Positions 1-64,000 of a DNA stretch of 64,000 nt are shown piece after piece (positions within the stretch are counted from its first letter, which is position 1; every line of letters starts with the position of its first letter). The DNA is from an uncultured Actinomycetes bacterium. Lineage in GTDB: Bacteria; Actinomycetota; Acidimicrobiia; IMCC26256; DASPTH01. The stretch lies in assembly GCA_963835985.1 (NCBI GenBank), contig CAWIHV010000004.1:22952-86951 (forward strand). Reading direction: 5' to 3'. The position numbers and the translations under genes are program-made. The notes under the pieces were generated by a model that was not told the origin of the DNA, did not search any database, and saw only the letters and a list, made by a program, of their open reading frames with translations.

Positions 1-837
1 GACCACCCGGCGGGCGACGTCGACCACCCGGAAGCGGTCGAACAGGAACCGGCGCTCGTCGCTGAGGGACTCCCGGTAGTCGGCGACGGTCGCCGCCACG
101 TCGTCCATGCTCGGCGCCAGCGCGTCGAGGTGCACGACGATCGGCGGATCCTCACGGAAGCGGGGCCGTCCCTCGTGATCGGCGGTGAGGCGAGCGACCG
201 CGCGGACGTGGTCCTTGCGGAGCGCGCGCGTGACATCGCGTTCCGCCTGGGCGCGGTAGCGCTTCGGGAAGTGGGCCACCAGGTCGTCGGCGGTCGTCCG
301 GTCGTACCAGACGTCGAGCGTGCGCATGCTCGCGTACTGATCGACGTACTCGCGGTAGACCCGCACGGCGTCGAGCACGACCTGGTCGCGCTGCGAGCTT
401 CGGAAGCCGTGCTCCCGGGCGACGACGTGCAGGCTGGTGGCGAGACGCTTGACGTCCCACTCCCACGGGCCCCGGTCGGTCTCGTCGAAGTCGTTGATGT
501 CGAACACGATGTTGCGCTCCGGGGTGGCGAAGGTGCCGAAGTTCGCCACGTGCACGTCGCCGCACGCCTGCACCGTGATACCGGTGACGGGCGTCGTCGA
601 CAGGTCCATCGCCATGACCGCAGCACCACCGCGGAAGAACGCGAAGGGCGACGCGGCCATCCGCGCGTACCGCACCGGCACGAGCTCGGCGACACGCGTG
701 CGCGCCTGCTCCTCGAGCACGGCGACGGGATCACGGTCGCGCACCTCGACGTCCCACTCCGAGTGCGCGGAGCGCGGGACGTCGGACCGCAGTGCGCGAC
801 CCGCCTCGCGCCGTTCGGCTCCCGTCTTCGCGGTCAT
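1..837 (-). CDS. DUF2252-family protein (3' end cut by window edge)
   Basis: Manual minus-strand translation from the ATG at 837 gives MTAKTGAERREAGRALRSDVPRSAHSEWDVEVRDRDPVAVLEEQARTRVAELVPVRYARMAASPFAFFRGGAAVMAMDL...VQACGDVHVANFGTFATPERNIVFDINDFDET. It stays open to position 1. It is absent from the ORF track because it runs off the edge. The 130..870 + ORF is its antisense shadow. Confidence 0.75.
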   Translation of the reverse strand, partial: MTAKTGAERREAGRALRSDVPRSAHSEWDVEVRDRDPVAVLEEQARTRVAELVPVRYARMAASPFAFFRGGAAVMAMDLSTTPVTGITVQACGDVHVANFGTFATPERNIVFDINDFDETDRGPWEWDVKRLATSLHVVAREHGFRSSQRDQVVLDAVRVYREYVDQYASMRTLDVWYDRTTADDLVAHFPKRYRAQAERDVTRALRKDHVRAVARLTADHEGRPRFREDPPIVVHLDALAPSMDDVAATVADYRESLSDERRFLFDRFRVVDVARRVV

Positions 838-850
838 GGGTGGTCTCCCG

Positions 851-3212
851 TCAGAGGTAGCCGTCGCTGATGAGCTTCTTGGTCGCGAAGTTGCCCCAGA
901 TGGGTGGCAGGTAGGTCGTGAACAAGCGGTGGGTGACCACCGTCGCGGTCGCGATCTCGGGCGGGATGCCGAACGCGGTGAGGCCCGACACCATGGCCGC
1001 TTCCATGACGCCGATGCCGCCCGGCACCGGCACCAGGCTGGCGAGGAACGACGCCGACGTGTTCACGAACACGATCTCGGCGACCGAGAGGTTGCCGCCG
1101 TACGCGGTGAGGCACGAGAGGAGACACAAGGAGTAGAGCAGCTGCGCGGCGACGCTGCCGCCCATGATCATGAACAGCTGGCGGGGCGTGGTGAGGATTC
1201 CCCAGATGTTGCGCACGGCGCCGACCACCTGTGGCCACACCTTCTGCTGGAGGAACCGGCGCACCGGGCGGATCGCGAACGCGATGCCCACGAGCACCGC
1301 GCCCACGAACACGAGCAGCAGGATGAGGCTGCGCTCCTCGTGGTCGGGTCCGGCGCCGCCCACGTCCGAGAGGCTCACTTCCTGCCCCACCACGATGGCG
1401 GTGAGCACGAACAGCGTGAACTGCGTCACGGTCCCCGCGAGCCCGAGCAGCACGCCCGACGACGTCGCCGCGCCCACTTCGACGCCCTGCTTCTGGAGGA
1501 AGCGGATGTTCATGATCGCCGACGACGCGCCGGTGGGCGCCACGAGGTTGACGAACGACACCGCCATCTGGAGGAGCACGGCCGGCACCAACGGGATCGC
1601 CTGCGGCACCGAACCGATCGTGTTGCACGCGAACGCCACCGACGTCGTCTGCGCGAGCACGAAACCGACGACGAGCCACGGCCAGTCGGCGGTCTTCAGC
1701 GTGGCCCAGAGCTCGCTCAGGCTGCCGACCTGACCGAGGATGACCCACAGCGCGAAGAGCAGCGCGACGACCATCACGATGTTCAGCGGCTTGACCCGCC
1801 GCAGCTCGATCGGCTGCACGAGCTCGCCGTCGGTACGCGCCGCGACCGCGGTGGTGAGCTCGTCGAGCAGTCCCTTCTGCGCGCGCAGCGCACGGCGAGC
1901 CTCCGGAGTGAGCGCAGGCTTGGTGAGATAGCGCTGCGCCACGCGCAGCTCGTCGGCGGTGAGGACTCGCGCGGCGGCGTCGACCGCTGGTCCGGCGCCG
2001 GTGCGCAGCGCGGTGGACACGAGCGCCTGTGCGACATCGAGGTCGAGTCGGGCTTCGGACGCGGAGATCGAGCCCTTGTCGATGTCGACGATGGTCGCGG
2101 TCCCCTCGCCCACCAGGACGTGTTCGCCGTCCAGGGCACCGTGGGCGACGCACGCGTCGTGCAAGCGCCGGACGTCGTCCCACAGCGCGGTCACGCCGGT
2201 GGTCAGGTCGGATCCGTCGCCGATCTCGGCGAGCGAGGGGTGGTCGGGTTGGTCGAGGGCGAGGAGCACGGCGGAGGGTCCGGCGATCCCTGCGGCGACG
2301 ATCGCCGGGACGTGGGCGCCGGCATCGCGCACGGCGAAGAGGCAGACCGCCTCGTGCTCGACCTGCTGGAGGCGACTGAGCGTGAGCGTGGGGCCGGAGT
2401 CCTTGTAGGCGAGGAACCGCCAGGCCTTCGCCACCAACCGGGTGTCAGCGGCGTCCCGTCCGTAGACGCGCACGCGCAACGGTGGTCCGTCGGGCCGCGA
2501 CGCGAGCACCATGGTCGAGCCGGTCGGTTGTTCGGGCGTGAGCTCGACGGCGGTCGTCACGACCCCGAGCTCCGCGAGCGCGGCGCCGACCTGGGCCATG
2601 GTCGGCCGCCCGGCCGGGGACCCCGAGCGCGAGGTGCACGATCGCGGCGACGCCCCATCCGACGGCCACCGCGCCGACCACCGCGTCGACGCCGCCGAGG
2701 CCGAGGACCAGCGCGCCCGGCGTGACCACCAGCAGGACCAGCTGCCCGCAGCGCCGGACCGGACGGGTCAGGAAGGGGCTCGCAACCAGCACGACCGCCG
2801 CGAGCACCGCGAGACGCACGGTCGGATAGGAGGTGGTGTCGTCGCTCGAGAACGCCTTCCCGAGCGCAGACCAGACGTCGGCTCCTGCCACGGTGAACGC
2901 CAGGAACTTCGCGACGAACCACGCGAGCACCCCGCTCGCGGCGATCACCGTCGCGAGCCGGTAGCGCCGCGCCACCAGGGCGGCGACGACCACCAACGCG
3001 AGGCCCCACAGATATCCGACCGCGAGCGCGACCTCGAACACACCGTCGAACGAACCCGGCAACGTGGCGAAGAAGGCGTCGAGCGTGGCCTCCGCCGACC
3101 GCAGGAACTGCGGATTCGCCGCGGTGATCGCCACGAGGACCGCCGCGAGCACGAGCCGCACCCAGTCGCCGGTGAGGCGTCGGTACGGCCGCTCGTCCGC
3201 GTGACCGAACAC
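851..3212 (-). CDS. Polytopic membrane protein with N-terminal TM domain, kinase-like (probable pseudokinase) domain and C-terminal LPG-synthase-TM/UPF0104 flippase-like domain; frame broken by one extra base (paralog 1)
   Basis: ORFs 851..2599 and 2445..3374 join if one C of the CCCC run at 2621-2624 is dropped, giving ...IVHLALG|SPAGRPTMAQVGAALAELG. This is colinear with the paralog at 49811 (HLVFGSPGGRPTTAQVEATLVELG). The GTG at 3212 aligns with the paralog N-terminus (ERPYRRLTGDWVRL vs EQPYRRRTSDWVRL). The C-terminal LVPVPGGIGVMEAA motif is typical of UPF0104. Corrected length is 786 aa. Confidence 0.8.
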
Positions 3213-3278
3213 ACCCCGTCGCGAGGGGTCGCGCCGGGTGCCCTGGGCGCTCACGCGGCGGACCCTAGTCTCGGCACC

Positions 3279-4064
3279 ATGCGACGTGTTGCCCCGCTCG
3301 CCGTGTTCGTCGTCCTTGCCTCCGCGACGACCGGAGGGTTCGGATCGACCGCGAGCGCGGCCTCGAGCGCGCATCCACCACTGCGCGGCACCAACTGGGT
3401 GCTCACCGATCGCGTGTCGATCGGGACGCCGCTCGACGGCGTGGCGGTGAACGCGGTCTTCGGCGCGAAGCGCGTCGAGGGCAGCTCGGGGTGCAACGGC
3501 TACAGCAGCTCGTACACGACCAACGGCTCCCGTATGACGATCACCAACGACGGCGTGAGCACCCTGATCGCGTGTGAGGGTGCTGCCGGCAAGGTGGAGC
3601 CGAAGTACCTCGCGGCGTTGACGCGCGTCGGCCGCTGGCGCATCCGCAACACCACGCTCACGCTCTCGACCCGCGCCGGGCGCCGCCTGCTCGTGTACCG
3701 CGCGTCGACGGGCGAACAGGCCCTCCGTGGCAGCTGGGACGTGACCGGGCTCTACACCGGCGACGCCATCTCCTCACCGGTGCCGGGCAGTGCCCTCACC
3801 CTCGAGTTCGCCGGCGCCACGGTCTCCGGCGACAGCGGCTGCAACACCTACAGCGGGCCGGTGAAGCTCACCGGCGCCGACAGCATCGCGCTCGGTCCGT
3901 TGGCTTCCACGTTGCGGGCGTGCGCCGACCCCGCCGTCGACGCGCAGGAGCAGCAGTACCTCGCCGCGCTGGGACTGGCGAAGACGTACCAGGTGACCGG
4001 CGACAAGCTCACCCTCTTCCGTGACGGCGGCACCATCGCCGTCACCGCAACTCGCGCCAAGTAG
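3279..4064 (+). CDS. Secreted tandem META-domain (HslJ-like) protein
   Basis: ATG at 3279 inside ORF 2511..4064. Signal-like MRRVAPLAVFVVLASATTGGFGSTASA. Two repeats carry the GCNxYS motif (SSGCNGYSSSY and DSGCNTYSGPV). Confidence 0.85.
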   Translation: MRRVAPLAVFVVLASATTGGFGSTASAASSAHPPLRGTNWVLTDRVSIGTPLDGVAVNAVFGAKRVEGSSGCNGYSSSYTTNGSRMTITNDGVSTLIACEGAAGKVEPKYLAALTRVGRWRIRNTTLTLSTRAGRRLLVYRASTGEQALRGSWDVTGLYTGDAISSPVPGSALTLEFAGATVSGDSGCNTYSGPVKLTGADSIALGPLASTLRACADPAVDAQEQQYLAALGLAKTYQVTGDKLTLFRDGGTIAVTATRAK

Positions 4065-4075
4065 CCGAAACCGGC

Positions 4076-4108
4076 GTCGAACTTGCGGCGTAGTTCCGCA
4101 ACTTCGAC
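4076..4108. terminator. Hairpin between convergent genes (putative bidirectional terminator)
   Basis: gtcgaacttgcgg-cgtagtt-ccgcaacttcgac forms a 13-nt inverted repeat with one central mismatch. It lies between the META gene stop (4064) and the ADH stop (4129). No U-tract. Confidence 0.45.
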
Positions 4109-4128
4109 GCATGTTGGTCGACGTGGGG

Positions 4129-5364
4129 TCAGTTCTGGCGTTGGTCGAAGGCGACCTTGATGGCGCCGGAGCCGGCCTGGGTCGCGAGCACCTCGAACGC
4201 GTCGCGCCACGACTCGTCGAGCGGGAACGTGTGCGTGAGCATCCCGCTCATGTCGATGCGCCCCGCCTCCACCAGATCGAGGTAGTGGTGGATGCCGTGC
4301 TTGCGCACGCCGTCGACCTCCTCGATCCCGAACGCGTTCGACCCCACCCAGCTGAGCTCCTTGAAGTACAGCGGCGTGTACTCCCAGTTGGTGGTGCCGT
4401 GCACACCCGCCTTCACGATCGTGCCGTGCGCCTTCAACAGGCGGACGCCGACCTCGAGCGTCTCCTTCTTCGAGATCGTGTCGTAGACGACGTCGATCCC
4501 ACCGGGGAACGCCATCGGGAGTCCGGTGTGCGACGCCAGCCGCCCACCCGACCACTTCGCGGCCTGCTCGATGACCGACTCGGCGGGCTCGTGGGCGAAC
4601 ACCTCGTGCGCGCCGAGCTTGCGAGCGAGGTCGGCCTGGGCGCCGAAGCGGGCGACGACGCCGACCTCGACGTCGGGGTAGAGCGCACGCACGATCGCGA
4701 TCGCGCACGATCCGAGCGCGCCGGCGCCGTACACCAACACCTTCCCGCCCGGAGGCGGGGCGTGACGCGTCACCGCGTGCAGCGACACCGCGAACGGATC
4801 GGCGAAGACGGCGACCTCGTCGGGGATCGAATCGGGGACCGGGAACAACATCGAGGGGTGCGCGGGCATGAGGTTGGCCCAGCCACCGGGGACGTCGCTC
4901 GACGTGCCGATGTGGATCCCGGGCGCGAGCGGCGGGGTCTGGAAGTTCCAGCACAGGCTCAGGTCACCGACCTCGCACGCCGGGCAGACCGGTGACACAC
5001 CGCGGGGCACGCACGACAGCCACGGGTTGAGCACCACCCGATCGCCGATCGCGACGCCCTCGGCCTCGGGACCCAGCGCCACCACTTCGGTGACCACCTC
5101 GTGGCCGAGCACCTGGGGCATCGACGAGAACTCCCGCATCGGGTTGTCAGCGCCACCCTCGCCCCAGTCCATGAAGACCTGCTTGGCGTCGGAACCGCAG
5201 ATGCCGGTGAGGCGCGGTGCGGTGATCACCCAGTCGGGCCGGAGGAAGCCGGGATCCGGCATCTCGACGTAGTCCATCGGGGTGCGCTCGAGCGCGGCGA
5301 GCAGGGGGTTGTCCGTCGTGATCTCGCGGTTGCGCGGCGCGACGCCGAAGAGCAGTGCATGCAT
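4129..5364 (-). CDS. Zinc-dependent alcohol dehydrogenase / MDR-family oxidoreductase
   Basis: Intact 411-aa ORF. Zn-ADH signatures: GICGSDAKQ, GHEVVTEVVALG, CPACEVGDLSLC (structural Zn Cys cluster) and the VLVYGAGALG Rossmann motif. Confidence 0.9.
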   Translation of the reverse strand: MHALLFGVAPRNREITTDNPLLAALERTPMDYVEMPDPGFLRPDWVITAPRLTGICGSDAKQVFMDWGEGGADNPMREFSSMPQVLGHEVVTEVVALGPEAEGVAIGDRVVLNPWLSCVPRGVSPVCPACEVGDLSLCWNFQTPPLAPGIHIGTSSDVPGGWANLMPAHPSMLFPVPDSIPDEVAVFADPFAVSLHAVTRHAPPPGGKVLVYGAGALGSCAIAIVRALYPDVEVGVVARFGAQADLARKLGAHEVFAHEPAESVIEQAAKWSGGRLASHTGLPMAFPGGIDVVYDTISKKETLEVGVRLLKAHGTIVKAGVHGTTNWEYTPLYFKELSWVGSNAFGIEEVDGVRKHGIHHYLDLVEAGRIDMSGMLTHTFPLDESWRDAFEVLATQAGSGAIKVAFDQRQN

Positions 5365-5469
5365 GCCCGCATGGTCGCGTTTCGCCGCGCCAAGGGCGCA
5401 AACGCCCCTACCCCGAACACCTCAAGGATCACGTCCACGTACGTACGCGAAGCTTGAGATGTTCGATGT

Positions 5470-6373
5470 CTAGAACCCCAGGCGGTCGAGGGCGTGGGCA
5501 GCGCCGTTGCCAGTCGCGGTCGACCTTCACCTTGGTGTCGAGGTGCACGTGCGCGCCGAACAAGGCCTCGAGCTCCTCACGGGCCTGGGTGCCGGCCTCG
5601 CGGATCACCGCGCCGCCCTTGCCGATCACCATGCCCTTCTGCGACTCGCGCTCGACGAGGACCTTCACCTCGTAGCGGAGCACGTCGTCGTCGCGCTCGG
5701 GTTCCGACTCCTCCGCCACCACGGTGATCGAGTGCGGCAGCTCTTCCCGGGCGACGCGCAGCAGCTTCTCGCGCACCAGCTCGGCGACGAGGAACGTCTC
5801 GGGCTGGTCGGTGACCACCCCGCCCGGGTAGTACTCCGGCCCCTCGGGCAGGCGCGCCTCGAGCTCACCCACCAACGCGTCGATGCCTTCGCCGTTCTGG
5901 CTCGAGAGGGGCACGTAGGCGTCGAAGTCGCCGAGCTCGGCGACCGCGGCGACGAGCTGCTCCCCCACCGCCGCGTTGGTCACGAGGTCGGTCTTGCTGA
6001 CCACGAGCACCTTCGGCGTGTCGACCTGTTGCACGAGCTCCGCGACGAAGCGGTCGCCGGGACCGATGCTCGCGTTCGCCTCGATGAGGAGGCACACCGC
6101 GTCGACCTCGGCGAGGGTCGACCGCGCGCGCACGTTGGTGCGCTCACCCAGGAGCGTGCGCGGCTTGTGGATGCCCGGCGTGTCGAGCAGCACGAGCTGC
6201 GACGTGGGTGTCGTGCGCACCCCGCGGATCTGGGTGCGGGTGGTCTGCGGACGGTCGGACACGATGGCGACCTTCGTGCCCACCAAGCGGTTCACCAGCG
6301 TCGACTTCCCGACGTTCGGCCGTCCGACCAGGGACACGAAACCCGACCTGAAGGTGTCCGGGGTGTCGGTCAT
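5470..6373 (-). CDS. era: GTPase Era (3' end frameshifted by one extra base near 5497-5503)
   Basis: FVSLVGRPNVGKSTLVN (G1), DTPGIH (G3), SKTD (G4) and a KH-type C-terminus. The ORF track reads ...DWQRRCPRPRPPGVLD to 5429. Skipping one base gives DWQRR(A/C)HALDRLGF followed by TAG at 5470-5472, the canonical Era ending. Corrected length is 300 aa. Confidence 0.9.
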
Positions 6374-6411
6374 GCGGCTGACCTCATGCGGCTGACCTCA
6401 TGCGGCCGACC

Positions 6412-7717
6412 TCATGCGGGAGGCGCGTCGACCGTCGACCCGTTGTGCTCGATCGGTGCTGCGACCTCGTCGTCGGGGACGGTCCTGATGTGCACGGTGC
6501 CGATGCGCCGTTCCTGCACGTCTTCCGCGATGAGCTCGAGGTTCTTGAACCGCACCTTCTCGTCGTCCTCCGGCACGTGCCCGAGCAGGTTGAGCATCAA
6601 CCCGCCGATGGTGTCCCATTCCGCGTCGGGCAGCTCGGTGCCCAGCTCGTCGCTCACATCGTCGATCGCCATGCGCCCGGGCACCCGCAGCGAGCCGTCG
6701 TCGAGGCGCTCGACACCAGGGCGTTCGACGTCGTACTCGTCGGCGATCTCGCCGACGATCTCTTCGAGCAGGTCCTCCATGGTGACGATCCCCGAGGTGG
6801 CGCCGTACTCGTCGATCACGACGGCCATGTGGAAGTGCGCCGTCTGCATCTCTCGCAGCAGCTCGGCGACGCGTTTCTGCTCGGGCACGTAGGTCGCCGG
6901 TCGCACCGCAGTGCGCACCGGTTGGTCGCCCTCGCCATCGCGCGCCCGGCGCACCATGTCCTTCAGGTAGACGAGCCCGATGATGTCGTCGCCGTCGCGG
7001 CACGGCATCCGCGAGTACCCGCGTTCGATCGCCGCGGAGATGCCTTCCTCGATCGTGTCGTCGCAATCGACGGTCACGACGTCGGGGCTCGGCTGCATCA
7101 CCTCGCGCACGACGGTGTCGCCGAACTCGAAGATCGAGTGGATGAGGGCCTGCTCTTCACGCTCGATGACCTCTTCGCTCGCGGCGACGTCGGCCATGGT
7201 GCGGATCTCCTCCTCGGTGACGAAGGGACCCTGCTTGAGCCCCTTCCCCGGGAGGACGACGTTGGCGACGCCGATGAGCAGCTTCGATGTCCAGCGCAGC
7301 GGCGCGAACTGCGTGAGGAACCAGAGCAGCGGCGTGACCGACAGCGCGGCGCGCTCGGTGTGCTGCACCGCGAACGTCTTGGGCGCGACTTCACCGATGA
7401 CGAAGAACAGGACGATCTGCAGCACGATGCCGATGACGACGCCCCACACGCCCGCGGCGCCTTCGAGCAGCACACCGATGAGCGTGGCGGACGTGAGTTG
7501 CGACACCAGCACCAGCAGCAGGACCGAGTTCAGCGTCTGCTCGGGAGTCTCCAGCATCACCGCGAGACGCGCCGCCGCGCTTGTTGCCCTCGTCGGCGAG
7601 CGCCAGCGCGCGGATGCGGCTCATGCGGACGAACGCGGTCTCGGCCAGCGCGAGGAAGATCGACAGGACGAACAGCACGATGACGACCGCGAGGATCGCC
7701 CAGTCGGACCCGCTCAC
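6412..7717 (-). CDS. CNNM/DUF21-CBS-CorC_HlyC family membrane protein (hemolysin/CorC-like); one extra base near 7576
   Basis: ORFs 7391..7717 (MSGSDWAILAVVIVLFVLSIFLALAETAFVRMSRIRALALADEGNKR) and 6412..7560 join as ...EGNKR|AARLAVMLETPEQTLNSV when one G is skipped. CBS pair and a CorC_HlyC C-terminus follow. Corrected length is 434 aa. Confidence 0.88.
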
Positions 7718-7729
7718 GCCACTGCCCTC

Positions 7730-8230
7730 TCAGCCTTCGAGCTGTCGGAACTTCTCCAACAACTCACGTTCCCGGCGTTGCATCGATGCGGCCTCGCGTT
7801 CGTCGGCGTGGTCGTAATTCAGCAAGTGCAGCACACCGTGGACCACGAGCAGCGCAAGCTCGTCGTCGACTGTGCCGGCATGCGTCGGCGCCTGCTGGGC
7901 GGCCACGGTGGGGCACACCACGACGTCGCCGAGGACGATCGGCGGATCGGCGGGTTCGGTCGCACTGCCCGGCCCGCGGCCGCCGGTGTCGGGATGGCGG
8001 CCGCTCGGCAGTTGGGCGTCGTCGATCGGGAACGAGAGCACGTCGGTCGGACCCTCGCCGCCGAGGAACCGGCCGTTGAGGTCGGCGATGGCCTCCTCGT
8101 CGACGAAGATCAGCGACACCTCGGCGTCGGCCGGCGCGCGCTCCTCGGCCAGCACCAGGCGTGCGAGACGGAGCCAGCGGGGCAGGTCGACCTCGAGGGT
8201 CGACTGCTCGTCGGAGGCGAAGACGGCCAT
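7730..8230 (-). CDS. ybeY: Endoribonuclease YbeY (rRNA maturation)
   Basis: 166 aa with the metal-binding motif [11 protein letters not shown]. Conserved position between phoH and the CorC-like gene. Confidence 0.93.
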
Positions 8231-8235
8231 CAGGG

Positions 8236-9192
8236 TCAGTCGTTCGCCCGCTCGTACACGTTCACGATGTCCTGGACGATCTTGTGGCGCACGACGTCGT
8301 GGGTGTCGAGCTCCACGAACGCCAGGTCGGGAACCCCGACGAGGATCTCGCGCACCGCGAGCAGACCGCTGCGGCCCCGGCCCTCGGGCAGGTCGATCTG
8401 GGTGACGTCGCCGGTGACGACGATCTTGGACCCGAACCCGAGCCGGGTGAGGAACATCTTCATCTGCTCCGGCGTGGTGTTCTGCGCTTCGTCGAGGATG
8501 ATGAACGAGTCGTTGAGCGTGCGGCCGCGCATGAACGCGAGCGGTGCGACCTCGATGGTGCCGCGCTCCATGAGCCGCGTCACGACCTCGGGCTCGAGCA
8601 TGTCGTAGAGGGCGTCGTAGAGCGGCCGCAGGTAGGGGTCGACCTTGGCCAGGATGTCGCCGGGCAGGAAGCCGAGCCGTTCGCCGGCCTCCACCGCGGG
8701 CCGGGTGAGGATGATCCGGTTGATCTCCTTGGCTTGGAGCGCCTGCACCGCGAGCGCGACCGCGAGGTAGCTCTTGCCGGTGCCGGCGGGACCGATGCCG
8801 AAGGTGACGGTGTGCGTGCGCACCGCGTCGACGTAGCGCTTCTGTCCCGCCGTCTTCGGCCGCACCGGCTTCCGCCCGCGCAACACCTCGGTCGTGAGCA
8901 CGTCGGTGGGGCGTTGGTCGGCCTTCAACATCTGGATGCTCCTGCCCACACCCGCGGAGTCGAGGACGTGACCCGCTTCGAGCAGCGCCACCATCTCCTC
9001 GAAGAGTCGGCCGACGCGATCGGCCTCGACCTCGTCGCCCCGGATGGTGATCTCGTTCCCGCGGACGTGGATCTCGACCGGGAACGCGTCCTGCACGAGA
9101 CGCAGCAATTCATCGCGCTGGCCGAGCAGGCCCACCATCAGGTGGTTGCCCGGTACGAGGATCTTGACCTGGGTCGGCGACGGTGCTGGCAC
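8236..9192 (-). CDS. phoH: PhoH-like ATPase
   Basis: 318 aa with Walker [24 protein letters not shown] and [12 protein letters not shown] are typical of PhoH/YbeZ. Confidence 0.93.
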
Positions 9193-9215
9193 GACGACAG
9201 CAGCGTAGTCGTGCC
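9188..9215 (-). terminator. Perfect 8-bp stem hairpin downstream of the XRE gene, overlapping the phoH GTG start
   Basis: ggcacgac-gacagcagcgta-gtcgtgcc (stem 9188-9195 / 9208-9215). It sits in the 47-nt gap between the XRE stop (9240) and the phoH start (9192). Confidence 0.35.
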
Positions 9216-9239
9216 GCCTTCGTCAGCAGACGGGAATGG

Positions 9240-9737
9240 TCAGGCGCTGACTGCCGCGCGGAGGCCGAGCTCGTCGAGCCGGCTCCCGAGATCCTCGGGG
9301 CTGCGCCCCATCACCGCGGCGAGCACGCGCAGGTCGTCGCTGCGGATGGTGAGCATCTGCCCGTTGAAGTCCTGCCGCTGGAGCTGGATCGTCGCGGCGT
9401 ACCGCGCGATCACTGCCGCGTCGTCGTCGTCGATCTCGTGCAGGCGCACCAGGTCGATGGTGAACCCGTCGCCCGCGATGCCGATCGGTTCGGTGAGGTC
9501 GATCTCGAGGTCGTGGGCACCCTTGGGCAGGAGCTGGTCGGGCGGGACCCGGTAGAGCTCGGCCAGCCGGAGCAGGCGCGGCACCGAGATGGCGCGCTCA
9601 CCGCGTTCGTACGCGCCGAGCACCGAGGCCTTGAACTCCTGGTCGGAGCGCGCCTCCACGTCGTGGAGGGAGAGCCCCTTCTGCCGCCGAATTGCCCGAA
9701 GGCGTTCTCCGACATGACGTCCATCGACGCGTTCCAT
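9240..9737 (-). CDS. XRE-family helix-turn-helix transcriptional regulator with uncharacterised C-terminal domain
   Basis: HTH segment VGERLRAIRRQKGLSLHDVEARSDQEFKASVLGAYERGERAISVPRLLRLAELY. I prefer the internal ATG (MERVDGRH...) at 9737 over the ORF-track start at 9782. Confidence 0.8.
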   Translation of the reverse strand: MERVDGRHVGERLRAIRRQKGLSLHDVEARSDQEFKASVLGAYERGERAISVPRLLRLAELYRVPPDQLLPKGAHDLEIDLTEPIGIAGDGFTIDLVRLHEIDDDDAAVIARYAATIQLQRQDFNGQMLTIRSDDLRVLAAVMGRSPEDLGSRLDELGLRAAVSA

Positions 9738-9800
9738 GTTGTTCCCAAGCCCCCTGTTTGCCACTCGCCCCGCTGGGACCATATCACTGAGTGCTGCCCG

Positions 9801-10577
9801 TCACCACTCTCTGCGGTCGCCCAGATTGGATGAAATGGCGCGTCGGCCTGCCAACGCGGCGGCCACCGCGATCGCCGCGGTCTCCGCACGGAGGACGAAC
9901 GGGCCGACCGCAAGGCGCGGTGCGGCGCCGAAGCCGCGGAGCTCGTCGTCGTCGAAGCCGCCTTCGGGCCCGACCGCGACCACCCACTCGCCGTCGGACG
10001 GAGCGCCGAGCTCGCCAGCCGGGACCCCATCGGGCGCCGCGACCACCAGCCCCGGGAAGAGAACCAGCTCGGCCGGCACGACCGGGCCGTCGACCACCGG
10101 AATGCGCGAACGGCGCGACTGCATCGCCGCCTCGCGGGCAACCCGGGCGAGACGGGTGAACGCCGTGGCCACCTTGTCGTCATCCCACCGCACGACGGAA
10201 CGGGCCGCCTCGACCAGCACGATGCGATCGACGCCCAGTTCGGTGAGCTTCTGGACCGCGAGCTCCGGCTTCTGACCCTTGGTGAGGGAGCAGGCGACGG
10301 TGAGGCCCGGAACGAGCGACGGTTCGCGTGCGACCAGTGTGATCGCGTCGAGCTCGACCGCACCGCCTACGGCACGCGCAACGTCGTACGCGCGCCAACG
10401 CCCGTAGCCGTCGGCGACGGTGACCTGCTCGCCGGCACGTACGCGACGCGCGCGCTGCAGGTGATGCCCGTCGTCGCCCTCGACGGTGATGCGATCGTCG
10501 AGGCGCTCGGCGAACACGTGGGCCGTCGCCGCGAACTGCGCGGCCAGCGGGACCGGTGGTTCGACCGGCGGCGTCAT
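9801..10577 (-). CDS. rsmE: 16S rRNA (uracil1498-N3)-methyltransferase RsmE
   Basis: The last 258 codons of ORF 9801..11225 from the ATG at 10577 (MTPPVEPP...). Contains HHLQRARRVRAGEQVTVADGYG (PUA-like) and VAVGPEGGFDDDEL (SPOUT knot motif). Lies downstream of dnaJ as in many bacteria. Confidence 0.88.
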   Translation of the reverse strand: MTPPVEPPVPLAAQFAATAHVFAERLDDRITVEGDDGHHLQRARRVRAGEQVTVADGYGRWRAYDVARAVGGAVELDAITLVAREPSLVPGLTVACSLTKGQKPELAVQKLTELGVDRIVLVEAARSVVRWDDDKVATAFTRLARVAREAAMQSRRSRIPVVDGPVVPAELVLFPGLVVAAPDGVPAGELGAPSDGEWVVAVGPEGGFDDDELRGFGAAPRLAVGPFVLRAETAAIAVAAALAGRRAISSNLGDRREW

Positions 10578-10593
10578 CGCGTGGCGGCGGGCG

Positions 10594-11703
10594 CTACTGG
10601 AACGCGGAACGGATGCGGGAGAACATGCGCTTGTCCTGCACGTTCGCCACTTCCTCGCCGCGCATCTGCGCGAGCGTGCGGATGAGCTCGTCCTCCTCGG
10701 CCGAGAGACGGCCGGGCACCTCGACGTCGACGCGCACGAGCAGGTCGCCGCGACCGCGACCGCGCAACGCGTGGATGCCGCGGCCCTTGAGTCGGAAGAT
10801 GTGTCCCGGCTGCGTGCCCGGGGCGACGATGAGCTCCTCGAGGCCCTCGAGCGTCTCGACGTCGAGGTGGGTGCCGAGTGTCGCCTGCGTGAACGCGATC
10901 TTCCGGACGTGCAAGAGGTCGTCGCCGTGACGCTCGAAGCGCGGGTCGGGCGCGACGCGCACGGTGACGTAGAGATCGCCCGGCACTCCGCCTCGTGGTG
11001 CGGCCGGACCGCGGCCGGCCAGGCGCAGACGCTGGCCGTCGTCGACCCCGGCCGGCACCTCCACGTCGATCGACTTGGTGGACCGCACCCGCCCGTCGCC
11101 GCGACACTGCGTGCACGGCGTGGGGATGCGGCTGCCGGTCGCGCTGCACGCGACACACGGCGCCGCGGTGACGATCTGGCCGAGGATCGACCGGCGCACC
11201 TCGCGTACCTCGCCTGCGCCGCCACACACGTCGCACCGCGCCGGGTGGGTTCCGGGCTCGCAACCGGATCCCTCGCAGCGCTCGCAAGCGATCGGGAGGC
11301 GGACGTCGACCGTGGCCGTGGCGCCGAACGCAGCCTGGGCGAGGTCGAGGTTCACGACCGCTTCGGCGTCGGGCGCGCGCGGCGGACCCGCTTGGCGGTT
11401 GCCGAACGGGTCGCCGCCGAAGAACGCGTCGAAGATGTCGCCGAAGCCGAACGCCTCGCCGCCCGCCGGACCCCCGCCTCCGCTGGCGCGCGCACCTTCT
11501 TCTCCGAAGACGTCGTAGCGCCGACGACGCTCCGGGTCCTTCAACGTCTCGTACGCGACGTTGATGTCCTTGAACTGCTCTCCCGCCGCCGGGTCGGGGT
11601 TGCTGTCGGGGTGGTACTGACGTGCCAGCGCGCGATAGGCGCGCTTGATCTCGTCGTCGGTCGCGTTGCGAGCGACACCGAGCAGTTCGTAGTAGTCGCT
11701 CAT
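10594..11703 (-). CDS. dnaJ: Molecular chaperone DnaJ
   Basis: ATG at 11703: [36 protein letters not shown] (J domain with HPD). G-rich linker. Four CxxCxGxG zinc-finger repeats ([32 protein letters not shown]). Confidence 0.95.
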
Positions 11704-11713
11704 CTTGATCCGC

Positions 11714-12736
11714 TCACGACAGGACGTCTCCGAGTTGCTGCGAGATGGCTTCGACCGCGGCGAGCGCCTGGCGGTAGTCCATGCGGGTGGGACCGAGCAC
11801 GCCGACGGTGCCCGCGACCTCGCCGTCGACCTTGTAGGGCGCGACGACGATCGAGCAGTCGCGCAGCTCGTCGATCGAGTTCTCGGAACCGATGCGCACC
11901 GTGGTGTCACCCTGGTCGAGGAGATCGTGCACGAACGACACCACCTCGACCTGGCGCTCGAGCAGCTCGAGCAGACGGGCGGCACTGTCGGTCGCGGGGA
12001 ACGCTTCCTGCTCGGCCGCGAGCCGGCTGGCGCCACCCACGTAGAGCGGCTCGAACGACTCCTGCTCGGCCCGGGACGCGAGCGCGTCGCGCGCGTCACG
12101 GGCGAGGGTGTCGGCGGCGGGGCCGGCGACGGGGCGCAGCTCGGGCAGGCGGTTCCACCGTGCACCGGCGAGCTGCGTGTCGAGGAGCGCGGCGGCGGTG
12201 GCGACGGTGGCGTCGTCGAGATCGGCCGCGACGTGGAGGATCGACTTCTCGACCCGACCGTTGGACAGGATCGCCAACGCCAGCACGAGCGAGGGCTGGA
12301 GCGTCACCAGTTGCACGCTGCGGATGGTGGCGACCTCGACGTGAGGCCCGACGACGACCGCGGTGTGGGTGCTCACCCGGGCGAGCAATTGACTCGTCTC
12401 GTGCAGCAGATCCTCGAGCACCTGGTGTGCCGACTGGAAGAGCGTGAAGAAGTCGGTGACCGCTCGTCGCTGGGCGGGCGCGAGGCCGGGCTGACGGTCG
12501 AAGTTGTCGACGAAGAAGCGGTAGCCGCGGTCGGTCGGCACCCGCCCGGCCGACGTGTGCGGCTGCACGAGGTAGCCCTCACGCTCGAGGACGGTCATGT
12601 CGTTGCGCACCGTGGCGCTCGACACCCCGAGGTTGCGGGAGCGCGCGATGGTCTGCGATCCCACCGGCTGGGCGGTGGTGATGTGCTCCTCCACGATTGC
12701 TCGGAGGATCGTCGCCTTGCGGTCGTCGAGCTCCAT
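11714..12736 (-). CDS. hrcA: Heat-inducible transcription repressor HrcA
   Basis: [77 protein letters not shown]. The ORF-track start at 12742 (GTG) is an alternative. A CIRCE operator lies immediately upstream. Confidence 0.93.
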
Positions 12737-12762
12737 TGGCACTCGATCCTACCGAGTGCCAG
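12736..12762 (-). promoter_or_regulatory. CIRCE-like operator (HrcA binding site)
   Basis: TTGGCACTC-gatcctacc-GAGTGCCAG is an inverted repeat with an exact 9-nt spacer. It matches the consensus TTAGCACTC-N9-GAGTGCTAA at 8/9 and 7/9 positions. It spans the hemW stop and abuts the hrcA ATG. Confidence 0.8.
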
Positions 12763-13981
12763 TCGCGACCGACGGCTGTTCCAGGGCTCGGAGCAACCGT
12801 ACGGCCACCTCGTTGCCGAGGAGCCGACCCCGGCGGGTGAGCACGACCCGTTCGCGCCCGCGTTCGCCCGATCGGTCCACCAGACCGGCGGCGTCGAGAT
12901 CGTCGAGGCACGAGTCCACTCGAGAAGGATCGGCCGTGGGCAGCGGGAGCTTGATCCCGGCTGCGGTGCGGACCGCCAGGACGAGCGCCTCGGCCTCGCG
13001 CTCGGGGTCGGTCAGGGTCTCGTCGCCCGCCTCCGCGGATCGGCCCGAGACCACGGCTTCGACGTACCGCTCAGGGGTGCGCACGTTCCACCACCGGCGG
13101 ACGCCGCCGTCTTCCGTGGAGGAGGCGCCGTGCCCGGCGCAGCCGATGGCGGTGTACTCGCCGCCCTGCCAGTAGAGGAGGTTGTGCCGGCACTCCTCGC
13201 CCGGGCGGGACCAGTTCGACACCTCGTACCAGGGCCGTCCGGAGGCGGTGAGGCGATCGTCGGCCAGCTCGTACTTGGTGGCCTGGTCGTCGTCGTCGGG
13301 GGCGATCCGCTCCCCCGCCGCCACCGCCTTCCCGAGCGGCGTGCCCGGCTCGACCGTCAACGCGTACGCACTCACGTGGCCGGGATCGAGCGCGAGCGCG
13401 GCGTCGAGCGTCGCCGACCAGTCGTCGACCGTCTCGCCTGGAGTGCCGTAGATGAGGTCGAGGTTGTACCGGTCGATGCCCACGGCCCGCGCCGCGTCGA
13501 TCGCGCGCGCGACGTTGTCCGGATCGTGGGTGCGCCCGAGCGCGAGGAGCACGTGCGGCCGCATCGACTGCACGCCGAACGACAACCGGTTCACGCCCGC
13601 GCCGGCGTACGCGCGCAACTTCTCGACGTCGACCGAATCGGGGTTGCACTCGACCGTGACCTCGGCGTCGGAAGTGCGGGCGATGGCGTCGAGGATCGCG
13701 GTGAGCTGCGACGCGGCCAGCAGCGACGGCGTTCCACCGCCGAAGAACACCGTGTCGACGGGCGGGAGTGCGCGACGTCGGAGGTCGAGCACACACGCGT
13801 CGACGTAAGCGTCGACGAGATGCGCGCGATCGGTCCAGGTGGCGAAGTCGCAGTAGTCGCAGCGCGCCGCGCAGAACGGGATGTGCACGTACACGCCCGT
13901 TCTCTGCGGTTGCTCGCTGCGCAACGGGATACCCGTTGCGCAGGCGCTCGCTTCCGCTCGCTTCGGAGACGCGTCGTTCAC
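12749..13981 (-). CDS. hemW: Radical SAM heme chaperone HemW (coproporphyrinogen III oxidase-like)
   Basis: 410 aa. Radical-SAM cluster motif VHIPFCAARCDYCDF, then GGGTPS. Conserved position between lepA and hrcA. Confidence 0.9.
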   Translation of the reverse strand: MNDASPKRAEASACATGIPLRSEQPQRTGVYVHIPFCAARCDYCDFATWTDRAHLVDAYVDACVLDLRRRALPPVDTVFFGGGTPSLLAASQLTAILDAIARTSDAEVTVECNPDSVDVEKLRAYAGAGVNRLSFGVQSMRPHVLLALGRTHDPDNVARAIDAARAVGIDRYNLDLIYGTPGETVDDWSATLDAALALDPGHVSAYALTVEPGTPLGKAVAAGERIAPDDDDQATKYELADDRLTASGRPWYEVSNWSRPGEECRHNLLYWQGGEYTAIGCAGHGASSTEDGGVRRWWNVRTPERYVEAVVSGRSAEAGDETLTDPEREAEALVLAVRTAAGIKLPLPTADPSRVDSCLDDLDAAGLVDRSGERGRERVVLTRRGRLLGNEVAVRLLRALEQPSVATGTR

Positions 13982-13983
13982 GG

Positions 13984-15810
13984 TCAGTCGTCCAGACGGA
14001 GCGCGGCCACGAAGGCCTCCTGGGGGACCTCGACGCGCCCGATCTGCTTCATGCGCTTCTTCCCCTCCTTCTGACGGTCGAGCAGCTTGCGCTTGCGCGA
14101 GATGTCACCGCCGTAGCACTTGGCGATGACGTCCTTGCGCTTCGCCTTCACCGTCTCGCGGGCGATGATGCGCCCGCCCACCGCGGCCTGGATCGGCACG
14201 TCGAAGAGCTGTCGCGGGATGAGCTCGCGCAGCTTCTCGGTCATTCGCTTCCCGTAGTCGTACGCCCGATCGCGGTGCACGATGGTGGAGAAGGCGTCGA
14301 CGGCGACGTTGTTGAGCAGCACGTCGACCTTCGACAGGTTCGACGCGCGGTACCCGATCGGCTCGTAGTCGAGACTCGCATAGCCCTTCGTGCGCGACTT
14401 CAATTGGTCGAAGAAGTCCATGACGATCTCGGCGAGTGGGAGCACGTAGACCAGCTCGACGCGCTCCTCCGACAGGTACTCCATGCGCGTCATGTCGCCG
14501 CGCCGCTGCTGGCAGAGCTCCATGATCGTCCCGATGTACTCCGTTGGCGTGAGCACGGTGACGGTGACGAAGGGCTCTTCGATGCTCGCGATCTCGTTGG
14601 GCGTGGGCATCGCCGACGGGTTGTCGACGATCTCGACGGTGCCGTCGACCAGCTCGAGCTGGTACTCGACGTTGGGCGCAGTGGCGACGAGCGAGAGGTC
14701 GTACTCGCGCTCCAGCCGCTCGCGCACGATCTCCATGTGCAGCAATCCGAGGAACCCGCACCGGAAGCCGAAGCCCAGCGCGCCCGACGTCTCGGGCTCG
14801 TAGGTGAACGACGAGTCGTTGAGGCGCAGCTTCTGGAGCGACTCGCGCAGCTCCGCGTACTCGTCGCCGTCGACCGGGTAGAGCCCACAGAACACCATGG
14901 GCTTGGGGTCGAGGTAGCCCGGCAACGCCTCCCCGGGGTGCGCAGCCGTGGTGACGGTCTCGCCGACGCGCGCCTGGCCGACGTCCTTGATCCCGGCGAT
15001 GAGGTAGCCGACCTCACCCGGGCCGAGCGCGGCGACCGGAGTGGTGGCGGGGAGTCGCACGCCCACCTCCTCGGCGTCGTGGATCGCCTTCGCCTGCACG
15101 TAGCGCAGTCGGGCACCGCTGCCGAGGCTGCCGTTGAACACGCGGACGGAGCTCACGACGCCGCGGTACGCGTCGTAGATCGAGTCGAAGATCAGGGCCT
15201 GCAGCGGCGCGTCGGGGTCGCCCGTCGGCGCCGGGATGCGCGCGACCAACGCGTCGAGCAGCTCGGGCACACCTTCGCCGGTCTTGGCCGAGATGTGCAG
15301 GATCTCGTCGGCGGGGATCCCCAGGACGTGCTCGATCTCGGAGGCGACGCGGTCGGGTTCGGCGGCGGGCAGGTCGATCTTGTTGAGGGCGGCCACGATG
15401 GTGAGGTCGTGCTCGAGCGCGAGGTAGCAGTTGGCGAGCGTCTGGGCCTCGATCCCCTGCGAGGCGTCGACCAGCAGCAGCGCACCCTCACAGGCGGCGA
15501 GACTCCGGGACACCTCGTACCCGAAGTCGACGTGACCCGGCGTGTCGATGAGGTGCAGCACGTGGTCGGCCCAGTGCAGGCGCACGTTCTGGGCCTTGAT
15601 CGTGATGCCCCGCTCCCGTTCCAGGTCCATCGAGTCGAGGTACTGCGCCCGCATGTCCCGGGCGTCGACGGCCCCGGTGAGCTCGAGGATCCGGTCGGCC
15701 AACGTCGACTTCCCGTGGTCGACGTGGGCGACGATGCTGAAGTTGCGGAACCGATCGAGCCCGGGCACACCCCATTCTCCCCGCCCCGAGGGCGTTGGCA
15801 CGAACCCCAT
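13984..15810 (-). CDS. lepA: Translation elongation factor 4 (LepA)
   Basis: [18 protein letters not shown] (G1), DTPGHVDF (G3), NKID (G4) and a LepA C-terminal domain. The true start may be the in-frame GTG at 15768 ([13 protein letters not shown]). Confidence 0.93.
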
Positions 15811-15890
15811 TGCCTCCTGCTAGCCTGATCCGGCCTTCCGGCACCTTTCTCTCCCCGCCTCTCTCGAATTCCCGGAGCACTGCACGCGCC

Positions 15891-16151
15891 ATGGCGAACA
15901 TCAAGAGCCAGATCAAGCGGAACCGCTCGAATGAACGGCGGCGCCTCCGCAACCAGGGTGTGCGCTCCGAGCTGAAGACGCGCGTGAAGACCGCGTCCAC
16001 GGCCATCGAGACCGGCGCCGACGACGCCCCCGAGGCCGTCCGCCTTGCGCAGAAGCGCCTCGGCAAGGCCGCGTCGAAGGGCCGCATCCACAAGAACCAG
16101 GCCGCCCGGCGCACCTCCCGCCTCATGAAGAAGGCCGGCACCAACTCCTAG
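15891..16151 (+). CDS. rpsT: 30S ribosomal protein S20
   Basis: ATG at 15891: MANIKSQIKRNRSNERRRLRNQGVRSELKTRVK..., 86 aa. Divergent from lepA as usual. Confidence 0.93.
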   Translation: MANIKSQIKRNRSNERRRLRNQGVRSELKTRVKTASTAIETGADDAPEAVRLAQKRLGKAASKGRIHKNQAARRTSRLMKKAGTNS

Positions 16152-16153
16152 GT

Positions 16154-16205
16154 CGGCAAAGTCACGCGATCTGGCACGTCAGCGTTCCAGATCGCGCAGC
16201 TTTGG
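16154..16205. repeat. Palindromic intergenic element, copy A (CGGCAAAG-N10-TGGCACG-N21-CTTTGG); likely also the rpsT terminator
   Basis: Starts 3 nt after the rpsT stop. Perfect 10-bp inner stem cgcgatctgg (16165-16174) / ccagatcgcg (16187-16196). Outer caaag/ctttg arms are complementary. Same architecture as copies at 34908 and 35923. Confidence 0.7.
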
Positions 16206-16212
16206 GGCTTCG

Positions 16213-16623
16213 CTAGCCGTTCGGCGGCACCATGCAGTCGAACACGTAGGCGGTGTCGAGGAACTCCCACGCTTCGGCGATCTTGCCGTCGCGGACGCGG
16301 AACAGCATGTGGTACGAGCCGTGGTACTCGTTGCCGGCGGTCGTGCGCGCGTGCATCGTGCAGTGCAACGTGACGAGGTCGTCCTCGGCGAGGACGTGGT
16401 CGATGTCCCACGTGCGGTCGGGTTCGTAGACCTCCGTCGACCCGATGAAGAGCGCGTGGACCTGCTCACCCGACAGGTCCTGGGCGGGGAAGCCGCGCTG
16501 GGCCACCGACGTGGGGAGGTGCCAGACCGCGTCGTCGGCGAGGTACGGGATCTTGTCGGGCTGCGCCGCAGCCCAGAACTCGAGCACGAGCTCCTTGTTG
16601 CGCGCGGTGTCGCTCACGACCAC
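16213..16623 (-). CDS. SnoaL-like / NTF2-fold protein
   Basis: 136-aa intact ORF. The NKELVLEFW start, a central hydrophobic core and a DGKIAEAWEFLD ending are typical of the SnoaL/ketosteroid-isomerase-like fold. Confidence 0.7.
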   Translation of the reverse strand: MVVSDTARNKELVLEFWAAAQPDKIPYLADDAVWHLPTSVAQRGFPAQDLSGEQVHALFIGSTEVYEPDRTWDIDHVLAEDDLVTLHCTMHARTTAGNEYHGSYHMLFRVRDGKIAEAWEFLDTAYVFDCMVPPNG

Positions 16624-16627
16624 GACG

Positions 16628-17677
16628 CTATCGCCGTCGGCCTCCCGTGCGCGCGCTCAATCGCGCCAGCCGGACGACCAGGACCTCCATCACCGCCTGC
16701 TCGGGGATGCCGCGCGCGCCCTTGAGGTCGAGATCGGCCTGGAACAGCGCGTCGAACGCCTGACGGATCCCGCCGTTGCCGAGTGCACGCGCCTGGTTGA
16801 GCGCCTTGCGCGCGGGATACTCCTTCACCTTGCCGCCGAGCGCGGCGACCGCGTCGGCGGGCGAGCGCAGTGACGGGTCGTCGAGCCGCAGGATGCGGCG
16901 GTAGTACCCGTTGAGCATGCCCATGACCTGCAGTGGGTGCATCGGCTTGGGTTGCTGGCGGCTCGACACCGTGAGCAACCGGTGCAGGATCTCCAACGCG
17001 GTCGCGGGGTCGCCTTCCTCGATGGCGTTGGTGAGCTGGTACGACGGCACCGCGCCGGCCTCGCCGAGGTACGGGCGCACGTCGTCGACCCCGAGGGTGA
17101 CGTCGGGAGTCGACGCGGCCGCGAGCACGTCGACCAGCGCGGCAACGCGGCCGGCGTCGTCGCCCAGGTGCGATGTGATCAGGCGGGCGGCGTCGCCGGT
17201 GAGCAGCACGCCGGCCTCGTGCGCGGCGGCGATGAGGACCTTGTCGGTCTTCTCGCTCTCGGGCGCGCGCTCCTCGGCCTTGACTTCCTTGAGCTTCTTG
17301 GTGAGCGCGGGTGGCATGGTCCCGCCGCCCGCGACGAACACGAGGATGGTCGTGTCGAGCGGGTCGTCGAGGTAGCGGACGATGCCGTCGACATCCCCGG
17401 CGGTGAGGGCACCGACGTCACGCACCACGACGACACGGTGCTCGGTCATGAACGGCGGACTGCCGGCCGCGTTGAGGAGCGCGGCGACCGCGGCGTCACG
17501 ACCCTCGGCGCCTGCGGGCGCCTCGCTCTCGTCGCCCACCCCGGCGCGGCCGGGAATGGTGATGTCCTCCAGCGCCAGCGTGGGATCGTCGGCGCCGAGG
17601 ATCTCGGTGAGGAGGTCGGCGACGACGCGATCGCGAAGTGTTGGATCGGTCCCTTTCACGAGGTACGTCCCGCTCAT
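16628..17677 (-). CDS. holA: DNA polymerase III subunit delta (HolA)
   Basis: 349 aa from the ATG at 17677 (MSGTYLVKGTDPTLRDRVV...). Conserved position between rpsT and comEC. C-terminal ...DLDLKGARGIPEQAVMEVLVVRLA resembles the delta subunit. Confidence 0.8.
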   Translation of the reverse strand: MSGTYLVKGTDPTLRDRVVADLLTEILGADDPTLALEDITIPGRAGVGDESEAPAGAEGRDAAVAALLNAAGSPPFMTEHRVVVVRDVGALTAGDVDGIVRYLDDPLDTTILVFVAGGGTMPPALTKKLKEVKAEERAPESEKTDKVLIAAAHEAGVLLTGDAARLITSHLGDDAGRVAALVDVLAAASTPDVTLGVDDVRPYLGEAGAVPSYQLTNAIEEGDPATALEILHRLLTVSSRQQPKPMHPLQVMGMLNGYYRRILRLDDPSLRSPADAVAALGGKVKEYPARKALNQARALGNGGIRQAFDALFQADLDLKGARGIPEQAVMEVLVVRLARLSARTGGRRR

Positions 17678-18510
17678 GCGCGCACCAATTCCTCGATCAT
17701 CCGGCACACGGCGACCGAACCGGCGACGTCGTGCACCCGCACGATGCGACAGCCGTGGGCGACGCCGTAGGCGACCGACGCCAGCGACGCGGCACGTCGC
17801 GCGTCGATGTCGAGCTCGAGCAGGTCACCCAGGAACCGCTTGTTCGACGACGACAGGAGCAGGGTGTAGCCGTGGGCGGCGAGCGAGTCGCTCTCGCGCA
17901 GCAACACCGCACTCTGCGCGGGCGTCTTGCCGAGGTCGAGACCGGCGTCGAGCGCGATCTGCTCGGGTGCGAGGCCGGCCGCCTCGGCTCGTCGGGCCCG
18001 GTCGAGCAGGAACGCGGTGACGTCGCCGAGGAGGTCGTCGTAGTGGGGCTCGGGGTCGGGCACGCGCGGCTGGAGCCGGATGTGGGTGGCGACGACCGAC
18101 GCGTCGTGGCGGGCCGCCACCGCGAGGTAGGCCGGATCGCCGAACCCGCTGATGTCGTTGCCGACGACGGCACCGGCCTTGCACGCCTCGTCGAGCACCG
18201 ACGCCCGCCAGGTGTCGCAGGAGATGGCGACGTCGAAGCGCTCGTACAGCGCGGCGATGGGTGCGACCACCCGGTCGAGCTCCTCGGCCGGCCCGACCTC
18301 GGGGCCCGGCCCGGCCTTGACGCCACCCACGTCGAGCAGGTCCGCGCCCTGCTCGACCAGCACCGCGGCGCGCTGCAACAGGGACTCGAGCTCGAAGGTG
18401 AGTCCCTTGTCGTAGAACGAGTCGGGAGTGCGGTTGAGGATGCCCATCACCAGCGTGCGCGACGTGAGGTCGTGGACCTCGTCACCGAGGCGGTAGTGGA
18501 ACGAGGGCAT
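17674..18510 (-). CDS. folP: Dihydropteroate synthase family protein
   Basis: TLVMGILNRTPDSFYDKG, ADLLDVGGVKAGPG and ISCDTWRASV are pterin-binding DHPS motifs. Start ATG at 18510 (MPSFHYRLG). Overlaps the holA start by 4 nt. Confidence 0.85.
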   Translation of the reverse strand: MPSFHYRLGDEVHDLTSRTLVMGILNRTPDSFYDKGLTFELESLLQRAAVLVEQGADLLDVGGVKAGPGPEVGPAEELDRVVAPIAALYERFDVAISCDTWRASVLDEACKAGAVVGNDISGFGDPAYLAVAARHDASVVATHIRLQPRVPDPEPHYDDLLGDVTAFLLDRARRAEAAGLAPEQIALDAGLDLGKTPAQSAVLLRESDSLAAHGYTLLLSSSNKRFLGDLLELDIDARRAASLASVAYGVAHGCRIVRVHDVAGSVAVCRMIEELVRA

Positions 18511-19964
18511 CTCGTCGGAGCCTACGCGCGCGGTGTATCGCGGCCAGGAGGGCACCGAGCGCGATCAGGCCCCACGCGGCGCGGCCGTCGACCGCGACCG
18601 GAACACGGGACGCGAGGTCGGCCACGGAGATCAGCGCGTGCAGCAACGCGGCGGTCGGCAGCTCGAGCACGCGCGGGATCGCCGGTGAGAGCGGCCGGGC
18701 CAGACCGCCGACGACACCCGCCACCAGCCCCCACATGGTGAGCGGCGCGGCCAGGGGCACCGCCAACAGGTTGGCGGGCAACGCGACCAGCGGCATCGAC
18801 CCGAACACCGGAATGAGGACCGGTGCCACCCCGACCTGTGCGGCGGCGGTGACGCCGAGCACCTCGCGCATCCACACCGGCCCGCGCAGTCGTGCTGTGA
18901 TCGGCTTCGCCAGCAGCGCGATCCCGAGGCTGGCGCCGCACGAGAGCAGGAAGCCGACCTGATGCAGGAGGAACGGATCGACGAGGAGCAGGCCGATCGC
19001 GGCCAGCACCAGGACTCGTACGCCTGTGGTCGGTCGGCCCAGCGCGCCCGCGAGCATCGCCACCACGGCCATCGTGATCGCCCGCAGCACCGATGGCTCC
19101 CACCGGGTCATGGTGCCGAAGCACACGAGCACCGCCAGCGCGACGACGAATCGGCCTCGCAGCCCCGAGCGCCGCAGCAGCGGCGCGAACAAGGCCAGCA
19201 CGAACGCCACGTTCTCCCCCGAGACGGCGGTGAGATGGGTGAGTCCGGCGGCGCGGAATTGCTCCGTGAGCTCCTGCGGGACGCCGCGGGTGTCACCGAG
19301 GAGGAAACCCGCGAGCAGGGCCCGGTCGACCGGCTCGAGGTGCGCGGATCCTGCGAGCACGAGCGCCGCGCAACCCGTTGGCGGCGCGGTCGAGCGGCGC
19401 ACGCGCGTGCGCGACGCCGAAGATCTCGGTGGCGTGCACCTCCCCCACCGCGTGCTTCCAGCGCCAGCGGACGTCGAAGCCCTCGAGCTCCGTGCACCAT
19501 CCGCGGAGCACCGCCGATTCACCAGCCGACAGGATCCGCAGGTGCTCGGCGATCTCGCCGGACGCACTCACGAGCACGCGGCGTCCGCCGGCCGGACGCC
19601 CGTCGAACGAGTCGACATGCACGAGCACGCGCGTGTCGTAACGACCCGAGTCGGGATCGTCGACGAGCGTGACCACCACCCGCGCGTCGGCGTGATCGGC
19701 CACAGCGAGCCCGAGCGGTGACACCTCGAGCCCGTGCAACGCACGTTGCATCACCGCGACCCCGAGCAGCGCGAACGCCACTGCGACCAGCGCGATGCGC
19801 ACCGACGCGACCCGCACGCACATCACCAGCAGGAGGCCACCCGCGCCCGCGACGAGCGCCGCGTCGGCCGACGCGGGACCCATGGCCTCGCCGGCGAGGA
19901 TCCCGCCGACCAGCGCGACCAGGACGACGATCGGCGCGACCGGCAACGCCGGCGCGGGGGTCAC
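18482..19964 (-). CDS. comEC: ComEC/Rec2-family competence channel (short form without metallo-beta-lactamase domain); one extra base near 19366
   Basis: ORFs 19293..19964 and 18482..19567 join as ...PLDRAANGLR|ALVLAGSAHLEPVDRALLAGFLLGDTRGVP. LTHLTAVSGENVAFV is the competence-domain motif. Corrected length is 493 aa. Confidence 0.85.
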
Positions 19965-19971
19965 GTCGAGA

Positions 19972-20802
19972 TCAGACGGTGACGAGCGGTGCGAGCTCGG
20001 CGAAGCGCTTGTCGCCGATGCCCCGCACGCTGCGCAGGTCGTTGACCGAGGTGAAGCCGCCGCGCCGTTGCCGCTCGGCGAGGATCGCCTCGGCGTACGT
20101 GGGACCGATGCCCGGAAGCTCCTCGAGCTGCGCCTGGCTCGCGGTGTTGAGGTTCACCTTGCCGCCGGTCGTGCCGCCACCGGGATCGTCGACCCCGCTG
20201 GCGCCGTCGCCGGCGGTCGCCGCGCCCGGATCGGCCTGTCCGACCTTCGCCACGTACACCCGCTGCCCGTCGGTGACCTTCGCCGCGAGGTTGAGGCGGT
20301 CGAGGTCGCCGTCGGCGAGCGCACCGCCGACGGCCTCGACCGCGTCGATGACGCGGGCACCCGAGCGAAGTTCGACGACACCCGGATGGTTCACCGCGCC
20401 GGCCACGTGCACCGCGATCGTCGCCGACGCTCCCCCGCCGCCAGTCGTCGCGGTCGCGCCCACCGTGGTGCTCGCCGCGGTCGTGCTGACCGCCGCCGGC
20501 GCCGCACTCGACTCGCCCGCGCTCGCACCGCCGATCCCGATGCGGTACCAGATGACGCCGGCGACGAGCGCCACGCCGATCAGCACGACGATCCCGAAGC
20601 GGGCGTCGTGACGCCAGTCGGCCAGCCGATCGCCGAACCGCTCGGTGAGTCGAGCGAACGCGGGTTCGCGTTCACGACGCTGCTCGCGTCGTGGGAGCGT
20701 GTGTCCGTCACGGCGCCCGCGAGGTGGACGGGGCGGGTCGCGGAACTGCGCGTCCCAGAACTCCTGCTCCTCGCGAGAAGGCTGACCCGACTGCTGCACC
20801 AT
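19972..20802 (-). CDS. comEA: ComEA-family DNA-binding competence protein (helix-hairpin-helix)
   Basis: ATG at 20802 ([16 protein letters not shown]...). One TM segment ([18 protein letters not shown]), an SLBB-like [15 protein letters not shown], and C-terminal [29 protein letters not shown] (HhH). The ORF track fuses it to leuS. Confidence 0.88.
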
Positions 20803-20915
20803 GGCTGACCTCCGTGGACGGCGCGCCGGGCGCGCGTCACTGCGGGGGAAGAGCCGGGGAGGCGACCGCGATCGTACCGGGCGCCCGTCGGGTGAGGAAG
20901 GGCCGCCCGGAGCGG

Positions 20916-23835
<2,920 letters not shown>

Positions 23836-23897
23836 GTCGGGCGAGCGTACCGGGCCGAGATCGCGTGACCCGCGCTGGTATCGTGGCCATCCCTCGC

Positions 23898-23970
23898 GGG
23901 GCTGTAGCTCAGTTGGTAGAGCACTTCCATGGCATGGAAGGGGTCAGGGGTTCGATTCCCCTCAGCTCCA
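23898..23970 (+). tRNA. tRNA-Ala (anticodon GGC)
   Basis: Hand-folded cloverleaf: acceptor GGGGCTG/CAGCTCC with the G3:U70 Ala identity pair; D arm GCTC-AGTTGGTA-GAGC; anticodon arm CTTCC-ATGGCAT-GGAAG (GGC at 34-36); T arm AGGGG-TTCGATT-CCCCT. CCA is not encoded. Confidence 0.93.
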
Positions 23971-24016
23971 CTCCTCTTCTCCCTCGCTCACCTCCGTTCG
24001 CTCCGTATCAACGGGC

Positions 24017-24040
24017 GAGCACGGGCGGAGCCCGTAGCTC
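24017..24040. terminator. Strong hairpin between tRNA-Ala and the convergent SDR gene
   Basis: gagcacgggc-gga-gcccgtagctc forms a 10-bp stem with one bulged A. Confidence 0.45.
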
Positions 24041-24046
24041 GCATGG

Positions 24047-24074
24047 GCGAGGCCCGGCAAAGCCGGATCCTCGC
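24047..24074. terminator. Second hairpin in the same spacer
   Basis: gcgagg-c-ccggc-aaa-gccgg-at-cctcgc has nested 6-bp and 5-bp stems. Confidence 0.4.
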
Positions 24075-24090
24075 CAAGAGCCCGCTTCGG

Positions 24091-25575
24091 TCACTCCGTA
24101 TCAACGGGCGTCTCCTCGCCGGCCAGGGACTCGGCGTCGTGGACGATGCCCCGCAGCAGACCGGGGAACACGAGGGAGTGGAACGGCAACACGCCGTACC
24201 AGTACGCGCGTCCGAACAGGCCCCGGGGCCGGAACCGGGCCGTCTGCACCACGCTGCTGCCACCGGCCTCAGGTTCGATCGTCCACTCGAGCCAGGCTTC
24301 GCCGGGCAACCGCATCTCGGCGTGGAGCGAGAGGCAGCGGTCCTGCTGGACGTCCGTCACCCGCCACCAGTCGAGTGGCTCCCCCACCCGGAGGTGATCG
24401 GGATCGCGACGCCCGCGCCGCAACCCCGGACCACCGACCAACTGGTCGACGATGCCGCGCGCCCGCCAGAGGACGCGGCCGCTGTACCAGCCGCGCGCGC
24501 CGCCGACCCGACAGATCGCCCGCCACACCGAATGGGGATCAGCGATCGTGGTCGTGGCCCGGACGTCGCTCGCGACGGTGCCGCCGGTCCAGTCGGGATC
24601 GGTGGAGCTGGACTGCCACACCGGCGACGCCGCATCGTCGAACTTCGTCGGCACCTTGCCCGACGCGGTGTTGGTGATCGCGAGCCGGATCGCCTCCGCG
24701 AGCGTGAGCCGTTCGAACGGGAAGAGGTGCTCGGCGCGATGATCGGTCACGACCACGCGGTTGACCAACGAATCGACCAGCGGACGCGCGAGTTGTGCGG
24801 GCACCGGCGTCACCAACCCGACCCACAGCGACGAGAGGCGCGGCGACAGCACGGGGACGGGGAGCAGGCGCCGCTTCGGCAGACCCGCGACCTCCGCGTA
24901 GGTGGCCATCATCTCCGCGTACGACAGGACATCGGGGCCGCCGATCTCGAGGACCCCGCCGATCAGCTCCTCGTGCTCGACGACGGCGACGAGGTAGCGC
25001 AGCACGTCGCGGATCGCGATCGGCTGGCACTCGGTGCGCACCCACTTCGGCGTCACCATGACGGGGAGGATCTCGGTGAGATAGCGCAGCATCTCGAAGC
25101 TCGCCGACCCCGACCCGATCACCGCGGCAGCGCGCAGCTCCACGCACTCGACCGGGCCCGCCGCGAGCACGCGCCCGACCTCGTGACGACTCCCGAGGTG
25201 CGCGCTGAGCTCGGTGCGGTCGTCGCCCAGGCCGCCGAGGTAGACGATGCGGTCGACGCCCGATCGTTCCGCGGCCGTGCGGAAGTTCTCGGCGAGCGCG
25301 CGCTCGCGCTCGACCCAGTCGACGCCCTCGCCGATGCTGTGCACCAGGAACACGGCGACGTCGATGTCGGCCATCGCGTCGGACAGGTCGCCGCCGATGT
25401 CGGCCCGCACCACCTCCACGTCGTCCCGCCAGCTCGCGGCGTCGAGCTTGCGCACGTCTCGTGCCGCGCACCGCACACGATGACCTCGGGACAGCAGTTC
25501 GGTGACGAGTCGCCCGCCGACGTATCCCGATGCTCCGGTCACCAGTACGTGCCTCGAGTGCTCGGGATCGTCCAC
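24091..25575 (-). CDS. NAD(P)-binding SDR-family (NmrA/epimerase-like) protein fused to a DUF2867-like C-terminal domain
   Basis: 494 aa. N-terminal HVLVTGASGYVGGRLVTELLSRGHRV Rossmann motif. The C-terminal region (ARGWYSGRVLWRARGIVDQLVGGPGLRRGRRDP...) is typical of the DUF2867 fusion. Confidence 0.85.
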   Translation of the reverse strand: MDDPEHSRHVLVTGASGYVGGRLVTELLSRGHRVRCAARDVRKLDAASWRDDVEVVRADIGGDLSDAMADIDVAVFLVHSIGEGVDWVERERALAENFRTAAERSGVDRIVYLGGLGDDRTELSAHLGSRHEVGRVLAAGPVECVELRAAAVIGSGSASFEMLRYLTEILPVMVTPKWVRTECQPIAIRDVLRYLVAVVEHEELIGGVLEIGGPDVLSYAEMMATYAEVAGLPKRRLLPVPVLSPRLSSLWVGLVTPVPAQLARPLVDSLVNRVVVTDHRAEHLFPFERLTLAEAIRLAITNTASGKVPTKFDDAASPVWQSSSTDPDWTGGTVASDVRATTTIADPHSVWRAICRVGGARGWYSGRVLWRARGIVDQLVGGPGLRRGRRDPDHLRVGEPLDWWRVTDVQQDRCLSLHAEMRLPGEAWLEWTIEPEAGGSSVVQTARFRPRGLFGRAYWYGVLPFHSLVFPGLLRGIVHDAESLAGEETPVDTE

Positions 25576-25584
25576 GGATCGTGG

Positions 25585-26675
25585 CTACCCCGATCGGGCC
25601 TCAGCCAAAGACACCACACGGGTCGTCGCCGCGGGATGGGTCTCGGCGAGGACCCAGCGCAACCCCATGATCCCGTGGTCGTGACCCGTCGTGTCGATCC
25701 AGTTCGGATGCCCGGGATCGCGATGCGCGACCACGATCCGGACCGATCCGTCCGTCTCGTATGCAGCAGTCACGTGGTTCACCGAGATGCGCCGCCGCTT
25801 GTCGAGGCATTCGGCCCAGATGTTGCCGAGCTGGAAGTTCCAGTACGCGCACACGGGCGGCGCGACGTCGACGACGAGCGCATCGTCGGGGCCGAGCTCC
25901 CACGCCCCGAGTTGGAAGACGATGTTCGGGTCACCGCCGACGAGGCGGTGGTGCTCGGGATCCGGGAAGTGGAGCTGGTTGGGTTCGTCGCGCCACGGTG
26001 CCACCCAGTCAGCGAACCAGCTGGAAGCCCCGATCGCGTACATCGCCGCGCCGAGCAGCTGTCGGGGCACCGCGCTCGGCACGACACCCGGCGGCGGTTC
26101 GTCCACGCCGATGCACTCGATGGTCACGTCGGCGGCGCGTTCGAGTCGCGGTCGGCGAACGTCTGTCGCACCAGGATCATCGACGAGTCCGGCGCCAGCT
26201 GCAGCCAGTTGCCGGGGTGTTCTCGTTGACTCACGACGATGTCGAAGCCGCCGTCGGCGTCGAGCACCAGGTCGTCGTCGTTGAGGTGACCGGCACCACC
26301 GGTGATGCGGTCGCGCGCGGCGTAGTTCTGGTTCTGCGCCGCGAAGCTCAGGTACGCGATGGTGCCGCGGTTGCCGGAGATGCGGTACTCGAGCTGCGGG
26401 TCGATTCCCGCGCTCGAGTACACGTTGTCGGGGTTGTCGAGCCCGAACCCGCAGTGCGCCGGGAGTGACGAGAAGCGCGGGTGGCGTGGACCCGGGTTCT
26501 CGAGGAACGACGCCAATCCGTTCTGGAGCAGACGACCGAGGTAGCGCAGGCCTTCGGCCCGGTCGAGGTCCGTGAGGCCGAGGTCGTCGCGGGCGAGCAG
26601 CTCACCGGCCTGCTCGAGCAATGCGCAGAACTCGCGCCACGCGACCTGCGGATCTTCGGCCGCGGCGTCGCTCAT
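25585..26675 (-). CDS. Conserved hypothetical protein (possibly DUF1214-like); one base missing near 26128
   Basis: ORF 26124..26981 (coding from the ATG at 26675, [16 protein letters not shown]...) and ORF 25585..26127 join as ...DRDSNAPP(x)VTIECIGVDEPPPG. C-terminal DPGHPNWIDTTGHDHGIMGLRW. Corrected length is 363 aa. Confidence 0.75.
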
Positions 26676-27076
26676 CAGCGAGGACGGATCTGCGTGCCCA
26701 GCCCGGCGGTGATGAACAGCGCGGTGGCGGGCGCATCGACGTCGGCGGTGTGCCACACGCCGGGCGGGTTCACGATCCCCTGTCCGGTCTCGAGGACGGC
26801 GGTGCGGTCCTCGCCCTCGACCTCCTGGTGCAGCGTGATGCGTCCGCTCACACAGGCGACCAGCTCCTCGCCGTGCGGGTGCATCTCCCAGGAGTCCCAG
26901 GGTGCATCGAACGTGTGCAACGAGACGAGGCGGCCTTCGGCGCCGTCGGACTCGTGCGCGGCGCCGTAGCGCTCGTACCACTCCGGCGAGCCGTCGAACT
27001 CGGGGAGGTGCATGACAGTGGCGCCGAGCCCGAGGTGCACCGGGAAGCTCGACAGATCGAACGGTTGCTCGGCCAT
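26675..27076 (-). CDS. Cupin-domain protein
   Basis: 133 aa. [20 protein letters not shown] ... [11 protein letters not shown] is a cupin two-motif pattern. Its stop overlaps the next start (TGATG). Confidence 0.8.
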
Positions 27077-27146
27077 GCCCTCAGTATGGCCCGCCCGCTA
27101 CCGTCTCGGGGCCGACCGAACCCGCCGGTCGAAACACGGAGGAACT

Positions 27147-27944
27147 GTGGCCCAGGTCGAGATCGAACGCGACGGTGCGGTGATGATCGTCACCCTCAAC
27201 CGTCCCCACCGCAAGAACGCGATGACCCTCACGATGTTCGCGTTGCTCGCCGATGCGTGGGAAGAGGTGACCGCGAACGACGACGTCCGCTGCGTCATCC
27301 TCACCGGCGCCGAGGGCGACTTCTCCTCCGGCATGGACCTGCGCGCGCTCGCCGGCGACGTCTCCGAACCCGACGCCATCGACACCGACGCGCGCATGAA
27401 GGAAGACCCGGGCTTCATCTATCGCGGCCTCCTCAAGACGTACCGGCCCACCAAGCCGGTGATCGCGGCGGTCGAGGGTGTCGCCATCGCCGGCGGCACC
27501 GAGATCCTGCAGGGCACCGACATCCGCATCGCCGCCGAAAGCGCGCGCTTCGGTGTGTCGGAAGCCCGCTGGTCGCTCTACCCGATGGGCGGGTCCGCGG
27601 TACGCCTGCGCCGGCAGGTGCCGTACACGGTCGCGGCCGACATCCTGCTCACGGGCAAGCACATCACCGCCGACGACGCCTTGCACTACGGCCTGGTCAG
27701 CTACGTCGTTCCCGATGGCGGCGCGCTCGACAAGGCGCGCGAGGTCGCGGCGACCGTCGCCGCCAACGGCCCGCTCGCGGTCGAGGCGATCCTGCAGACG
27801 CTGCGCGCCACCGAGCACATGAGCGAGGAGGAGGCCTTCGCCTTCGAGCAGCCGATCGGCATGTCGGTCATGGCCTCGGCGGATTCGAAGGAGGGCCCCA
27901 AGGCCTTCGCCGAGAAGCGCACGCCGAACTTCCAGCGGAAGTAG
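27147..27944 (+). CDS. Enoyl-CoA hydratase/isomerase (crotonase) family protein
   Basis: GTG at 27147 preceded by [57 protein letters not shown]. Confidence 0.9.
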
Positions 27945-27955
27945 CGGTCGCGAAC

Positions 27956-29440
27956 GTGGTCGATCCCCGCACCCCGGTGCTGGTGGGCGCAGGGGTCGCG
28001 CACCAGCGGTCAGACGATCCGTCCGAATCGGTGGAGGCAGTCGCGCTGATGACGACCGCCGTCGAGCGAGCCGGCGCGGATGCCGACGCGCCCGGTCTGC
28101 TCGCGCAGGCTCAGGCCGTGTACGTCCCGCGCGGGACGTGGCGCTACCGCGACCCCGGTCGTCTCATCGCCGAGCGGATCGGCGCCACTGCGCGCACGGT
28201 GATCGCCGAGCTCGGCGTGCTGCAGTCCACCCCCTTCACGCGCGCGTGCCGCGCCATCGCGAACGGCGACCTCGACGTCGCGATCGTCGTGGGCGGCGAG
28301 GCGAAGTTCCGCGATCTGCGCGGCCACATCACCGGGTCTGTCCCGGTCGACACCACACAGGGCGACGACGTCGAGCCGGGCGAGAGCATCAAGCCGGCCG
28401 ACGAGATCATCCCCGCCCCCGAGCGCGCCGCCGGCTTCATGAGCGCGCCGTTGATGTATGCGGCCCTGGAAACCGCGCTGCGGGTGTCGCAGGACGAGAC
28501 GGTGGGCGAGAACGCACGCGCGACGGCAGAGCTGTGGGCAGGCTTCAGCCGTACCGCGGCCGCCAATCCCGACGCGTGGCGGCGCGATCCGGTGACGCCG
28601 GAGTTCCTCGAGCACCCGTCGGCGAAGAACCCGATGCTCGCGGCGCCGTACACCAAGTGGCACTGCTCGCAGTGGAACGTCGATCAGGCCGCCGCGTTCA
28701 TCCTGTGCTCCACCGAGGCGGCCGATCGAGCGGGCGTGCCGCAGGATCGACGGGTGTACCCGCTCGCGATGGTGGAGTCGAACCACATGCTCGCGGTGTC
28801 GAAGCGCGCCGAGCTCCACCGGGCACCGGCCGTGCGCATCGGTGCCGAGCGCGTCGCCGATCTCACCGGGATCGACGTCGCCACCAGCGACGTGGTCGAC
28901 CTCTACAGCTGCTTCCCCGTGGCGGTGCGCATCCAGGCGAGTGAGCTGGGGCTGCCGGTCGACGATCCCGACGGCCGCCCGCTCAGCGTCGGCGGCGGCA
29001 TGACCTTCGGCGGCGGGCCGCTCAACAACGCCACCTTCCAGGCCCTCGGGCGCATGGTGCCGATGCTGCGGGACGCGCCCGGGAGCATCGGGCTGCTGAC
29101 GTTCATCAGCGGTCTCATCACCAAGCACGGCATCTCGGCGTGGTCGACGACACCGCCCGAGGGCGGATTCGCCTTCGCCGACACCAGCGACGAGGTCGCA
29201 GCCGGAACGCCGGCGCTGGACGTGATCGGAGACCACCGGGGCGGGGCGACCATCGACGCCTACACGGTCGCCCACGAAACCGGTGAACCTCGCTACACGA
29301 CGATCGTCGCGACGACCGCCGATCGCGCCCGCGTCGTCGCCCGCAACGACGACGCAGGGCTCGCGGCAGAGATGGCGTCCGAGGAGTGGTGCGGCCGCGA
29401 CGTCGTCGTCGACGGCGATCGCTTCAGCGTCGCCGGCTGA
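27956..29440 (+). CDS. Thiolase-like (SCP-x/Ltp-type) protein with a C-terminal OB/DUF35-like extension
   Basis: Last 494 codons of ORF 26621..29440 from the GTG at 27956. PVLVGAGVAHQR..., VDLYSCFPVAVRIQASELGL and GGGMTFGGGPLNN match the thiolase fold. The ~110-aa tail (GATIDAYTVAHETGEPRYTTIVATTADRARVVARNDD) resembles a DUF35 OB fold. Confidence 0.8.
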   Translation: MVDPRTPVLVGAGVAHQRSDDPSESVEAVALMTTAVERAGADADAPGLLAQAQAVYVPRGTWRYRDPGRLIAERIGATARTVIAELGVLQSTPFTRACRAIANGDLDVAIVVGGEAKFRDLRGHITGSVPVDTTQGDDVEPGESIKPADEIIPAPERAAGFMSAPLMYAALETALRVSQDETVGENARATAELWAGFSRTAAANPDAWRRDPVTPEFLEHPSAKNPMLAAPYTKWHCSQWNVDQAAAFILCSTEAADRAGVPQDRRVYPLAMVESNHMLAVSKRAELHRAPAVRIGAERVADLTGIDVATSDVVDLYSCFPVAVRIQASELGLPVDDPDGRPLSVGGGMTFGGGPLNNATFQALGRMVPMLRDAPGSIGLLTFISGLITKHGISAWSTTPPEGGFAFADTSDEVAAGTPALDVIGDHRGGATIDAYTVAHETGEPRYTTIVATTADRARVVARNDDAGLAAEMASEEWCGRDVVVDGDRFSVAG

Positions 29441-30608
29441 TCTCGTCGAACACCGCGTCGGTGTCGGCACCGAGCGCGGGCGCAGGCCCGTCGTTGCCGA
29501 CGCGCTCGCCGTCGATGGTGATCGGCGTGACGCACTGGAGCAGCCGACCCTCGGTCGGGTGGTCGACCTCCTCGAACAGGCCGACGGCGACGAAGTGCTC
29601 GTCGTCGAACACGTCCTCGACCGCGTTGTACGGCGCCGCCGGGATGCCCGCCTCCCGGAACCGCTCGAACCAGACCGCGGTGGTGTCGGTGGCGAGGTGC
29701 TCCGCGACCAGGGTGTAGAGCTCCTCGACGTGCTCGGTGCGGGAGTGCAGCGTTGCGAAACGAGGCTCGTCGGTCAACTCGGGTCGGCCGATCATGGCGA
29801 AGAACCGCGACCAGTCGCGTTCGGTGTAGACGAGCGCAGCGAGATGACCATCGGCGGTCGGGAACGGGCGGCGCGTGGGTGACGAGACCCGGGGATAGCG
29901 CGCGTCTCCGCGTGGAGGGACGAACACGCGACCCCACTGGTGCTCGACCAAGCCGAACGACGCCATGAGCTCCGCCATCGGCACTTCGATCGCCGCGCCC
30001 CCACCGTCGATCTCGCGCTTGCGCAACGCGGCCGCGATCGCGAACGCCGCGGCCATCCCCGCGACCTTGTCCGCCACCGCGTGCGCCGCGTACGTCGGTT
30101 CGCCGTGCATCCACGACTGGGCACCGGCGATGCCGGCCACCGCCTGCACGGTGTCGTCGTACGCGGGCAGGTCGGCATAGGGGCCGTCGGCGCCGAACCC
30201 CACGATCGCGCAGTGGACCAGCCCGGGGTTCACCGCCAGCAGCGTGTCGGGATCGGCCCCGCAGCGCACCGCGGCGTCGCGACGCATGTTGTGCACCAGC
30301 ACGTCGGACGCGGCCACCAGCTCGGCGAGGCGAGCGCGCCCGTGGTCCGTCTGGAGATCGAGCACGACGCTGCGCTTCCCCCGGTTGCACGAGAGGTAGA
30401 CCGCCGCCATCCCTTCGTGCGCGCGCGGTCCGAGGTCACGGGCGACGTCGCCAGAGGGCGATTCCACCTTCACCACGTCGGCACCGAAGTCCGACAGGAG
30501 CAGCGTGCCGTACGGGCCGGACACCACGGTGGTGAGGTCGACGACGCGTACGCCGTCGAGCGGGAGGCCGGGCACCCGCGGAGTGTACGCGGCATGATTG
30601 CCGCTCAT
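29424..30608 (-). CDS. Family III CoA-transferase (CaiB/BaiF)
   Basis: ATG at 30608. LDGVRVVDLTTVVSGPYGTLLLSDFGADVVKVESPSGD is the family hallmark. 394 aa. Its 3' end overlaps the convergent thiolase-like gene by 17 nt. Confidence 0.9.
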   Translation of the reverse strand: MSGNHAAYTPRVPGLPLDGVRVVDLTTVVSGPYGTLLLSDFGADVVKVESPSGDVARDLGPRAHEGMAAVYLSCNRGKRSVVLDLQTDHGRARLAELVAASDVLVHNMRRDAAVRCGADPDTLLAVNPGLVHCAIVGFGADGPYADLPAYDDTVQAVAGIAGAQSWMHGEPTYAAHAVADKVAGMAAAFAIAAALRKREIDGGGAAIEVPMAELMASFGLVEHQWGRVFVPPRGDARYPRVSSPTRRPFPTADGHLAALVYTERDWSRFFAMIGRPELTDEPRFATLHSRTEHVEELYTLVAEHLATDTTAVWFERFREAGIPAAPYNAVEDVFDDEHFVAVGLFEEVDHPTEGRLLQCVTPITIDGERVGNDGPAPALGADTDAVFDEISRRR

Positions 30609-30618
30609 GGCGGCAGCG

Positions 30619-31467
30619 ATGGACGGTCGCACCGTCCTGATCACGGGAGGGAACACCGGGATCGGGAAGGAGACCTCGGTCGCGCTCGCAGGACTTGGTG
30701 CACGCGTGGTGTTCACGACTCGTGACGCGGAGCAGGGCGAGGCGGCACGGGCCGAGATCCGCGAGCGCAGCGGCAACGATGTCGTCGACGTCATGGAGCT
30801 CGACCTGGCGAACCTCGCCTCGGTGCGCGAGTTCGCGTCGCGCTTCGCCGACGGCCACGACCGGCTCGAGGTGCTCGTGAACAACGCCGGACTGATGCTC
30901 GGCGCGCGCCGCGAGACCGTCGACGGCTACGAGATGACGTTCCAGGTGAACCACCTCGGCCCGTTCCTGCTCACCACGCTCCTGCGCAACGAGCTCGTCG
31001 CCGGAGATTCGGCACGGGTGGTGAACGTGGCGTCGGTCGCGCACTCGAGCGCCCGGAAGGGCCTCGACTTCGACGACCTCCAGTCATCGAAGGGCCGCTA
31101 CCGGCCCTTCGGTGTGTACGGGAAGACCAAGCTCGCCAACATCCTCTTCACCCGCGAGTTGGCGCGCCGATGGGACGACACCGGCGTCACCGCGAACTCG
31201 GCGCACCCCGGGTTCGTCGCGTCGCGCTTCGGACGCGACGGTGACTCCGGTTTCCCGATGGGTCTGATCTTCCCGCTGGTGAAGCCGTTCGCGCTCACGC
31301 CCGAGCAGGGCGCGGAGACGCAGGTGTACCTGGCGTCGGCGCCCGAGCTCGCGGGCATCACCGGCGGCTACTGGGTGAAGTCGGCGCCCGCCACGCCGAG
31401 CGCAGCCGCGCTGGATGACGCGGCCGCGGCCCGGTTGTGGGAGGTCAGCGAGCAGCTGGTCGCTTGA
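30619..31467 (+). CDS. Short-chain dehydrogenase/reductase (retinol-dehydrogenase-like)
   Basis: MDGRTVLITGGNTGIGKETS (TGxxxGxG), NNAG, and YGKTKLANILF (YxxxK). Alternative upstream starts at 30598 and 30607. Confidence 0.88.
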   Translation: MDGRTVLITGGNTGIGKETSVALAGLGARVVFTTRDAEQGEAARAEIRERSGNDVVDVMELDLANLASVREFASRFADGHDRLEVLVNNAGLMLGARRETVDGYEMTFQVNHLGPFLLTTLLRNELVAGDSARVVNVASVAHSSARKGLDFDDLQSSKGRYRPFGVYGKTKLANILFTRELARRWDDTGVTANSAHPGFVASRFGRDGDSGFPMGLIFPLVKPFALTPEQGAETQVYLASAPELAGITGGYWVKSAPATPSAAALDDAAAARLWEVSEQLVA

Positions 31468-32115
31468 TCAGCTGCTCGGCGTCGACGTGTCGAGGAACGC
31501 GCACGCCGGCGCAGCCTTCACCGCGTTCTCGAGCTTCTTGCCCTTGTCGAGCTTGTCGACCGCACTGAAGCCTTCGCCCAGCTTGCTGCCGGAATCACTG
31601 AGCGCCTGACCGAGCGCCTCACCCTTCGCTTTGAACTCCGTCACGGAGTCGGTCGGCAGCTGCTTCGCCGAGGTCTGCGCCTTGGCGAACTCCTTCGACA
31701 CGGCCTTGAAGCCGGCCACGAACACCGCGGCGATCTTCTTGCCGTTCGGGGACGACGGCGTCCCGGCGCGCTTGATCGCGTCGGTCGCCTCGTCGGTCGC
31801 GTCGACCATGTCGCCGAGGAACGAGGCGATCTGGTCGCGAGCGGAGCTCAGGATCGCTTCCGGGGTCTGGCCGGTCCCGTCGACTCCGTCGAGCGCGGAC
31901 GTGAGCGCGTCGCCCTTGGCCGAGATGGTCGTCTGCCACTCGTCGAGCGCGGTGCAGAACTTCGGCGCCCACTTCGACGGTGAGACCGTCGCCGCGGACG
32001 CGCCGCTGGCGGCCCCGGCAACGAGTCCGACGACGACGAGCGCGACAAGAGAGGTACGGCGGAAGATCACGAAGACTGCCCCTTGAGTGTAGGGAGTTGA
32101 TGGTCGGTCGTTCAC
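31468..32115 (-). CDS. Secreted hypothetical protein (signal peptide, possibly Tat-type)
   Basis: 215 aa. [24 protein letters not shown] signal. The rest is Ala/Lys/Asp-rich and helical-looking. Its GTG start overlaps the lysS stop (GTGA). No recognisable domain. Confidence 0.6.
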
Positions 32116-33624
32116 GCCTCGGGCTTGAGGGTCGGGAACAGGATCACCTCACGGATGCTGGTCACGCCGGCGAGGATCATCGTGAGCCGATCGATCCCGA
32201 GCCCCATGCCGCCGGTCGGCGGCAGTCCGAACTCCAACGCCCGCAGGTAGTCCTCGTCGACCGTACCGGCCTCGACATCACCCGCGGCACGTGCCGCGCG
32301 CTTCGGCTTCGAAGCGCGCGCGTTGGTCGATGGGATCGTTGAGCTCGCTGTACGCATTCGCGAGCTCGTTGCCGTTGACGACCACTTCGAACCGTTCGAC
32401 CAGGTTGGGATCGTCGCGATGTGCACGCGCCAACGGCGACGTCTCGCGCGGGTGGTCGAGCACGAACGTGGGTCGCACGAGCTTCGGCTCGACCAGCTCG
32501 TCGTAGGCCTCGTGGGTGAGACGGCCGGCGCCCCATTCGTCCTTGTACGAGAGACCGAGCCCGTCGAGCACCGCGCGTGCTGCCGCGACGTCCATCGAGG
32601 GGTGGAGGTCGACACCGACGTGCTCGCGGATGAGGTCGACCATCGTGGCGCGCGGCCAGGGCTCGGCGAGATCGACGCGCTCGCCGCGCAGCTCGAGCAC
32701 GGTGTCGCCGTTGCGCGAAGCGCGCGCCGCGGTGACGACGAGGCGCTCGGTGAGCTCCATCATGTCGTGGTAGTCGGCGAACGCCTGATAGGCCTCGAGC
32801 ATCGTGAACTCGGGGTTGTGGCTGGTGTCGACGCCCTCGTTGCGGAACACGCGCCCGATCTCGAACACGCGCTCGAAGCCACCGACGACCAGTCGCTTCA
32901 GGTGCAGTTCCGGCGCGATGCGGAGGTAGAGGTCGACGTCGAGCGCGTTGTGGTGCGTGACGAAGGGACGGGCGGTTGCCCCGCCGAGCTCGTGTCCGAG
33001 CACGGGCGTCTCGACCTCGACGAAGCCGGTGTCGGCGAGCTCGCGCCGGATCGCCGCGACCGCGGCGAAGCGGATGGCGAAGACCCGGCGCGCGTCCTCG
33101 TTGACGATGAGGTCGACGTAGCGCTGGCGGAAGCGGGTGTCGACGTCGGAGAGGCCGTGCCACTTGTCGGGCAACGGGCGCAGCGACTTGGCGAGGAGCC
33201 GGAACCCGTCGACCTTCACCGAGAGCTCGCCCTTGCGGGTGGTCATCACCGTCCCGTCGACACCGACCCAGTCACCGAGGTCGAGGGCGTCGAACGAATC
33301 GTGCGCCTCCTCGCCCAGCACGGCGCGGGAGACGAAGAGCTGCACGCTGTCGGACTGGTCGCGCACCGTGGCGAAGGTCAGCTTGCCTTGCCGGCGCAGG
33401 AGGAGGATGCGACCGGCGACCCGAACCCGCACTTCGGTCTCGGTCCCCGGGGGCAGGTCGCCGAAGTCGGCGCGGAGCTCGGCGAGGGTGCGATCGCGGT
33501 CGAAGCGGACCGGGTAGGGGTCGACGCCTCCGGCGCGCAGCTCGTCGAGATCGGCGAGGCGACGGGCCCGTTCGGCCGGGACGTCGGCCGGGACATCGGC
33601 CACGGGCGCGTCGTCGTCGGGCAT
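32112..33624 (-). CDS. lysS: Lysine--tRNA ligase (class II); one extra base near 32295
   Basis: ORFs 32278..33624 and 32112..32615 join as ...[11 protein letters not shown]|[39 protein letters not shown]-fold N-terminus and class II motifs [15 protein letters not shown] and GGMGLGIDR. Corrected length is 503 aa. Confidence 0.92.
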
Positions 33625-33695
33625 CCGGCCGATGCTAGGTGGGGGTTCTGACGGCCAGCGGTACCATTCGGCCGCCGCGATTCAGGAGATCGAAC

Positions 33696-34904
33696 ATGGA
33701 AGCCGTCATCGTCGCCACCGCCCGCACGCCCATCGGTCGGGCCAACAAGGGGTCGCTCGTCGATCTCCGTCCCGACGACCTCGGGGCCACGATCGTGCAG
33801 GCGCTGCTCGAGAAGGTGCCGAACGTCGATCCCGCGCAGGTCGAGGACGTGATCTGGGGCAACGCCCAGCCGGCCGGCGAGGCGGGCTACAACGTCGCCC
33901 GGGTGACCGCGCTGCTCGCGGGGCTCGAGGGTGCGCCCGGCGTCACCGTCAACCGCTACTGCTCGTCGTCGCTGCAGACCATCCGCATGGCCGCGCACGC
34001 GATCAAGGCCGGCGAGGGCGACGTCTTCGTCGCCGGTGGGGTCGAGACGGTGAGCCGCTTCCGTTCCGGCATGTCCGACGGCGGGCCGGGCACGCACAAC
34101 GCGAAGTTCGCCGACGCCGAAGCGCGCACCGAGTCGCGCACCGGCGGTGGCCAGAGCTCGTGGGAGCCGCTCTCGGGCCTGCCCGACATCTACATCGCGA
34201 TGGGTCAGACCGCCGAGAACGTCGCCGAGTACGCCAAGGTCACGCGCGAGGAGATGGACGAGTTCGCCGCACTGTCACAGCAACGCGCGGTCGAGTCGCA
34301 AGAGAACGGGTTCTTCGAGCGGGAGATCACGCCGGTGACCACGCCCGACGGCACCGTCGTGTCGAAGGACGACGGCCCCCGTCCCGGGACGACGGTCGAG
34401 GGTCTCTCCGCGCTGAAGCCGGTGTTCCGGCCGGACGGCACGGTGACGGCTGGGAACGCGTGCCCGTTGAACGACGGCGCGGCCGCGGTGCTCGTGATGA
34501 GCGAGGCTCGAGCCGAGGCGCTCGGCGTGCAGCCGCTCGCCCGCATCGTCGCCAGCGGCGTGTCCGCGCTCGACCCCGAGATCATGGGGCTCGGCCCCAT
34601 CGACGCGTGCCGTCAGGCAATGGGGCGTGCCGGACTCTCGATCGACGACATCGACCTGGTCGAGATCAACGAGGCGTTCGCCGCGCAGGTGGTGCCGTCG
34701 GCCCGCGAGCTCGGTATCCCGTGGGAGAAGCTGAACGTGCACGGCGGGGCGATTGCGCTCGGCCACCCGTTCGGCATGACCGGCGCCCGCATCATGACCA
34801 CGCTCCTCAACGGTCTCGAGGACGCCGGCGCCCGCTACGGCATGGAGAGCATGTGCGTCGGCGGCGGCCAGGGCATGGCCATGATCGTCGAACGCCTCGC
34901 GTAA
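33696..34904 (+). CDS. Acetyl-CoA C-acetyltransferase (thiolase II)
   Basis: ATG at 33696 with AGGAGA upstream. MEAVIVATARTPIGRA, VNRYCSSSLQ (active-site Cys), NEAFAAQ, GGAIALGHPFGMTGAR, CVGGGQGMA. Confidence 0.93.
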   Translation: MEAVIVATARTPIGRANKGSLVDLRPDDLGATIVQALLEKVPNVDPAQVEDVIWGNAQPAGEAGYNVARVTALLAGLEGAPGVTVNRYCSSSLQTIRMAAHAIKAGEGDVFVAGGVETVSRFRSGMSDGGPGTHNAKFADAEARTESRTGGGQSSWEPLSGLPDIYIAMGQTAENVAEYAKVTREEMDEFAALSQQRAVESQENGFFEREITPVTTPDGTVVSKDDGPRPGTTVEGLSALKPVFRPDGTVTAGNACPLNDGAAAVLVMSEARAEALGVQPLARIVASGVSALDPEIMGLGPIDACRQAMGRAGLSIDDIDLVEINEAFAAQVVPSARELGIPWEKLNVHGGAIALGHPFGMTGARIMTTLLNGLEDAGARYGMESMCVGGGQGMAMIVERLA

Positions 34905-34907
34905 GCA

Positions 34908-34959
34908 CCGCAAAGCCGCGCGGTTTGGCACGCAAGCGTGTCATTCCGCGCACCTTTGG
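34908..34959. repeat. Palindromic intergenic element, copy C (CCGCAAAG-N10-TGGCACG-N21-CTTTGG)
   Basis: Starts 4 nt after the thiolase stop and overlaps roughly the last 6 codons of the convergent DUF559 gene. Same spacing as copy A. Inner stem cgcgg-tt-tgg / tca-tt-ccgcg. Confidence 0.65.
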
Positions 34960-35852
34960 CCGAGCACGGCGAGCGCGATCGGAGCGAAGGTGCGATCCCG
35001 ATCGCGCAGCATGGTCGCCGTGACACGGAACATGCTCCACCCAGCGGCGACGAAGTCGTTCTGACGTGCTCGGTCGTCGTCGAACACCCGCCGGGTCGAA
35101 TGCGGCACGAAGCCGTCGAACTCGATCGCGACCTTGACGTCCGGCCACGCGAGATCGACGTAGCGCACGCGGCCTCCGACGCCCACTCGGTGGTTCAGGC
35201 AGGGTTCGGGGAGTCCGTAGCTCCGCACCGCCCGCAACACCTTGGCTTCCCACACGTTGGCCGCCCGGTGGAGCCCCGGCCCACGAGTCGCGAGCAACTC
35301 GAGGACGAGCGCGCACCCGCTCCGGCGCGGGGCCCACAGCGATTCGGCACGGTTGCGGAGCCGATCGATGGTGACGAGTCGCCGGACGATCGCGGTGTCG
35401 ACCATGTCCTCGAAAGGTGCGCGGGGTAGTCGACCGCCGAGGTCGACGAGCGTGCGCGCGACCGTCGTAGCGCGGATGCCGTCGACGTCGAGGTAGTCGA
35501 CCGGGTCGACTTCACAGCTCGTGTGGAGCACCGCGTCGTAGCGGCGCCGCGGCGCTCGAACCACGAGGATCTCGGGCGCGGGAGGTGGACCCGTGAGCCC
35601 GTGCAGTGCGGCCGCGGCGAGGCCTGCCGACACTCCGCCCGTTGCCAGGACGAGCGCCATCTGGCGTTGTCGCCAGTCGATCGGCCTCGACGCGGCGACG
35701 CGATACACACGGGGCACGATCTCCTCCCACACCCGTCGCTCGAGGAGACGCCGCACCAATGGTCGGGTGAAGCCGCACTCCAGCACTTGGGGCAGAGCAA
35801 AGACCCCATGCTGGCGACGGGCAATGATGTTGAGTTGGCGTTCCGGTGACAT
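34941..35852 (-). CDS. AbiEi-like N-terminal domain + DUF559 (endonuclease-like) protein
   Basis: From the ATG at 35852 (MSPERQLNIIARRQHGVFALPQVLECGFTRPLVRRLLERRVWEEIVPRVYRV). C-terminal VDLAWPDVKVAIEFDGFVPHSTRRVFDDDRARQNDFVAAGWSMFRVT is the DUF559/Vsr-like motif. Confidence 0.8.
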   Translation of the reverse strand: MSPERQLNIIARRQHGVFALPQVLECGFTRPLVRRLLERRVWEEIVPRVYRVAASRPIDWRQRQMALVLATGGVSAGLAAAALHGLTGPPPAPEILVVRAPRRRYDAVLHTSCEVDPVDYLDVDGIRATTVARTLVDLGGRLPRAPFEDMVDTAIVRRLVTIDRLRNRAESLWAPRRSGCALVLELLATRGPGLHRAANVWEAKVLRAVRSYGLPEPCLNHRVGVGGRVRYVDLAWPDVKVAIEFDGFVPHSTRRVFDDDRARQNDFVAAGWSMFRVTATMLRDRDRTFAPIALAVLGQRCAE

Positions 35853-35922
35853 TGCGACTCCCGCGACGACTGTGCCGGGGAAGCCATTGCCATGGTCGCG
35901 CCGAGCTACGACAACCAAACCG

Positions 35923-35975
35923 CGGCAAAGTCAGCGCGTCTTGACACGCACACGTTCCAGCACGCGAGGCTTTGG
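35923..35975. repeat. Palindromic intergenic element, copy B (CGGCAAAG-N11-TGACACG-N21-CTTTGG)
   Basis: Lies in the divergent DUF559/mscL spacer, in the same orientation as copies A and C. Its first 11 nt (cggcaaagtca) are identical to copy A. The inner stem keeps 8 of 10 pairs. Confidence 0.65.
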
Positions 35976-36010
35976 CCGTCAGACGGTCGGAGTCGACGAG
36001 GAGGAGCGAG

Positions 36011-36394
36011 ATGCTGGCGGACTTCCGGAAGTTCATCATGCGCGGGAACGTGCTCGATCTGGCGGTGGCGGTGGTCATCGGCGTGGCGTTCAACGCGGTG
36101 GTCACGTCGCTGGTCAACGACGTGATCATGCAGATCATCGCGGCCATCGTGGGCAAGCCGAACTTCAACGACCTCACCTTCACGATCGGTGAAGGCGTGA
36201 TCTACTACGGCCGGTTCCTCACCGCGCTCATCAACTTCCTGATCATCGCGGCGACGTTGTTCGTGATCATCCGGGCCTTCGAAGAGCTGCAGAAGCGGCG
36301 CAAGAGCGCCGGCGAGGACGTCGACGAGGACAAGAGCGACGAGGTCGTCCTCCTCAGCGAGATCCGCGACCTGCTGGCGCAGCGTCAGGTGTAA
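36011..36394 (+). CDS. mscL: Large-conductance mechanosensitive channel MscL
   Basis: ATG at 36011 after GAGGAGGAG. MLADFRKFIMRGNVLDLAVAVVIGVAFNAVVTSLVNDVIM. 127 aa. Confidence 0.93.
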   Translation: MLADFRKFIMRGNVLDLAVAVVIGVAFNAVVTSLVNDVIMQIIAAIVGKPNFNDLTFTIGEGVIYYGRFLTALINFLIIAATLFVIIRAFEELQKRRKSAGEDVDEDKSDEVVLLSEIRDLLAQRQV

Positions 36395-36398
36395 CCGC

Positions 36399-37646
36399 TC
36401 AGCTCAGCTCGAACGCCGGGTTGAGGCACTGGACGACCTCGGCCGGCGGGACGTCGAACATCTTGAGGTACGCCGGAAGCTGTCCCTGCACGGTGGCCTT
36501 GGTGTAGAGCACCTGGACCACGTCGTCGTCACCCGCGCCTTCGATCGGGTACGTCCCGACCAGCTGCACCCCGGTGATGTCGAGCTTCAGGCTCGTGATC
36601 TGGGGCTTGATCGACTGCAGGAGCTGCTTGGCCTCGAAGCGCGACTGCTGCTGCGTGGTGCGCTTTCCCGCCGGCGCGGTCGTGGGCGGCGCGGTCGTCG
36701 TCGTGGGCTCCTCGCCCCCCGGGACCGTCGTGGTGGTCGTGCTCGTCGTCGTGGTGGTGGTGTCGGGTGGATCGGTGGGCGGCGTGTTGCACGTGGGCGT
36801 GCCCGTCGGATGCTCGCCGGTCTCGCCGTTGTTGACGGCCCACGTGACCAACAGGTCGTGGCCCGGCGTGTAGTTCACGACGACGCGCTCGTCGTCGGGA
36901 ACCCCGCGGTTGCTGTCGCCGATGCGCTGGAGCGCCTTGGCCTGCACCTTCGCCGCGGCCTCCTGCGGGGTCGTGGTGGTGGGCGGCGGCTTGGTGGTGG
37001 TCGCCGGCGCCGTGGTGGGAGCGACGCTCGTCGGCGGCGGCACGACCGTGGTCGGCGGTGCGGTGGGCGGGGCGGTGGGCGGTTCGGTGGGCGGCGTGGT
37101 CGTGGGCGCCTCGGTGGGCGGCGGAGGGATCACCGTGATGGTGGGCGGCGGGGCGGTGGTGGTCGCCGGCGCATGCGTGGTGGTCGTGGCCGCGGGTGCC
37201 GTCGTCGACGTCGTCGTCGGGAGCGCGACGGTGCTGGACGGCGGCTGCGTGGGGATCGCGACGTTGTCGTTCGACGAGTCGCCGTCGCGCAGCGCGAGGA
37301 AGGCGATGCCGCCGATGATCCAGAGCGCCAGCACCGCTCCCGCGACGATCCGAGCCGCGGTGACGTACTGCGTGCCGGTGCGCTCACCTCGGGATCGACG
37401 GATGAGATCCGCGGCCCGCGCCGCCAGGACGAAGGCGACGATCGTGCCGATGAGCGGGATGACGATGCTGACGACGGCCCAGACCAGCGCCGCGATCGCG
37501 AACGGCTCCGTGCGCGCCTGACCCCAGCCGCCCGCCCCTCCGGAACCGCCCGCACCCGTGGGTTCCGGCTCGGGTCCGACCGGCACCGCGCTCGTCTCGT
37601 CGGGGTTCCAGGCGTTGGGATCCTGGGGCGGCTCGGAAGCGGACAT
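36399..37646 (-). CDS. Membrane-anchored Pro/Thr-rich protein (DUF4190-like N-terminus, globular C-terminal domain)
   Basis: 415 aa. Two TM helices (FAIAALVWAVVSIVIPLIGTIVAFVLA and IVAGAVLALWIIGGIAFLAL), then long PT-rich tracts (PPTTTTP, TTTTTTSTTTTT) around two short non-repetitive segments. Confidence 0.75.
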   Translation of the reverse strand: MSASEPPQDPNAWNPDETSAVPVGPEPEPTGAGGSGGAGGWGQARTEPFAIAALVWAVVSIVIPLIGTIVAFVLAARAADLIRRSRGERTGTQYVTAARIVAGAVLALWIIGGIAFLALRDGDSSNDNVAIPTQPPSSTVALPTTTSTTAPAATTTTHAPATTTAPPPTITVIPPPPTEAPTTTPPTEPPTAPPTAPPTTVVPPPTSVAPTTAPATTTKPPPTTTTPQEAAAKVQAKALQRIGDSNRGVPDDERVVVNYTPGHDLLVTWAVNNGETGEHPTGTPTCNTPPTDPPDTTTTTTSTTTTTVPGGEEPTTTTAPPTTAPAGKRTTQQQSRFEAKQLLQSIKPQITSLKLDITGVQLVGTYPIEGAGDDDVVQVLYTKATVQGQLPAYLKMFDVPPAEVVQCLNPAFELS

Positions 37647-37705
37647 CCGGGGAACACTACCGACACCCGGTCACGAAGTGGTGTCCCCTCGGTAGGCTGC
37701 GCGCC

Positions 37706-38284
37706 ATGCCGACAGCGACGATTCCCATCACCGGTGACCCGGCGGCCGACAACCTGCTCGTCACCGATCCGCTCGCCCTCGTGATCGGCATGCTGCTCGA
37801 CCAACAGGTGCCTATGGAGTGGGCGTTCCGCGGTCCCTCGACCTTGCGCGACCGCCTCGGTCGGCTCGACTGCGCGGCGATCGCGGCGATGCCGGTCGAC
37901 GACCTCGAAGCGGTCTTCAAGGAGAAGCCCGCGCTCCACCGCTATCCCGGGTCGATGGCCAAGCGCACGCACGCGCTCTGCGAGCACGTGGTCGCGGAGT
38001 ACGGCGGCGACGCCGGCAACATCTGGAAGGGCGTGAAGGATCCGCAGGTGCTGTTCGACCGCATCCGTGCGCTGCCCGGCTACGGCGACGAGAAGGCGAA
38101 GATCTTCCTGGCCATCCTGGGCAAGCGACTCAAGGTCGCGCCGAAGGGCTGGGAGGAGTACGCGGGTCCGTTCTCGGACGAGAACCCCCGGTCGGTCGCC
38201 GACATCGACTCCCCCGAGAACCTCCAGCGCGTGCGCGCGTGGAAGCAGGCTCAGAAGGCCGCCAAGAAGTCGAAGGCCGAGTAG
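37706..38284 (+). CDS. HhH-GPD-type base-excision-repair-like protein
   Basis: 192 aa. LVIGMLLDQQVPMEWAF ... ALPGYGDEKAKIFLAILGKRL (HhH, GxG). Lys-rich tail. Confidence 0.75.
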   Translation: MPTATIPITGDPAADNLLVTDPLALVIGMLLDQQVPMEWAFRGPSTLRDRLGRLDCAAIAAMPVDDLEAVFKEKPALHRYPGSMAKRTHALCEHVVAEYGGDAGNIWKGVKDPQVLFDRIRALPGYGDEKAKIFLAILGKRLKVAPKGWEEYAGPFSDENPRSVADIDSPENLQRVRAWKQAQKAAKKSKAE

Positions 38285-38290
38285 CCAGAG

Positions 38291-39562
38291 CTAGACGGCC
38301 GCAGTGTCGTCCGCGGTCTCGGGCACCGATCCTCGGGCGAGGAACTCGATCACGCCGACCAGGATCAGGCCGATCACGAAGATGAACAGGACTGCGCCGA
38401 TCCCCGGCCGGTCCCAGACGACCAGCGCCAGCACCGCGACCGCGGCGACGACCATCTCGAGCGCCCGCTTGTGCGCACCCACGAACTCCTCGACCGGGTT
38501 CGGCTGGTAGCCGAGGTCACCCGCCTTGTTCCGCGCGCCCGCGATCCCGGACGACGCCAGCTCACGCGCCTTCTTCGCCGGCGCCGACGGCCCGGCGAAG
38601 TAGGCGACGACGGCGACGATGATCCCGACCACGCCGAGCGTGATGATGCCGTAGCGGAGGTTGCGCACGAGGATGTCGAAGATCGCCGATGCGGTGCCCT
38701 CCGACACCTTCGGGCTCGTGGCGGCGTCGAGGTAGAGCGAACGCGCGATCGCCAGGAGCACCAGCGTGAGCACGCACGCGGCGACGAGCACGAGCGCGGC
38801 GCGCACGGTCAAGCGCCGGCGTCGCGGGGGCACGATCAGCGCCGACCCCGCGAGCGCGAGCACGCCGAGCACCGGCAGCACCCAGGAGAGCGTGTCGAGG
38901 ATCGACACGTACTGACGTGCCTCCGCCAGGCCTTCCGTGTTGATGATCGTGATGGTGCGGGACACCGGCGGCACGTTCACGTTCTCGAGGAACGAGAGGC
39001 CGGCATCGACCAGTTTGCCCTGCACCTGCTTGATCACGTTGCCGAGGTCGAGCGTGACCTTGCCGTCCGCGATGTTGACAGCACCCGGCGCCTTGCTCGG
39101 ATCGTCGGTCAGGAGCGCGACGAGTTGGTTGTGAGCGCGTCGGTTGGCGGCGTCCCACAGCTCCGAGAACTGCTCCGAAGCGAGAAGCTTCTCGGTGACG
39201 TCGGTGGCGTAGCTCTGCGCCGCGGTCGCGACCGGAGCCGCGAGGACCTTGGCCCGCTTGGGGAGCGCGTCCGCGACGCGCTTCTCGATGTTGGCGTTGG
39301 TGAAGATGGCGTTCACGACGGCCGCGGCGACGGTCTGCTGGATGTCGGCGTTCTCGGCCAGGGGCGAGACGGTCTCGACGTAGCGGTCGGTGTTGGTGAG
39401 CTGGTTGTGCGTCCAGATCGCGACCGCCGAGAGCGGCACGAGGATGAACCCGAGGACGAGCAGGACGACGGACGTGATCCGCTGCCACCGCTTGCCCTTG
39501 TCCGGGGTCGCGGGCGCGGACCCCGGTGGTGTCGTGGGTTCGCCTTCAGTGTCCTCGCTCAT
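38291..39562 (-). CDS. Integral membrane protein, function unknown
   Basis: 423-aa intact ORF. N-terminal TM, a large soluble segment, then a cluster of C-terminal TM helices. Overlaps the upstream HdeD-like gene by 4 nt (operon). Confidence 0.7.
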   Translation of the reverse strand: MSEDTEGEPTTPPGSAPATPDKGKRWQRITSVVLLVLGFILVPLSAVAIWTHNQLTNTDRYVETVSPLAENADIQQTVAAAVVNAIFTNANIEKRVADALPKRAKVLAAPVATAAQSYATDVTEKLLASEQFSELWDAANRRAHNQLVALLTDDPSKAPGAVNIADGKVTLDLGNVIKQVQGKLVDAGLSFLENVNVPPVSRTITIINTEGLAEARQYVSILDTLSWVLPVLGVLALAGSALIVPPRRRRLTVRAALVLVAACVLTLVLLAIARSLYLDAATSPKVSEGTASAIFDILVRNLRYGIITLGVVGIIVAVVAYFAGPSAPAKKARELASSGIAGARNKAGDLGYQPNPVEEFVGAHKRALEMVVAAVAVLALVVWDRPGIGAVLFIFVIGLILVGVIEFLARGSVPETADDTAAV

Positions 39563-40146
39563 GCAGCCAGGTCCTTGCCGATCCGCCGGTACTCGAAGCT
39601 GGCCATGAGGTCGGCGACGCCCTTGAAGATCGACCAGATGCCGATGATCGACACCAGGAGCAGCACCGAGCGATCAGGGTTGCCGATCGCCCATGCGCCC
39701 AACGCGATGCCGACGACTCCGGCGATGAGCGGCATCCACCAGCCGCGCACGTGCGTGTGCGAGAGCGCGATCACGACGTCGAAGATGCCGCGTATCAGCA
39801 GGTACCACGCCACGAACACCGAGATCACGACCAGCGTCGGTTCGGGCCACACGATCGCGGCGATGCCGGCGGCGATCGCCAGCGTTCCGCCGATGATGGC
39901 GAGCCACCGCCACCCGCCTTCGAGGACGAAGCCGAGGGCGAGTTGCGTGATACCGCCGAGCCAGAACGCGATTGCGATCAGGATCACGCACGCGGTGATC
40001 GACGCCGGTCGCAACGACAGCACGATGAACCCGAGGACCAACCACAGGATCCCGGCAACCAGCCACAGCCACCAGGTGTGCGAGTACGCGTCGGCGACCG
40101 CGCGCTCCTCGTCGGGTGTCAAGTCGATGCGCATGCTCATGCTCAT
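39559..40146 (-). CDS. HdeD/DUF308-family membrane protein
   Basis: 195 aa with six hydrophobic helices. Repeated W/G-rich pattern (WWLWLVAGILWLVLGFIVL ... IAAGIAAIVWP ... GVVGIALGAWAIGNP) is typical of DUF308. Confidence 0.75.
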   Translation of the reverse strand: MSMSMRIDLTPDEERAVADAYSHTWWLWLVAGILWLVLGFIVLSLRPASITACVILIAIAFWLGGITQLALGFVLEGGWRWLAIIGGTLAIAAGIAAIVWPEPTLVVISVFVAWYLLIRGIFDVVIALSHTHVRGWWMPLIAGVVGIALGAWAIGNPDRSVLLLVSIIGIWSIFKGVADLMASFEYRRIGKDLAA

Positions 40147-40211
40147 GCGTGCGCATTATTGCCGAATCGCGTCTCGGTGACCGTCATGGTCGTGGCGGTA
40201 CCCTCGACGTC

Positions 40212-40982
40212 GTGGCAACGGACGCGCCCACCACGTACTTCCCCTACGGCCGTTACCGGCGGCGCATCCGGCTCGTGGCGCGCGACGAGCGCACCGTGTC
40301 AGGCGGTCTGGAGGACGACCAGCACTACTTCACCGTGCAGGTGGAGCACGACGGCGCGCACGTGATCGCGATCACGGGCGAATCGGTGCGAGCACCGTGG
40401 ACAACGTGTCCCGCGGCGGGCGCGCAGCTCCAAGCACTTGTTGGCGCGCCGCTCTCCGATCGGTGTCTCGAGATCGCCGGGCACACGCGCTCCGACCAGC
40501 ACTGCACCCACCAGCTCGACGTCGCCACGCTCGCCATCGCGCACGCGGCGCGAGTGACCGCAGGCGGGTCGGAGCGCCGCCAGTACGACGCGGTCGTGCC
40601 CTTCGGTCTGCTCGACGGCGAGCGCCACACGGTGACCCTGGCCCGTGATGGCGACGCGCTCCTCGCGTGGGAGCTCGAGGGCAGCCGCATCGTCGCGCCC
40701 GTCCCCTACTCGGAGGCGAACGGCGGGTTCGCCCGCTGGGCCGACGCCACCTTCGACGCCGACACCGCCGAGGCTGCCATCGTGCTGAAGCGTGCGTGCA
40801 GCATCGGCATGAGTCGGGGCATGGACCTCGACAGCTACCCCACGCTCGCGGACATGCCCGGCCTCAGCCCGGTCTGTTGGTCGATGCAACCCGAGCGCGC
40901 GCCGGTCGCGTTCCGCAACCGCGGCCTCATCCGTGACTACGACGAGCGCCCAGAGGCGATGCTCGCCGAGGGTCCGGCCTAG
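40212..40982 (+). CDS. DUF2889-domain protein
   Basis: In ORF 40116..40982. GLEDDQHYFTVQVEHDG ... SVRAPWTTCPAAGAQLQALVGAPL ... QHCTHQLD. The GTG at 40212 is my best start guess. Confidence 0.7.
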   Translation: MATDAPTTYFPYGRYRRRIRLVARDERTVSGGLEDDQHYFTVQVEHDGAHVIAITGESVRAPWTTCPAAGAQLQALVGAPLSDRCLEIAGHTRSDQHCTHQLDVATLAIAHAARVTAGGSERRQYDAVVPFGLLDGERHTVTLARDGDALLAWELEGSRIVAPVPYSEANGGFARWADATFDADTAEAAIVLKRACSIGMSRGMDLDSYPTLADMPGLSPVCWSMQPERAPVAFRNRGLIRDYDERPEAMLAEGPA

Positions 40983-41857
40983 TACGACGAGATCACCTCG
41001 GCGCCGAACGCTTCGAGCGTCGCGGGTGCCGCGAAGTCGGTGAACCACACGTAGAAGCGTTCGACACCGCGCTCCTGCATCGCGTGGAAGTGGTCGAGCA
41101 GCTCGCTCCGACCGCCGACGACAAGCGTCGAGTAGCCGAACCGGCGACGCGCGGTCTCCTCGATCGCGGCGCGGTCGGCGCCTTCGGGCACGAACGCGTA
41201 CATGTGCTGCACCGAGACGCGCGCGTCACCCGCACGCTCGCGCATCTCGTCGAGCCGGTCGAGCTGGTGGATCGGCACGTTCCACCAGTCGGCGTGCTCT
41301 GCCACCAGCGCCATGGTCTTCGGTCCGGTGCCACCGATGACGATCGGGATGCGTCCGAGCGGCGTCGGCATCTGGCGTGCCGCGACCAGCTGGAACCACT
41401 CACCCTCGTAGTCGAGAACCTCGCCGGTCCACAGGGCGCGCACGATCTCGAGCGTCTCCTTGAGCCGACCGACGCGCTCGCGCGCCGCGGTGGGGCGCAC
41501 GCCGTAGGTGGTGAACTCCTCCACCACCGATCCCCAGCCGATGCCCAGTTCGAACCGTCCGCCCGACGCGTGGTCGAGGGTGACGGCCTCGCGTGCGAGG
41601 TTCGCGGGGTGGCGGAACGCGTCGCACAGGACGAGCTGACCCTGCACGAGCCGCTCGGTGTGTGCGAGCAGCCACGCGTTCGTCGTCAGCGCCTCGTACA
41701 TGTCGTGCTGCTCGGCCAGCGGCGGCGCGAGATGGTCCATCCCCGCCATGCCCGCGAAGCCTGCGGCCTCCGCGGCGCGCGCCTTCTCGACCATCACGTC
41801 CATGGCCAATCGCATCTGCGGGAGATACAGGTGGAACTCGGGCGTGCTCGCGCTCAT
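40979..41857 (-). CDS. LLM-class (luciferase-like) flavin/F420-dependent oxidoreductase
   Basis: From the ATG at 41857. GFAGMAGMDHL, GGRFELGIGWG, IVIGGTGPKTMALVAEHADWWN. Confidence 0.85.
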   Translation of the reverse strand: MSASTPEFHLYLPQMRLAMDVMVEKARAAEAAGFAGMAGMDHLAPPLAEQHDMYEALTTNAWLLAHTERLVQGQLVLCDAFRHPANLAREAVTLDHASGGRFELGIGWGSVVEEFTTYGVRPTAARERVGRLKETLEIVRALWTGEVLDYEGEWFQLVAARQMPTPLGRIPIVIGGTGPKTMALVAEHADWWNVPIHQLDRLDEMRERAGDARVSVQHMYAFVPEGADRAAIEETARRRFGYSTLVVGGRSELLDHFHAMQERGVERFYVWFTDFAAPATLEAFGAEVISSY

Positions 41858-41886
41858 GGCGGCACAACGTAGACGCAACTCGGAGA

Positions 41887-42378
41887 TCAGTCGGCGGGCT
41901 CACCGGCCTCGATGTCCATGGCCTCCTGCGCACCCAGCTGCTGGCGCTCGCGGCATTCGCCGCCGAACGGTTCGAGCACGAAGGCGACGTGGTCACCGGC
42001 GTCGAGGCGCTCCAGGATCCGTCCCCCGAACCAGTCGCAGTCTCCGAGCACCGGCGCGCCACCCGGGCCTGGTTGCCACCCCCAGCCGTTCAGCTTGCTG
42101 GGATCGTCGTGCGCGGTCGTGCCGCCGAAGTGCTCGGCGATGCGGTGCTGGTCGGCGCGCAAGCGGTGCACCACCACCACCTCGGCCTTCCGCGCAAGCT
42201 CGTAGGTGTGGTTCGCCTTCGACAGGAAGACCGCGAACCGCGCCGGGTCGATGCTGCACTGGCTCGTGAAGCCGACGAGGCACGCGTCGGCATCGTCGCC
42301 TGTCGCGGCCGCGACGACGAACATCGGGTACTCGAGGTGTTCGACGATGCACTCGAAGGCGTCCGGACGGTCGGTCAC
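41887..42378 (-). CDS. Flavin reductase-like (FMN-binding split-barrel) protein
   Basis: 163 aa. PMFVVAAATGDDADACLVGFTSQCSIDPARFAVFL fits the flavin reductase domain pattern. Adjacent to the LLM gene. Confidence 0.75.
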   Translation of the reverse strand: MTDRPDAFECIVEHLEYPMFVVAAATGDDADACLVGFTSQCSIDPARFAVFLSKANHTYELARKAEVVVVHRLRADQHRIAEHFGGTTAHDDPSKLNGWGWQPGPGGAPVLGDCDWFGGRILERLDAGDHVAFVLEPFGGECRERQQLGAQEAMDIEAGEPAD

Positions 42379-42417
42379 CCCGGTGCGGCTACCCGAGCGA
42401 CCCCGACGACAAACGGA

Positions 42418-44025
<1,608 letters not shown>

Positions 44026-44106
44026 GGAAACAACTCCAGGAACTCGCGGGCGGGGTCGATCATTCTCGCCGCGCGGCACGCAGAAGTGCCCTCCTAGCCT
44101 GGATCG

Positions 44107-44763
44107 ATGCCCATGCCGACCGAGGAGCTCGTCCCCCCGAAGCCCGCCTGGCGGGGTCGGATCCACCTCGTCGCCTTCCTGGTGTCGATCCCGGCCGGCC
44201 TCGCGCTGGTCCTGTTGAGCGAAGGCGTGTCGGCCCATGTCGGCGCCGCCATCTTCGCGGCGTCCCTCGTCGGCCTGTTCGGCACCAGCGCGATCTACCA
44301 CACCGGCAACTGGGCGCCACACGTGCGGGCGCGGCTGCGGCGCATGGACCACGCGATGATCTTCGTGCTCATCGCCGGCTCCTACACCCCGATCACGCTC
44401 CTCGCACTCCAGCCGGCTTGGGGCATCTCCCTGCTCGCGACCGTGTGGACGGTGGCGGTGGTGGGCGTCACCCTCGCCTTGCTCCACTTCGGCGCCCTGC
44501 ACCGCCTCGGCGGCTACCTCTACATCGGCATGGGTTGGATCGTCGTGATCGCGCTGCCTGCGATCGTCACGTCGCTCGGGCCTTCGGAGCTCGCGCTCCT
44601 GTTCGCCGGCGGTGTCCTGTACACGGTCGGCGCGATCGGCCTCCGGCTCCAGCGGCCGAATCCCCGCCCGTTGGTGTTCGGGTACCACGAGGTGTGGCAC
44701 GCCATGACGGTTGCGGCCGCCGCCTGCCACTTCACGCTCGTCGCCATGCTCGTGCGGGCCTGA
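44107..44763 (+). CDS. Hemolysin III / PAQR-family membrane protein
   Basis: 218 aa. KPAWRGRIHLVAF..., SAIYHTG, MDHAMIFVLIAGSYTP, FGYHEVWHAMTV. Confidence 0.88.
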   Translation: MPMPTEELVPPKPAWRGRIHLVAFLVSIPAGLALVLLSEGVSAHVGAAIFAASLVGLFGTSAIYHTGNWAPHVRARLRRMDHAMIFVLIAGSYTPITLLALQPAWGISLLATVWTVAVVGVTLALLHFGALHRLGGYLYIGMGWIVVIALPAIVTSLGPSELALLFAGGVLYTVGAIGLRLQRPNPRPLVFGYHEVWHAMTVAAAACHFTLVAMLVRA

Positions 44764-44776
44764 TCCGTCCGGAACG

Positions 44777-44795
44777 GGCCCCTTGGCCCGGGGCC
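44777..44795 (+). terminator. GC hairpin after the hemolysin-III gene
   Basis: ggcccc-ttggccc-ggggcc lies 14 nt after the stop and is followed by an unusually AT-rich stretch (ctgcaaaaatttcgcc). Confidence 0.4.
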
Positions 44796-44817
44796 GCCGA
44801 TCTGCAAAAATTTCGCC

Positions 44818-46104
44818 ATGAGCGTCGCGGAGCTCTTGTCCGATGTCCTCGGTGACCGCGTCCCCGTCGCGTTCCGCGCCTACGACGGATCCACCTTCGG
44901 ACCGTCCGACGCGCGCACCACGATCGTGGTGCGTTCACCCGACGCCCTCCGCCGCATCGTGACCGCCCCCGACGAGCTCGGCTTCGGTCGCGCCTACGTC
45001 GCCGGTGAGCTCGAGGTCGACGGCGACATCTTCGACGTGATGGCGGTGGCCAACTACATCGAGGAGCTGCACCTCGGACCGCGTCAGATCCTGGCCGCCG
45101 CCAAGCTCGTGGGCTGGAAGGGCCTGAAGCCGCTCGCGCCTCCGCCCGAAGAAGCCCGCCTCCGCGGGCGGCGCCACTCCCGCGATCGCGATGCCGCCGC
45201 CATCGCGTACCACTACGACGTGTCGAACGACTTCTACCGGATGGTGCTCGGCCCTTCGCTCACGTACTCGTGCGCGGTCTGGCACGACGACACCGCGACG
45301 CTCGAGGACGCGCAGGTGAACAAGCATGAGCTCATCGCGCGCAAGCTCGACCTCCAACCCGGTATGCGGCTCCTCGACGTCGGCTGCGGCTGGGGCGGCA
45401 TGCTCCTGCACGCGGCCGAGCACCACGGTGTCCACGCGGTGGGCGTGACGCTCTCACGGCCGCAGGCCGAGCTCGCACGCAAACGCGTCGCCGAGCACGG
45501 GCTGGGCGACCGGGTCGAGGTGCGCCACGCCGACTTCCGCGACGTCGACGACGGTCCGTACGACGCCATCAGCTCGATCGGCATGTTCGAGCACGTCGGA
45601 TTCACCGAGCTGGCCGGCTACTTCGCACGGTGTCACGCGCTGCTGCGGCCGGAGGGACGGCTGCTGAACCACGGCATCAGCCGTCCGCACCACGCGGGGC
45701 GGAAGCACCGTCACTGGTGGGAGCCGTCGTTCATCGACCGGAGCTTCACCGAGCGCTACGTGTTCCCCGACGGCGAGCTGCACGAGATCGGCAACGTCGT
45801 CTCCGCCATCCAGCGCGCCGGCTTCGAGGCCCGCCACATGGAGAGCCTGCGCGAGCACTACGCGCTCACGCTCCGGTGCTGGGTGCGCAACCTCGAGGAC
45901 AACTGGGACGCCGCCGTCGCCGAGGTCGGACCCGGCCGGGCACGGGTGTGGCGCCTCTACATGGCAGCCGCGGCGATGGGCTTCGAGCACGACGACAACC
46001 AGGTGCACCAGGTGCTGGCCACCGCCACCACCGCTGGCACGAGCGGGATGCCGCTGCGACCCCGATTCACTGACGACGAGGCGCGATTAATGTCCGCGCC
46101 TTAA
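44818..46104 (+). CDS. Cyclopropane-fatty-acyl-phospholipid synthase family SAM methyltransferase
   Basis: 428 aa. YDVSNDFYRMVLGPSLTYSCAVW, LLDVGCGWGGMLLHAA (SAM motif I), SIGMFEHVG. Confidence 0.9.
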   Translation: MSVAELLSDVLGDRVPVAFRAYDGSTFGPSDARTTIVVRSPDALRRIVTAPDELGFGRAYVAGELEVDGDIFDVMAVANYIEELHLGPRQILAAAKLVGWKGLKPLAPPPEEARLRGRRHSRDRDAAAIAYHYDVSNDFYRMVLGPSLTYSCAVWHDDTATLEDAQVNKHELIARKLDLQPGMRLLDVGCGWGGMLLHAAEHHGVHAVGVTLSRPQAELARKRVAEHGLGDRVEVRHADFRDVDDGPYDAISSIGMFEHVGFTELAGYFARCHALLRPEGRLLNHGISRPHHAGRKHRHWWEPSFIDRSFTERYVFPDGELHEIGNVVSAIQRAGFEARHMESLREHYALTLRCWVRNLEDNWDAAVAEVGPGRARVWRLYMAAAAMGFEHDDNQVHQVLATATTAGTSGMPLRPRFTDDEARLMSAP

Positions 46105-46124
46105 CCGTCTGACGGGGGGTACCC

Positions 46125-47240
46125 GTGAAGTTCGCGCTCTTCTACGAGATCCCGGTCGCTCGGCCCTGGACGCCGGGCAAGGAGCACCAGGCCTACAAGG
46201 ACACGCTCGAGCAGGCGATCCTCGGCGATCAGATGGGCTTCCACGCGTTCTGGACCGTGGAGCACCACTTCCTCGAGGAGTACTCGCACTGCTCCAACCC
46301 CGAGGTGCTCTACGGCGCGGTCGCCGCGCGCACCAAGAACATCCGCATCGGGTACGGCGTGCGCCTCCTCCCCGCTCCGTACAACCACCCGATCCGCACC
46401 GCGGAGTCGGTCGCGGTGCTCGACCTCATCTCCGACGGTCGGGTCGACTTCGGCACCGGCCGCTCGTCGACCCGGGCCGAGCTCGAGGGGTTCAACGTCG
46501 ATCCCGACCAGACGCGGGCGATGTGGCGCGAGGCGCTCGGGCACATCGTGGGTGCGTGGACCGAGGACGAGTACCAGGCGCAAGGCGAGTACTGGCAGAT
46601 GGGCGCGCCGCGCCGCGTGCTCCCGAAGCCGCTGCAACAGCCGCACCCGCCGATGTTCGGTGCGACCAGCAGCCTGCCCGGTCACGAGGAGATCGGCCAG
46701 CGCGGTCTCGGGCTCTGCTCGTTCACCGTCGGCCTCCCGCCGGAACAGCTCGCCGACAACATCGCGATGTACCGCAAGGGTCTCGCCGCGTGCGAGCAGC
46801 CCGCCGGCAAGTTCATCAACGAGACCGCGGCAACCTTCACGATGGTGCTGTGTGCACCCACCAACGAAGAGGCCACCGAGGTCGCGCGCGAGTCGTTCGA
46901 GTGGTACCCGAAGTACGGCGGCGGGCTGATTGCGTCGGTCGCCGAGTGGCAGGAGGAGCGCGGGATCACCGGCGATGCCCTCGGCACCTACCAGTACACG
47001 GGTGACGCCATGAAGCTGAAGCGCGACGGCGTGATGGGTCAGCTCACCATCGACTACCTGCGCGACTCGGGCTCCGCGGTGATGGGCGATCCCGACGCGT
47101 GCATCGCCGCGGCCAAGCGCTACGAAGCCGTCGGCTGCGACCTGCTGCTCTGCCTGGTCAACCCGTACAAGATCCCGCACGAGAAGGTCATGCAGACGAT
47201 CGAGCTCATGGGCAAGCACGTCCTGCCGGAGTTCAAGTGA
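46125..47240 (+). CDS. LLM-class flavin-dependent oxidoreductase
   Basis: 371 aa. MKFALFYEIPVARPW..., FHAFWTVEHHFLEEYSHCSNPE, GRVDFGTGRSS. Confidence 0.88.
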   Translation: MKFALFYEIPVARPWTPGKEHQAYKDTLEQAILGDQMGFHAFWTVEHHFLEEYSHCSNPEVLYGAVAARTKNIRIGYGVRLLPAPYNHPIRTAESVAVLDLISDGRVDFGTGRSSTRAELEGFNVDPDQTRAMWREALGHIVGAWTEDEYQAQGEYWQMGAPRRVLPKPLQQPHPPMFGATSSLPGHEEIGQRGLGLCSFTVGLPPEQLADNIAMYRKGLAACEQPAGKFINETAATFTMVLCAPTNEEATEVARESFEWYPKYGGGLIASVAEWQEERGITGDALGTYQYTGDAMKLKRDGVMGQLTIDYLRDSGSAVMGDPDACIAAAKRYEAVGCDLLLCLVNPYKIPHEKVMQTIELMGKHVLPEFK

Positions 47241-47250
47241 GGTCGGTCAA

Positions 47251-48021
47251 GTGAGCGGGCGCATCGAGGGCAAGGTCGCACTCATCACCGGCGCGGCGTC
47301 TGGCCTCGGGCTCGCGACCGCGGAGCGCTTCGCGAAGGAGGGCGCGGTGGTCGTCGGGGCCGACGTCAGCGTGGACGCCAAATCTGAAGCCAGCGGTGTG
47401 CGGGCGCTCGACGTGCGCGATGAGGCCGCGGTCAGCGCGCTCGTCGACGCGATCGTCGCCGAGCACGGGCGTCTCGACGTGGTCGTGAACTACGCCGGCG
47501 TCGCCGGCGGTGGCCCCGTGCACCTGGTCGACGCCGCCGACTGGGACCGCGTGCTCGACGTGAACCTGAAGGGCACGTTCCTGGTCAACAAGCACGCGCT
47601 GCGGCCGATGCTCGAGCAGAAGTCGGGCAGCATCGTGAACATCGCGAGCGTCGAGGGGCTGCAGGGCACCGAGGGCGGCAGCTCGTACAACGCGTCGAAG
47701 GGCGCGGTCGTCGTGCTCACCAAGAACATGGCCATCGACTACGGCCGCGCCGGCATCCGGGTCAACGCCATCTGCCCCGGCTTCATCGACACCCCGATGT
47801 TCCGCGCGGTGATGGGCAGCGAGCACATGGCGCAGTTCCGCGACGAGTACCGCGACGACCACATGCTGGGCCGCTTCGGGCGCCCGGAGGAGATCGCCGC
47901 GGCCGCGCTGTTCCTGGCGTCGGACGATGCGTCGTTCGTCACCGGCGTCGCGCTCCCGGTCGACGGCGGGTACCTCGCTGGCACGCGCACCGGGCTGAGT
48001 GATCTCATGGGAATCGGCTGA
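47251..48021 (+). CDS. Short-chain dehydrogenase/reductase
   Basis: 256 aa. GKVALITGAASGLG, NYAG, SSYNASKGAV (YxxxK), PGFIDTPM. Confidence 0.92.
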   Translation: MSGRIEGKVALITGAASGLGLATAERFAKEGAVVVGADVSVDAKSEASGVRALDVRDEAAVSALVDAIVAEHGRLDVVVNYAGVAGGGPVHLVDAADWDRVLDVNLKGTFLVNKHALRPMLEQKSGSIVNIASVEGLQGTEGGSSYNASKGAVVVLTKNMAIDYGRAGIRVNAICPGFIDTPMFRAVMGSEHMAQFRDEYRDDHMLGRFGRPEEIAAAALFLASDDASFVTGVALPVDGGYLAGTRTGLSDLMGIG

Positions 48022-48052
48022 ACCGGCTCGGCCGGGACACGGAGGAGTCCAC

Positions 48053-48508
48053 ATGCCCAAGTTCCGCTTCAACCACATGGAGCTCTCGTTCGCCAAGGGG
48101 ACGCTCACGCCGCAGTTCCGCGACGAAGTCGACGCCTTCTACGGCGACGTGCTCGGCTGGCGCACCCTCGACACCGAGGTCGTCGGCCAGCTCTGCCACC
48201 TGCTCCTCCCCGACGACGGCCAGTTCATCCTCCTCGCCGAGGGCAAGGAACCGATCTCGTCGCCCGGCTACGACCACCTCGGTCTGCTGATGGACACCCG
48301 GGAAGAGGTCGACGCCATCCTCGAGGAGTGCCAGCGGTTCGCGGAGAAGGACGACCGCATGCGCATCAAGGTCTACGAGGATCTCGTGAGTCCTACAGTG
48401 ACCACGCACGCGTTCTACGTGAAGTACCTGCTGCCGATCTGGTTCGACGTCCAGTGCATCGAGCGGACGAGCGGGCCGGCACCCGAGCGCAGCTGGCAGT
48501 ACGTCTGA
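48053..48508 (+). CDS. VOC (glyoxalase/bleomycin-resistance/dioxygenase) family protein
   Basis: ATG at 48053 after GGAGGAG. FNHMELSF..., YDHLGLLM. 151 aa. Confidence 0.7.
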   Translation: MPKFRFNHMELSFAKGTLTPQFRDEVDAFYGDVLGWRTLDTEVVGQLCHLLLPDDGQFILLAEGKEPISSPGYDHLGLLMDTREEVDAILEECQRFAEKDDRMRIKVYEDLVSPTVTTHAFYVKYLLPIWFDVQCIERTSGPAPERSWQYV

Positions 48509-48522
48509 GGGGGATCGCACAC

Positions 48523-49714
48523 ATGACCGAACCGACCGCCACCGAAGAGCTCTTCCTCCCCGAGCCACTGCCGCGGGAGGTGAAGTACACGGTGATCTCG
48601 GTCGACGATCACGTCGTCGAGCCGCCGCACACGTTCGAAGGTCGCCTCCCCGCGCACCTGCAGGACCGCGCGCCAGCGCGTCGCCGACCGTGACGGACTC
48701 CAGATCTGGGAGTTCGAGGACCAGAAGTTCACGCAGGTGGGGATGAACGCCATCGCGGGACGCAAGCCGACGCAGAAGAAGGAGCCGTTCCGCTTCGACC
48801 AGATGCGCCCGAGCTGTTACGACGTCGACGCCCGCGTGCGCGACATGGACGTCAACGGCGTGTGGGCCGCGGTCAACTTCCCGTCGATGGTCACCGGCTT
48901 CTGCGGGCGAGTGTTCTTCAACGCCGAGGACCCCGAGCTCGGTCAGGCCTGCATCCGCGCGTGGAACGACTGGCTGTTCGAGGAGTGGTACACGCCTCAC
49001 CCCACGCGCATCGTCCCGCTCGGCATCGCCATGCTGAGCGACCCGGCCGCCGCGGTCGCCGAGATCCACCGCAACGCCGAGCGTGGGTTCACCGGCATCT
49101 CGATGCCGGAACGGCCCGATGCCATCGGGCTTCCCAGCCTCTGGGAGCGCGACCACTGGGACCCGATCATCCAGGCGTGCGACGACACCGACACGGTGAT
49201 CTCGCTGCACGTCGGCAGCTCAGGTTCGGTGATGGGTCCCCCGGGCTCCCCCGGCCTCCAGATCGGCGCCACGCTCTTCGGCCAGCTCTCGCTGCATGCG
49301 GCCGCGGAATGGCTGTGGTCGGAGTACCCGGTGAAGCATCCGACGCTCAAGATCGCGATGAGCGAAGGCGGCATCGGCTGGGTGGCGATGCTCATCGACC
49401 GCCTCGACAACCTCGTCGACCGCTCCGGCTACGGCCGCGGCTGGGAGGAGCGCCCATCCGACGTGTTGCGGCGCAACTTCTGGTTCTGCACCCTCGACGA
49501 CCCGTCGACGATCGACACGCGCCACACCATCGGGGTCGAGAACATCATGGTGGAGACCGACTTCCCGCACGGCGACGGCACGTGGCCGGACACGCAGCTG
49601 GTGATCGAGAAGCTGTGGGGCCACATCCCCGATGACGAGCTCCGCATGATGTGCTGCGAGAACGCCGCGAAGCTCTATCGCCACCCGCTCCCCGACGTCG
49701 TGCTCCCGAAGTAG
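48523..49714 (+). CDS. Amidohydrolase-2 (ACMSD-like) family protein; one extra base near 48676
   Basis: ORF 48328..48693 (from the ATG at 48523, MTEPTATEELFLPEPLPREVKYTVISVDDHVVEPPH) joins ORF 48737..49714 as ...HLQDRAP|RVADRDGLQIWEFEDQKFTQVGMNAIAG. C-terminal ENIMVETDFPHGDGTWP. Corrected length is 396 aa. Confidence 0.85.
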
Positions 49715-49724
49715 TTCCACCGCG

Positions 49725-49763
49725 CGTCACCGGCCCGTCTGCGAAGCTTCGCGCCGGATGACG
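49725..49763 (+). terminator. Extended hairpin after the amidohydrolase gene
   Basis: cgtcaccggc-ccgtct-gcgaag/cttcgc-gccggatgacg has outer arms complementary except for one inserted base and a perfect 12-nt central palindrome. Confidence 0.45.
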
Positions 49764-49810
49764 ACCACGACTGACCGCGCCCGACGACCGGGGCGGCCGA
49801 GCCGTCGCGC

Positions 49811-52183
49811 ATGGCGGCGTGGCGCGCGCATTCCTTCGGGCCCGCGTCGGAGCAGCCCTACCGTCGGCGCACCAGCGACTGGGTGCGCCTCGTCATCGGC
49901 ATCGCGATCCTCGTCTTCGCGATCTGGCACCAGGACGATCCCGGCACCTTCGAACGCAACCTCTTCACCACCCTCAACGGGCTCCCGAACGAGCTCGACA
50001 CGTTCTTCCGGCTGCTGTATGCGCTCGGCGCGCTCTGGGCGCTCGCCCTGGTCGTGGTGACGGCGCTCGCGGCCCGGCGGTGGCGGCTGGCGCGCGACAT
50101 GGCCATCGGCGGCGTCACCGCGTGGGTGCTCGCCCGTCTCATCGGCACGCTCGTCGTCGAGAACGCGAGCTTGCAGCACGCGCTCGACGTCGACCACGAG
50201 GTTCGGCGACGACTCCGTCGCGTTCCCTGCGGTGCGGGTGGCGGTGATCGTGGCGGTGATCTCGGTGGCGTCGCCCTACCTCACCCGACCGATCCGCCGG
50301 CTCGGGCAATTGCTCGTCCTGCTGATCGCCATCGCGTCCATGTACCTCGGCACCACGTTGCCCGACGGCCTGCTCGCTGCGGTCGCCCTCGGGTGGAGCA
50401 TCGCCGCGCTCGTGCATCTCGTCTTCGGTTCGCCGGGCGGGCGCCCGACGACCGCCCAGGTGGAGGCCACGCTGGTCGAGCTGGGCGTCGACGCCCACGA
50501 CGTCCGTCTCCTCCCCCACCAACCGTCGAACGGCACCGCCATGAGCGCGCGCGACGACACCGGCGATCTCATGGTGCGCGTGCTCGGGCGCGACGAAGCC
50601 GACGCGCAGCTCATGTCGAAGTTCTGGCGCTCGCTCGCTTACAAGGACGGCGGCCCTGCGCTGCACACGACACGCCTGGAGGACGTCGAGGCGCAGGCGT
50701 ACGCGATGCTGCTCGCCGAACGCGCCGGCGTACAGGTTCCTGCGGTGGTGGTCGCGGGCACGGCCGGACCGGGCGCCGCCCTCATCGCCTCCCGACCGCT
50801 GGCCGGGACTCGGCTCTCCGACATGGATGCCGACGCGGTCACCGACGCGATGCTGGACGACCTCTGGAAGCAGGTCGCCGCGATGCACGCCGCTCGGGTC
50901 GCGCACGGTCGGCTGAACTGCAACCACTCGTGGTCGACGGCGCGACCGTCGGCATCGGCGACTTCGAGTTCGCCGCCGGCGCCGCCGCCACCGGACGGCG
51001 CGCCGCCGACATCGCCGAGCTCCTCGTGAGCACCGCGCTGCTCGTGGGCGACGACCGCGCCGTCGCCGCCGCGCGCGCCGGCCTCGGCGATGCGGCCATC
51101 ATCGAGGCGCTCCCCTACCTCCAGCCCGCGGCGCTGAGCCGCGACCTGCGCGTCGACCGCCGTCACCGCAAGGAGCGTTCGCAGGAGGTCGCGTCGGTGC
51201 GGGCGGCTGCCGCGACCGCCACCGGCACCGACGAGCCGCCGCTGCAGGAGCTCCACCGCGTCAGCGGCACCAACCTGATGATGGCGGTCGGCACGCTGAT
51301 CGCGATCTTCGCCCTCCTGAGCCAGGTGGGCAGCCCGCAGGAGCTGTGGGACACCATCACCAACGCCGACATCGGCTGGCTCATCGTGGCGATGATCATC
51401 TCGTTGCTCACGAACTTCGCCACCGCCATCGCGCTGATGGGGACGGTCCCGATCAACTTGCCGCTCGTGCGCACTGCGGAGCTGCAGCTCTCGATGTCGT
51501 TCTCGAACCTCGCGGTGCCGGCCATCGGCGGCATGGCCGCGCAGATCCGGTTCCTGCAGAAGCAGGGGGTCGACCTTGCGTCGGCGGTCGCATCGGGTGG
51601 CCTGCTGATCAACGTCGGCAACATCGTCGCCCAGGTGATGCTGCTCGGCGTCGCGCTGCTGCTGGCGCCGACCAAGATCCACGTCGAACCCATCGACACG
51701 CAGAAGCTCGTCACCTTGGTGCTGGTGGTCATCGTGGTCGCGGTCATCGTCGTCGGGCTGATCCTCGCGATCCCCAAATTGCGCAACTACGTCGTGCCGC
51801 CCACCAAAGCCGCCGCGGCCACGCTCTGGGAGGCCGTGCGCTCACCCCGGCGGGTCGCGCTGCTGCTCGGCGGCAACGCCATCAACGCGCTGATGTACGC
51901 GGGCGTGTACATGGCGTGCATCTACGCGTTCGGCGGATCCATCAATTACTGGACGCTCCTGTCGCTCAACATCATCATCTCGACGCTGGCGTCACTGGTG
52001 CCGATACCCGGCGGCAACACCGCGGTGTCGTCGGTCGGCATGTCCGGCGCGCTGGCCGCCGTCGGCGTGCCCACCGACATCGCGGTCGCCGCCGTGCTCG
52101 CCGACCAGTTGGTCGCGAGCTTCATCCCCGCGGTGCCTGGTTGGTGGGCCACGAACGACCTGCTGCACGACGACTATCTCTAG
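49811..52183 (+). CDS. Paralog 2 of the TM + kinase-like (pseudokinase) + LPG-synthase-TM/UPF0104 membrane protein; two compensating indels (~50201 and ~50927)
   Basis: The 790-aa ORF is open throughout, but residues encoded between ~50201 and ~50927 are Arg/Pro/Gly junk. The conserved sequence sits in ORF 50232..51029 (frame +1): FGDDSVAFPAVRVAVIVAVISVASPYLTRPIRRLGQ...LMVRVLGRDEAD...VAHGRLN. It returns to the original frame at LVVDGATVGIGDFEFAAG. Colinear with paralog 1 over its whole length. Confidence 0.8.
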   Translation: MAAWRAHSFGPASEQPYRRRTSDWVRLVIGIAILVFAIWHQDDPGTFERNLFTTLNGLPNELDTFFRLLYALGALWALALVVVTALAARRWRLARDMAIGGVTAWVLARLIGTLVVENASLQHALDVDHEVRRRLRRVPCGAGGGDRGGDLGGVALPHPTDPPARAIARPADRHRVHVPRHHVARRPARCGRPRVEHRRARASRLRFAGRAPDDRPGGGHAGRAGRRRPRRPSPPPPTVERHRHERARRHRRSHGARARARRSRRAAHVEVLALARLQGRRPCAAHDTPGGRRGAGVRDAARRTRRRTGSCGGGRGHGRTGRRPHRLPTAGRDSALRHGCRRGHRRDAGRPLEAGRRDARRSGRARSAELQPLVVDGATVGIGDFEFAAGAAATGRRAADIAELLVSTALLVGDDRAVAAARAGLGDAAIIEALPYLQPAALSRDLRVDRRHRKERSQEVASVRAAAATATGTDEPPLQELHRVSGTNLMMAVGTLIAIFALLSQVGSPQELWDTITNADIGWLIVAMIISLLTNFATAIALMGTVPINLPLVRTAELQLSMSFSNLAVPAIGGMAAQIRFLQKQGVDLASAVASGGLLINVGNIVAQVMLLGVALLLAPTKIHVEPIDTQKLVTLVLVVIVVAVIVVGLILAIPKLRNYVVPPTKAAAATLWEAVRSPRRVALLLGGNAINALMYAGVYMACIYAFGGSINYWTLLSLNIIISTLASLVPIPGGNTAVSSVGMSGALAAVGVPTDIAVAAVLADQLVASFIPAVPGWWATNDLLHDDYL

Positions 52184-53237
52184 GCGGACGCACTCCCGGT
52201 CGGTGTCGCGCCCTCATGGCGCGGATGGCGCCGCCGGAACATCCACGCGGCGATGCCACCGATCGGGATCGGCAGCCAGAAGGTGAGCAGTCGGTAGACC
52301 AGCGTTGCCACCAACGCATCGCCGGTGGAGATCCCCGCCACCGCGAGCGTCGCCGCGAGTCCCGCCTCCACGAACCCGAGCCCACCCGGGGTGAACGGGA
52401 TCAGTCCCAACACCGACGCCACGACGAACGCCAGCAGCACCAACGCGGGATCCGGATCGGCCGAGAGCCCGCACAGCGTCAAGCAGGAGCACGGCGTACT
52501 CGAGCAGCCAACGCGCGAGCGACGCCCCCAGCGCGAGCTCCCACTGGGGACCGATCTCGCGCCGGATGCGGTCGCGGCCCTCGATCAGCCGATCGCCCAG
52601 CGGATCGTCGGTCGTGGTGCGGTGGAGCTTGCCCCGGACCCAGGTCACCGCGCGGCCGAGCCCTCGGAGCGGCCCATCGGCGACGAACAGCGCGGTGCCG
52701 ATGACGACCATGAGGACGAACACCGGGATCCCGATCCAGAACGCCTGGAGCAGACCGGTCGGAACCTGCGTGCCCGACGAGGATGAACGGCAGTGCGAAC
52801 AGCGGGAGCGCGACGATCGACGCGGTGCTCAGCACCGACTGGACCGTGAGGGCGGTCGCCGCGTGCGCGACACCAAAGCCGGCATCAGCGAGCATGTTGG
52901 CCTGGAGCGCGGTACCGGTGGCGCCGCCACCCGGGGTGATGCGGTTGAAGGCGTTGCCGGCGAGCTGCGTCGTGCTCACCGAGAACCAATCGCGCGTGCC
53001 GAGGGCGAGGGCCTGCACCAACCACACCGACGCGAAGCTGCCGACGGCGCACGCCGTCGCCGGCAGGAGGTAGATGGGCTGCACGTCGCCGAGGCGGTCG
53101 TAGGCGGAGAACACCTCGGCGATGCTGGGCGCGAAGAAGTAGATGCAGATCACGCTCAGCGCCAGGAATGCGACCCGTCCCACCGTCCAGTGGGGATGCT
53201 CGTGGCGGTGGTCGGCTCGGTGCTCGGCATCAAGCAT
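52180..53237 (-). CDS. Stand-alone LPG-synthase-TM/UPF0104 (flippase-like) membrane protein; two extra bases (~52772 and ~52483)
   Basis: Three ORF pieces (52479..53237, 52214..52723, 52180..52482) join as ...LPFILVG|TQVPTGLLQAFWIGIPVFVLMVV... and ...LEYAVLL|LTLCGLSADPDP...GLIPFTPGGLGFVEAGLAA. Corrected length is 351 aa. Its 3' end overlaps paralog 2 by 4 nt (convergent). Confidence 0.8.
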
Positions 53238-54633
53238 CGTCCACCACCTCCGACTCCTCGACTGACGCGACTTCGCTCGGATAATGCCTCATCGCGACCA
53301 TCAGGCACACCGAGCTCGCTGCCAGCAACGGCAACAGGACCAGGAAGGCGAGCTGCAACCCTGCCGCACCACCCCCACCCAGCTCGCTCGACAGCACGCC
53401 GAACACGAGGGGTGCCGATGCCTGGGCCGCAACCCGGGCGATCATCCGGGCGCTCTCCGTGCGGCCCCGGAGCTGCGGATGCACCACATCGAGGCGGGCG
53501 GCTTCCAACGGTGCGATCGGCGCGGTGAGGAATCCGCCGGCGAGCACGAGGAACGGCAGCGCGACCGCGAGCGACGAGACCACGAACACGGGCACGAGCA
53601 GGATCGACGCCACCAGGTAGCTCCACGCACCCAGGCGGATGCGCCCGGTCAGCACGCCCCGCTCGATGAGCGAGTCGCCCAGCCGACCTCCGGCCAACAC
53701 ACCGACGAACCCGCCGACGCCCACCAGCGGGATGAGGATCGACGCCTCCGACGCCGAGATGCCGAACTGCTCCACGAGGAACAGCACGCCGAACACCTGC
53801 AGCGCGGTGAAGAAGACGTCGCCCAACGCGGCCGCGGCGATGATCATCACCACCGACCTCACCTGGAACACGTATTCCATCGCCGGCTTGAGCGCCAGCT
53901 CCGACTGGTCGCCCTCGAGGACGAGCTCCTCCTTCGGTTCGACGTCCTGCTCGTCGATCAGCTCCGCGAGCTGCGTCGGCGCGTCGACGCCGCGCTCGTC
54001 GCCACGACGGTCGTTCTCGCCGCCCCGACGCGGCTCGGGCACGCGGGCGACCGCCCACGCGACGATCACCCCGAGGATCGCGAGCACCACGAACACGCCG
54101 CGCCACGACGTGAGCCACACCACCACGCCGGCGACGAGGAACCCTGCGCCCGCACCGACGAGCTCGCCGCTCTTCACCCATCCGAGCACGCGGCTGCGCA
54201 CGTCGGCGGGGAACAGGTCACCGATCACCGAGGTGATCGGTGGCCCGCCCGCGGCGGTGAGCACGCCGAGCGTGACCCTCGCCGCGAAGAGCAGCGCGAA
54301 CGACCACGCCGCGGCGGCGAGACCCATCGCGAGGCACCAGATGCCGATGCAGACGACGAGGATGGTGATGCGCCGGGCGCGGTCGGTGAGGATGCCGATC
54401 GGGACGATGGCAATGGCGCCGACGATCGCGAACGCGCTGGCCAGGAGTCCGATCGCGGCGTTGCCCACGGCGAACTCGGCCATGAGCGCCGGGGCGAGCG
54501 CGCCGAGCGCAGTCCGGTCGGCCCCGTCGAGCGCGAGCACCGCCGCCATCGCCAGCATCGCCCAACGCCGCGCCGGATCCTGCAGCGTCGACCCGTCGGC
54601 GCGCTGCACGGAGGAGTCGGGCACGACGAACAA
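53230..54633 (-). CDS. MFS transporter
   Basis: Intact 467 aa with 12 hydrophobic segments and a long charged central loop. The GILTDRARRITIL motif is in the loop 2-3 position. Overlaps the downstream flippase-like gene start by 8 nt. Confidence 0.88.
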   Translation of the reverse strand: MFVVPDSSVQRADGSTLQDPARRWAMLAMAAVLALDGADRTALGALAPALMAEFAVGNAAIGLLASAFAIVGAIAIVPIGILTDRARRITILVVCIGIWCLAMGLAAAAWSFALLFAARVTLGVLTAAGGPPITSVIGDLFPADVRSRVLGWVKSGELVGAGAGFLVAGVVVWLTSWRGVFVVLAILGVIVAWAVARVPEPRRGGENDRRGDERGVDAPTQLAELIDEQDVEPKEELVLEGDQSELALKPAMEYVFQVRSVVMIIAAAALGDVFFTALQVFGVLFLVEQFGISASEASILIPLVGVGGFVGVLAGGRLGDSLIERGVLTGRIRLGAWSYLVASILLVPVFVVSSLAVALPFLVLAGGFLTAPIAPLEAARLDVVHPQLRGRTESARMIARVAAQASAPLVFGVLSSELGGGGAAGLQLAFLVLLPLLAASSVCLMVAMRHYPSEVASVEESEVVDDA

Positions 54634-54692
54634 GATGCCCGAAGCGGTGCATCGGGAACCCTCGGAGCCGAGGAGCGTTATCGTCCGCGCCC

Positions 54693-55055
54693 ATGACCTT
54701 CAACGAGGCGATGGAGGACATCGCCAAGTGCTTCGAGGTGGCGGGCGTCGCCGTGCTCGTCGTCGGGTTCGTGCTCGGGTTCGTCCACGCCGGGATCACG
54801 TACGTGCGCGGCAGCGAGCGCGCCGGGATCTACCGCACGATGCGGAGCTTCGTCGGACGCACGATCCTGCTCAGCCTCGAGATCCTCGTCGCCGCCGACC
54901 TCATTCGCACGGTCGCCGTCGACCCGTCGCTCGAGAACGTCGCGTCGCTGGCGGTGATCGTGCTGATCCGGACCGTGCTCAGCTTCTCGCTCGACGTCGA
55001 GATCGAGGGGCGACTGCCGTGGCGGGCGCCCTCACCCAAGACCGCCGAGGAGTGA
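54693..55055 (+). CDS. DUF1622-domain membrane protein
   Basis: 120 aa. GRTILLSLEILVAADLIRTVAV ... LAVIVLIRTVLSFSLDVEIEGRLPW. Confidence 0.75.
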   Translation: MTFNEAMEDIAKCFEVAGVAVLVVGFVLGFVHAGITYVRGSERAGIYRTMRSFVGRTILLSLEILVAADLIRTVAVDPSLENVASLAVIVLIRTVLSFSLDVEIEGRLPWRAPSPKTAEE

Positions 55056-55079
55056 GGCGCCGGGCGTTACCGTGCACGC

Positions 55080-57991
55080 ATGCCGCGTGGGCGCCCTGGC
55101 GGGACGGTGACCTTCCTGTTCACCGGTATCGACGACGCCACGCGTCCCTGGGGTGAGGGAGGAGGCGACACGGCCGCCGCGCTGCGGGTCCACGACGGCA
55201 TCGTGCGGAGCACGATCGAACGTCACGGCGGCTACGTGTTCGGCATCGGCGACGACGGCTTCTCCTCGGCGTTCTCGAGCGCCGCCGACGCCGCGACCGC
55301 CGCGATCGAGGCGCAGGAGCTGCTGCGCGACGACGAGACCGTCGACTTCGCGGTCCGCATGGGCGTCCACACCGGCGACGCGACCGAGCGCGATCGGACC
55401 TACGTGGGCAGCGAGGTGAGCCGCACCGCGCGCCTGCTGTCGTTGGCGCACGGGGGTCAGGTGCTCGTGTCCGACGCCGCCGAGGTGCTGTTGCGCGACC
55501 GCGTCACACTGCGTTCGCTGGGCGAGCACCGGCTCCGCGGTCGACACGGTCGCATGTCGGTGTACCAGGTCGTCGTCGACGGGCTCCCGGTCGACTTCCC
55601 CGTGTTGCGCAGCGTCGACGACTTCCGCGGGAACCTCCCGGTCCAGCTCACGTCATTGGTGGGGCGGGAGCCGGTGGTCGCCGAGGTCGCCGAGCTCGTG
55701 CGGTCGGGTCCGCTCGTGACCCTGACCGGTGTCGGCGGAGTGGGCAAGACGCGGCTCTCGGTGGAGGTGGGCGCCGAGGTGGCGGCCGAGTTCCCCGACG
55801 GCGTGTGGCTCATCGACCTGGCGGCCGTGGGCGACCCGGCGTCGGTGCCGGCCGCGTTCGCGACGGTGCTCGGCATCACCCCCCAGGGCGACACTCCGCT
55901 GGTCGACACGATCGCGGAGACGCTCGGAGGCCGGCAGCTGCTCCTCGTCGTGGACAACTGCGAGCACCTCGTGCCCGCAGTGGGGTTGGTGCTCGACGCG
56001 ATCCTCGCGTCCTCTCGCACCGTCAGGATCCTCGCCACGTCTCGTGAGGTCCTCGGACTCGACGACGAGGTGTCGTTCACCGTCGCTCCCCTTGCCCTCG
56101 ACGGCCGTGAGTCGTCCGATGCCGTGGCCCTCTTCGTCGACCGTGCGCGCGCGGTGCGCCCCGACTTCGGGCTCCGAGAACCGGAGACGGCGGTCGCGGT
56201 GACCGAGATCTGCGAGACGCTCGACGGCCTCCCGCTCGGCATCGAGCTCGCCGCGGCGCGCATGGCCGCGATGAGCGCCCTCGAGGTGCGCGACCGTCTC
56301 GCCGACCGATTCCGGCTGTTGCAGGGCTCGGCGCCCGCGCCGAACCGTCAGCTCACGCTCCACCACACCGTGGAGTGGTCCTACGACCTCCTCACCGAGG
56401 ACGAGCAGGAGCTACTGCGCTCGACGGCGGTCTTCGCCGGCGGATTCGAGCTCCTGAGCGCCGTCGACGTCGTCGCGCGCGGTGACGACGTCGACGTCCT
56501 CCGCCACCTCGACTCGTTGGTCCGCAAGTCGCTCGTCGTCGCCGATCACACCGCGACCAGCACCCGGTACCGGCAGTTCGAGACCATCCGTCAGTTCGCG
56601 GAGGACCGGCTCGCGGAGGCGGGCGCGCTCGAACCGACGCGGCGCCGGCATGCCGAGCACTTCTCGCGCGCGGCGGCGGCACGCTGGGAGCACTGGGACG
56701 GGCCCGGGTGGCGCGACGCCGTCGACTGGGTGGACCGCGAGCTCGGGAACCTGCGCGCCGCGTACCGTTGGAGCGCGCGCCGGAACGAGGTGGCGGTCGC
56801 CACCGACATCGCCGCGCACGCCGCGTTGATGGGGTTCTCGGTCCAGCTGTTCGAGACGCTCGCGTGGGCCGAGGAGCTGTTGGAGCCGGCGAGCACCGCC
56901 GACGTGCCGCGGCTGCCGCGCCTCTACACCGGCGCCGGGTACGCGTGCTTCGTGGGGCGCGCCGAAGCCGCGCGCGACCACGCCCACCGGGCAACCGAGC
57001 TCGAGTCCGACTCACGGTACGAAGCGTGCGAACCCGGCTACGCGTCGTTCATCGAAGCCTTGGGCTCCGTGTACTGCGGCGACCTGCCACGCTACGTGGA
57101 GCTCACCGAGGAGGTGGCCCACCGGTACGGCCGGGCACGGGGCTACGGCCTGGCCGCCTACGTCGACGGCCTGCAGTCGAGTGGTCGGGTCGAGGAAGCG
57201 CTCGCGCTCACCGAAGAGTCGGTCGACGCCGCGCGTGCCCTCGGCAACCCGTACTGGATCTCGTACGCGCTCTGGATCGCGGGCATGGCGTTCTCCAAGT
57301 CCGACGTCGGTCGTGCGTTCGCAGCCTGGGACGAAGGCGTGACCTTCGTGCGCGAGCACCGCGTGCACTTCTTCGAAGGGTTCCTGGCTCGTGACGCGGC
57401 CCGCCTCCACACCTCACACGGCGAGGCCGAGACCGCGTTGGTCCTGTTCGCCGACGCCATCAGTGCGTTCCAACGAGCCGGCAACGTGCCGCAGCTCGTC
57501 ATCACCCTCGCCAGCGTGCCGGCGCTGTTCGAGCGGCTCGAGCGTCTCGCCCCGGCCGCGATGTTGCTCGGCGCGTTGTCGCGGGAGTCCTCGAGCCGTC
57601 ACCACGTCCCCGAGCTCGGCGATCTCCACGACCGGATCCGAGCGAAGCTCGGCACCGCGCGGGCCGAGGAGCTGCACGCGGCGGGCGCGAGACTCGACCT
57701 GCACGGCGCGGCCGTGTACGCGCGCCAGCAGATCGAGGTGGCGCGACGCGATCCACCGCCCCCGCGCGGGAAGCGCGACCAGGTGGCCTGAGCCGACGCG
57801 AGCTGGAGGTCCTCCGTCTCGTCTCGGACGGCAAGACCGCGGCGGAGATCGCCTCGCAGCTGTTCATCTCGACGCGCACCGCCGAGCACCACGTCTCGAA
57901 CATCTACACGAAGATCGGCGTCTCCAGCCGTGCCGCGGCCACCCGCTGGGCGATCGCCCACGAGGTCGTCGGGAACGAGGGAAATAGGTAG
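55080..57991 (+). CDS. Large LuxR-family regulator: class III cyclase-homology domain + AAA/NB-ARC-like ATPase + TPR-like region + C-terminal LuxR HTH; one base missing between 57759 and ~57787
   Basis: VTFLFTGIDDATRPW...GDDGFSSAF...VRMGVHTGDA (cyclase fold), LTGVGGVGKTRL (P-loop), LLVVDNCEHL (Walker B). The ORF stops at 57791, but frame -1 continues as LSRRELEVLRLVSDGKTAAEIASQLFISTRTAEHHVSNIYTKIGVSSRAAATRWA to the TAG at 57989-57991. Corrected length is 970 aa. Confidence 0.85.
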
Positions 57992-58096
57992 GACTACCGA
58001 TGTGGCGCGCCGCGCCGATCCGGAGAATGACCCCTGACGCCCGACCAACCGGCGGGCGGGACGAGATCCACTGCGATCCACTCCGAAGGGGAAGTC

Positions 58097-58369
58097 ATGA
58101 TCCTGGCAACGACACAGGTCGAGGACATCGAGCGGTTCCTCGACGTCTTCAGCACGAAGGGCGCCGAGAAGCGCGCCGAGCACGGCAGCACGGGCGCGAA
58201 CGTGTTCCGCGACCCGACCGAGGAGAACCGCGTGTGGGTCCTCTTCGACTGGGACGAGGCCGGGTGGGCGAACTTCGTCTCCGACCCCGAGGTCCTGCCG
58301 ATCATCAAGGAAGCGGGACACCTGGACAAGCCGCAGGCCGCCGTCTTCCTCGGCACCTACCGGGCGTGA
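58097..58369 (+). CDS. Small hypothetical protein (possibly dimeric alpha/beta-barrel-like)
   Basis: Intact 90-aa ORF with normal composition. Ends 10 nt before the AmiC-like gene (probable operon). No motif I can name. Confidence 0.55.
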   Translation: MILATTQVEDIERFLDVFSTKGAEKRAEHGSTGANVFRDPTEENRVWVLFDWDEAGWANFVSDPEVLPIIKEAGHLDKPQAAVFLGTYRA

Positions 58370-58379
58370 GGGGGCGACG

Positions 58380-59498
58380 ATGAGCACGATCAACCGTCCC
58401 GCGCGCGTCGGTCTCGTCACCGATCAGACCGGCCCGCTCTCGTTCATGGGCATCGCCAACGCCAACGTCGCCAAGATGGTGATCGACGACATCAACGAGC
58501 GCGGCGGCCTGCTCGGCCGTCCGGTCGAGCTCTTCGTGGAAGACAGCGCGACCGACGACACGGTCGCCGAAGCGGTCGCGAGGAAGCTGGTCGAGCGGGT
58601 GGGCGTCGACGTGGTCGTCGGCGGCATCTACAGCTCGACGCGTCAGGCCATCAAGGGACCGGTCGTCGACCGGGCCGAGAAGCTCTACCTCTACCCCGAG
58701 CAGTACGAGGGCCAGGAGTGCCACCCGCTCATCTTCTGCACCGGCCCGGTGCCGGCCCAGCAGGTGGATCCGCTCTTCCCGTGGCTGATGGAGAGGACCG
58801 GGGCCCGGAAGTTCTACCTGCCGTCGGCCGACTACATCTGGCCGCACACACTGAACAAGAAGGTCCGTGAGGTGGTCACCGCCCGGGGCGGCGAGATCGT
58901 CGGCGAGCAGTACTTCCCGATGGACCACATGGACTACGAGCAGGTCGTCGCCGACATCATGGCGACGGACGCCGAGGTCGTGTTCAACACCATCGTCCCA
59001 CCGGGGCTGACGCCGTTCCTCGAGGAATTGCACCGCGCCGGCTTCACGGCGCGGGGTGGCACCGTCGTGTGCACCTACTTCGACGAGAACTTCCTGAACC
59101 TGGTCCCGGCCGAGCAGGTCGAAGGGCTGTACGGGTGCCTCGACTACTACCGCAGCGTCGACGACGCGTTCAGCATCGAGCTCCTCAACCGGTACGAGGG
59201 GCTGTTCCCGGGGAGTGCACTGTTCACGGCGGGGAGCGCGTGCACGGGCACGTACCGCGCACTCAAGTTCTGGGAGGCGGCGGTGAACGAAGCCGGTTCG
59301 CTCAACCAGGACGACATCATCACGGAACTGGACCACGCCCGGATCACACAGGGCCCGGGCGGCCCCGCCGAGATGGTGCCCGGACAGCACCACGTACGCA
59401 TGAACATGTACATCGCCCGGTCCGAGGGCGGCGCGTTCAACGTGGTGAAGAGCCTGGGGCACATCGATCCCGACGAGTGCGAGGTCGAGCGCACGTGA
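58380..59498 (+). CDS. AmiC-like type-1 periplasmic-binding-fold protein without signal peptide (cytoplasmic ligand sensor?)
   Basis: 372 aa. RVGLVTDQTGPLSFMGIANANVAKMVIDDINERGGLLGRPVELFVEDSATDD ... VVVGGIYSSTRQA ... YLPSADYIWPH resembles AmiC/urea-amide binding proteins. The N-terminus is not hydrophobic. Confidence 0.8.
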   Translation: MSTINRPARVGLVTDQTGPLSFMGIANANVAKMVIDDINERGGLLGRPVELFVEDSATDDTVAEAVARKLVERVGVDVVVGGIYSSTRQAIKGPVVDRAEKLYLYPEQYEGQECHPLIFCTGPVPAQQVDPLFPWLMERTGARKFYLPSADYIWPHTLNKKVREVVTARGGEIVGEQYFPMDHMDYEQVVADIMATDAEVVFNTIVPPGLTPFLEELHRAGFTARGGTVVCTYFDENFLNLVPAEQVEGLYGCLDYYRSVDDAFSIELLNRYEGLFPGSALFTAGSACTGTYRALKFWEAAVNEAGSLNQDDIITELDHARITQGPGGPAEMVPGQHHVRMNMYIARSEGGAFNVVKSLGHIDPDECEVERT

Positions 59499-59556
59499 TC
59501 TCCGCCCGCCCGGGTGGCGCATGGGAGTACCGTCATCCGGGCGGAGGAGGTCGACC

Positions 59557-60129
59557 ATGAGTGACCTGTCGTTGCTCGAGTACTCGCTCGACGAACTGCG
59601 CCGCTCGGTCGCCGCGATCGGCGACGACGAGATGGACATCGTCACGAATTGCGAACCTTGGACGGTCCGGCGGCTGGCCAGCCACGCGCTGAACAACCAG
59701 TTGTTCTGGGGCGGCGTGGTGACGGGCGACCAGCCGGTGTCGTTCGAGGCGACGATGGGCGCGGTGCCCTACGACGGCGACCTCGCGCAGTACGCCGACG
59801 AGGTGGTCGGTCGGGCGCTGGCGATGTGGAACACCGATGGCGTGCTCGACGCGACCCACGTCACGCCGCTCGGCGAGCTCCCCGGTGCGGCGGTGATCAA
59901 CTTCGCGATCATCGACGCGCTGTGTCACGCCTGGGATCTCGCGGCCAGCACCGGACGGCCCATCCAGTTCACGGACGAGAGGATCCCGACGATCGCGGTG
60001 GTGGTCGAGGCGACGTGCACCGACGCGGCGCGCGACCACGACCTCATCAAGCCGGTGGCCCCCACGGCTGCCGATGCGACCGACACCGAACGGCTCATGG
60101 CGCTCGCGGGGAGGGTCACCCCTCGCTGA
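59557..60129 (+). CDS. DinB/mycothiol-dependent-isomerase-like (TIGR03086-type) protein
   Basis: ATG at 59557 after GGAGGAGG. PWTVRRLASHALNNQLFW ... IIDALCHAWDLAASTG ... TDTERLMALAGR. Confidence 0.75.
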   Translation: MSDLSLLEYSLDELRRSVAAIGDDEMDIVTNCEPWTVRRLASHALNNQLFWGGVVTGDQPVSFEATMGAVPYDGDLAQYADEVVGRALAMWNTDGVLDATHVTPLGELPGAAVINFAIIDALCHAWDLAASTGRPIQFTDERIPTIAVVVEATCTDAARDHDLIKPVAPTAADATDTERLMALAGRVTPR

Positions 60130-60135
60130 GCCTGG

Positions 60136-60903
60136 TCACGACGCGCGAGCAACCGCTTCGATCGCGGCGACCACCGTGTCGGGGTCCTTGCTCAGGATCT
60201 GCGTGTGCTTGCGCGGCGAGGTGGCGAACACCGACACGCGCGCATTCACCGACTCCGCGACCGTGACCGCTCCTCGCGACGTGCGCATCTCCTCCTCGGT
60301 GGCGCCCGAGTGCGCGCCGGTTCCCACCACGAACATCGTCGGGCATGCCAACGCGGCAAAGTCCGAGGCGAGCTCGCCGTTGACCGCGTCCATCTCGATG
60401 ACGACGTTCGCCGACTCGTCCGGCGACATCCGCGCCGACCGGCCGAATGCGGCCATGATGCGCATGAGCCATCCCAGCCGTCGGAACTGCGTGCGCACCT
60501 TCTCCTTCCCTGCGTCGTCGAGCATCGCGACCGGGTAGGCGCCGTCGATCAGCACCAGCCCGCCGACATCGTCAGGATGCTGCGCGGCGTAGCGGACCGC
60601 GATGGTGGCGCCGTGCGACCATCCCACCAGGATCGGACGTTCGATGCCCGTCGCCGCGATGACGCGTTCGACGTCGTCGGCCGCGGCCTGCACCGAGTAG
60701 TCGCCCGACGTGCTCGACTTGCCGCGCCCACGGGCGTCGAACCTGACGCAGTGGAACCTCCCGTCGAGGCGCTCGACGACCCGGTTCCAGTTCTGGACCG
60801 TGGCGAACGCGCCGTTGAGGAACACGAGGGGCGGTGGACCGCCCGGGGTCTCGACGGTGAAGAGCTGGCTGTCGGTGGTGGGGATGGTGAGCTGTCGGGT
60901 CAT
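60136..60903 (-). CDS. Alpha/beta hydrolase
   Basis: From the ATG at 60903 (MTRQLTIPTTDSQLFTVETPGGPPPLVFLNGAF). Nucleophile elbow VGWSHGA. 255 aa. Confidence 0.82.
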   Translation of the reverse strand: MTRQLTIPTTDSQLFTVETPGGPPPLVFLNGAFATVQNWNRVVERLDGRFHCVRFDARGRGKSSTSGDYSVQAAADDVERVIAATGIERPILVGWSHGATIAVRYAAQHPDDVGGLVLIDGAYPVAMLDDAGKEKVRTQFRRLGWLMRIMAAFGRSARMSPDESANVVIEMDAVNGELASDFAALACPTMFVVGTGAHSGATEEEMRTSRGAVTVAESVNARVSVFATSPRKHTQILSKDPDTVVAAIEAVARAS

Positions 60904-61015
60904 GAGGTCGCTCCCTTCGACATCGGGTGCGCGGGCGCGCCCAAACGGCACCGCAGTGGGATACCCAGACGCGGCACCCGCGTCACCGACCCGCAACCGA
61001 GGTTGCAGGATCGGG

Positions 61016-62014
61016 CTACGAGCCGGTCAGCAGGCGGCGGGGGTTGTCGACGAAGATCGTCTCGAGGTCGGCGTCGGTGACGCCCCGCTCACGCAGCTTC
61101 GGTGCGAAGTCGGTGACGATGTACGTGTACGGGCGTTGCCAGACCTGCCACGAGATCTGCTCCCGACGGGCCGCCGCGGCCTCGCGGTGCTCCGGGGGCA
61201 CGTAGAAGCTCGGGCGCGGCGCGGTGAGCGCGCAGATGTGGTCTTGCGACAGGCACACCTGCGACGTGTATCCCTCGCGCACCAGCGCGGCGACGTGGTC
61301 GGCGCGCCGCTCGTCGGGGGCGATGATCTCGAGCCCGATGCGGTCGACCCCCACGAACGTGCCGCGCTCGGCGAGCTTGCGGATCGGCGCGACGTCAGTC
61401 TGCTCGTCCTGGTGACCGATGAGCACGCGACCGAGCTCAGCGCCGCCGTCGGCAAAGTGGTCCTGCTGCACGTCGCCGTGTCGCGAGTTCTCGGTGTGCG
61501 TGATGATGGCGCAACCCACCTCGTGCTGCGCGATGGCAGCACCGGTGAGGCAGCGCGACTCGGCGCCGGTCACCTCGGTGCCGGTCGCCGCCTTGATCGC
61601 ACCGGCCCGGATGCCACCGGTGCTCGCGATCCCCTCCTGCAGCTCCTGCACGTAGAGCTCGGCGATCTCCTCGGGGTCGCGCGCTCGCCAGTAGATGGGA
61701 AGCCCCCATCCGAGGTGCTCGGTGTAGAAGCCGGTGGTGCACACGATCTGCATGCCCGAACGCTGCGCGATCTCGGCGTAGAGCTCGGGATCACGACCCA
61801 GCTCGATCGGGCACGGGTCGACGAACGTCGTGAAGCCGGCATCGAGGAGCTCGGCCATCTTGTCGACCGCGCGCTCGACGGTCTCGGCGCGATCCCACGA
61901 GTACGTGGGGTCGAGCTCCTCACCGTTGTACGAGATGCGGATGTGCTCGTGGACGAGCGTGCGCCCGAGGTCGGCGCCGTCGACCGGACCGGTGACGGTC
62001 TGCACGGTGGCCAT
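61016..62014 (-). CDS. Phosphotriesterase-family protein (PTE-like lactonase candidate)
   Basis: 332 aa. All binuclear-metal ligand positions are readable: TLVHEHIRIS (HxH), GAIKAATG (Lys), AIITHTEN (His), VLIGHQDE (His), CLSQDHI (Asp). Confidence 0.88.
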   Translation of the reverse strand: MATVQTVTGPVDGADLGRTLVHEHIRISYNGEELDPTYSWDRAETVERAVDKMAELLDAGFTTFVDPCPIELGRDPELYAEIAQRSGMQIVCTTGFYTEHLGWGLPIYWRARDPEEIAELYVQELQEGIASTGGIRAGAIKAATGTEVTGAESRCLTGAAIAQHEVGCAIITHTENSRHGDVQQDHFADGGAELGRVLIGHQDEQTDVAPIRKLAERGTFVGVDRIGLEIIAPDERRADHVAALVREGYTSQVCLSQDHICALTAPRPSFYVPPEHREAAAARREQISWQVWQRPYTYIVTDFAPKLRERGVTDADLETIFVDNPRRLLTGS

Positions 62015-62706
62015 CAGCTCACACCTCCTTCATCACTCGCGGCGAGATCGGTGAGCAGGTCGGCCACCAGCTCGGGGCGCGACAGCATCGGCGAGTGGCT
62101 GGTGCCCCACTCGACGACGTGGTCGGCGTTGGTGGCCATCTTTCGCTGCGACTCCGGCGCGATGGTCTGGTCGTCGGTGCACACGACGTACGTCGACTCG
62201 ATCTGCTTCCACGCGGCCGGCGGCGGGTCGTCTTCCTCCTGCACGACGCCGAAGCCCATCCCGCGCAGGTGGCTCACCGCGGTCGCGGTGAGCTCCTCGT
62301 CGCAGTCGTGGTAGAAGACCGCCGGCGCGACGGTCGGATCGACGCTCATCGCCCCGTCGTCACCGTGGACCAGCGACGACATGAGCTCGTCGGATGTGGT
62401 CATCGCAGTGGCGAGGTCGACGTCCTCACCGACCTGCACCGCACACAGGTACACGAGGTGCGCGACGTCGTCGCGTCCGCTCGCGGCGCGGGAGATGACC
62501 ATCCCGCCGTACGAGTGGCCCATCAGCACGACGGGCCCATCGATGGCGTCGAGCAACTTCCCCACCGCCTCGGCGTCGCCGGCCAGACCGGTGAAGGGGA
62601 GGTCGAGGGCCTGGTTGGCCACGCCCCGTTCGTCGAGCTGTTGGCGCACCAGCTCCCAGCACCAACCGTCGTGGAACGCACCGTGCACGAGCACCACCGT
62701 CGTCAT
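62014..62706 (-). CDS. Alpha/beta hydrolase (esterase, salicylate-esterase-like fold)
   Basis: 230 aa. MTTVVLVHGAFHDGWCW, nucleophile elbow MGHSYGG, C-terminal TSHSPMLSRPE. Confidence 0.85.
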   Translation of the reverse strand: MTTVVLVHGAFHDGWCWELVRQQLDERGVANQALDLPFTGLAGDAEAVGKLLDAIDGPVVLMGHSYGGMVISRAASGRDDVAHLVYLCAVQVGEDVDLATAMTTSDELMSSLVHGDDGAMSVDPTVAPAVFYHDCDEELTATAVSHLRGMGFGVVQEEDDPPPAAWKQIESTYVVCTDDQTIAPESQRKMATNADHVVEWGTSHSPMLSRPELVADLLTDLAASDEGGVS

Positions 62707-62733
62707 GCCACCCCTCTCGTCATGGTGGCGACG

Positions 62734-64000
62734 CTATCCGGGGACGCCCACCCGCTCCAGTTCGTCGCGCACCGCGCCCTCGACCGACGTCCCGTCGAAG
62801 AACGACGGGTTCGTCGTGGCCCACAGCGACACTGCGTGCTCGAAGGTGAGTGCCCGGAAGTCGGCGGCGGTGGCGTCGCCGTCCTCCACCAGCTCCCACG
62901 CTTCGGGGAGGACCTCGCGGATGTCGGGCACGTCCCAGTGGCCGATGTCGGACGCGAAGAGCGCCTTGAGCCGAGGGCCGCCCGTGCGGCGCGGGTCGAA
63001 CGCGAGCGCGGTCATGGGGTCGTCGGCCTCGCACCCGAAGTGGTACGCCCGGGTGAAGACGTCGCGGATGTCGTCGGCGTCGGTGATGCCGCACCGTGCG
63101 AACTCGTCGAGGGTCGCGGGATCCTCGTCGGGGAGGCTGAGCATGCGCAGGCCGTCGTCGAGCTGGTCGAGTCGCTCGCGGTAGCGCGCCGAGCCGTAGT
63201 CCTCGAACAGCGACACCACCTGCGCGCGATCGAGGAGCGCGGGGTTGTAGTGCTCGACCGCGTCGCGGTTGCGCTTCTCCCAGTGCCCGATGAGGTTGGA
63301 CAGCAGCGCCGCCGCCCACGCCACGCCGCCCTCCTGGAACGCGAACCGCAGCTGCGGGAAGCGATGCGGCACCCCGCCCATGAACAGCGACAGCGCGAGC
63401 ATCTCGCCGGCGATGGCGAACATCCCGATGTGGTTGAACACGTAGTTGGTGACCGACTGGCGGATCGTCCATCCCATCGCCGCGGTGTGGAACGTCGGCG
63501 ACACCCCGAGATCGACGCAGCGCTGCCACACGGGGTCGTAGTCGTACAGCGAGTCGAGTCCGAGCGAGTCGAGCCAGCGGGCCGAGCGCGACGGCGGGTC
63601 GACCCCGGGTGCCGGGCGGCTGATCGGCCCACCGAACATGAACGCCTTCAGGCCGAGCGTCTCCGGTTGCGTGGTCGAGCTCGGCGATCGCCTCCTCGGG
63701 TGTGTGCATCGGGATGATGCCGACGGGCGTGAGCGTCTCGCGGTGGTCACGGAACGCCTCGGCGTAGAAGGTGTTGAACGCGCGCGCCAGCGGCACCCGG
63801 ATCGCGGCGTCGTCGAGCGCCGCGGGCACCAGGCCGTAGGTCGGGTACAGCACCGCGTGGTCGATGCCGAGCTCGGGCAGCCGCGCCGCGAGGAGGTCGG
63901 GCAGGAGCGCGGTGCCACGGTCGAGCGTGTTGCGCGTCGGGCAGTCCCCACCACGACGTCCGGGTCGAGGCCGGCCGCGCGCATCTGCTCGGGCGAGAGG
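62734..64000 (-). CDS. Amidohydrolase-2 family protein, 5' end beyond window; one extra base near 63674 and possibly one missing at 63946-63949
   Basis: ORF 62720..63853 N-terminal part (LPELGIDHAVLYPTYGLVPAALDDAAIRVPLARAFNTFYAEAFRDHRETLTPVGIIPMHTPEEAIAELDHAT) joins ORF 62734..63984 as |ETLGLKAFMFGGPISRP...SDIGHWDVPD. Upstream, LSPEQMRAAGLDPDVVVG is in a third frame. Confidence 0.8.
   Translation of the reverse strand, partial: LSPEQMRAAGLDPDVVVGTARRATRSTVAPRSCPTSSRRGCPSSASTTRCCTRPTAWCPRRSTTPRSGCRWRARSTPSTPRRSVTTARRSRPSASSRCTHPRRRSPSSTTQPETLGLKAFMFGGPISRPAPGVDPPSRSARWLDSLGLDSLYDYDPVWQRCVDLGVSPTFHTAAMGWTIRQSVTNYVFNHIGMFAIAGEMLALSLFMGGVPHRFPQLRFAFQEGGVAWAAALLSNLIGHWEKRNRDAVEHYNPALLDRAQVVSLFEDYGSARYRERLDQLDDGLRMLSLPDEDPATLDEFARCGITDADDIRDVFTRAYHFGCEADDPMTALAFDPRRTGGPRLKALFASDIGHWDVPDIREVLPEAWELVEDGDATAADFRALTFEHAVSLWATTNPSFFDGTSVEGAVRDELERVGVPG

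Follow-up and report, generated by a model that had tools for sequence, protein, structure and literature searches.

The window, by which we mean the whole 64-kb stretch of DNA that was analyzed, carries two paralogous genes, each predicted to encode an inner-membrane protein of ~790 amino acids composed of three modules (Table 1). The original prediction had described a pair of colinear proteins of this size, with a polytopic N-terminal domain, a kinase-like middle domain, and a flippase-like C-terminal domain; its coordinates were right, every motif that it quoted was present, and the three-module layout was recovered in both frame-corrected proteins. Paralog 1 terminates at a TGA codon (853-851, minus strand) and its GTG start is at 3212; another GTG at 3254 could serve instead. 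When the frame-corrected proteins were compared, they aligned end to end with 38% identity (E 3e-132), a likeness that, at the sequence level, lies far above chance. The paralogs fall in two distinct orthologous groups, and two family loci per genome were found in at least three further genomes. An intact 786-amino acid relative, P0001, is 94% identical to paralog 1.

Table 1. Positions of the genes, predicted domains, motifs and apparent frame disruptions in the window
Feature	Position	Strand	Detail
DUF2252 gene	1..836	-	Runs off the window; Pfam PF10009, E 1.2e-75
Paralog 1, whole gene	851..3212	-	786 aa once one G is removed
Paralog 1, LPG_synthase_TM/UPF0104/PplT domain	854..1792	-	PVPGGIG at 1030-1010
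Paralog 1, predicted cytoplasmic RIO/Bud32-like pseudokinase domain	1802..2614	-	Kinase fold, degenerate motifs
Paralog 1, beta-3 motif	2479-2453	-	LRVRVYGRD
Paralog 1, alpha-C motif	2362-2348	-	VEHEA
Paralog 1, kinase motif	2149-2120	-	VAHGALDGEH
Paralog 1, kinase motif	2092-2072	-	IVDIDKG
Paralog 1, apparent 1-bp insertion breaking the frame	2621..2624	-	Extra G in a GGGG run
Paralog 1, predicted 6-TM PAP2-fold domain	2625..3212	-	Degenerate motifs; YPTVR for PSGH at 2828-2808
Paralog 2, whole gene	49811..52183	+	793 aa after two frame corrections
Paralog 2, predicted PAP2-fold domain	49811..50430	+	Degenerate motifs; FPAVRVA at 50223-50243
Paralog 2, 1-bp insertion	50193	+	Shift to +1, relative to three intact orthologues
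Paralog 2, predicted pseudokinase domain	50431..51250	+	Degenerate kinase motifs
Paralog 2, kinase motif	50568-50594	+	LMVRVLGRD
Paralog 2, kinase motif	50685-50699	+	VEAQA
Paralog 2, kinase motif	50898-50927	+	VAHGRLNCNH
Paralog 2, kinase motif	50954-50971	+	IGDFEF
Paralog 2, 1-bp deletion	50927..50928	+	Frame returns, relative to three intact orthologues
Paralog 2, LPG_synthase_TM/PplT domain	51251..52180	+	PIPGGNT at 52001-52021

The DUF2252 gene starts 14 nt past the paralog 1 stop, and the two genes are probably in one operon. A DUF2252 gene lies close to a family member in 8-9 of 80 related loci, and a sequence search with the DUF2252 neighbor against PDB sequences returned nothing meaningful. 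Neighbor clustering over the same 80 loci revealed no widely conserved partner and none that hinted at a substrate, while the conserved context of copy 2 was confined to close relatives.

Frame disruptions and gene integrity

As deposited, both paralogs carry single-base frameshifts. In paralog 1, a 1-bp gap at 2621-2628 was unique to the window when compared with homologues in loci L012, L013, L016, and L032. Paralog 2 is open in a single frame for 790 amino acids, yet between ~50193 and 50928 the homologous reading lies in the +1 frame, with 80-83% identity to the orthologues in the corrected frame compared to 25% in the open frame. As a practical warning, the uninterrupted 790-amino acid open reading frame of paralog 2 therefore has ~245 residues in mid-translation that are in the wrong frame. 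Similar window-only 1-bp indels were observed in neighboring genes, and the adjacent amidohydrolase gene and the third UPF0104 gene of the window are affected in this way. Given these indels and the high identity of the shifted segment in its corrected frame, the frameshifts are most likely assembly errors rather than gene decay. Programmed frameshifting was also considered but set aside, since intact orthologues require no shift and other window genes have the same kind of indel. Many of the related loci come from long-read MAGs.

That both genes are decaying pseudogenes, with an architecture that has no present function in this organism, appears to us very improbable. The frameshifts in both deposited copies would fit such decay, as would the source's own protein call (P0013), which is shortened to 540 amino acids. 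However, neither paralog contains an in-frame stop once the single-base indels are repaired, the shifted segment of paralog 2 is as similar to its orthologues as its flanks are, the same kind of indel affects the amidohydrolase and third UPF0104 genes, and dN/dS between the window copy and its L013 counterpart is 0.08-0.20. By domain, dN/dS was 0.17-0.30 for the PAP2-like, 0.20-0.26 for the kinase-like, and 0.08-0.18 for the PplT domain, so that purifying selection acts on all three (0.08-0.30).

Two membrane domains of PAP2 and MprF type

Structure searches were run with an AF2 full-length model of P0001 (pLDDT 84.5). The N-terminal region, previously described only as a polytopic domain, is indeed a membrane domain with six TM helices, but its PAP2 lipid-phosphatase fold had been overlooked. 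The AF2 model of this domain of paralog 1 has a pLDDT of 92, its best Foldseek match is Bacillus subtilis PgpB (5jki; TM-score 0.70/0.69 over 200 columns), and matches 2-11 are PAP2 proteins throughout. The profile match to 5jki was weak (E 0.43), and neither window paralog had a Pfam PAP2 match; homology to the PAP2-positive relative P0384 also backs the six-TM PAP2 fold. Basic residues cluster in the loops predicted to be cytoplasmic from the sequence and the AF2 helices (RPYRR, RRYR, and TRPVRR).

Alignment to P0384, which has canonical motifs, was used to map the PAP2 motifs of the paralogs. In motif C1 (KX6RP), the Lys is replaced by Ala or Gly and the RP by DV or AS; motif C2 (PSGH) reads PTVR or PAVR; and in motif C3 (SRX5HX3D), the Arg is replaced by Ala or Ser and the His by Gly or Thr. 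The paralogs thus share with PgpB/BcrC/LpxE-type PAP2 phosphatases the six-TM fold, a probable N-in/C-in topology, and the Pro of PSGH at the start of TM4, but they differ from these enzymes in that the C1 Lys/Arg, C2 His, and C3 Arg/His are all replaced. Since these residues are missing, phosphatase activity through the known PAP2 mechanism is not expected. Taken together, the sequence and the model identify the N-terminal domain as a predicted PAP2-fold pseudo-phosphatase.

The C-terminal LPG_synthase_TM/UPF0104 domain of the original prediction was borne out by Pfam. PF03706 matched residues 481-773 of copy 1 with 106.6 bits (E 2.2e-30) and residues 500-780 of copy 2 with 74.3 bits (E 1.5e-20), in both cases over the whole domain and above the gathering score of 33.4 bits. 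In Foldseek, the full-length model matched Rhizobium etli MprF (7f47; E 6.7e-4, 346 columns), while the NCBIfam bifunc_MprF model scored 33 bits, below its cut-off of 600. Like MprF and stand-alone PplT/YbhN, the window proteins have a C-terminal 8-helix LPG_synthase_TM domain with the hallmark P-x-P-G-G hairpin, and, as in MprF, this transport domain is joined to a lipid-related module (PMC11980842; 10.1101/2022.03.11.483950). In contrast with MprF, they lack the aminoacyl-PG synthase domain (DUF2156/LPG_synthase_C) and end with the TM domain, and their accessory modules, a PAP2 fold and a kinase fold that are both catalytically degenerate, precede the transport domain. Scrambling by the MprF transport domain is promiscuous and needs no energy input, and it has been proposed that the fused enzyme confers specificity (PMC11980842). 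In Escherichia coli, PplT/YbhN has the PAP2 enzyme PgpB as an interaction partner (10.1101/2022.03.11.483950). We regard the fold and family assignments of all three modules as established.

A kinase-like domain with degenerate catalytic motifs

The middle region had been predicted to be kinase-like, and the structure prediction and Foldseek search proposed as a check on this recovered a kinase fold. Matches included RIO1, RIO2, RIOK3, PRPK, APH, and eukaryotic protein kinases (E 1e-5 to 6e-4), and the family profile matched Bud32 (8k20_B, 2.8e-5) and Rio2 (7e-5), in alignments that placed the HGD, N, and DFG motifs in register. Curated kinase models matched below threshold only (Kdo, 16.7 bits with a cut-off of 21.3; Bud32, 24.7 bits with a cut-off of 125). 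The profiles and the model together point to a bilobal protein-kinase fold that is nearest to RIO/Bud32.

At the positions of the beta-3 Lys, HRD Asp, catalytic-loop Asn, and DFG Asp, copy 1 reads R/A/H/D and copy 2 reads R/R/H/D, while P0384 reads K/D/N/D. The earlier reading that the HGD Asp is replaced by Ala or Arg therefore held on alignment to a relative with canonical motifs, and the VRV at the strand-3 Lys position corresponds to a Lys-to-Arg replacement in both copies. With HRD Asp, catalytic-loop Asn, and beta-3 Lys all lost, the prediction that both paralogs are pseudokinases is supported. This prediction of an inactive domain was further strengthened by the freedom with which family members vary at the Asp position (A, R, G, S, Q, C, N, H, or E); the Asn position is mainly His across the family, with Ala, Thr, Arg, or Ser also observed. 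Catalytic positions are variable while structural positions are invariant, and the domain retains the structural His and the alpha-F Asp.

The window domains have their best structural and profile matches among RIO and Bud32/PRPK proteins, with which they share a compact kinase core, a beta-3/alpha-C insertion, and an HG(D)-type catalytic loop. RIO and Bud32 nevertheless keep the catalytic Lys, Asp, and Asn that the window domains lack, and they are soluble ribosome- or KEOPS-associated ATPases, whereas the window domains lie between two membrane domains. RIO and Bud32 proteins act mainly as ATPases, and some "pseudokinases" catalyze other reactions; the loss of canonical residues is no proof that every activity is gone. 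Even so, it is doubtful that the domain is still an enzyme, that is, an atypical ATPase or kinase that would use non-canonical residues to power or gate lipid movement, and the likening of it to RIO/Bud32 ATPases or to kinases with a relocated Lys carries the same doubt. The DFG Asp is retained in both paralogs and in most family members, most members likewise keep a basic residue at beta-3 (Arg in both copies) and a Q-x-x-G-x-T hairpin at the P-loop position, and the alpha-C Glu is present in paralog 1 and most relatives. In addition, the nearest folds, RIO and Bud32, include the Rio2 phospho-aspartate complex 4gyi, and there are bacterial pseudokinases with Arg in place of Lys for which ATP binding is predicted (PMC12599244). 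However, the substitutions at the Asp position follow no pattern, the Asn position is likewise occupied by varied residues, Gln takes the place of the alpha-C Glu in copy 2 and its orthologues, and many copy-2-type relatives have another residue instead of the DFG Asp.

The DYD pseudokinases of bacteria have Arg in place of the beta-3 Lys, no alpha-C Glu, a retained HRD, and DYD in place of DFG (PMC12599244). Compared with this description, copy 1 shows Arg at beta-3 and a D-I-D sequence (D-F-D in P0001), but it keeps the alpha-C Glu and has lost the HRD Asp, and membership in this group was considered but not adopted.

In Mycobacterium tuberculosis MviN/MurJ, a cytoplasmic Hanks-type ActPs3 pseudokinase, phosphorylated by PknB and bound by FhaA, is attached to a polytopic translocator of lipid-linked substrates (PMC12599244). 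By analogy, the original prediction suggested that phospho-signaling might control lipid translocation here and that FHA-domain or Ser/Thr kinase partners should be sought. We consider it unlikely that the pseudokinase is a phospho-regulated docking platform of the MviN kind, and we give no greater credence to the associated scheme, in which a Ser/Thr kinase would phosphorylate the pseudokinase and an FHA protein would bind it, switching lipid translocation on or off. The joining of a cytoplasmic pseudokinase to a polytopic lipid-translocating domain in an actinobacterium agrees with the MviN precedent, and at locus L040 a degenerate member has, 5 kb away, a counterpart with canonical kinase motifs that could act as cognate kinase. 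Nonetheless, no FHA, Ser/Thr kinase, or PP2C gene was found within the 64-kb window, the 80 loci lack a widely conserved neighbor, no conserved Thr-rich tail was identified, and no evidence was found for a PknB/FhaA link of the window paralogs. The window proteins also differ from MviN/MurJ in domain order, in lacking an extracellular carbohydrate-binding domain, in transporter fold (MprF type rather than MOP/MurJ), and in kinase lineage (RIO/Bud32-like rather than Hanks-type ActPs3), and with transporter and kinase lineage both different they fall outside the ActPs3/MviN-type module.

Relatives with intact motifs and a possible role in lipid movement

Two full-length colinear relatives of the paralogs, P0384 and P0357 (31-32% identity, E 2e-70 to 7e-95), have intact PAP2 and kinase motifs and score above the Pfam thresholds for all three domains; for P0384, these scores are 63.9 bits for PAP2, 40 bits for Pkinase (threshold 31.7), and 118 bits for LPG_synthase_TM. 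The three modules occur in identical order, but while the relatives keep KX6RP, PSGH, RX5HX3D and VK, HRDLRxxN, and DFG, the window paralogs have lost these motifs, the DFG Asp excepted. Because full-length relatives with intact motifs pass Pfam for all three domains, homology identifies the window proteins as doubly degenerate members of a PAP2-kinase-PplT superfamily. Actinomadura (WP_131949893.1) and Actinocorallia populi (WP_106400231.1) encode tandem forms of the intact-motif relatives, arranged as PplT-[PAP2-kinase]x2-PplT. Carriers of the family in culture include Acidothermaceae B102 (AP028633.1) as well as Actinomadura and Actinocorallia. Databases give intact-motif PAP2-Pkinase-LPG_synthase_TM relatives generic names only.

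The superfamily comprises at least 3,349 clusters, defined at 50% identity and predominantly from Acidimicrobiia and other Actinomycetota, and two paralog lineages are maintained across Acidimicrobiia. In a word-indexed homologue search, a kinase-domain profile recovered no new architectures and, for the most part, truncated pieces of family members, and an exhaustive search of representative sequences was more informative. The family is widespread among actinobacteria, and the paralogs do not represent a new kind of system. A kinase-PplT fusion had already been listed as a common, uncharacterized architecture of Actinobacteria in a 2022 preprint (10.1101/2022.03.11.483950), while a literature search for a characterized PAP2-kinase-LPG-synthase fusion returned nothing relevant and no functional study.

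The best explanation, which we hold to be moderately probable, is that the proteins are lipid scramblases or flippases in which the relic enzyme modules have taken on binding or regulatory roles. The MprF-type PplT/UPF0104 module would be the likeliest mover of lipid across the leaflets. The N-in, six-TM PAP2-fold module would direct its pocket toward the outer leaflet; on that face, the relic pocket may hold the phosphorylated head group of a lipid and thereby contribute to substrate choice through proximity. On the cytoplasmic side, the pseudokinase may couple to the transport domain as a scaffold or allosteric switch that has no catalytic role but possibly binds a nucleotide. Lipid transport by the paralogs is extrapolated from MprF, to which sequence similarity is low, and the candidate substrate would be a phosphate-bearing lipid (polyprenyl phosphate/pyrophosphate or PG/PGP), the best fit to the PAP2 ancestry.

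A substrate-specific version of this model, in which the family recycles the polyprenyl phosphate carrier lipid, seems improbable. The PAP2 module would then receive C55- or C50-PP on the outside, with active relatives dephosphorylating it and degenerate ones only binding it, an assignment that we likewise think improbable; that the PplT module sends the monophosphate back to the inner leaflet is a step we credit just as little. An outward-facing phosphatase fused to a lipid translocator is what such a pathway would presumably require, and the nearest folds, such as PgpB, are undecaprenyl-pyrophosphate phosphatases, with E. coli PgpB labeled a C55-PP phosphatase among the structure matches. 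Several family members also carry the JGI name "undecaprenyl-diphosphatase", but these names are automatic annotations. Furthermore, the catalytic residues are missing from both window paralogs, no cell-wall genes adjoin them, and such a model would not explain what the kinase module does.

How lipids are moved and sorted between membrane leaflets in bacteria is poorly understood, and the MprF-type domain was only lately shown to be a scramblase. Here, a large family welds a scramblase-type domain to phosphatase-fold and kinase-fold modules in which both, one, or neither of the catalytic sites is intact, so its members form a natural series for studying how accessory modules give a promiscuous scramblase specificity or regulation. 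Only a few bacterial pseudokinase families have been described so far, and this one would bring in a RIO/Bud32-like lineage that is membrane-embedded.

More speculatively, the superfamily could be an unrecognized actinobacterial lipid-handling and signaling machine that occurs with both enzymes active, with the kinase only, or with both dead, and in which the dead paralogs are non-catalytic partners; we put little weight on this proposal. It is similarly a long shot that doubly dead paralogs form heterodimers, either between themselves or by pairing with an active member, and only a slim chance attaches to the idea that recognition of phosphorylated lipids in the outer leaflet is coupled to gated lipid translocation. 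Such an arrangement, if true, would parallel the pseudokinase/kinase pairs of eukaryotic signaling. Hints in this direction are the tandem proteins of Actinomadura and Actinocorallia, the L040 pair, and the maintenance of the two lineages across Acidimicrobiia.

Frame correction of the two paralogs

The G+C content of the window is 70%. Paralog 1 has a single frame break, at a GGGG run (2621-2624), and deletion of one G yields an unbroken 786-aa protein. Paralog 2 contains two compensating frameshifts, yet one frame stays open for 790 aa, so a gene caller would give a full-length protein with ~245 central residues in the wrong frame. Between ~50193 and ~50928, the reading homologous to paralog 1 sits in the +1 frame, and DNA alignment with three intact orthologues from other genomes (L012, L013, and L026) revealed two 1-bp changes found only in the window, an insertion at 50193 and a deletion at 50927/8. 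Because the corrected proteins align end to end with 38% identity (E 3e-132), the original prediction was right in its coordinates, its motifs, and its description of two diverged paralogs.

Positions of the two paralogs and other features in the window
Feature	Position	Strand	Details
DUF2252 gene	1..836, runs past window edge	minus	PF10009 E 1.2e-75; begins 14 nt past paralog 1 stop, preceded by GGGAGA motif
Paralog 1 gene	851..3212	minus	stop TGA 853-851; possible start GTG 3212 or GTG 3254
ORF with ComEA-type (SLBB, HHH_3) and leucyl-tRNA synthetase domains	19972..23943	minus	1,323 aa, stop to stop; probably read-through of two adjacent genes, or another frame artefact
Cyclopropane-fatty-acyl-phospholipid synthase gene	44764..46104	plus	PF02353 E 1e-93; 3.7 kb upstream of paralog 2
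Paralog 2 gene	49811..52183	plus	one open ORF as deposited
Third UPF0104/LPG_synthase_TM gene	52180..53237	minus	stand-alone, YbhN-like, ~350 aa; converges on paralog 2

Assembly errors are the most likely source of the frameshifts in both paralogs. Read in the corrected frame, the shifted segment of paralog 2 shares 80-83% identity with its orthologues, much as its flanks do (76-93%), compared with just 25% in the open frame, and dN/dS values for corrected paralog 2 versus L013 were 0.17, 0.20, and 0.08 for the PAP2-like, kinase-like, and PplT modules, respectively. Pseudogenisation of both paralogs, in which the broken frames would mark decay rather than a functional protein, is thus highly improbable. 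Isolated 1-bp indels unique to the window are also present in the adjoining amidohydrolase gene (48675) and in the third UPF0104 gene (~52483 and ~52775), which has two apparent +1 frameshifts and matches PF03706 at E 1.5e-30 after manual repair. Since such indels break several unrelated genes and are absent from orthologous loci, they suggest an indel-rich assembly, probably long-read; many of the related loci come from long-read MAGs. The source assembly's own protein call (P0013) is truncated at 540 aa, which places the errors in the deposited assembly. The same cause may underlie same-strand overlapping ORF pairs, for example 12749-14104/13984-15819, 16628-17824/17674-18564, and 38291-39673/39559-40155. 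Another isolated window-only 1-bp indel, absent from orthologous loci, lies at the era C-terminus near 5429-5500.

A predicted transport domain fused to two modules without canonical active sites

The window paralogs belong to the PF03706/PplT family, with Pfam LPG_synthase_TM scores of 106.6 bits (paralog 1) and 74.3 bits (paralog 2) against a cut-off of 33.4 bits; their C-terminal module is the "PplT" domain of a 2022 preprint (10.1101/2022.03.11.483950). The full-length AF2 model of P0001, an intact relative 94% identical to paralog 1, had a pLDDT of 84.5 and matched R. etli MprF (7f47) in Foldseek. The paralogs differ from MprF in lacking a synthase domain and are thus not MprF.

For the middle module, single-sequence scans gave kinase matches to Kdo, Bud32, and Rio1 that all fell below threshold. 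The top Foldseek matches of the P0001 model were RIOK, Rio1, Rio2, RIOK3, PRPK, and APH, while an 80-sequence family profile reached Bud32 at 2.8e-5 and Rio2 at 7e-5, aligning "iaHGaLdaeHvlv" with "LAHGDLTTSNMLV", "ivDF" with "LIDFG", and "VEhEA" with alpha-C. At 31-32% identity (E 2e-70 and 7e-95), both paralogs are also colinear homologues of P0384, a relative over the Pfam Pkinase threshold. Structure search, profile, and homology to P0384 all back the kinase-like fold that had been proposed for this domain.

Kinase motifs of P0384 and the window paralogs
Motif	P0384	Paralog 1	Paralog 2
beta-3	FIK	VRV-R	VRV-R
Catalytic loop	IAHRDLRRANVLID	VAHGALDGEHVLV	VAHGRLNCNH-LVV
DFG region	IIDFG	IVDID	IGDFE

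Relative to P0384, both paralogs carry Arg in place of Lys and His in place of Asn, their catalytic Asp has become Ala or Arg, and paralog 2 has Gln in place of the alpha-C Glu; the DFG Asp is retained in both paralogs. Atypical ATPase or kinase activity of the domain appears unlikely. Among 397 instances of the domain, D is rare at the position of the catalytic Asp, where A, R, G, S, Q, C, N, H or E stands instead. The His of HRD, the Asp of alpha-F, and a post-beta-3 G-R-D motif are invariant. This residue pattern is the classic one of a predicted pseudokinase under structural constraint, in agreement with the original prediction, since the catalytic Asp, Asn, and Lys are replaced and the Asp position is free to vary in the family.

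The proposed N-terminal polytopic domain is present, although its PAP2 fold had been overlooked. The AF2 model of paralog 1 residues 1-196 (pLDDT 92, pTM 0.87) best matched B. subtilis PgpB in Foldseek (5jki, TM 0.70/0.69, 200 columns), and the next matches (E. coli PgpB, G6PC1, LpxE, and acid phosphatases) were all PAP2 proteins. The sole near-significant PDB match of the family profile was also 5jki, in the C3 motif region (E 0.43), and P0384 exceeds the Pfam PAP2 threshold with 63.9 bits. Compared with P0384, KX6RP has changed from K to A or G and from RP to DV or AS, PSGH has become PTVR or PAVR, and both the Arg and the His of RX5HX3D are gone; the domain is a predicted pseudo-phosphatase. 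The paralogs share the folds of the PAP2 and kinase families but carry the complete catalytic motifs of neither. Basic residues are grouped at the N-terminus and in two loops, TM2-3 and TM4-5 (RPYRR, RRYR, TRPVRR). Taken with the AF2 helices, this distribution predicts an N-in/C-in topology that would place the kinase-like domain in the cytoplasm and point the relic PAP2 pocket outward.

Family distribution and selection

With an E-value limit of 1e-3, an exhaustive profile search returned 3,349 representative clusters, of which 973 remained at E <= 1e-30; most representatives are 780-830 aa long with the kinase-like domain at ~residues 215-490. Reference genomes contain at least 433 stretches that code for a relative, the majority in Acidimicrobiia, with further carriers in Gaiellaceae, Solirubrobacteraceae, Microthrixaceae, Iamiaceae, and a cultured Acidothermaceae strain. 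Members also turned up on Streptosporangiaceae MAG fragments. The two window paralogs each match an orthologous group of their own, and at least three other genomes have two family loci apiece.

The family is a mosaic of predicted catalytic states. Both PAP2 and kinase sites are intact in P0384 and in another relative, P0357, and the window paralogs descend from, or are kin to, such apparently active forms. In an Acidimicrobiales MAG (L040), the member at 15476-17905 combines canonical kinase motifs (VK, HRDLRRAN, DFG) with a degenerate PAP2 domain, and a fully degenerate member lies 5 kb away at 7767-10364; the two could be a kinase/pseudokinase pair. Giant members of 1,557-1,978 aa (P0247, WP_131949893.1; P0286, WP_106400231.1; P0239, HUF31647.1; and P0240), ordered PplT-[PAP2-kinase]-(PplT)-[PAP2-kinase]-PplT with intact catalytic motifs, occur in cultured Actinomadura and Actinocorallia as well as Acidimicrobiales MAGs. 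Carriers of this tandem arrangement, PplT-[PAP2-kinase]x2-PplT, include Actinomadura sp. GC306, Actinocorallia populi, A. libanotica, and an Acidimicrobiales MAG. These tandem proteins hint at a dimeric functional unit.

Among copy-2 orthologues, dN/dS was 0.17-0.30 for the PAP2-like, 0.20-0.26 for the kinase-like, and 0.08-0.18 for the PplT module, indicating purifying selection. The two modules predicted to be dead enzymes are under looser constraint than the transport domain, yet are clearly kept by selection.

Possible function and gene neighbourhood

PAP2-kinase-PplT proteins are real, widespread, uncharacterised, and mechanistically suggestive, although their domains are known and the architecture was partly noted before: the 2022 preprint lists kinase-PplT fusion among the frequent architectures of Actinobacteria (10.1101/2022.03.11.483950). 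A review of pseudokinase families in bacteria from 2025 omits it (PMC12599244). No functional study of the PAP2-kinase-PplT fusion was found in the literature searched, and databases give the proteins generic names ("phosphatase PAP2 family protein", [quoted passage not shown], "YbhN/Bud32", "undecaprenyl-diphosphatase").

The PplT domain would move lipid; in P. aeruginosa MprF, a PplT-type domain proved to be a promiscuous scramblase that needs no energy input (PMC11980842). At the outer face, the relic PAP2 pocket might recognise a phosphorylated lipid, in line with the "selectivity by proximity" proposed for MprF fusions (PMC11980842). A specific role in polyprenyl-phosphate recycling appears unlikely. 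The two-hybrid interaction reported between E. coli PplT and PgpB (10.1101/2022.03.11.483950) is consistent with a PAP2-PplT partnership, fused in the window paralogs. In the cytoplasm, the pseudokinase may serve as a scaffold or an allosteric element, and nucleotide binding is possible. Phospho-regulation of the kind known for MviN, which the original prediction had suggested, seems improbable: the likeness to MviN is by analogy only, and no FHA, Ser/Thr kinase, or PP2C genes were found within the window.

Of 80 loci, 8-9, from differing subfamilies, have a DUF2252 gene close to a family member; in the window copy of this gene, the stretch "CGDVHVANFG ... DINDFDE" is a putative APH/choline-kinase-type catalytic loop. 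On the other side of paralog 1 are a META-domain lipoprotein gene and an era/corC/phoH housekeeping cluster. Genes for a cyclopropane-fatty-acyl-phospholipid synthase, a luciferase-like oxidoreductase, an SDR, a glyoxalase, and an amidohydrolase lie upstream of paralog 2, and an MFS transporter gene lies past the third UPF0104 gene. The gene context of paralog 2, including third UPF0104 orthologues beside the copy-2 gene, is common to close relatives only. The cyclopropane-fatty-acyl-phospholipid synthase gene is a further membrane-lipid-modifying gene by paralog 2, in an arrangement likewise kept in close relatives only.

What the first reader, a model, noticed from the sequence alone, without database searches (positions are those of the whole stretch)
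16154..16205. Family of ~52-nt imperfect-palindromic intergenic elements with conserved ends and loop and a variable but still-pairing stem
Three intergenic sites have the same architecture on the + strand: C(G/C)GCAAAG, 10-11 nt, TG(G/A)CACG, 21 nt, CTTTGG.
- Copy A is at 16154-16205, 3 nt after the rpsT stop.
- Copy C is at 34908-34959, 4 nt after the thiolase stop.
- Copy B is at 35923-35975, in the DUF559/mscL divergent spacer.

The AT-containing end motifs CAAAG/CTTTG are rare in this GC-rich DNA and are complementary to each other.

An inner stem is kept with different sequences. Copy A has cgcgatctgg/ccagatcgcg (perfect 10 bp). Copy C has cgcgg-tt-tgg/tca-tt-ccgcg. Copy B keeps 8 of 10 pairs. 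This looks like compensatory change around a conserved loop.

In my hand alignment, 13 of 21 positions of the N21 segment match in both A-B and A-C.

No annotated gene or known motif I recognise explains this. It could be a REP/MITE-like element, a protein-binding site, or a structured RNA or terminator module.
Basis: seen in the sequence. Interest (0 to 1): 0.68.

Follow-up and report, generated by a model that had tools for sequence, protein, structure and literature searches.

The report
Palindromic DNA sites bracketing a nuclease gene
The three 52-base elements are real copies of a small family of DNA palindromes, and they are most likely the docking sites of a DNA-binding nuclease whose gene two of them bracket, not a structured RNA.

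Summary

Copies C and B bracket one gene (34941-35852, minus strand). Its protein is a full AbiEi-like DNA-binding module fused to a Vsr/EDxHD-type nuclease.

In all 7 related uncultured Acidimicrobiia genomes with this gene beside the same thiolase, it is bracketed by a pair of about 50-bp palindromes. The palindrome sequence differs among genomes. The nuclease is 56-75% identical across them, against 91-95% for the thiolase.

Intact copies elsewhere on the same contig match that contig's flanks in 3 of 3 cases.

Each element is two 22-24-bp arms around a 4-bp centre. This is the geometry of the known AbiEi operator.

Conserved blocks are separated by variable triplets that are often unpaired, so the "compensating stem" reading fails. 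None is a canonical terminator.

Best reading (about 0.5): these are cognate binding, perhaps cleavage, sites of the adjacent nuclease, arranged like a REP/RAYT pair but with a different enzyme. The main rival is generic hairpins at gene 3' ends.

The parts
16154..16205 (.). Copy A. A dispersed palindrome between the convergent rpsT and a SnoaL-like gene. Its half-sites are CAAAG-TCA-CGCG-ATC-TGGCACG and CAAAG-CTG-CGCG-ATC-TGGAACG.
   Evidence: (72.9 bits). As RNA it folds at -32.3 kcal/mol, z = -5.5. Its closest relatives are at other loci in other genomes: L127 after smpB (94% over 33 nt) and L126 (95% over 22 nt).
34908..34959 (.). Copy C. The palindrome at the 3' end of the nuclease gene, 4 nt after the convergent thiolase stop. 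It overlaps the nuclease stop codon (34941-34943) and its last six codons.
   Evidence: (70.3 bits).
35923..35975 (.). Copy B. The palindrome upstream of the nuclease gene, 70 nt before its ATG and 36 nt before the mscL ATG. It has a 1-nt insertion in the left arm.
   Evidence: (66.8 bits). Its ortholog L132 9875-9928 is 88.6% identical over 35 nt.
34941..35852 (-). Gene for a 303-aa protein: a full AbiEi-like module (winged helix plus C-terminal domain) fused to a Vsr/EDxHD-type nuclease domain.
   Evidence: - Identical to P0241.
- PADLOC AbiEi, E = 4.6e-21, residues 4-171.
- Pfam MTES_1575, 30.6 bits, below the 38.2 cut-off.
- AlphaFold2 pLDDT 92.
- Foldseek: 6y8q AbiEi, E = 1.2e-5; 3r3p I-Bth0305I, TM 0.75; 1cw0 Vsr.
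- Invariant E202, D233, D246, H251, D260.
35853..35922 (-). Leader and probable promoter of the nuclease gene. It carries the conserved block GTC(A/G)(C/T)ACC-N3-GCGCGA-N3-T, then CTTCCCC, which can pair with the GGGAG ribosome-binding site.
   Evidence: Alignment of 7 loci. Folds. Promoter function is inferred; the sigma-70 scan found nothing.
15891..16151 (+). rpsT (context). Copy A follows its stop codon.
   Evidence: Ribosomal_S20p in relatives.
33696..34904 (+). Thiolase (context). It is the conserved neighbour of the cassette.
   Evidence: P0121, 100% identical.
36012..36394 (+). mscL (context). It runs divergently from the nuclease gene. It is present in only some relatives.

Best explanation
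The elements are double-stranded DNA pseudo-palindromes. Each has two arms of 22-24 bp around a 4-bp centre. The half-site is CAAAG-N3-CGCG-N3-TG(G/A)(C/A)ACG.

I infer that they are the cognate sites of the protein encoded between copies B and C, an AbiEi-type DNA binder fused to a Vsr/EDxHD-type nuclease. One protein molecule would sit on each arm, bringing the two nuclease domains over the centre.

Copy B abuts the gene's own promoter and overlaps the region just upstream of mscL, so binding there would give autoregulation. Copy C and the dispersed copy A would be further binding, and possibly cleavage, sites.

The gene with its two flanking palindromes behaves as a fast-evolving, sometimes absent cassette. 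Its palindrome sequence changes together with the protein allele. The arrangement resembles a REP/RAYT unit or a free-standing homing-endonuclease gene.

**Shown:** the repeat family, the bracketing in seven genomes, the type matching, the geometry, and the protein fold.

**Inferred:** binding, cleavage, regulation, and any role of the protein in spreading the copies.
For: 1. **Bracketing.** In 7 of 7 distinct genomes with the gene beside the thiolase (window, L128, L130, L131, L132, L135, L137), a palindrome of about 50 bp ends 72-77 nt upstream of the called start in the four loci where the start is called (70 nt in the window). A second palindrome overlaps the stop codon.

2. **Types differ and track protein clades.**
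   - CAAAG type: window and L132, proteins 74.6% identical.
   - CAAAAGGTAGCGA type: L128 and L131, proteins 67.8% identical.
   - Other variants: L130, L135, L137.
   - Between groups the protein is 56-65% identical, against 91-95% for the thiolase, and the thiolase similarities group the genomes differently.

3. **Dispersed copies match their own contig's flanks.**
   - Window copy A is the CAAAG type.
   - L122 3262-3309 matches the L128 flanks (contig_36063).
   - L121 4364-4411 is 92% identical over 50 nt to L131_up (contig_47957). The cross-genome figure is 83-85%.
   - The same leuS-comEA spacer is empty in the window.
   - The only mismatched copy (L122, after rpsT) is degenerate.

4. 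**Geometry fits known relatives.**
   - AbiEi binds two 23-bp inverted repeats 3 bp apart in its own promoter (PMC7319586).
   - I-Bth0305I, the closest solved nuclease domain, is a homodimer that footprints about 60 bp of pseudo-palindromic DNA (PMC3239194).

5. **Protein.** The fold and the invariant catalytic residues support an active nuclease.

6. **Block pattern.** Conserved blocks are separated by non-compensating spacers, and half-sites occur only in pairs.
Against: - There is no binding or cleavage data.
- Every dispersed copy lies 2-28 nt after a stop codon (rpsT, leuS, smpB, a thiolase-like gene). That position is typical of terminator or REP hairpins and odd for operators.
- Copy B ends 70 nt from the start codon rather than clearly over a promoter.
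- Within the window, A, B and C do not detectably match each other by short blast. B is closer to its L132 ortholog than to C, so within-genome homogenisation is not general.
- The two flanks in L137 and L135 share only some blocks.
- A 51%-identical homolog at another locus (L136) has no upstream palindrome.
- Only about 280 kb was sampled, so copy number per genome is unknown.
Confidence: 0.5

Rival explanations
1. The elements are generic hairpins at gene 3' ends that act in RNA, as bidirectional terminators or 3'-end stabilisers like REP elements. The nuclease gene merely sits between two of them.
For: - All dispersed copies lie 2-28 nt after a stop codon.
- A and C sit between convergent genes.
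- Predicted hairpins are strong: -32.3 kcal/mol, z = -5.5 for A.
- Two types have A-rich and T-rich ends around a GC-rich stem, as bidirectional terminators do.
- Overall pairing exceeds shuffles: 86% against 81%, 0 of 500.
Against: - None has a T-run, and none passes the terminator scan.
- The variable triplets in mid-stem are often unpaired.
- There is no strand bias in fold energy.
- Copy B sits between divergent gene starts, where there is nothing to terminate.
- This reading does not explain why both flanks and the dispersed copies change type together with the protein allele.
- An ordinary GC-only hairpin at the lysS 3' end looks quite different.
Confidence: 0.25
2. The elements are a miniature mobile element (REP/MITE-like) spread by some other enzyme encoded elsewhere in the genome. 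The flanks of the nuclease gene are just two tolerated insertion sites inherited from an ancestor.
For: - Near-identical copies occur at unrelated loci in different genomes (A against L127 94%, against L126 95%).
- The rpsT-downstream copy is present, degenerate or absent at the orthologous site in three relatives.
- 8 of the 11 longest palindromes in 281 kb belong to the family.
Against: - No transposase was seen next to any copy, apart from an unrelated IS in L130.
- Both flanks are occupied in 7 of 7 genomes despite type turnover.
- The geometry matches the adjacent protein's family (PMC7319586).
- No target-site duplications were identified.
Confidence: 0.15
3. The pair of palindromes are recombination sites of a gene cassette, like integron attC sites. 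This would explain the gain, loss and exchange of the nuclease gene.
For: - The gene is bracketed by two similar imperfect palindromes.
- L129 lacks the cassette while L130, with a 98.8% identical thiolase, has it.
- The protein similarities do not group the genomes as the thiolase similarities do.
Against: - The ends (GCAAAG/CTTTGG) do not fit the attC core sites RYYYAAC/GTTRRRY (read directly).
- No integrase appears in any neighbourhood table.
- Solo copies sit at housekeeping genes.
- The gene has its own conserved leader.
Confidence: 0.05

Closest known systems
AbiEi operator (type IV toxin-antitoxin AbiE of Streptococcus agalactiae; Rv2827c of M. tuberculosis)
   Same: Both are two inverted repeats of about 23 bp with a short gap, lying upstream of an AbiEi-family gene. 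One monomer binds per repeat, and binding is specific to the cognate sequence (PMC7319586). The protein here has the whole AbiEi fold.
   Different: - There is no AbiEii/DUF1814 toxin partner in any neighbourhood.
- The AbiEi module is fused to a nuclease.
- A second copy lies at the gene's 3' end, and further copies lie at unrelated genes.
- The site abuts rather than clearly overlaps the presumed promoter.
REP/REPIN elements with their RAYT gene (REPtron)
   Same: A single-copy gene that stays at one chromosomal position is bracketed by the same palindromes that are dispersed elsewhere outside genes, mostly at 3' ends. Repeat type and gene co-vary between genomes (PMC3733652, PMC3337134).
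   Different: - The enzyme is not a HUH tyrosine transposase.
- The copy number seen is low (1-2 dispersed copies per 40-60 kb).
- The CAAAG type lacks the GTAG or CGTC end tag.
- Transposition is not shown.
EDxHD (Vsr-like) homing endonuclease I-Bth0305I
   Same: Both have an N-terminal DNA-binding region plus a C-terminal Vsr-like nuclease. The catalytic residues have the same spacing. I-Bth0305I is a homodimer on a pseudo-palindromic site of about 60 bp (PMC3239194). The gene here is present in some close relatives and absent in others.
   Different: - The gene is not in an intron or intein.
- The DNA-binding part is AbiEi-like, not NUMOD.
- The gene is flanked by whole palindromes, not by the two halves of a split target.
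Bidirectional intrinsic terminators
   Same: These are hairpins between convergent genes. In two types, A-rich and T-rich tracts flank the stem.
   Different: There is no T-run. The elements have long 22-bp arms with conserved AT-containing blocks. One copy sits in a divergent promoter region.

Membership tests
Any Rfam RNA family | A match to a curated covariance model | tested here: not met
   At gathering threshold, only tRNA-Ala was found in the window. Nothing up to E = 5 was found over 34700-36200.
Structured RNA or hairpin under selection for pairing | Variable stem positions keep pairing through compensatory change | tested here: not met
   The variable triplet is unpaired in 3-6 of 10 copies. 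Pairing lies in invariant blocks. There is no strand bias in energy.
Canonical intrinsic terminator | A GC-rich stem-loop followed directly by a T-run | tested here: not met
   None of the three sites is reported by the scans. The tails are CTTTGG.
REP/REPIN-RAYT | The associated gene is bracketed by the same palindromes that are dispersed in the genome | tested here: met
   on three contigs.
REP/REPIN-RAYT | The associated gene encodes a HUH tyrosine transposase (IS200/IS605-like) | tested here: not met
   The protein is AbiEi-like plus a Vsr-like nuclease.
REP/REPIN-RAYT | Tens to hundreds of copies per genome | not testable with these tools
   Only 64 kb of the 258-kb source contig and about 20-kb pieces of relatives were available.
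REP/REPIN-RAYT | A GTAG or CGTC tetranucleotide at one end | tested here: inconclusive
   The CAAAG type has neither. The CAAAAGGTAGCGA type contains GTAG/CTAC inside its arms (PMC3733652).
AbiEi operator | Two inverted repeats of about 23 bp separated by a few bp | tested here: met
   The arms are 22-24 bp and the centre is 4 bp. AbiEi uses 23 + 3 + 23 (PMC7319586).
AbiEi operator | Lies in the promoter of an AbiEi-family gene | tested here: inconclusive
   Copy B ends 70 nt before the ATG and abuts a conserved promoter-like block. No transcription start site is known.
AbiEi operator | Bound by the encoded protein | not testable with these tools
   This needs a gel-shift or footprinting experiment.
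[quoted passage not shown] | An adjacent AbiEii (DUF1814 nucleotidyltransferase) toxin gene | tested here: not met
   No such gene appears in the neighbourhood tables of 9 loci.
EDxHD homing endonuclease | A Vsr-like catalytic fold with conserved E, D, x, H, D | tested here: met
   3r3p gives TM 0.74-0.75 and probability 1.00. Invariant E202, D233, D246, H251, D260 have the spacing of E170, D196, N208, H213, D222 (PMC3239194). The residue mapping is by spacing, not by superposition.
EDxHD homing endonuclease | Cuts the allele that lacks the gene and is copied into it | not testable with these tools
   Only presence or absence among close relatives is seen: L129 against L130, thiolase 98.8% identical.
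Integron attC site | Core sites RYYYAAC and GTTRRRY at the ends, and an integrase nearby | tested here: not met
   The ends are GCAAAG/CTTTGG. No integrase is in the neighbourhood tables.

The most novel reading that the evidence does not exclude
An actinobacterial counterpart of the REP/RAYT partnership, in which the partner enzyme is an AbiEi-Vsr (EDxHD-type) nuclease rather than a HUH transposase. The single-copy gene would recognise, maintain and occasionally spread its own family of 52-bp palindromes, and protein and palindromes would diversify together. The protein architecture is widespread: 2,846 clusters at 50% identity with E <= 1e-30. A large family of uncharacterised 'DUF559 / AbiEi domain' proteins could therefore work this way.
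Probability: 0.25. Interest if true: 0.85.

Novelty: new variant of a known kind. Interest (0 to 1): 0.6.

Why it matters
AbiEi-DUF559 fusion proteins are common in public data and have no known function. A full-text search found no paper that mentions both AbiEi and DUF559.

This locus gives such a protein a concrete candidate DNA target. That makes its function directly testable by gel shift and cleavage assays on a defined 52-bp site.

If the protein also maintains the dispersed copies, it would be a second, mechanistically different route to REP-like repeats. It would also be in a phylum absent from the one REP survey I searched (PMC3733652).

If instead the elements prove to be plain 3' hairpins, the locus is still a clear case of a fast-evolving, sometimes absent nuclease cassette at a fixed chromosomal site.

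Tried and rejected
- **Genome scan.** None has the family's hairpin, CGCG blocks or fold energy.
- **Metagenome scan.** A stricter pattern gave only four loci. Two are true members (L126, L127). Two are a related but distinct perfect palindrome (L124, L125).
- **rpsT look-up.** Exact look-up of the window's rpsT protein found nothing.
- **Sigma-54 idea.** I considered that TGGCACG is the -24 box of a sigma-54 promoter. I rejected it from the sequence: no TTGC follows at the required spacing on either strand.
- **Strand-specific RNA.** Rejected; energies of the two strands are similar and the sign varies.
- **Generality beyond this lineage.** No relative was found in viral contigs and essentially none on plasmids. 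The contig look-ups were exhausted.
- **Sequence search of solved structures.** Neither the single protein nor the profile gave a meaningful match. Only the fold comparison worked.
- **L129 empty site.** L129 lacks the gene and could not be aligned well enough to define insertion boundaries.

Full report
**Observation.** The three sites are as described.
The looser CAAAG-N25-55-CTTTG also finds only these three.
- The 13/21 counts are right.
- A covariance model built from the copies and run without filters finds no fourth copy in the 64 kb.
- No isolated half-sites exist.
- Rfam has nothing at gathering threshold except tRNA-Ala, and nothing up to E = 5 around copies B and C.

**Context in the window.**
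- Copy A lies between the convergent rpsT (15891-16151, plus strand) and a SnoaL-like gene (16213-16623, minus strand).
- Copy C lies between the convergent thiolase (stop at 34904) and a minus-strand ORF, 34941-35852. C overlaps that ORF's stop codon and last six codons.
- Copy B lies 70 nt upstream of the same ORF's ATG and 36 nt upstream of the divergent mscL.
- So C and B bracket one gene.

**Source organism.** LepA and thiolase homologs place the window in an uncultured Acidimicrobiia lineage that is abundant in metagenomes. A contig of 258 kb carries identical thiolase and nuclease proteins (P0121, P0241).

**The bracketed gene.**
- PADLOC matches AbiEi over residues 4-171 (E = 4.6e-21).
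- Pfam gives a sub-threshold MTES_1575 (Vsr-type nuclease) match.
- An AlphaFold2 model from 53 homologs has mean pLDDT 92.
- Foldseek against the PDB ranks full-length AbiEi first (6y8q, E = 1.2e-5, 201 aligned columns). Next comes the catalytic domain of the homing endonuclease I-Bth0305I (3r3p, TM 0.75). Vsr itself ranks lower.
- Five invariant residues (E202, D233, D246, H251, D260) have the same spacing as the catalytic E170, D196, N208, H213, D222 of I-Bth0305I (PMC3239194). This mapping is by spacing only.
- No AbiEii toxin gene is nearby, so this is not a type IV toxin-antitoxin pair.
- The fused architecture is common: 2,846 clusters at 50% identity with E <= 1e-30, most covering the full length.

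**Comparative evidence at the cassette.**
- I fetched the thiolase or nuclease locus from eight further contigs.
- In all seven distinct genomes that carry the gene at this site, a palindrome of about 50 bp ends 72-77 nt upstream of the called start in the four loci where the start is called (70 nt in the window). A second palindrome overlaps the stop codon.
- The sequences fall into types:
  - CAAAG-N3-CGCG... in the window and L132.
  - CAAAAGGTAGCGA... in L128 and L131.
  - CCGTTC-N3-CGCGC... in L130.
  - Further variants in L135 and L137.
- All types keep the plan of an outer 5-6-mer, N3, a CGCG-like core and an inner segment of about 10 nt.
- The nuclease proteins are 56-75% identical, and lowest in the N-terminal 100 residues. 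The adjacent thiolases are 91-95% identical, and the thiolase similarities group the genomes differently.
- L129, whose thiolase is 98.8% identical to that of L130, lacks the gene and has no clear palindrome.
- A 51%-identical homolog at another locus (L136) has only a downstream hairpin of unrelated sequence.

**Dispersed copies.**
- Copy A's closest relatives are at other loci in other genomes. One is after smpB and before the tmRNA gene in L127 (94% over 33 nt). Another is after a thiolase-like gene in L126 (95% over 22 nt).
- At the orthologous rpsT site the element is degenerate in L122 and absent in L121 and L123.
- On the two contigs whose cassette is the GGTAGCGA type, the leuS-comEA spacer holds a palindrome of that same type, down to the tip. 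The tip is GTCTCA in contig_36063 and GTTTCAGA in contig_47957.
- L121 is 92% identical over 50 nt to its own contig's flank, against 83-85% across genomes.
- The same spacer is empty in the window.
- Thus 3 of 3 intact dispersed copies match their contig's cassette type. The one mismatch is decayed.
- Of the 11 longest palindromes in 281 kb, 8 belong to this family.
- Every dispersed copy lies 2-28 nt after a stop codon.

**Hairpin or duplex site?**
- On 10 CAAAG-type copies aligned without reference to structure, 86% of cells pair against 81% in shuffles (0 of 500). However, the pairs that never vary are the conserved blocks.
- The variable triplet is unpaired in 6, 3 and 5 of 10 copies.
- Fold energies of the two strands are similar, with no consistent sign.
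- None of the three copies passes a terminator scan.
- Conserved symmetric blocks at fixed spacing with free spacers are what a dimeric DNA-binding protein would leave.
- The geometry equals the AbiEi operator: two 23-bp repeats 3 bp apart, one monomer each, specific to the cognate sequence (PMC7319586). It also fits the pseudo-palindromic footprint of about 60 bp of homodimeric I-Bth0305I (PMC3239194).

**Conclusion.**
- The best-supported reading is that these are cognate DNA sites of the adjacent AbiEi-Vsr nuclease, in an arrangement that works like a REP/RAYT unit or a free-standing homing-endonuclease cassette.
- It is not a member of either family. The enzyme is not a HUH transposase, and the gene is not in an intron or intein.
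- Binding, cleavage, autoregulation and any role in spreading copies are inferred.
- The position of every dispersed copy just after a stop codon keeps the terminator/REP-hairpin rival alive. The two readings are not exclusive.
- I put 0.5 on the protein-site reading, 0.25 on generic 3' hairpins, 0.15 on a repeat spread by another enzyme, and 0.05 on cassette recombination sites.

Noticed in passing
window 24001-24017 and 24094-24110: An exact 17-nt direct repeat (CTCCGTATCAACGGGCG) occurs twice, starting 30 nt downstream of tRNA-Ala(GGC) at 23898-23971. Shuffles give 0 matches. It could be the remnant attachment sites of an integrated element.
   Followed up: partly
window 35853-35922 (minus strand); L130-L137 equivalents: The nuclease gene's leader has a conserved block GTC(A/G)(C/T)ACC-N3-GCGCGA-N3-T. 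It is also present in the L136 homolog, which lacks the upstream palindrome. A CTTCCCC stretch is predicted to pair with the GGGAG ribosome-binding site.
   Followed up: partly
window 34941-34959; L128 11271-11282; L130 11220-11264; L137 10886-10936: The C-terminal tail of the nuclease is encoded by the downstream palindrome. It varies in length because the stop codon falls inside the palindrome or at its far end.
   Followed up: partly
L124 1475-1526; L125 12739-12790: Two perfect 24-bp-arm palindromes come from one assembly (ERZ1034920, about 65% GC). They share CAAAG...TGGCACG/CGTGCCA...CTTTG with the window family but have a different middle. They differ from each other by a fully compensated G:C to A:T change. 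No nuclease homolog lies in the 14 kb held.
   Followed up: partly
L130 12283-12310 and 12470-13624; L129 11320-11346: A DDE_Tnp_1 insertion sequence sits next to the cassette in L130. It is preceded by a duplicated copy of the 3' end of the neighbouring 405-aa gene.
   Followed up: no
window 36012-36394; L129, L130, L131, L132: mscL is present beside the cassette in the window, L128, L135 and L137. It is missing from that position in L129, L130, L131 and L132. This spot is a small variable region.
   Followed up: no
window 32283-32328: A GC-only hairpin sits at the 3' end of lysS. It was the best non-family hit of the model, at 19.7 bits. It looks like an ordinary terminator-type hairpin and makes a useful contrast to the family.
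   Followed up: no
L122 21586-21632: An unrelated long palindrome (GGGGTCGAAGTTGCGGCA-GAG-TGCCGCAAGTTCGACGC) lies between an alcohol-dehydrogenase-like gene and a META-domain gene.
   Followed up: no
window 36399-37646 (minus strand): A 415-aa ORF has long Pro/Thr-rich low-complexity stretches and N-terminal hydrophobic segments. It is conserved as the cassette's neighbour in relatives and has no Pfam hit there.
   Followed up: no
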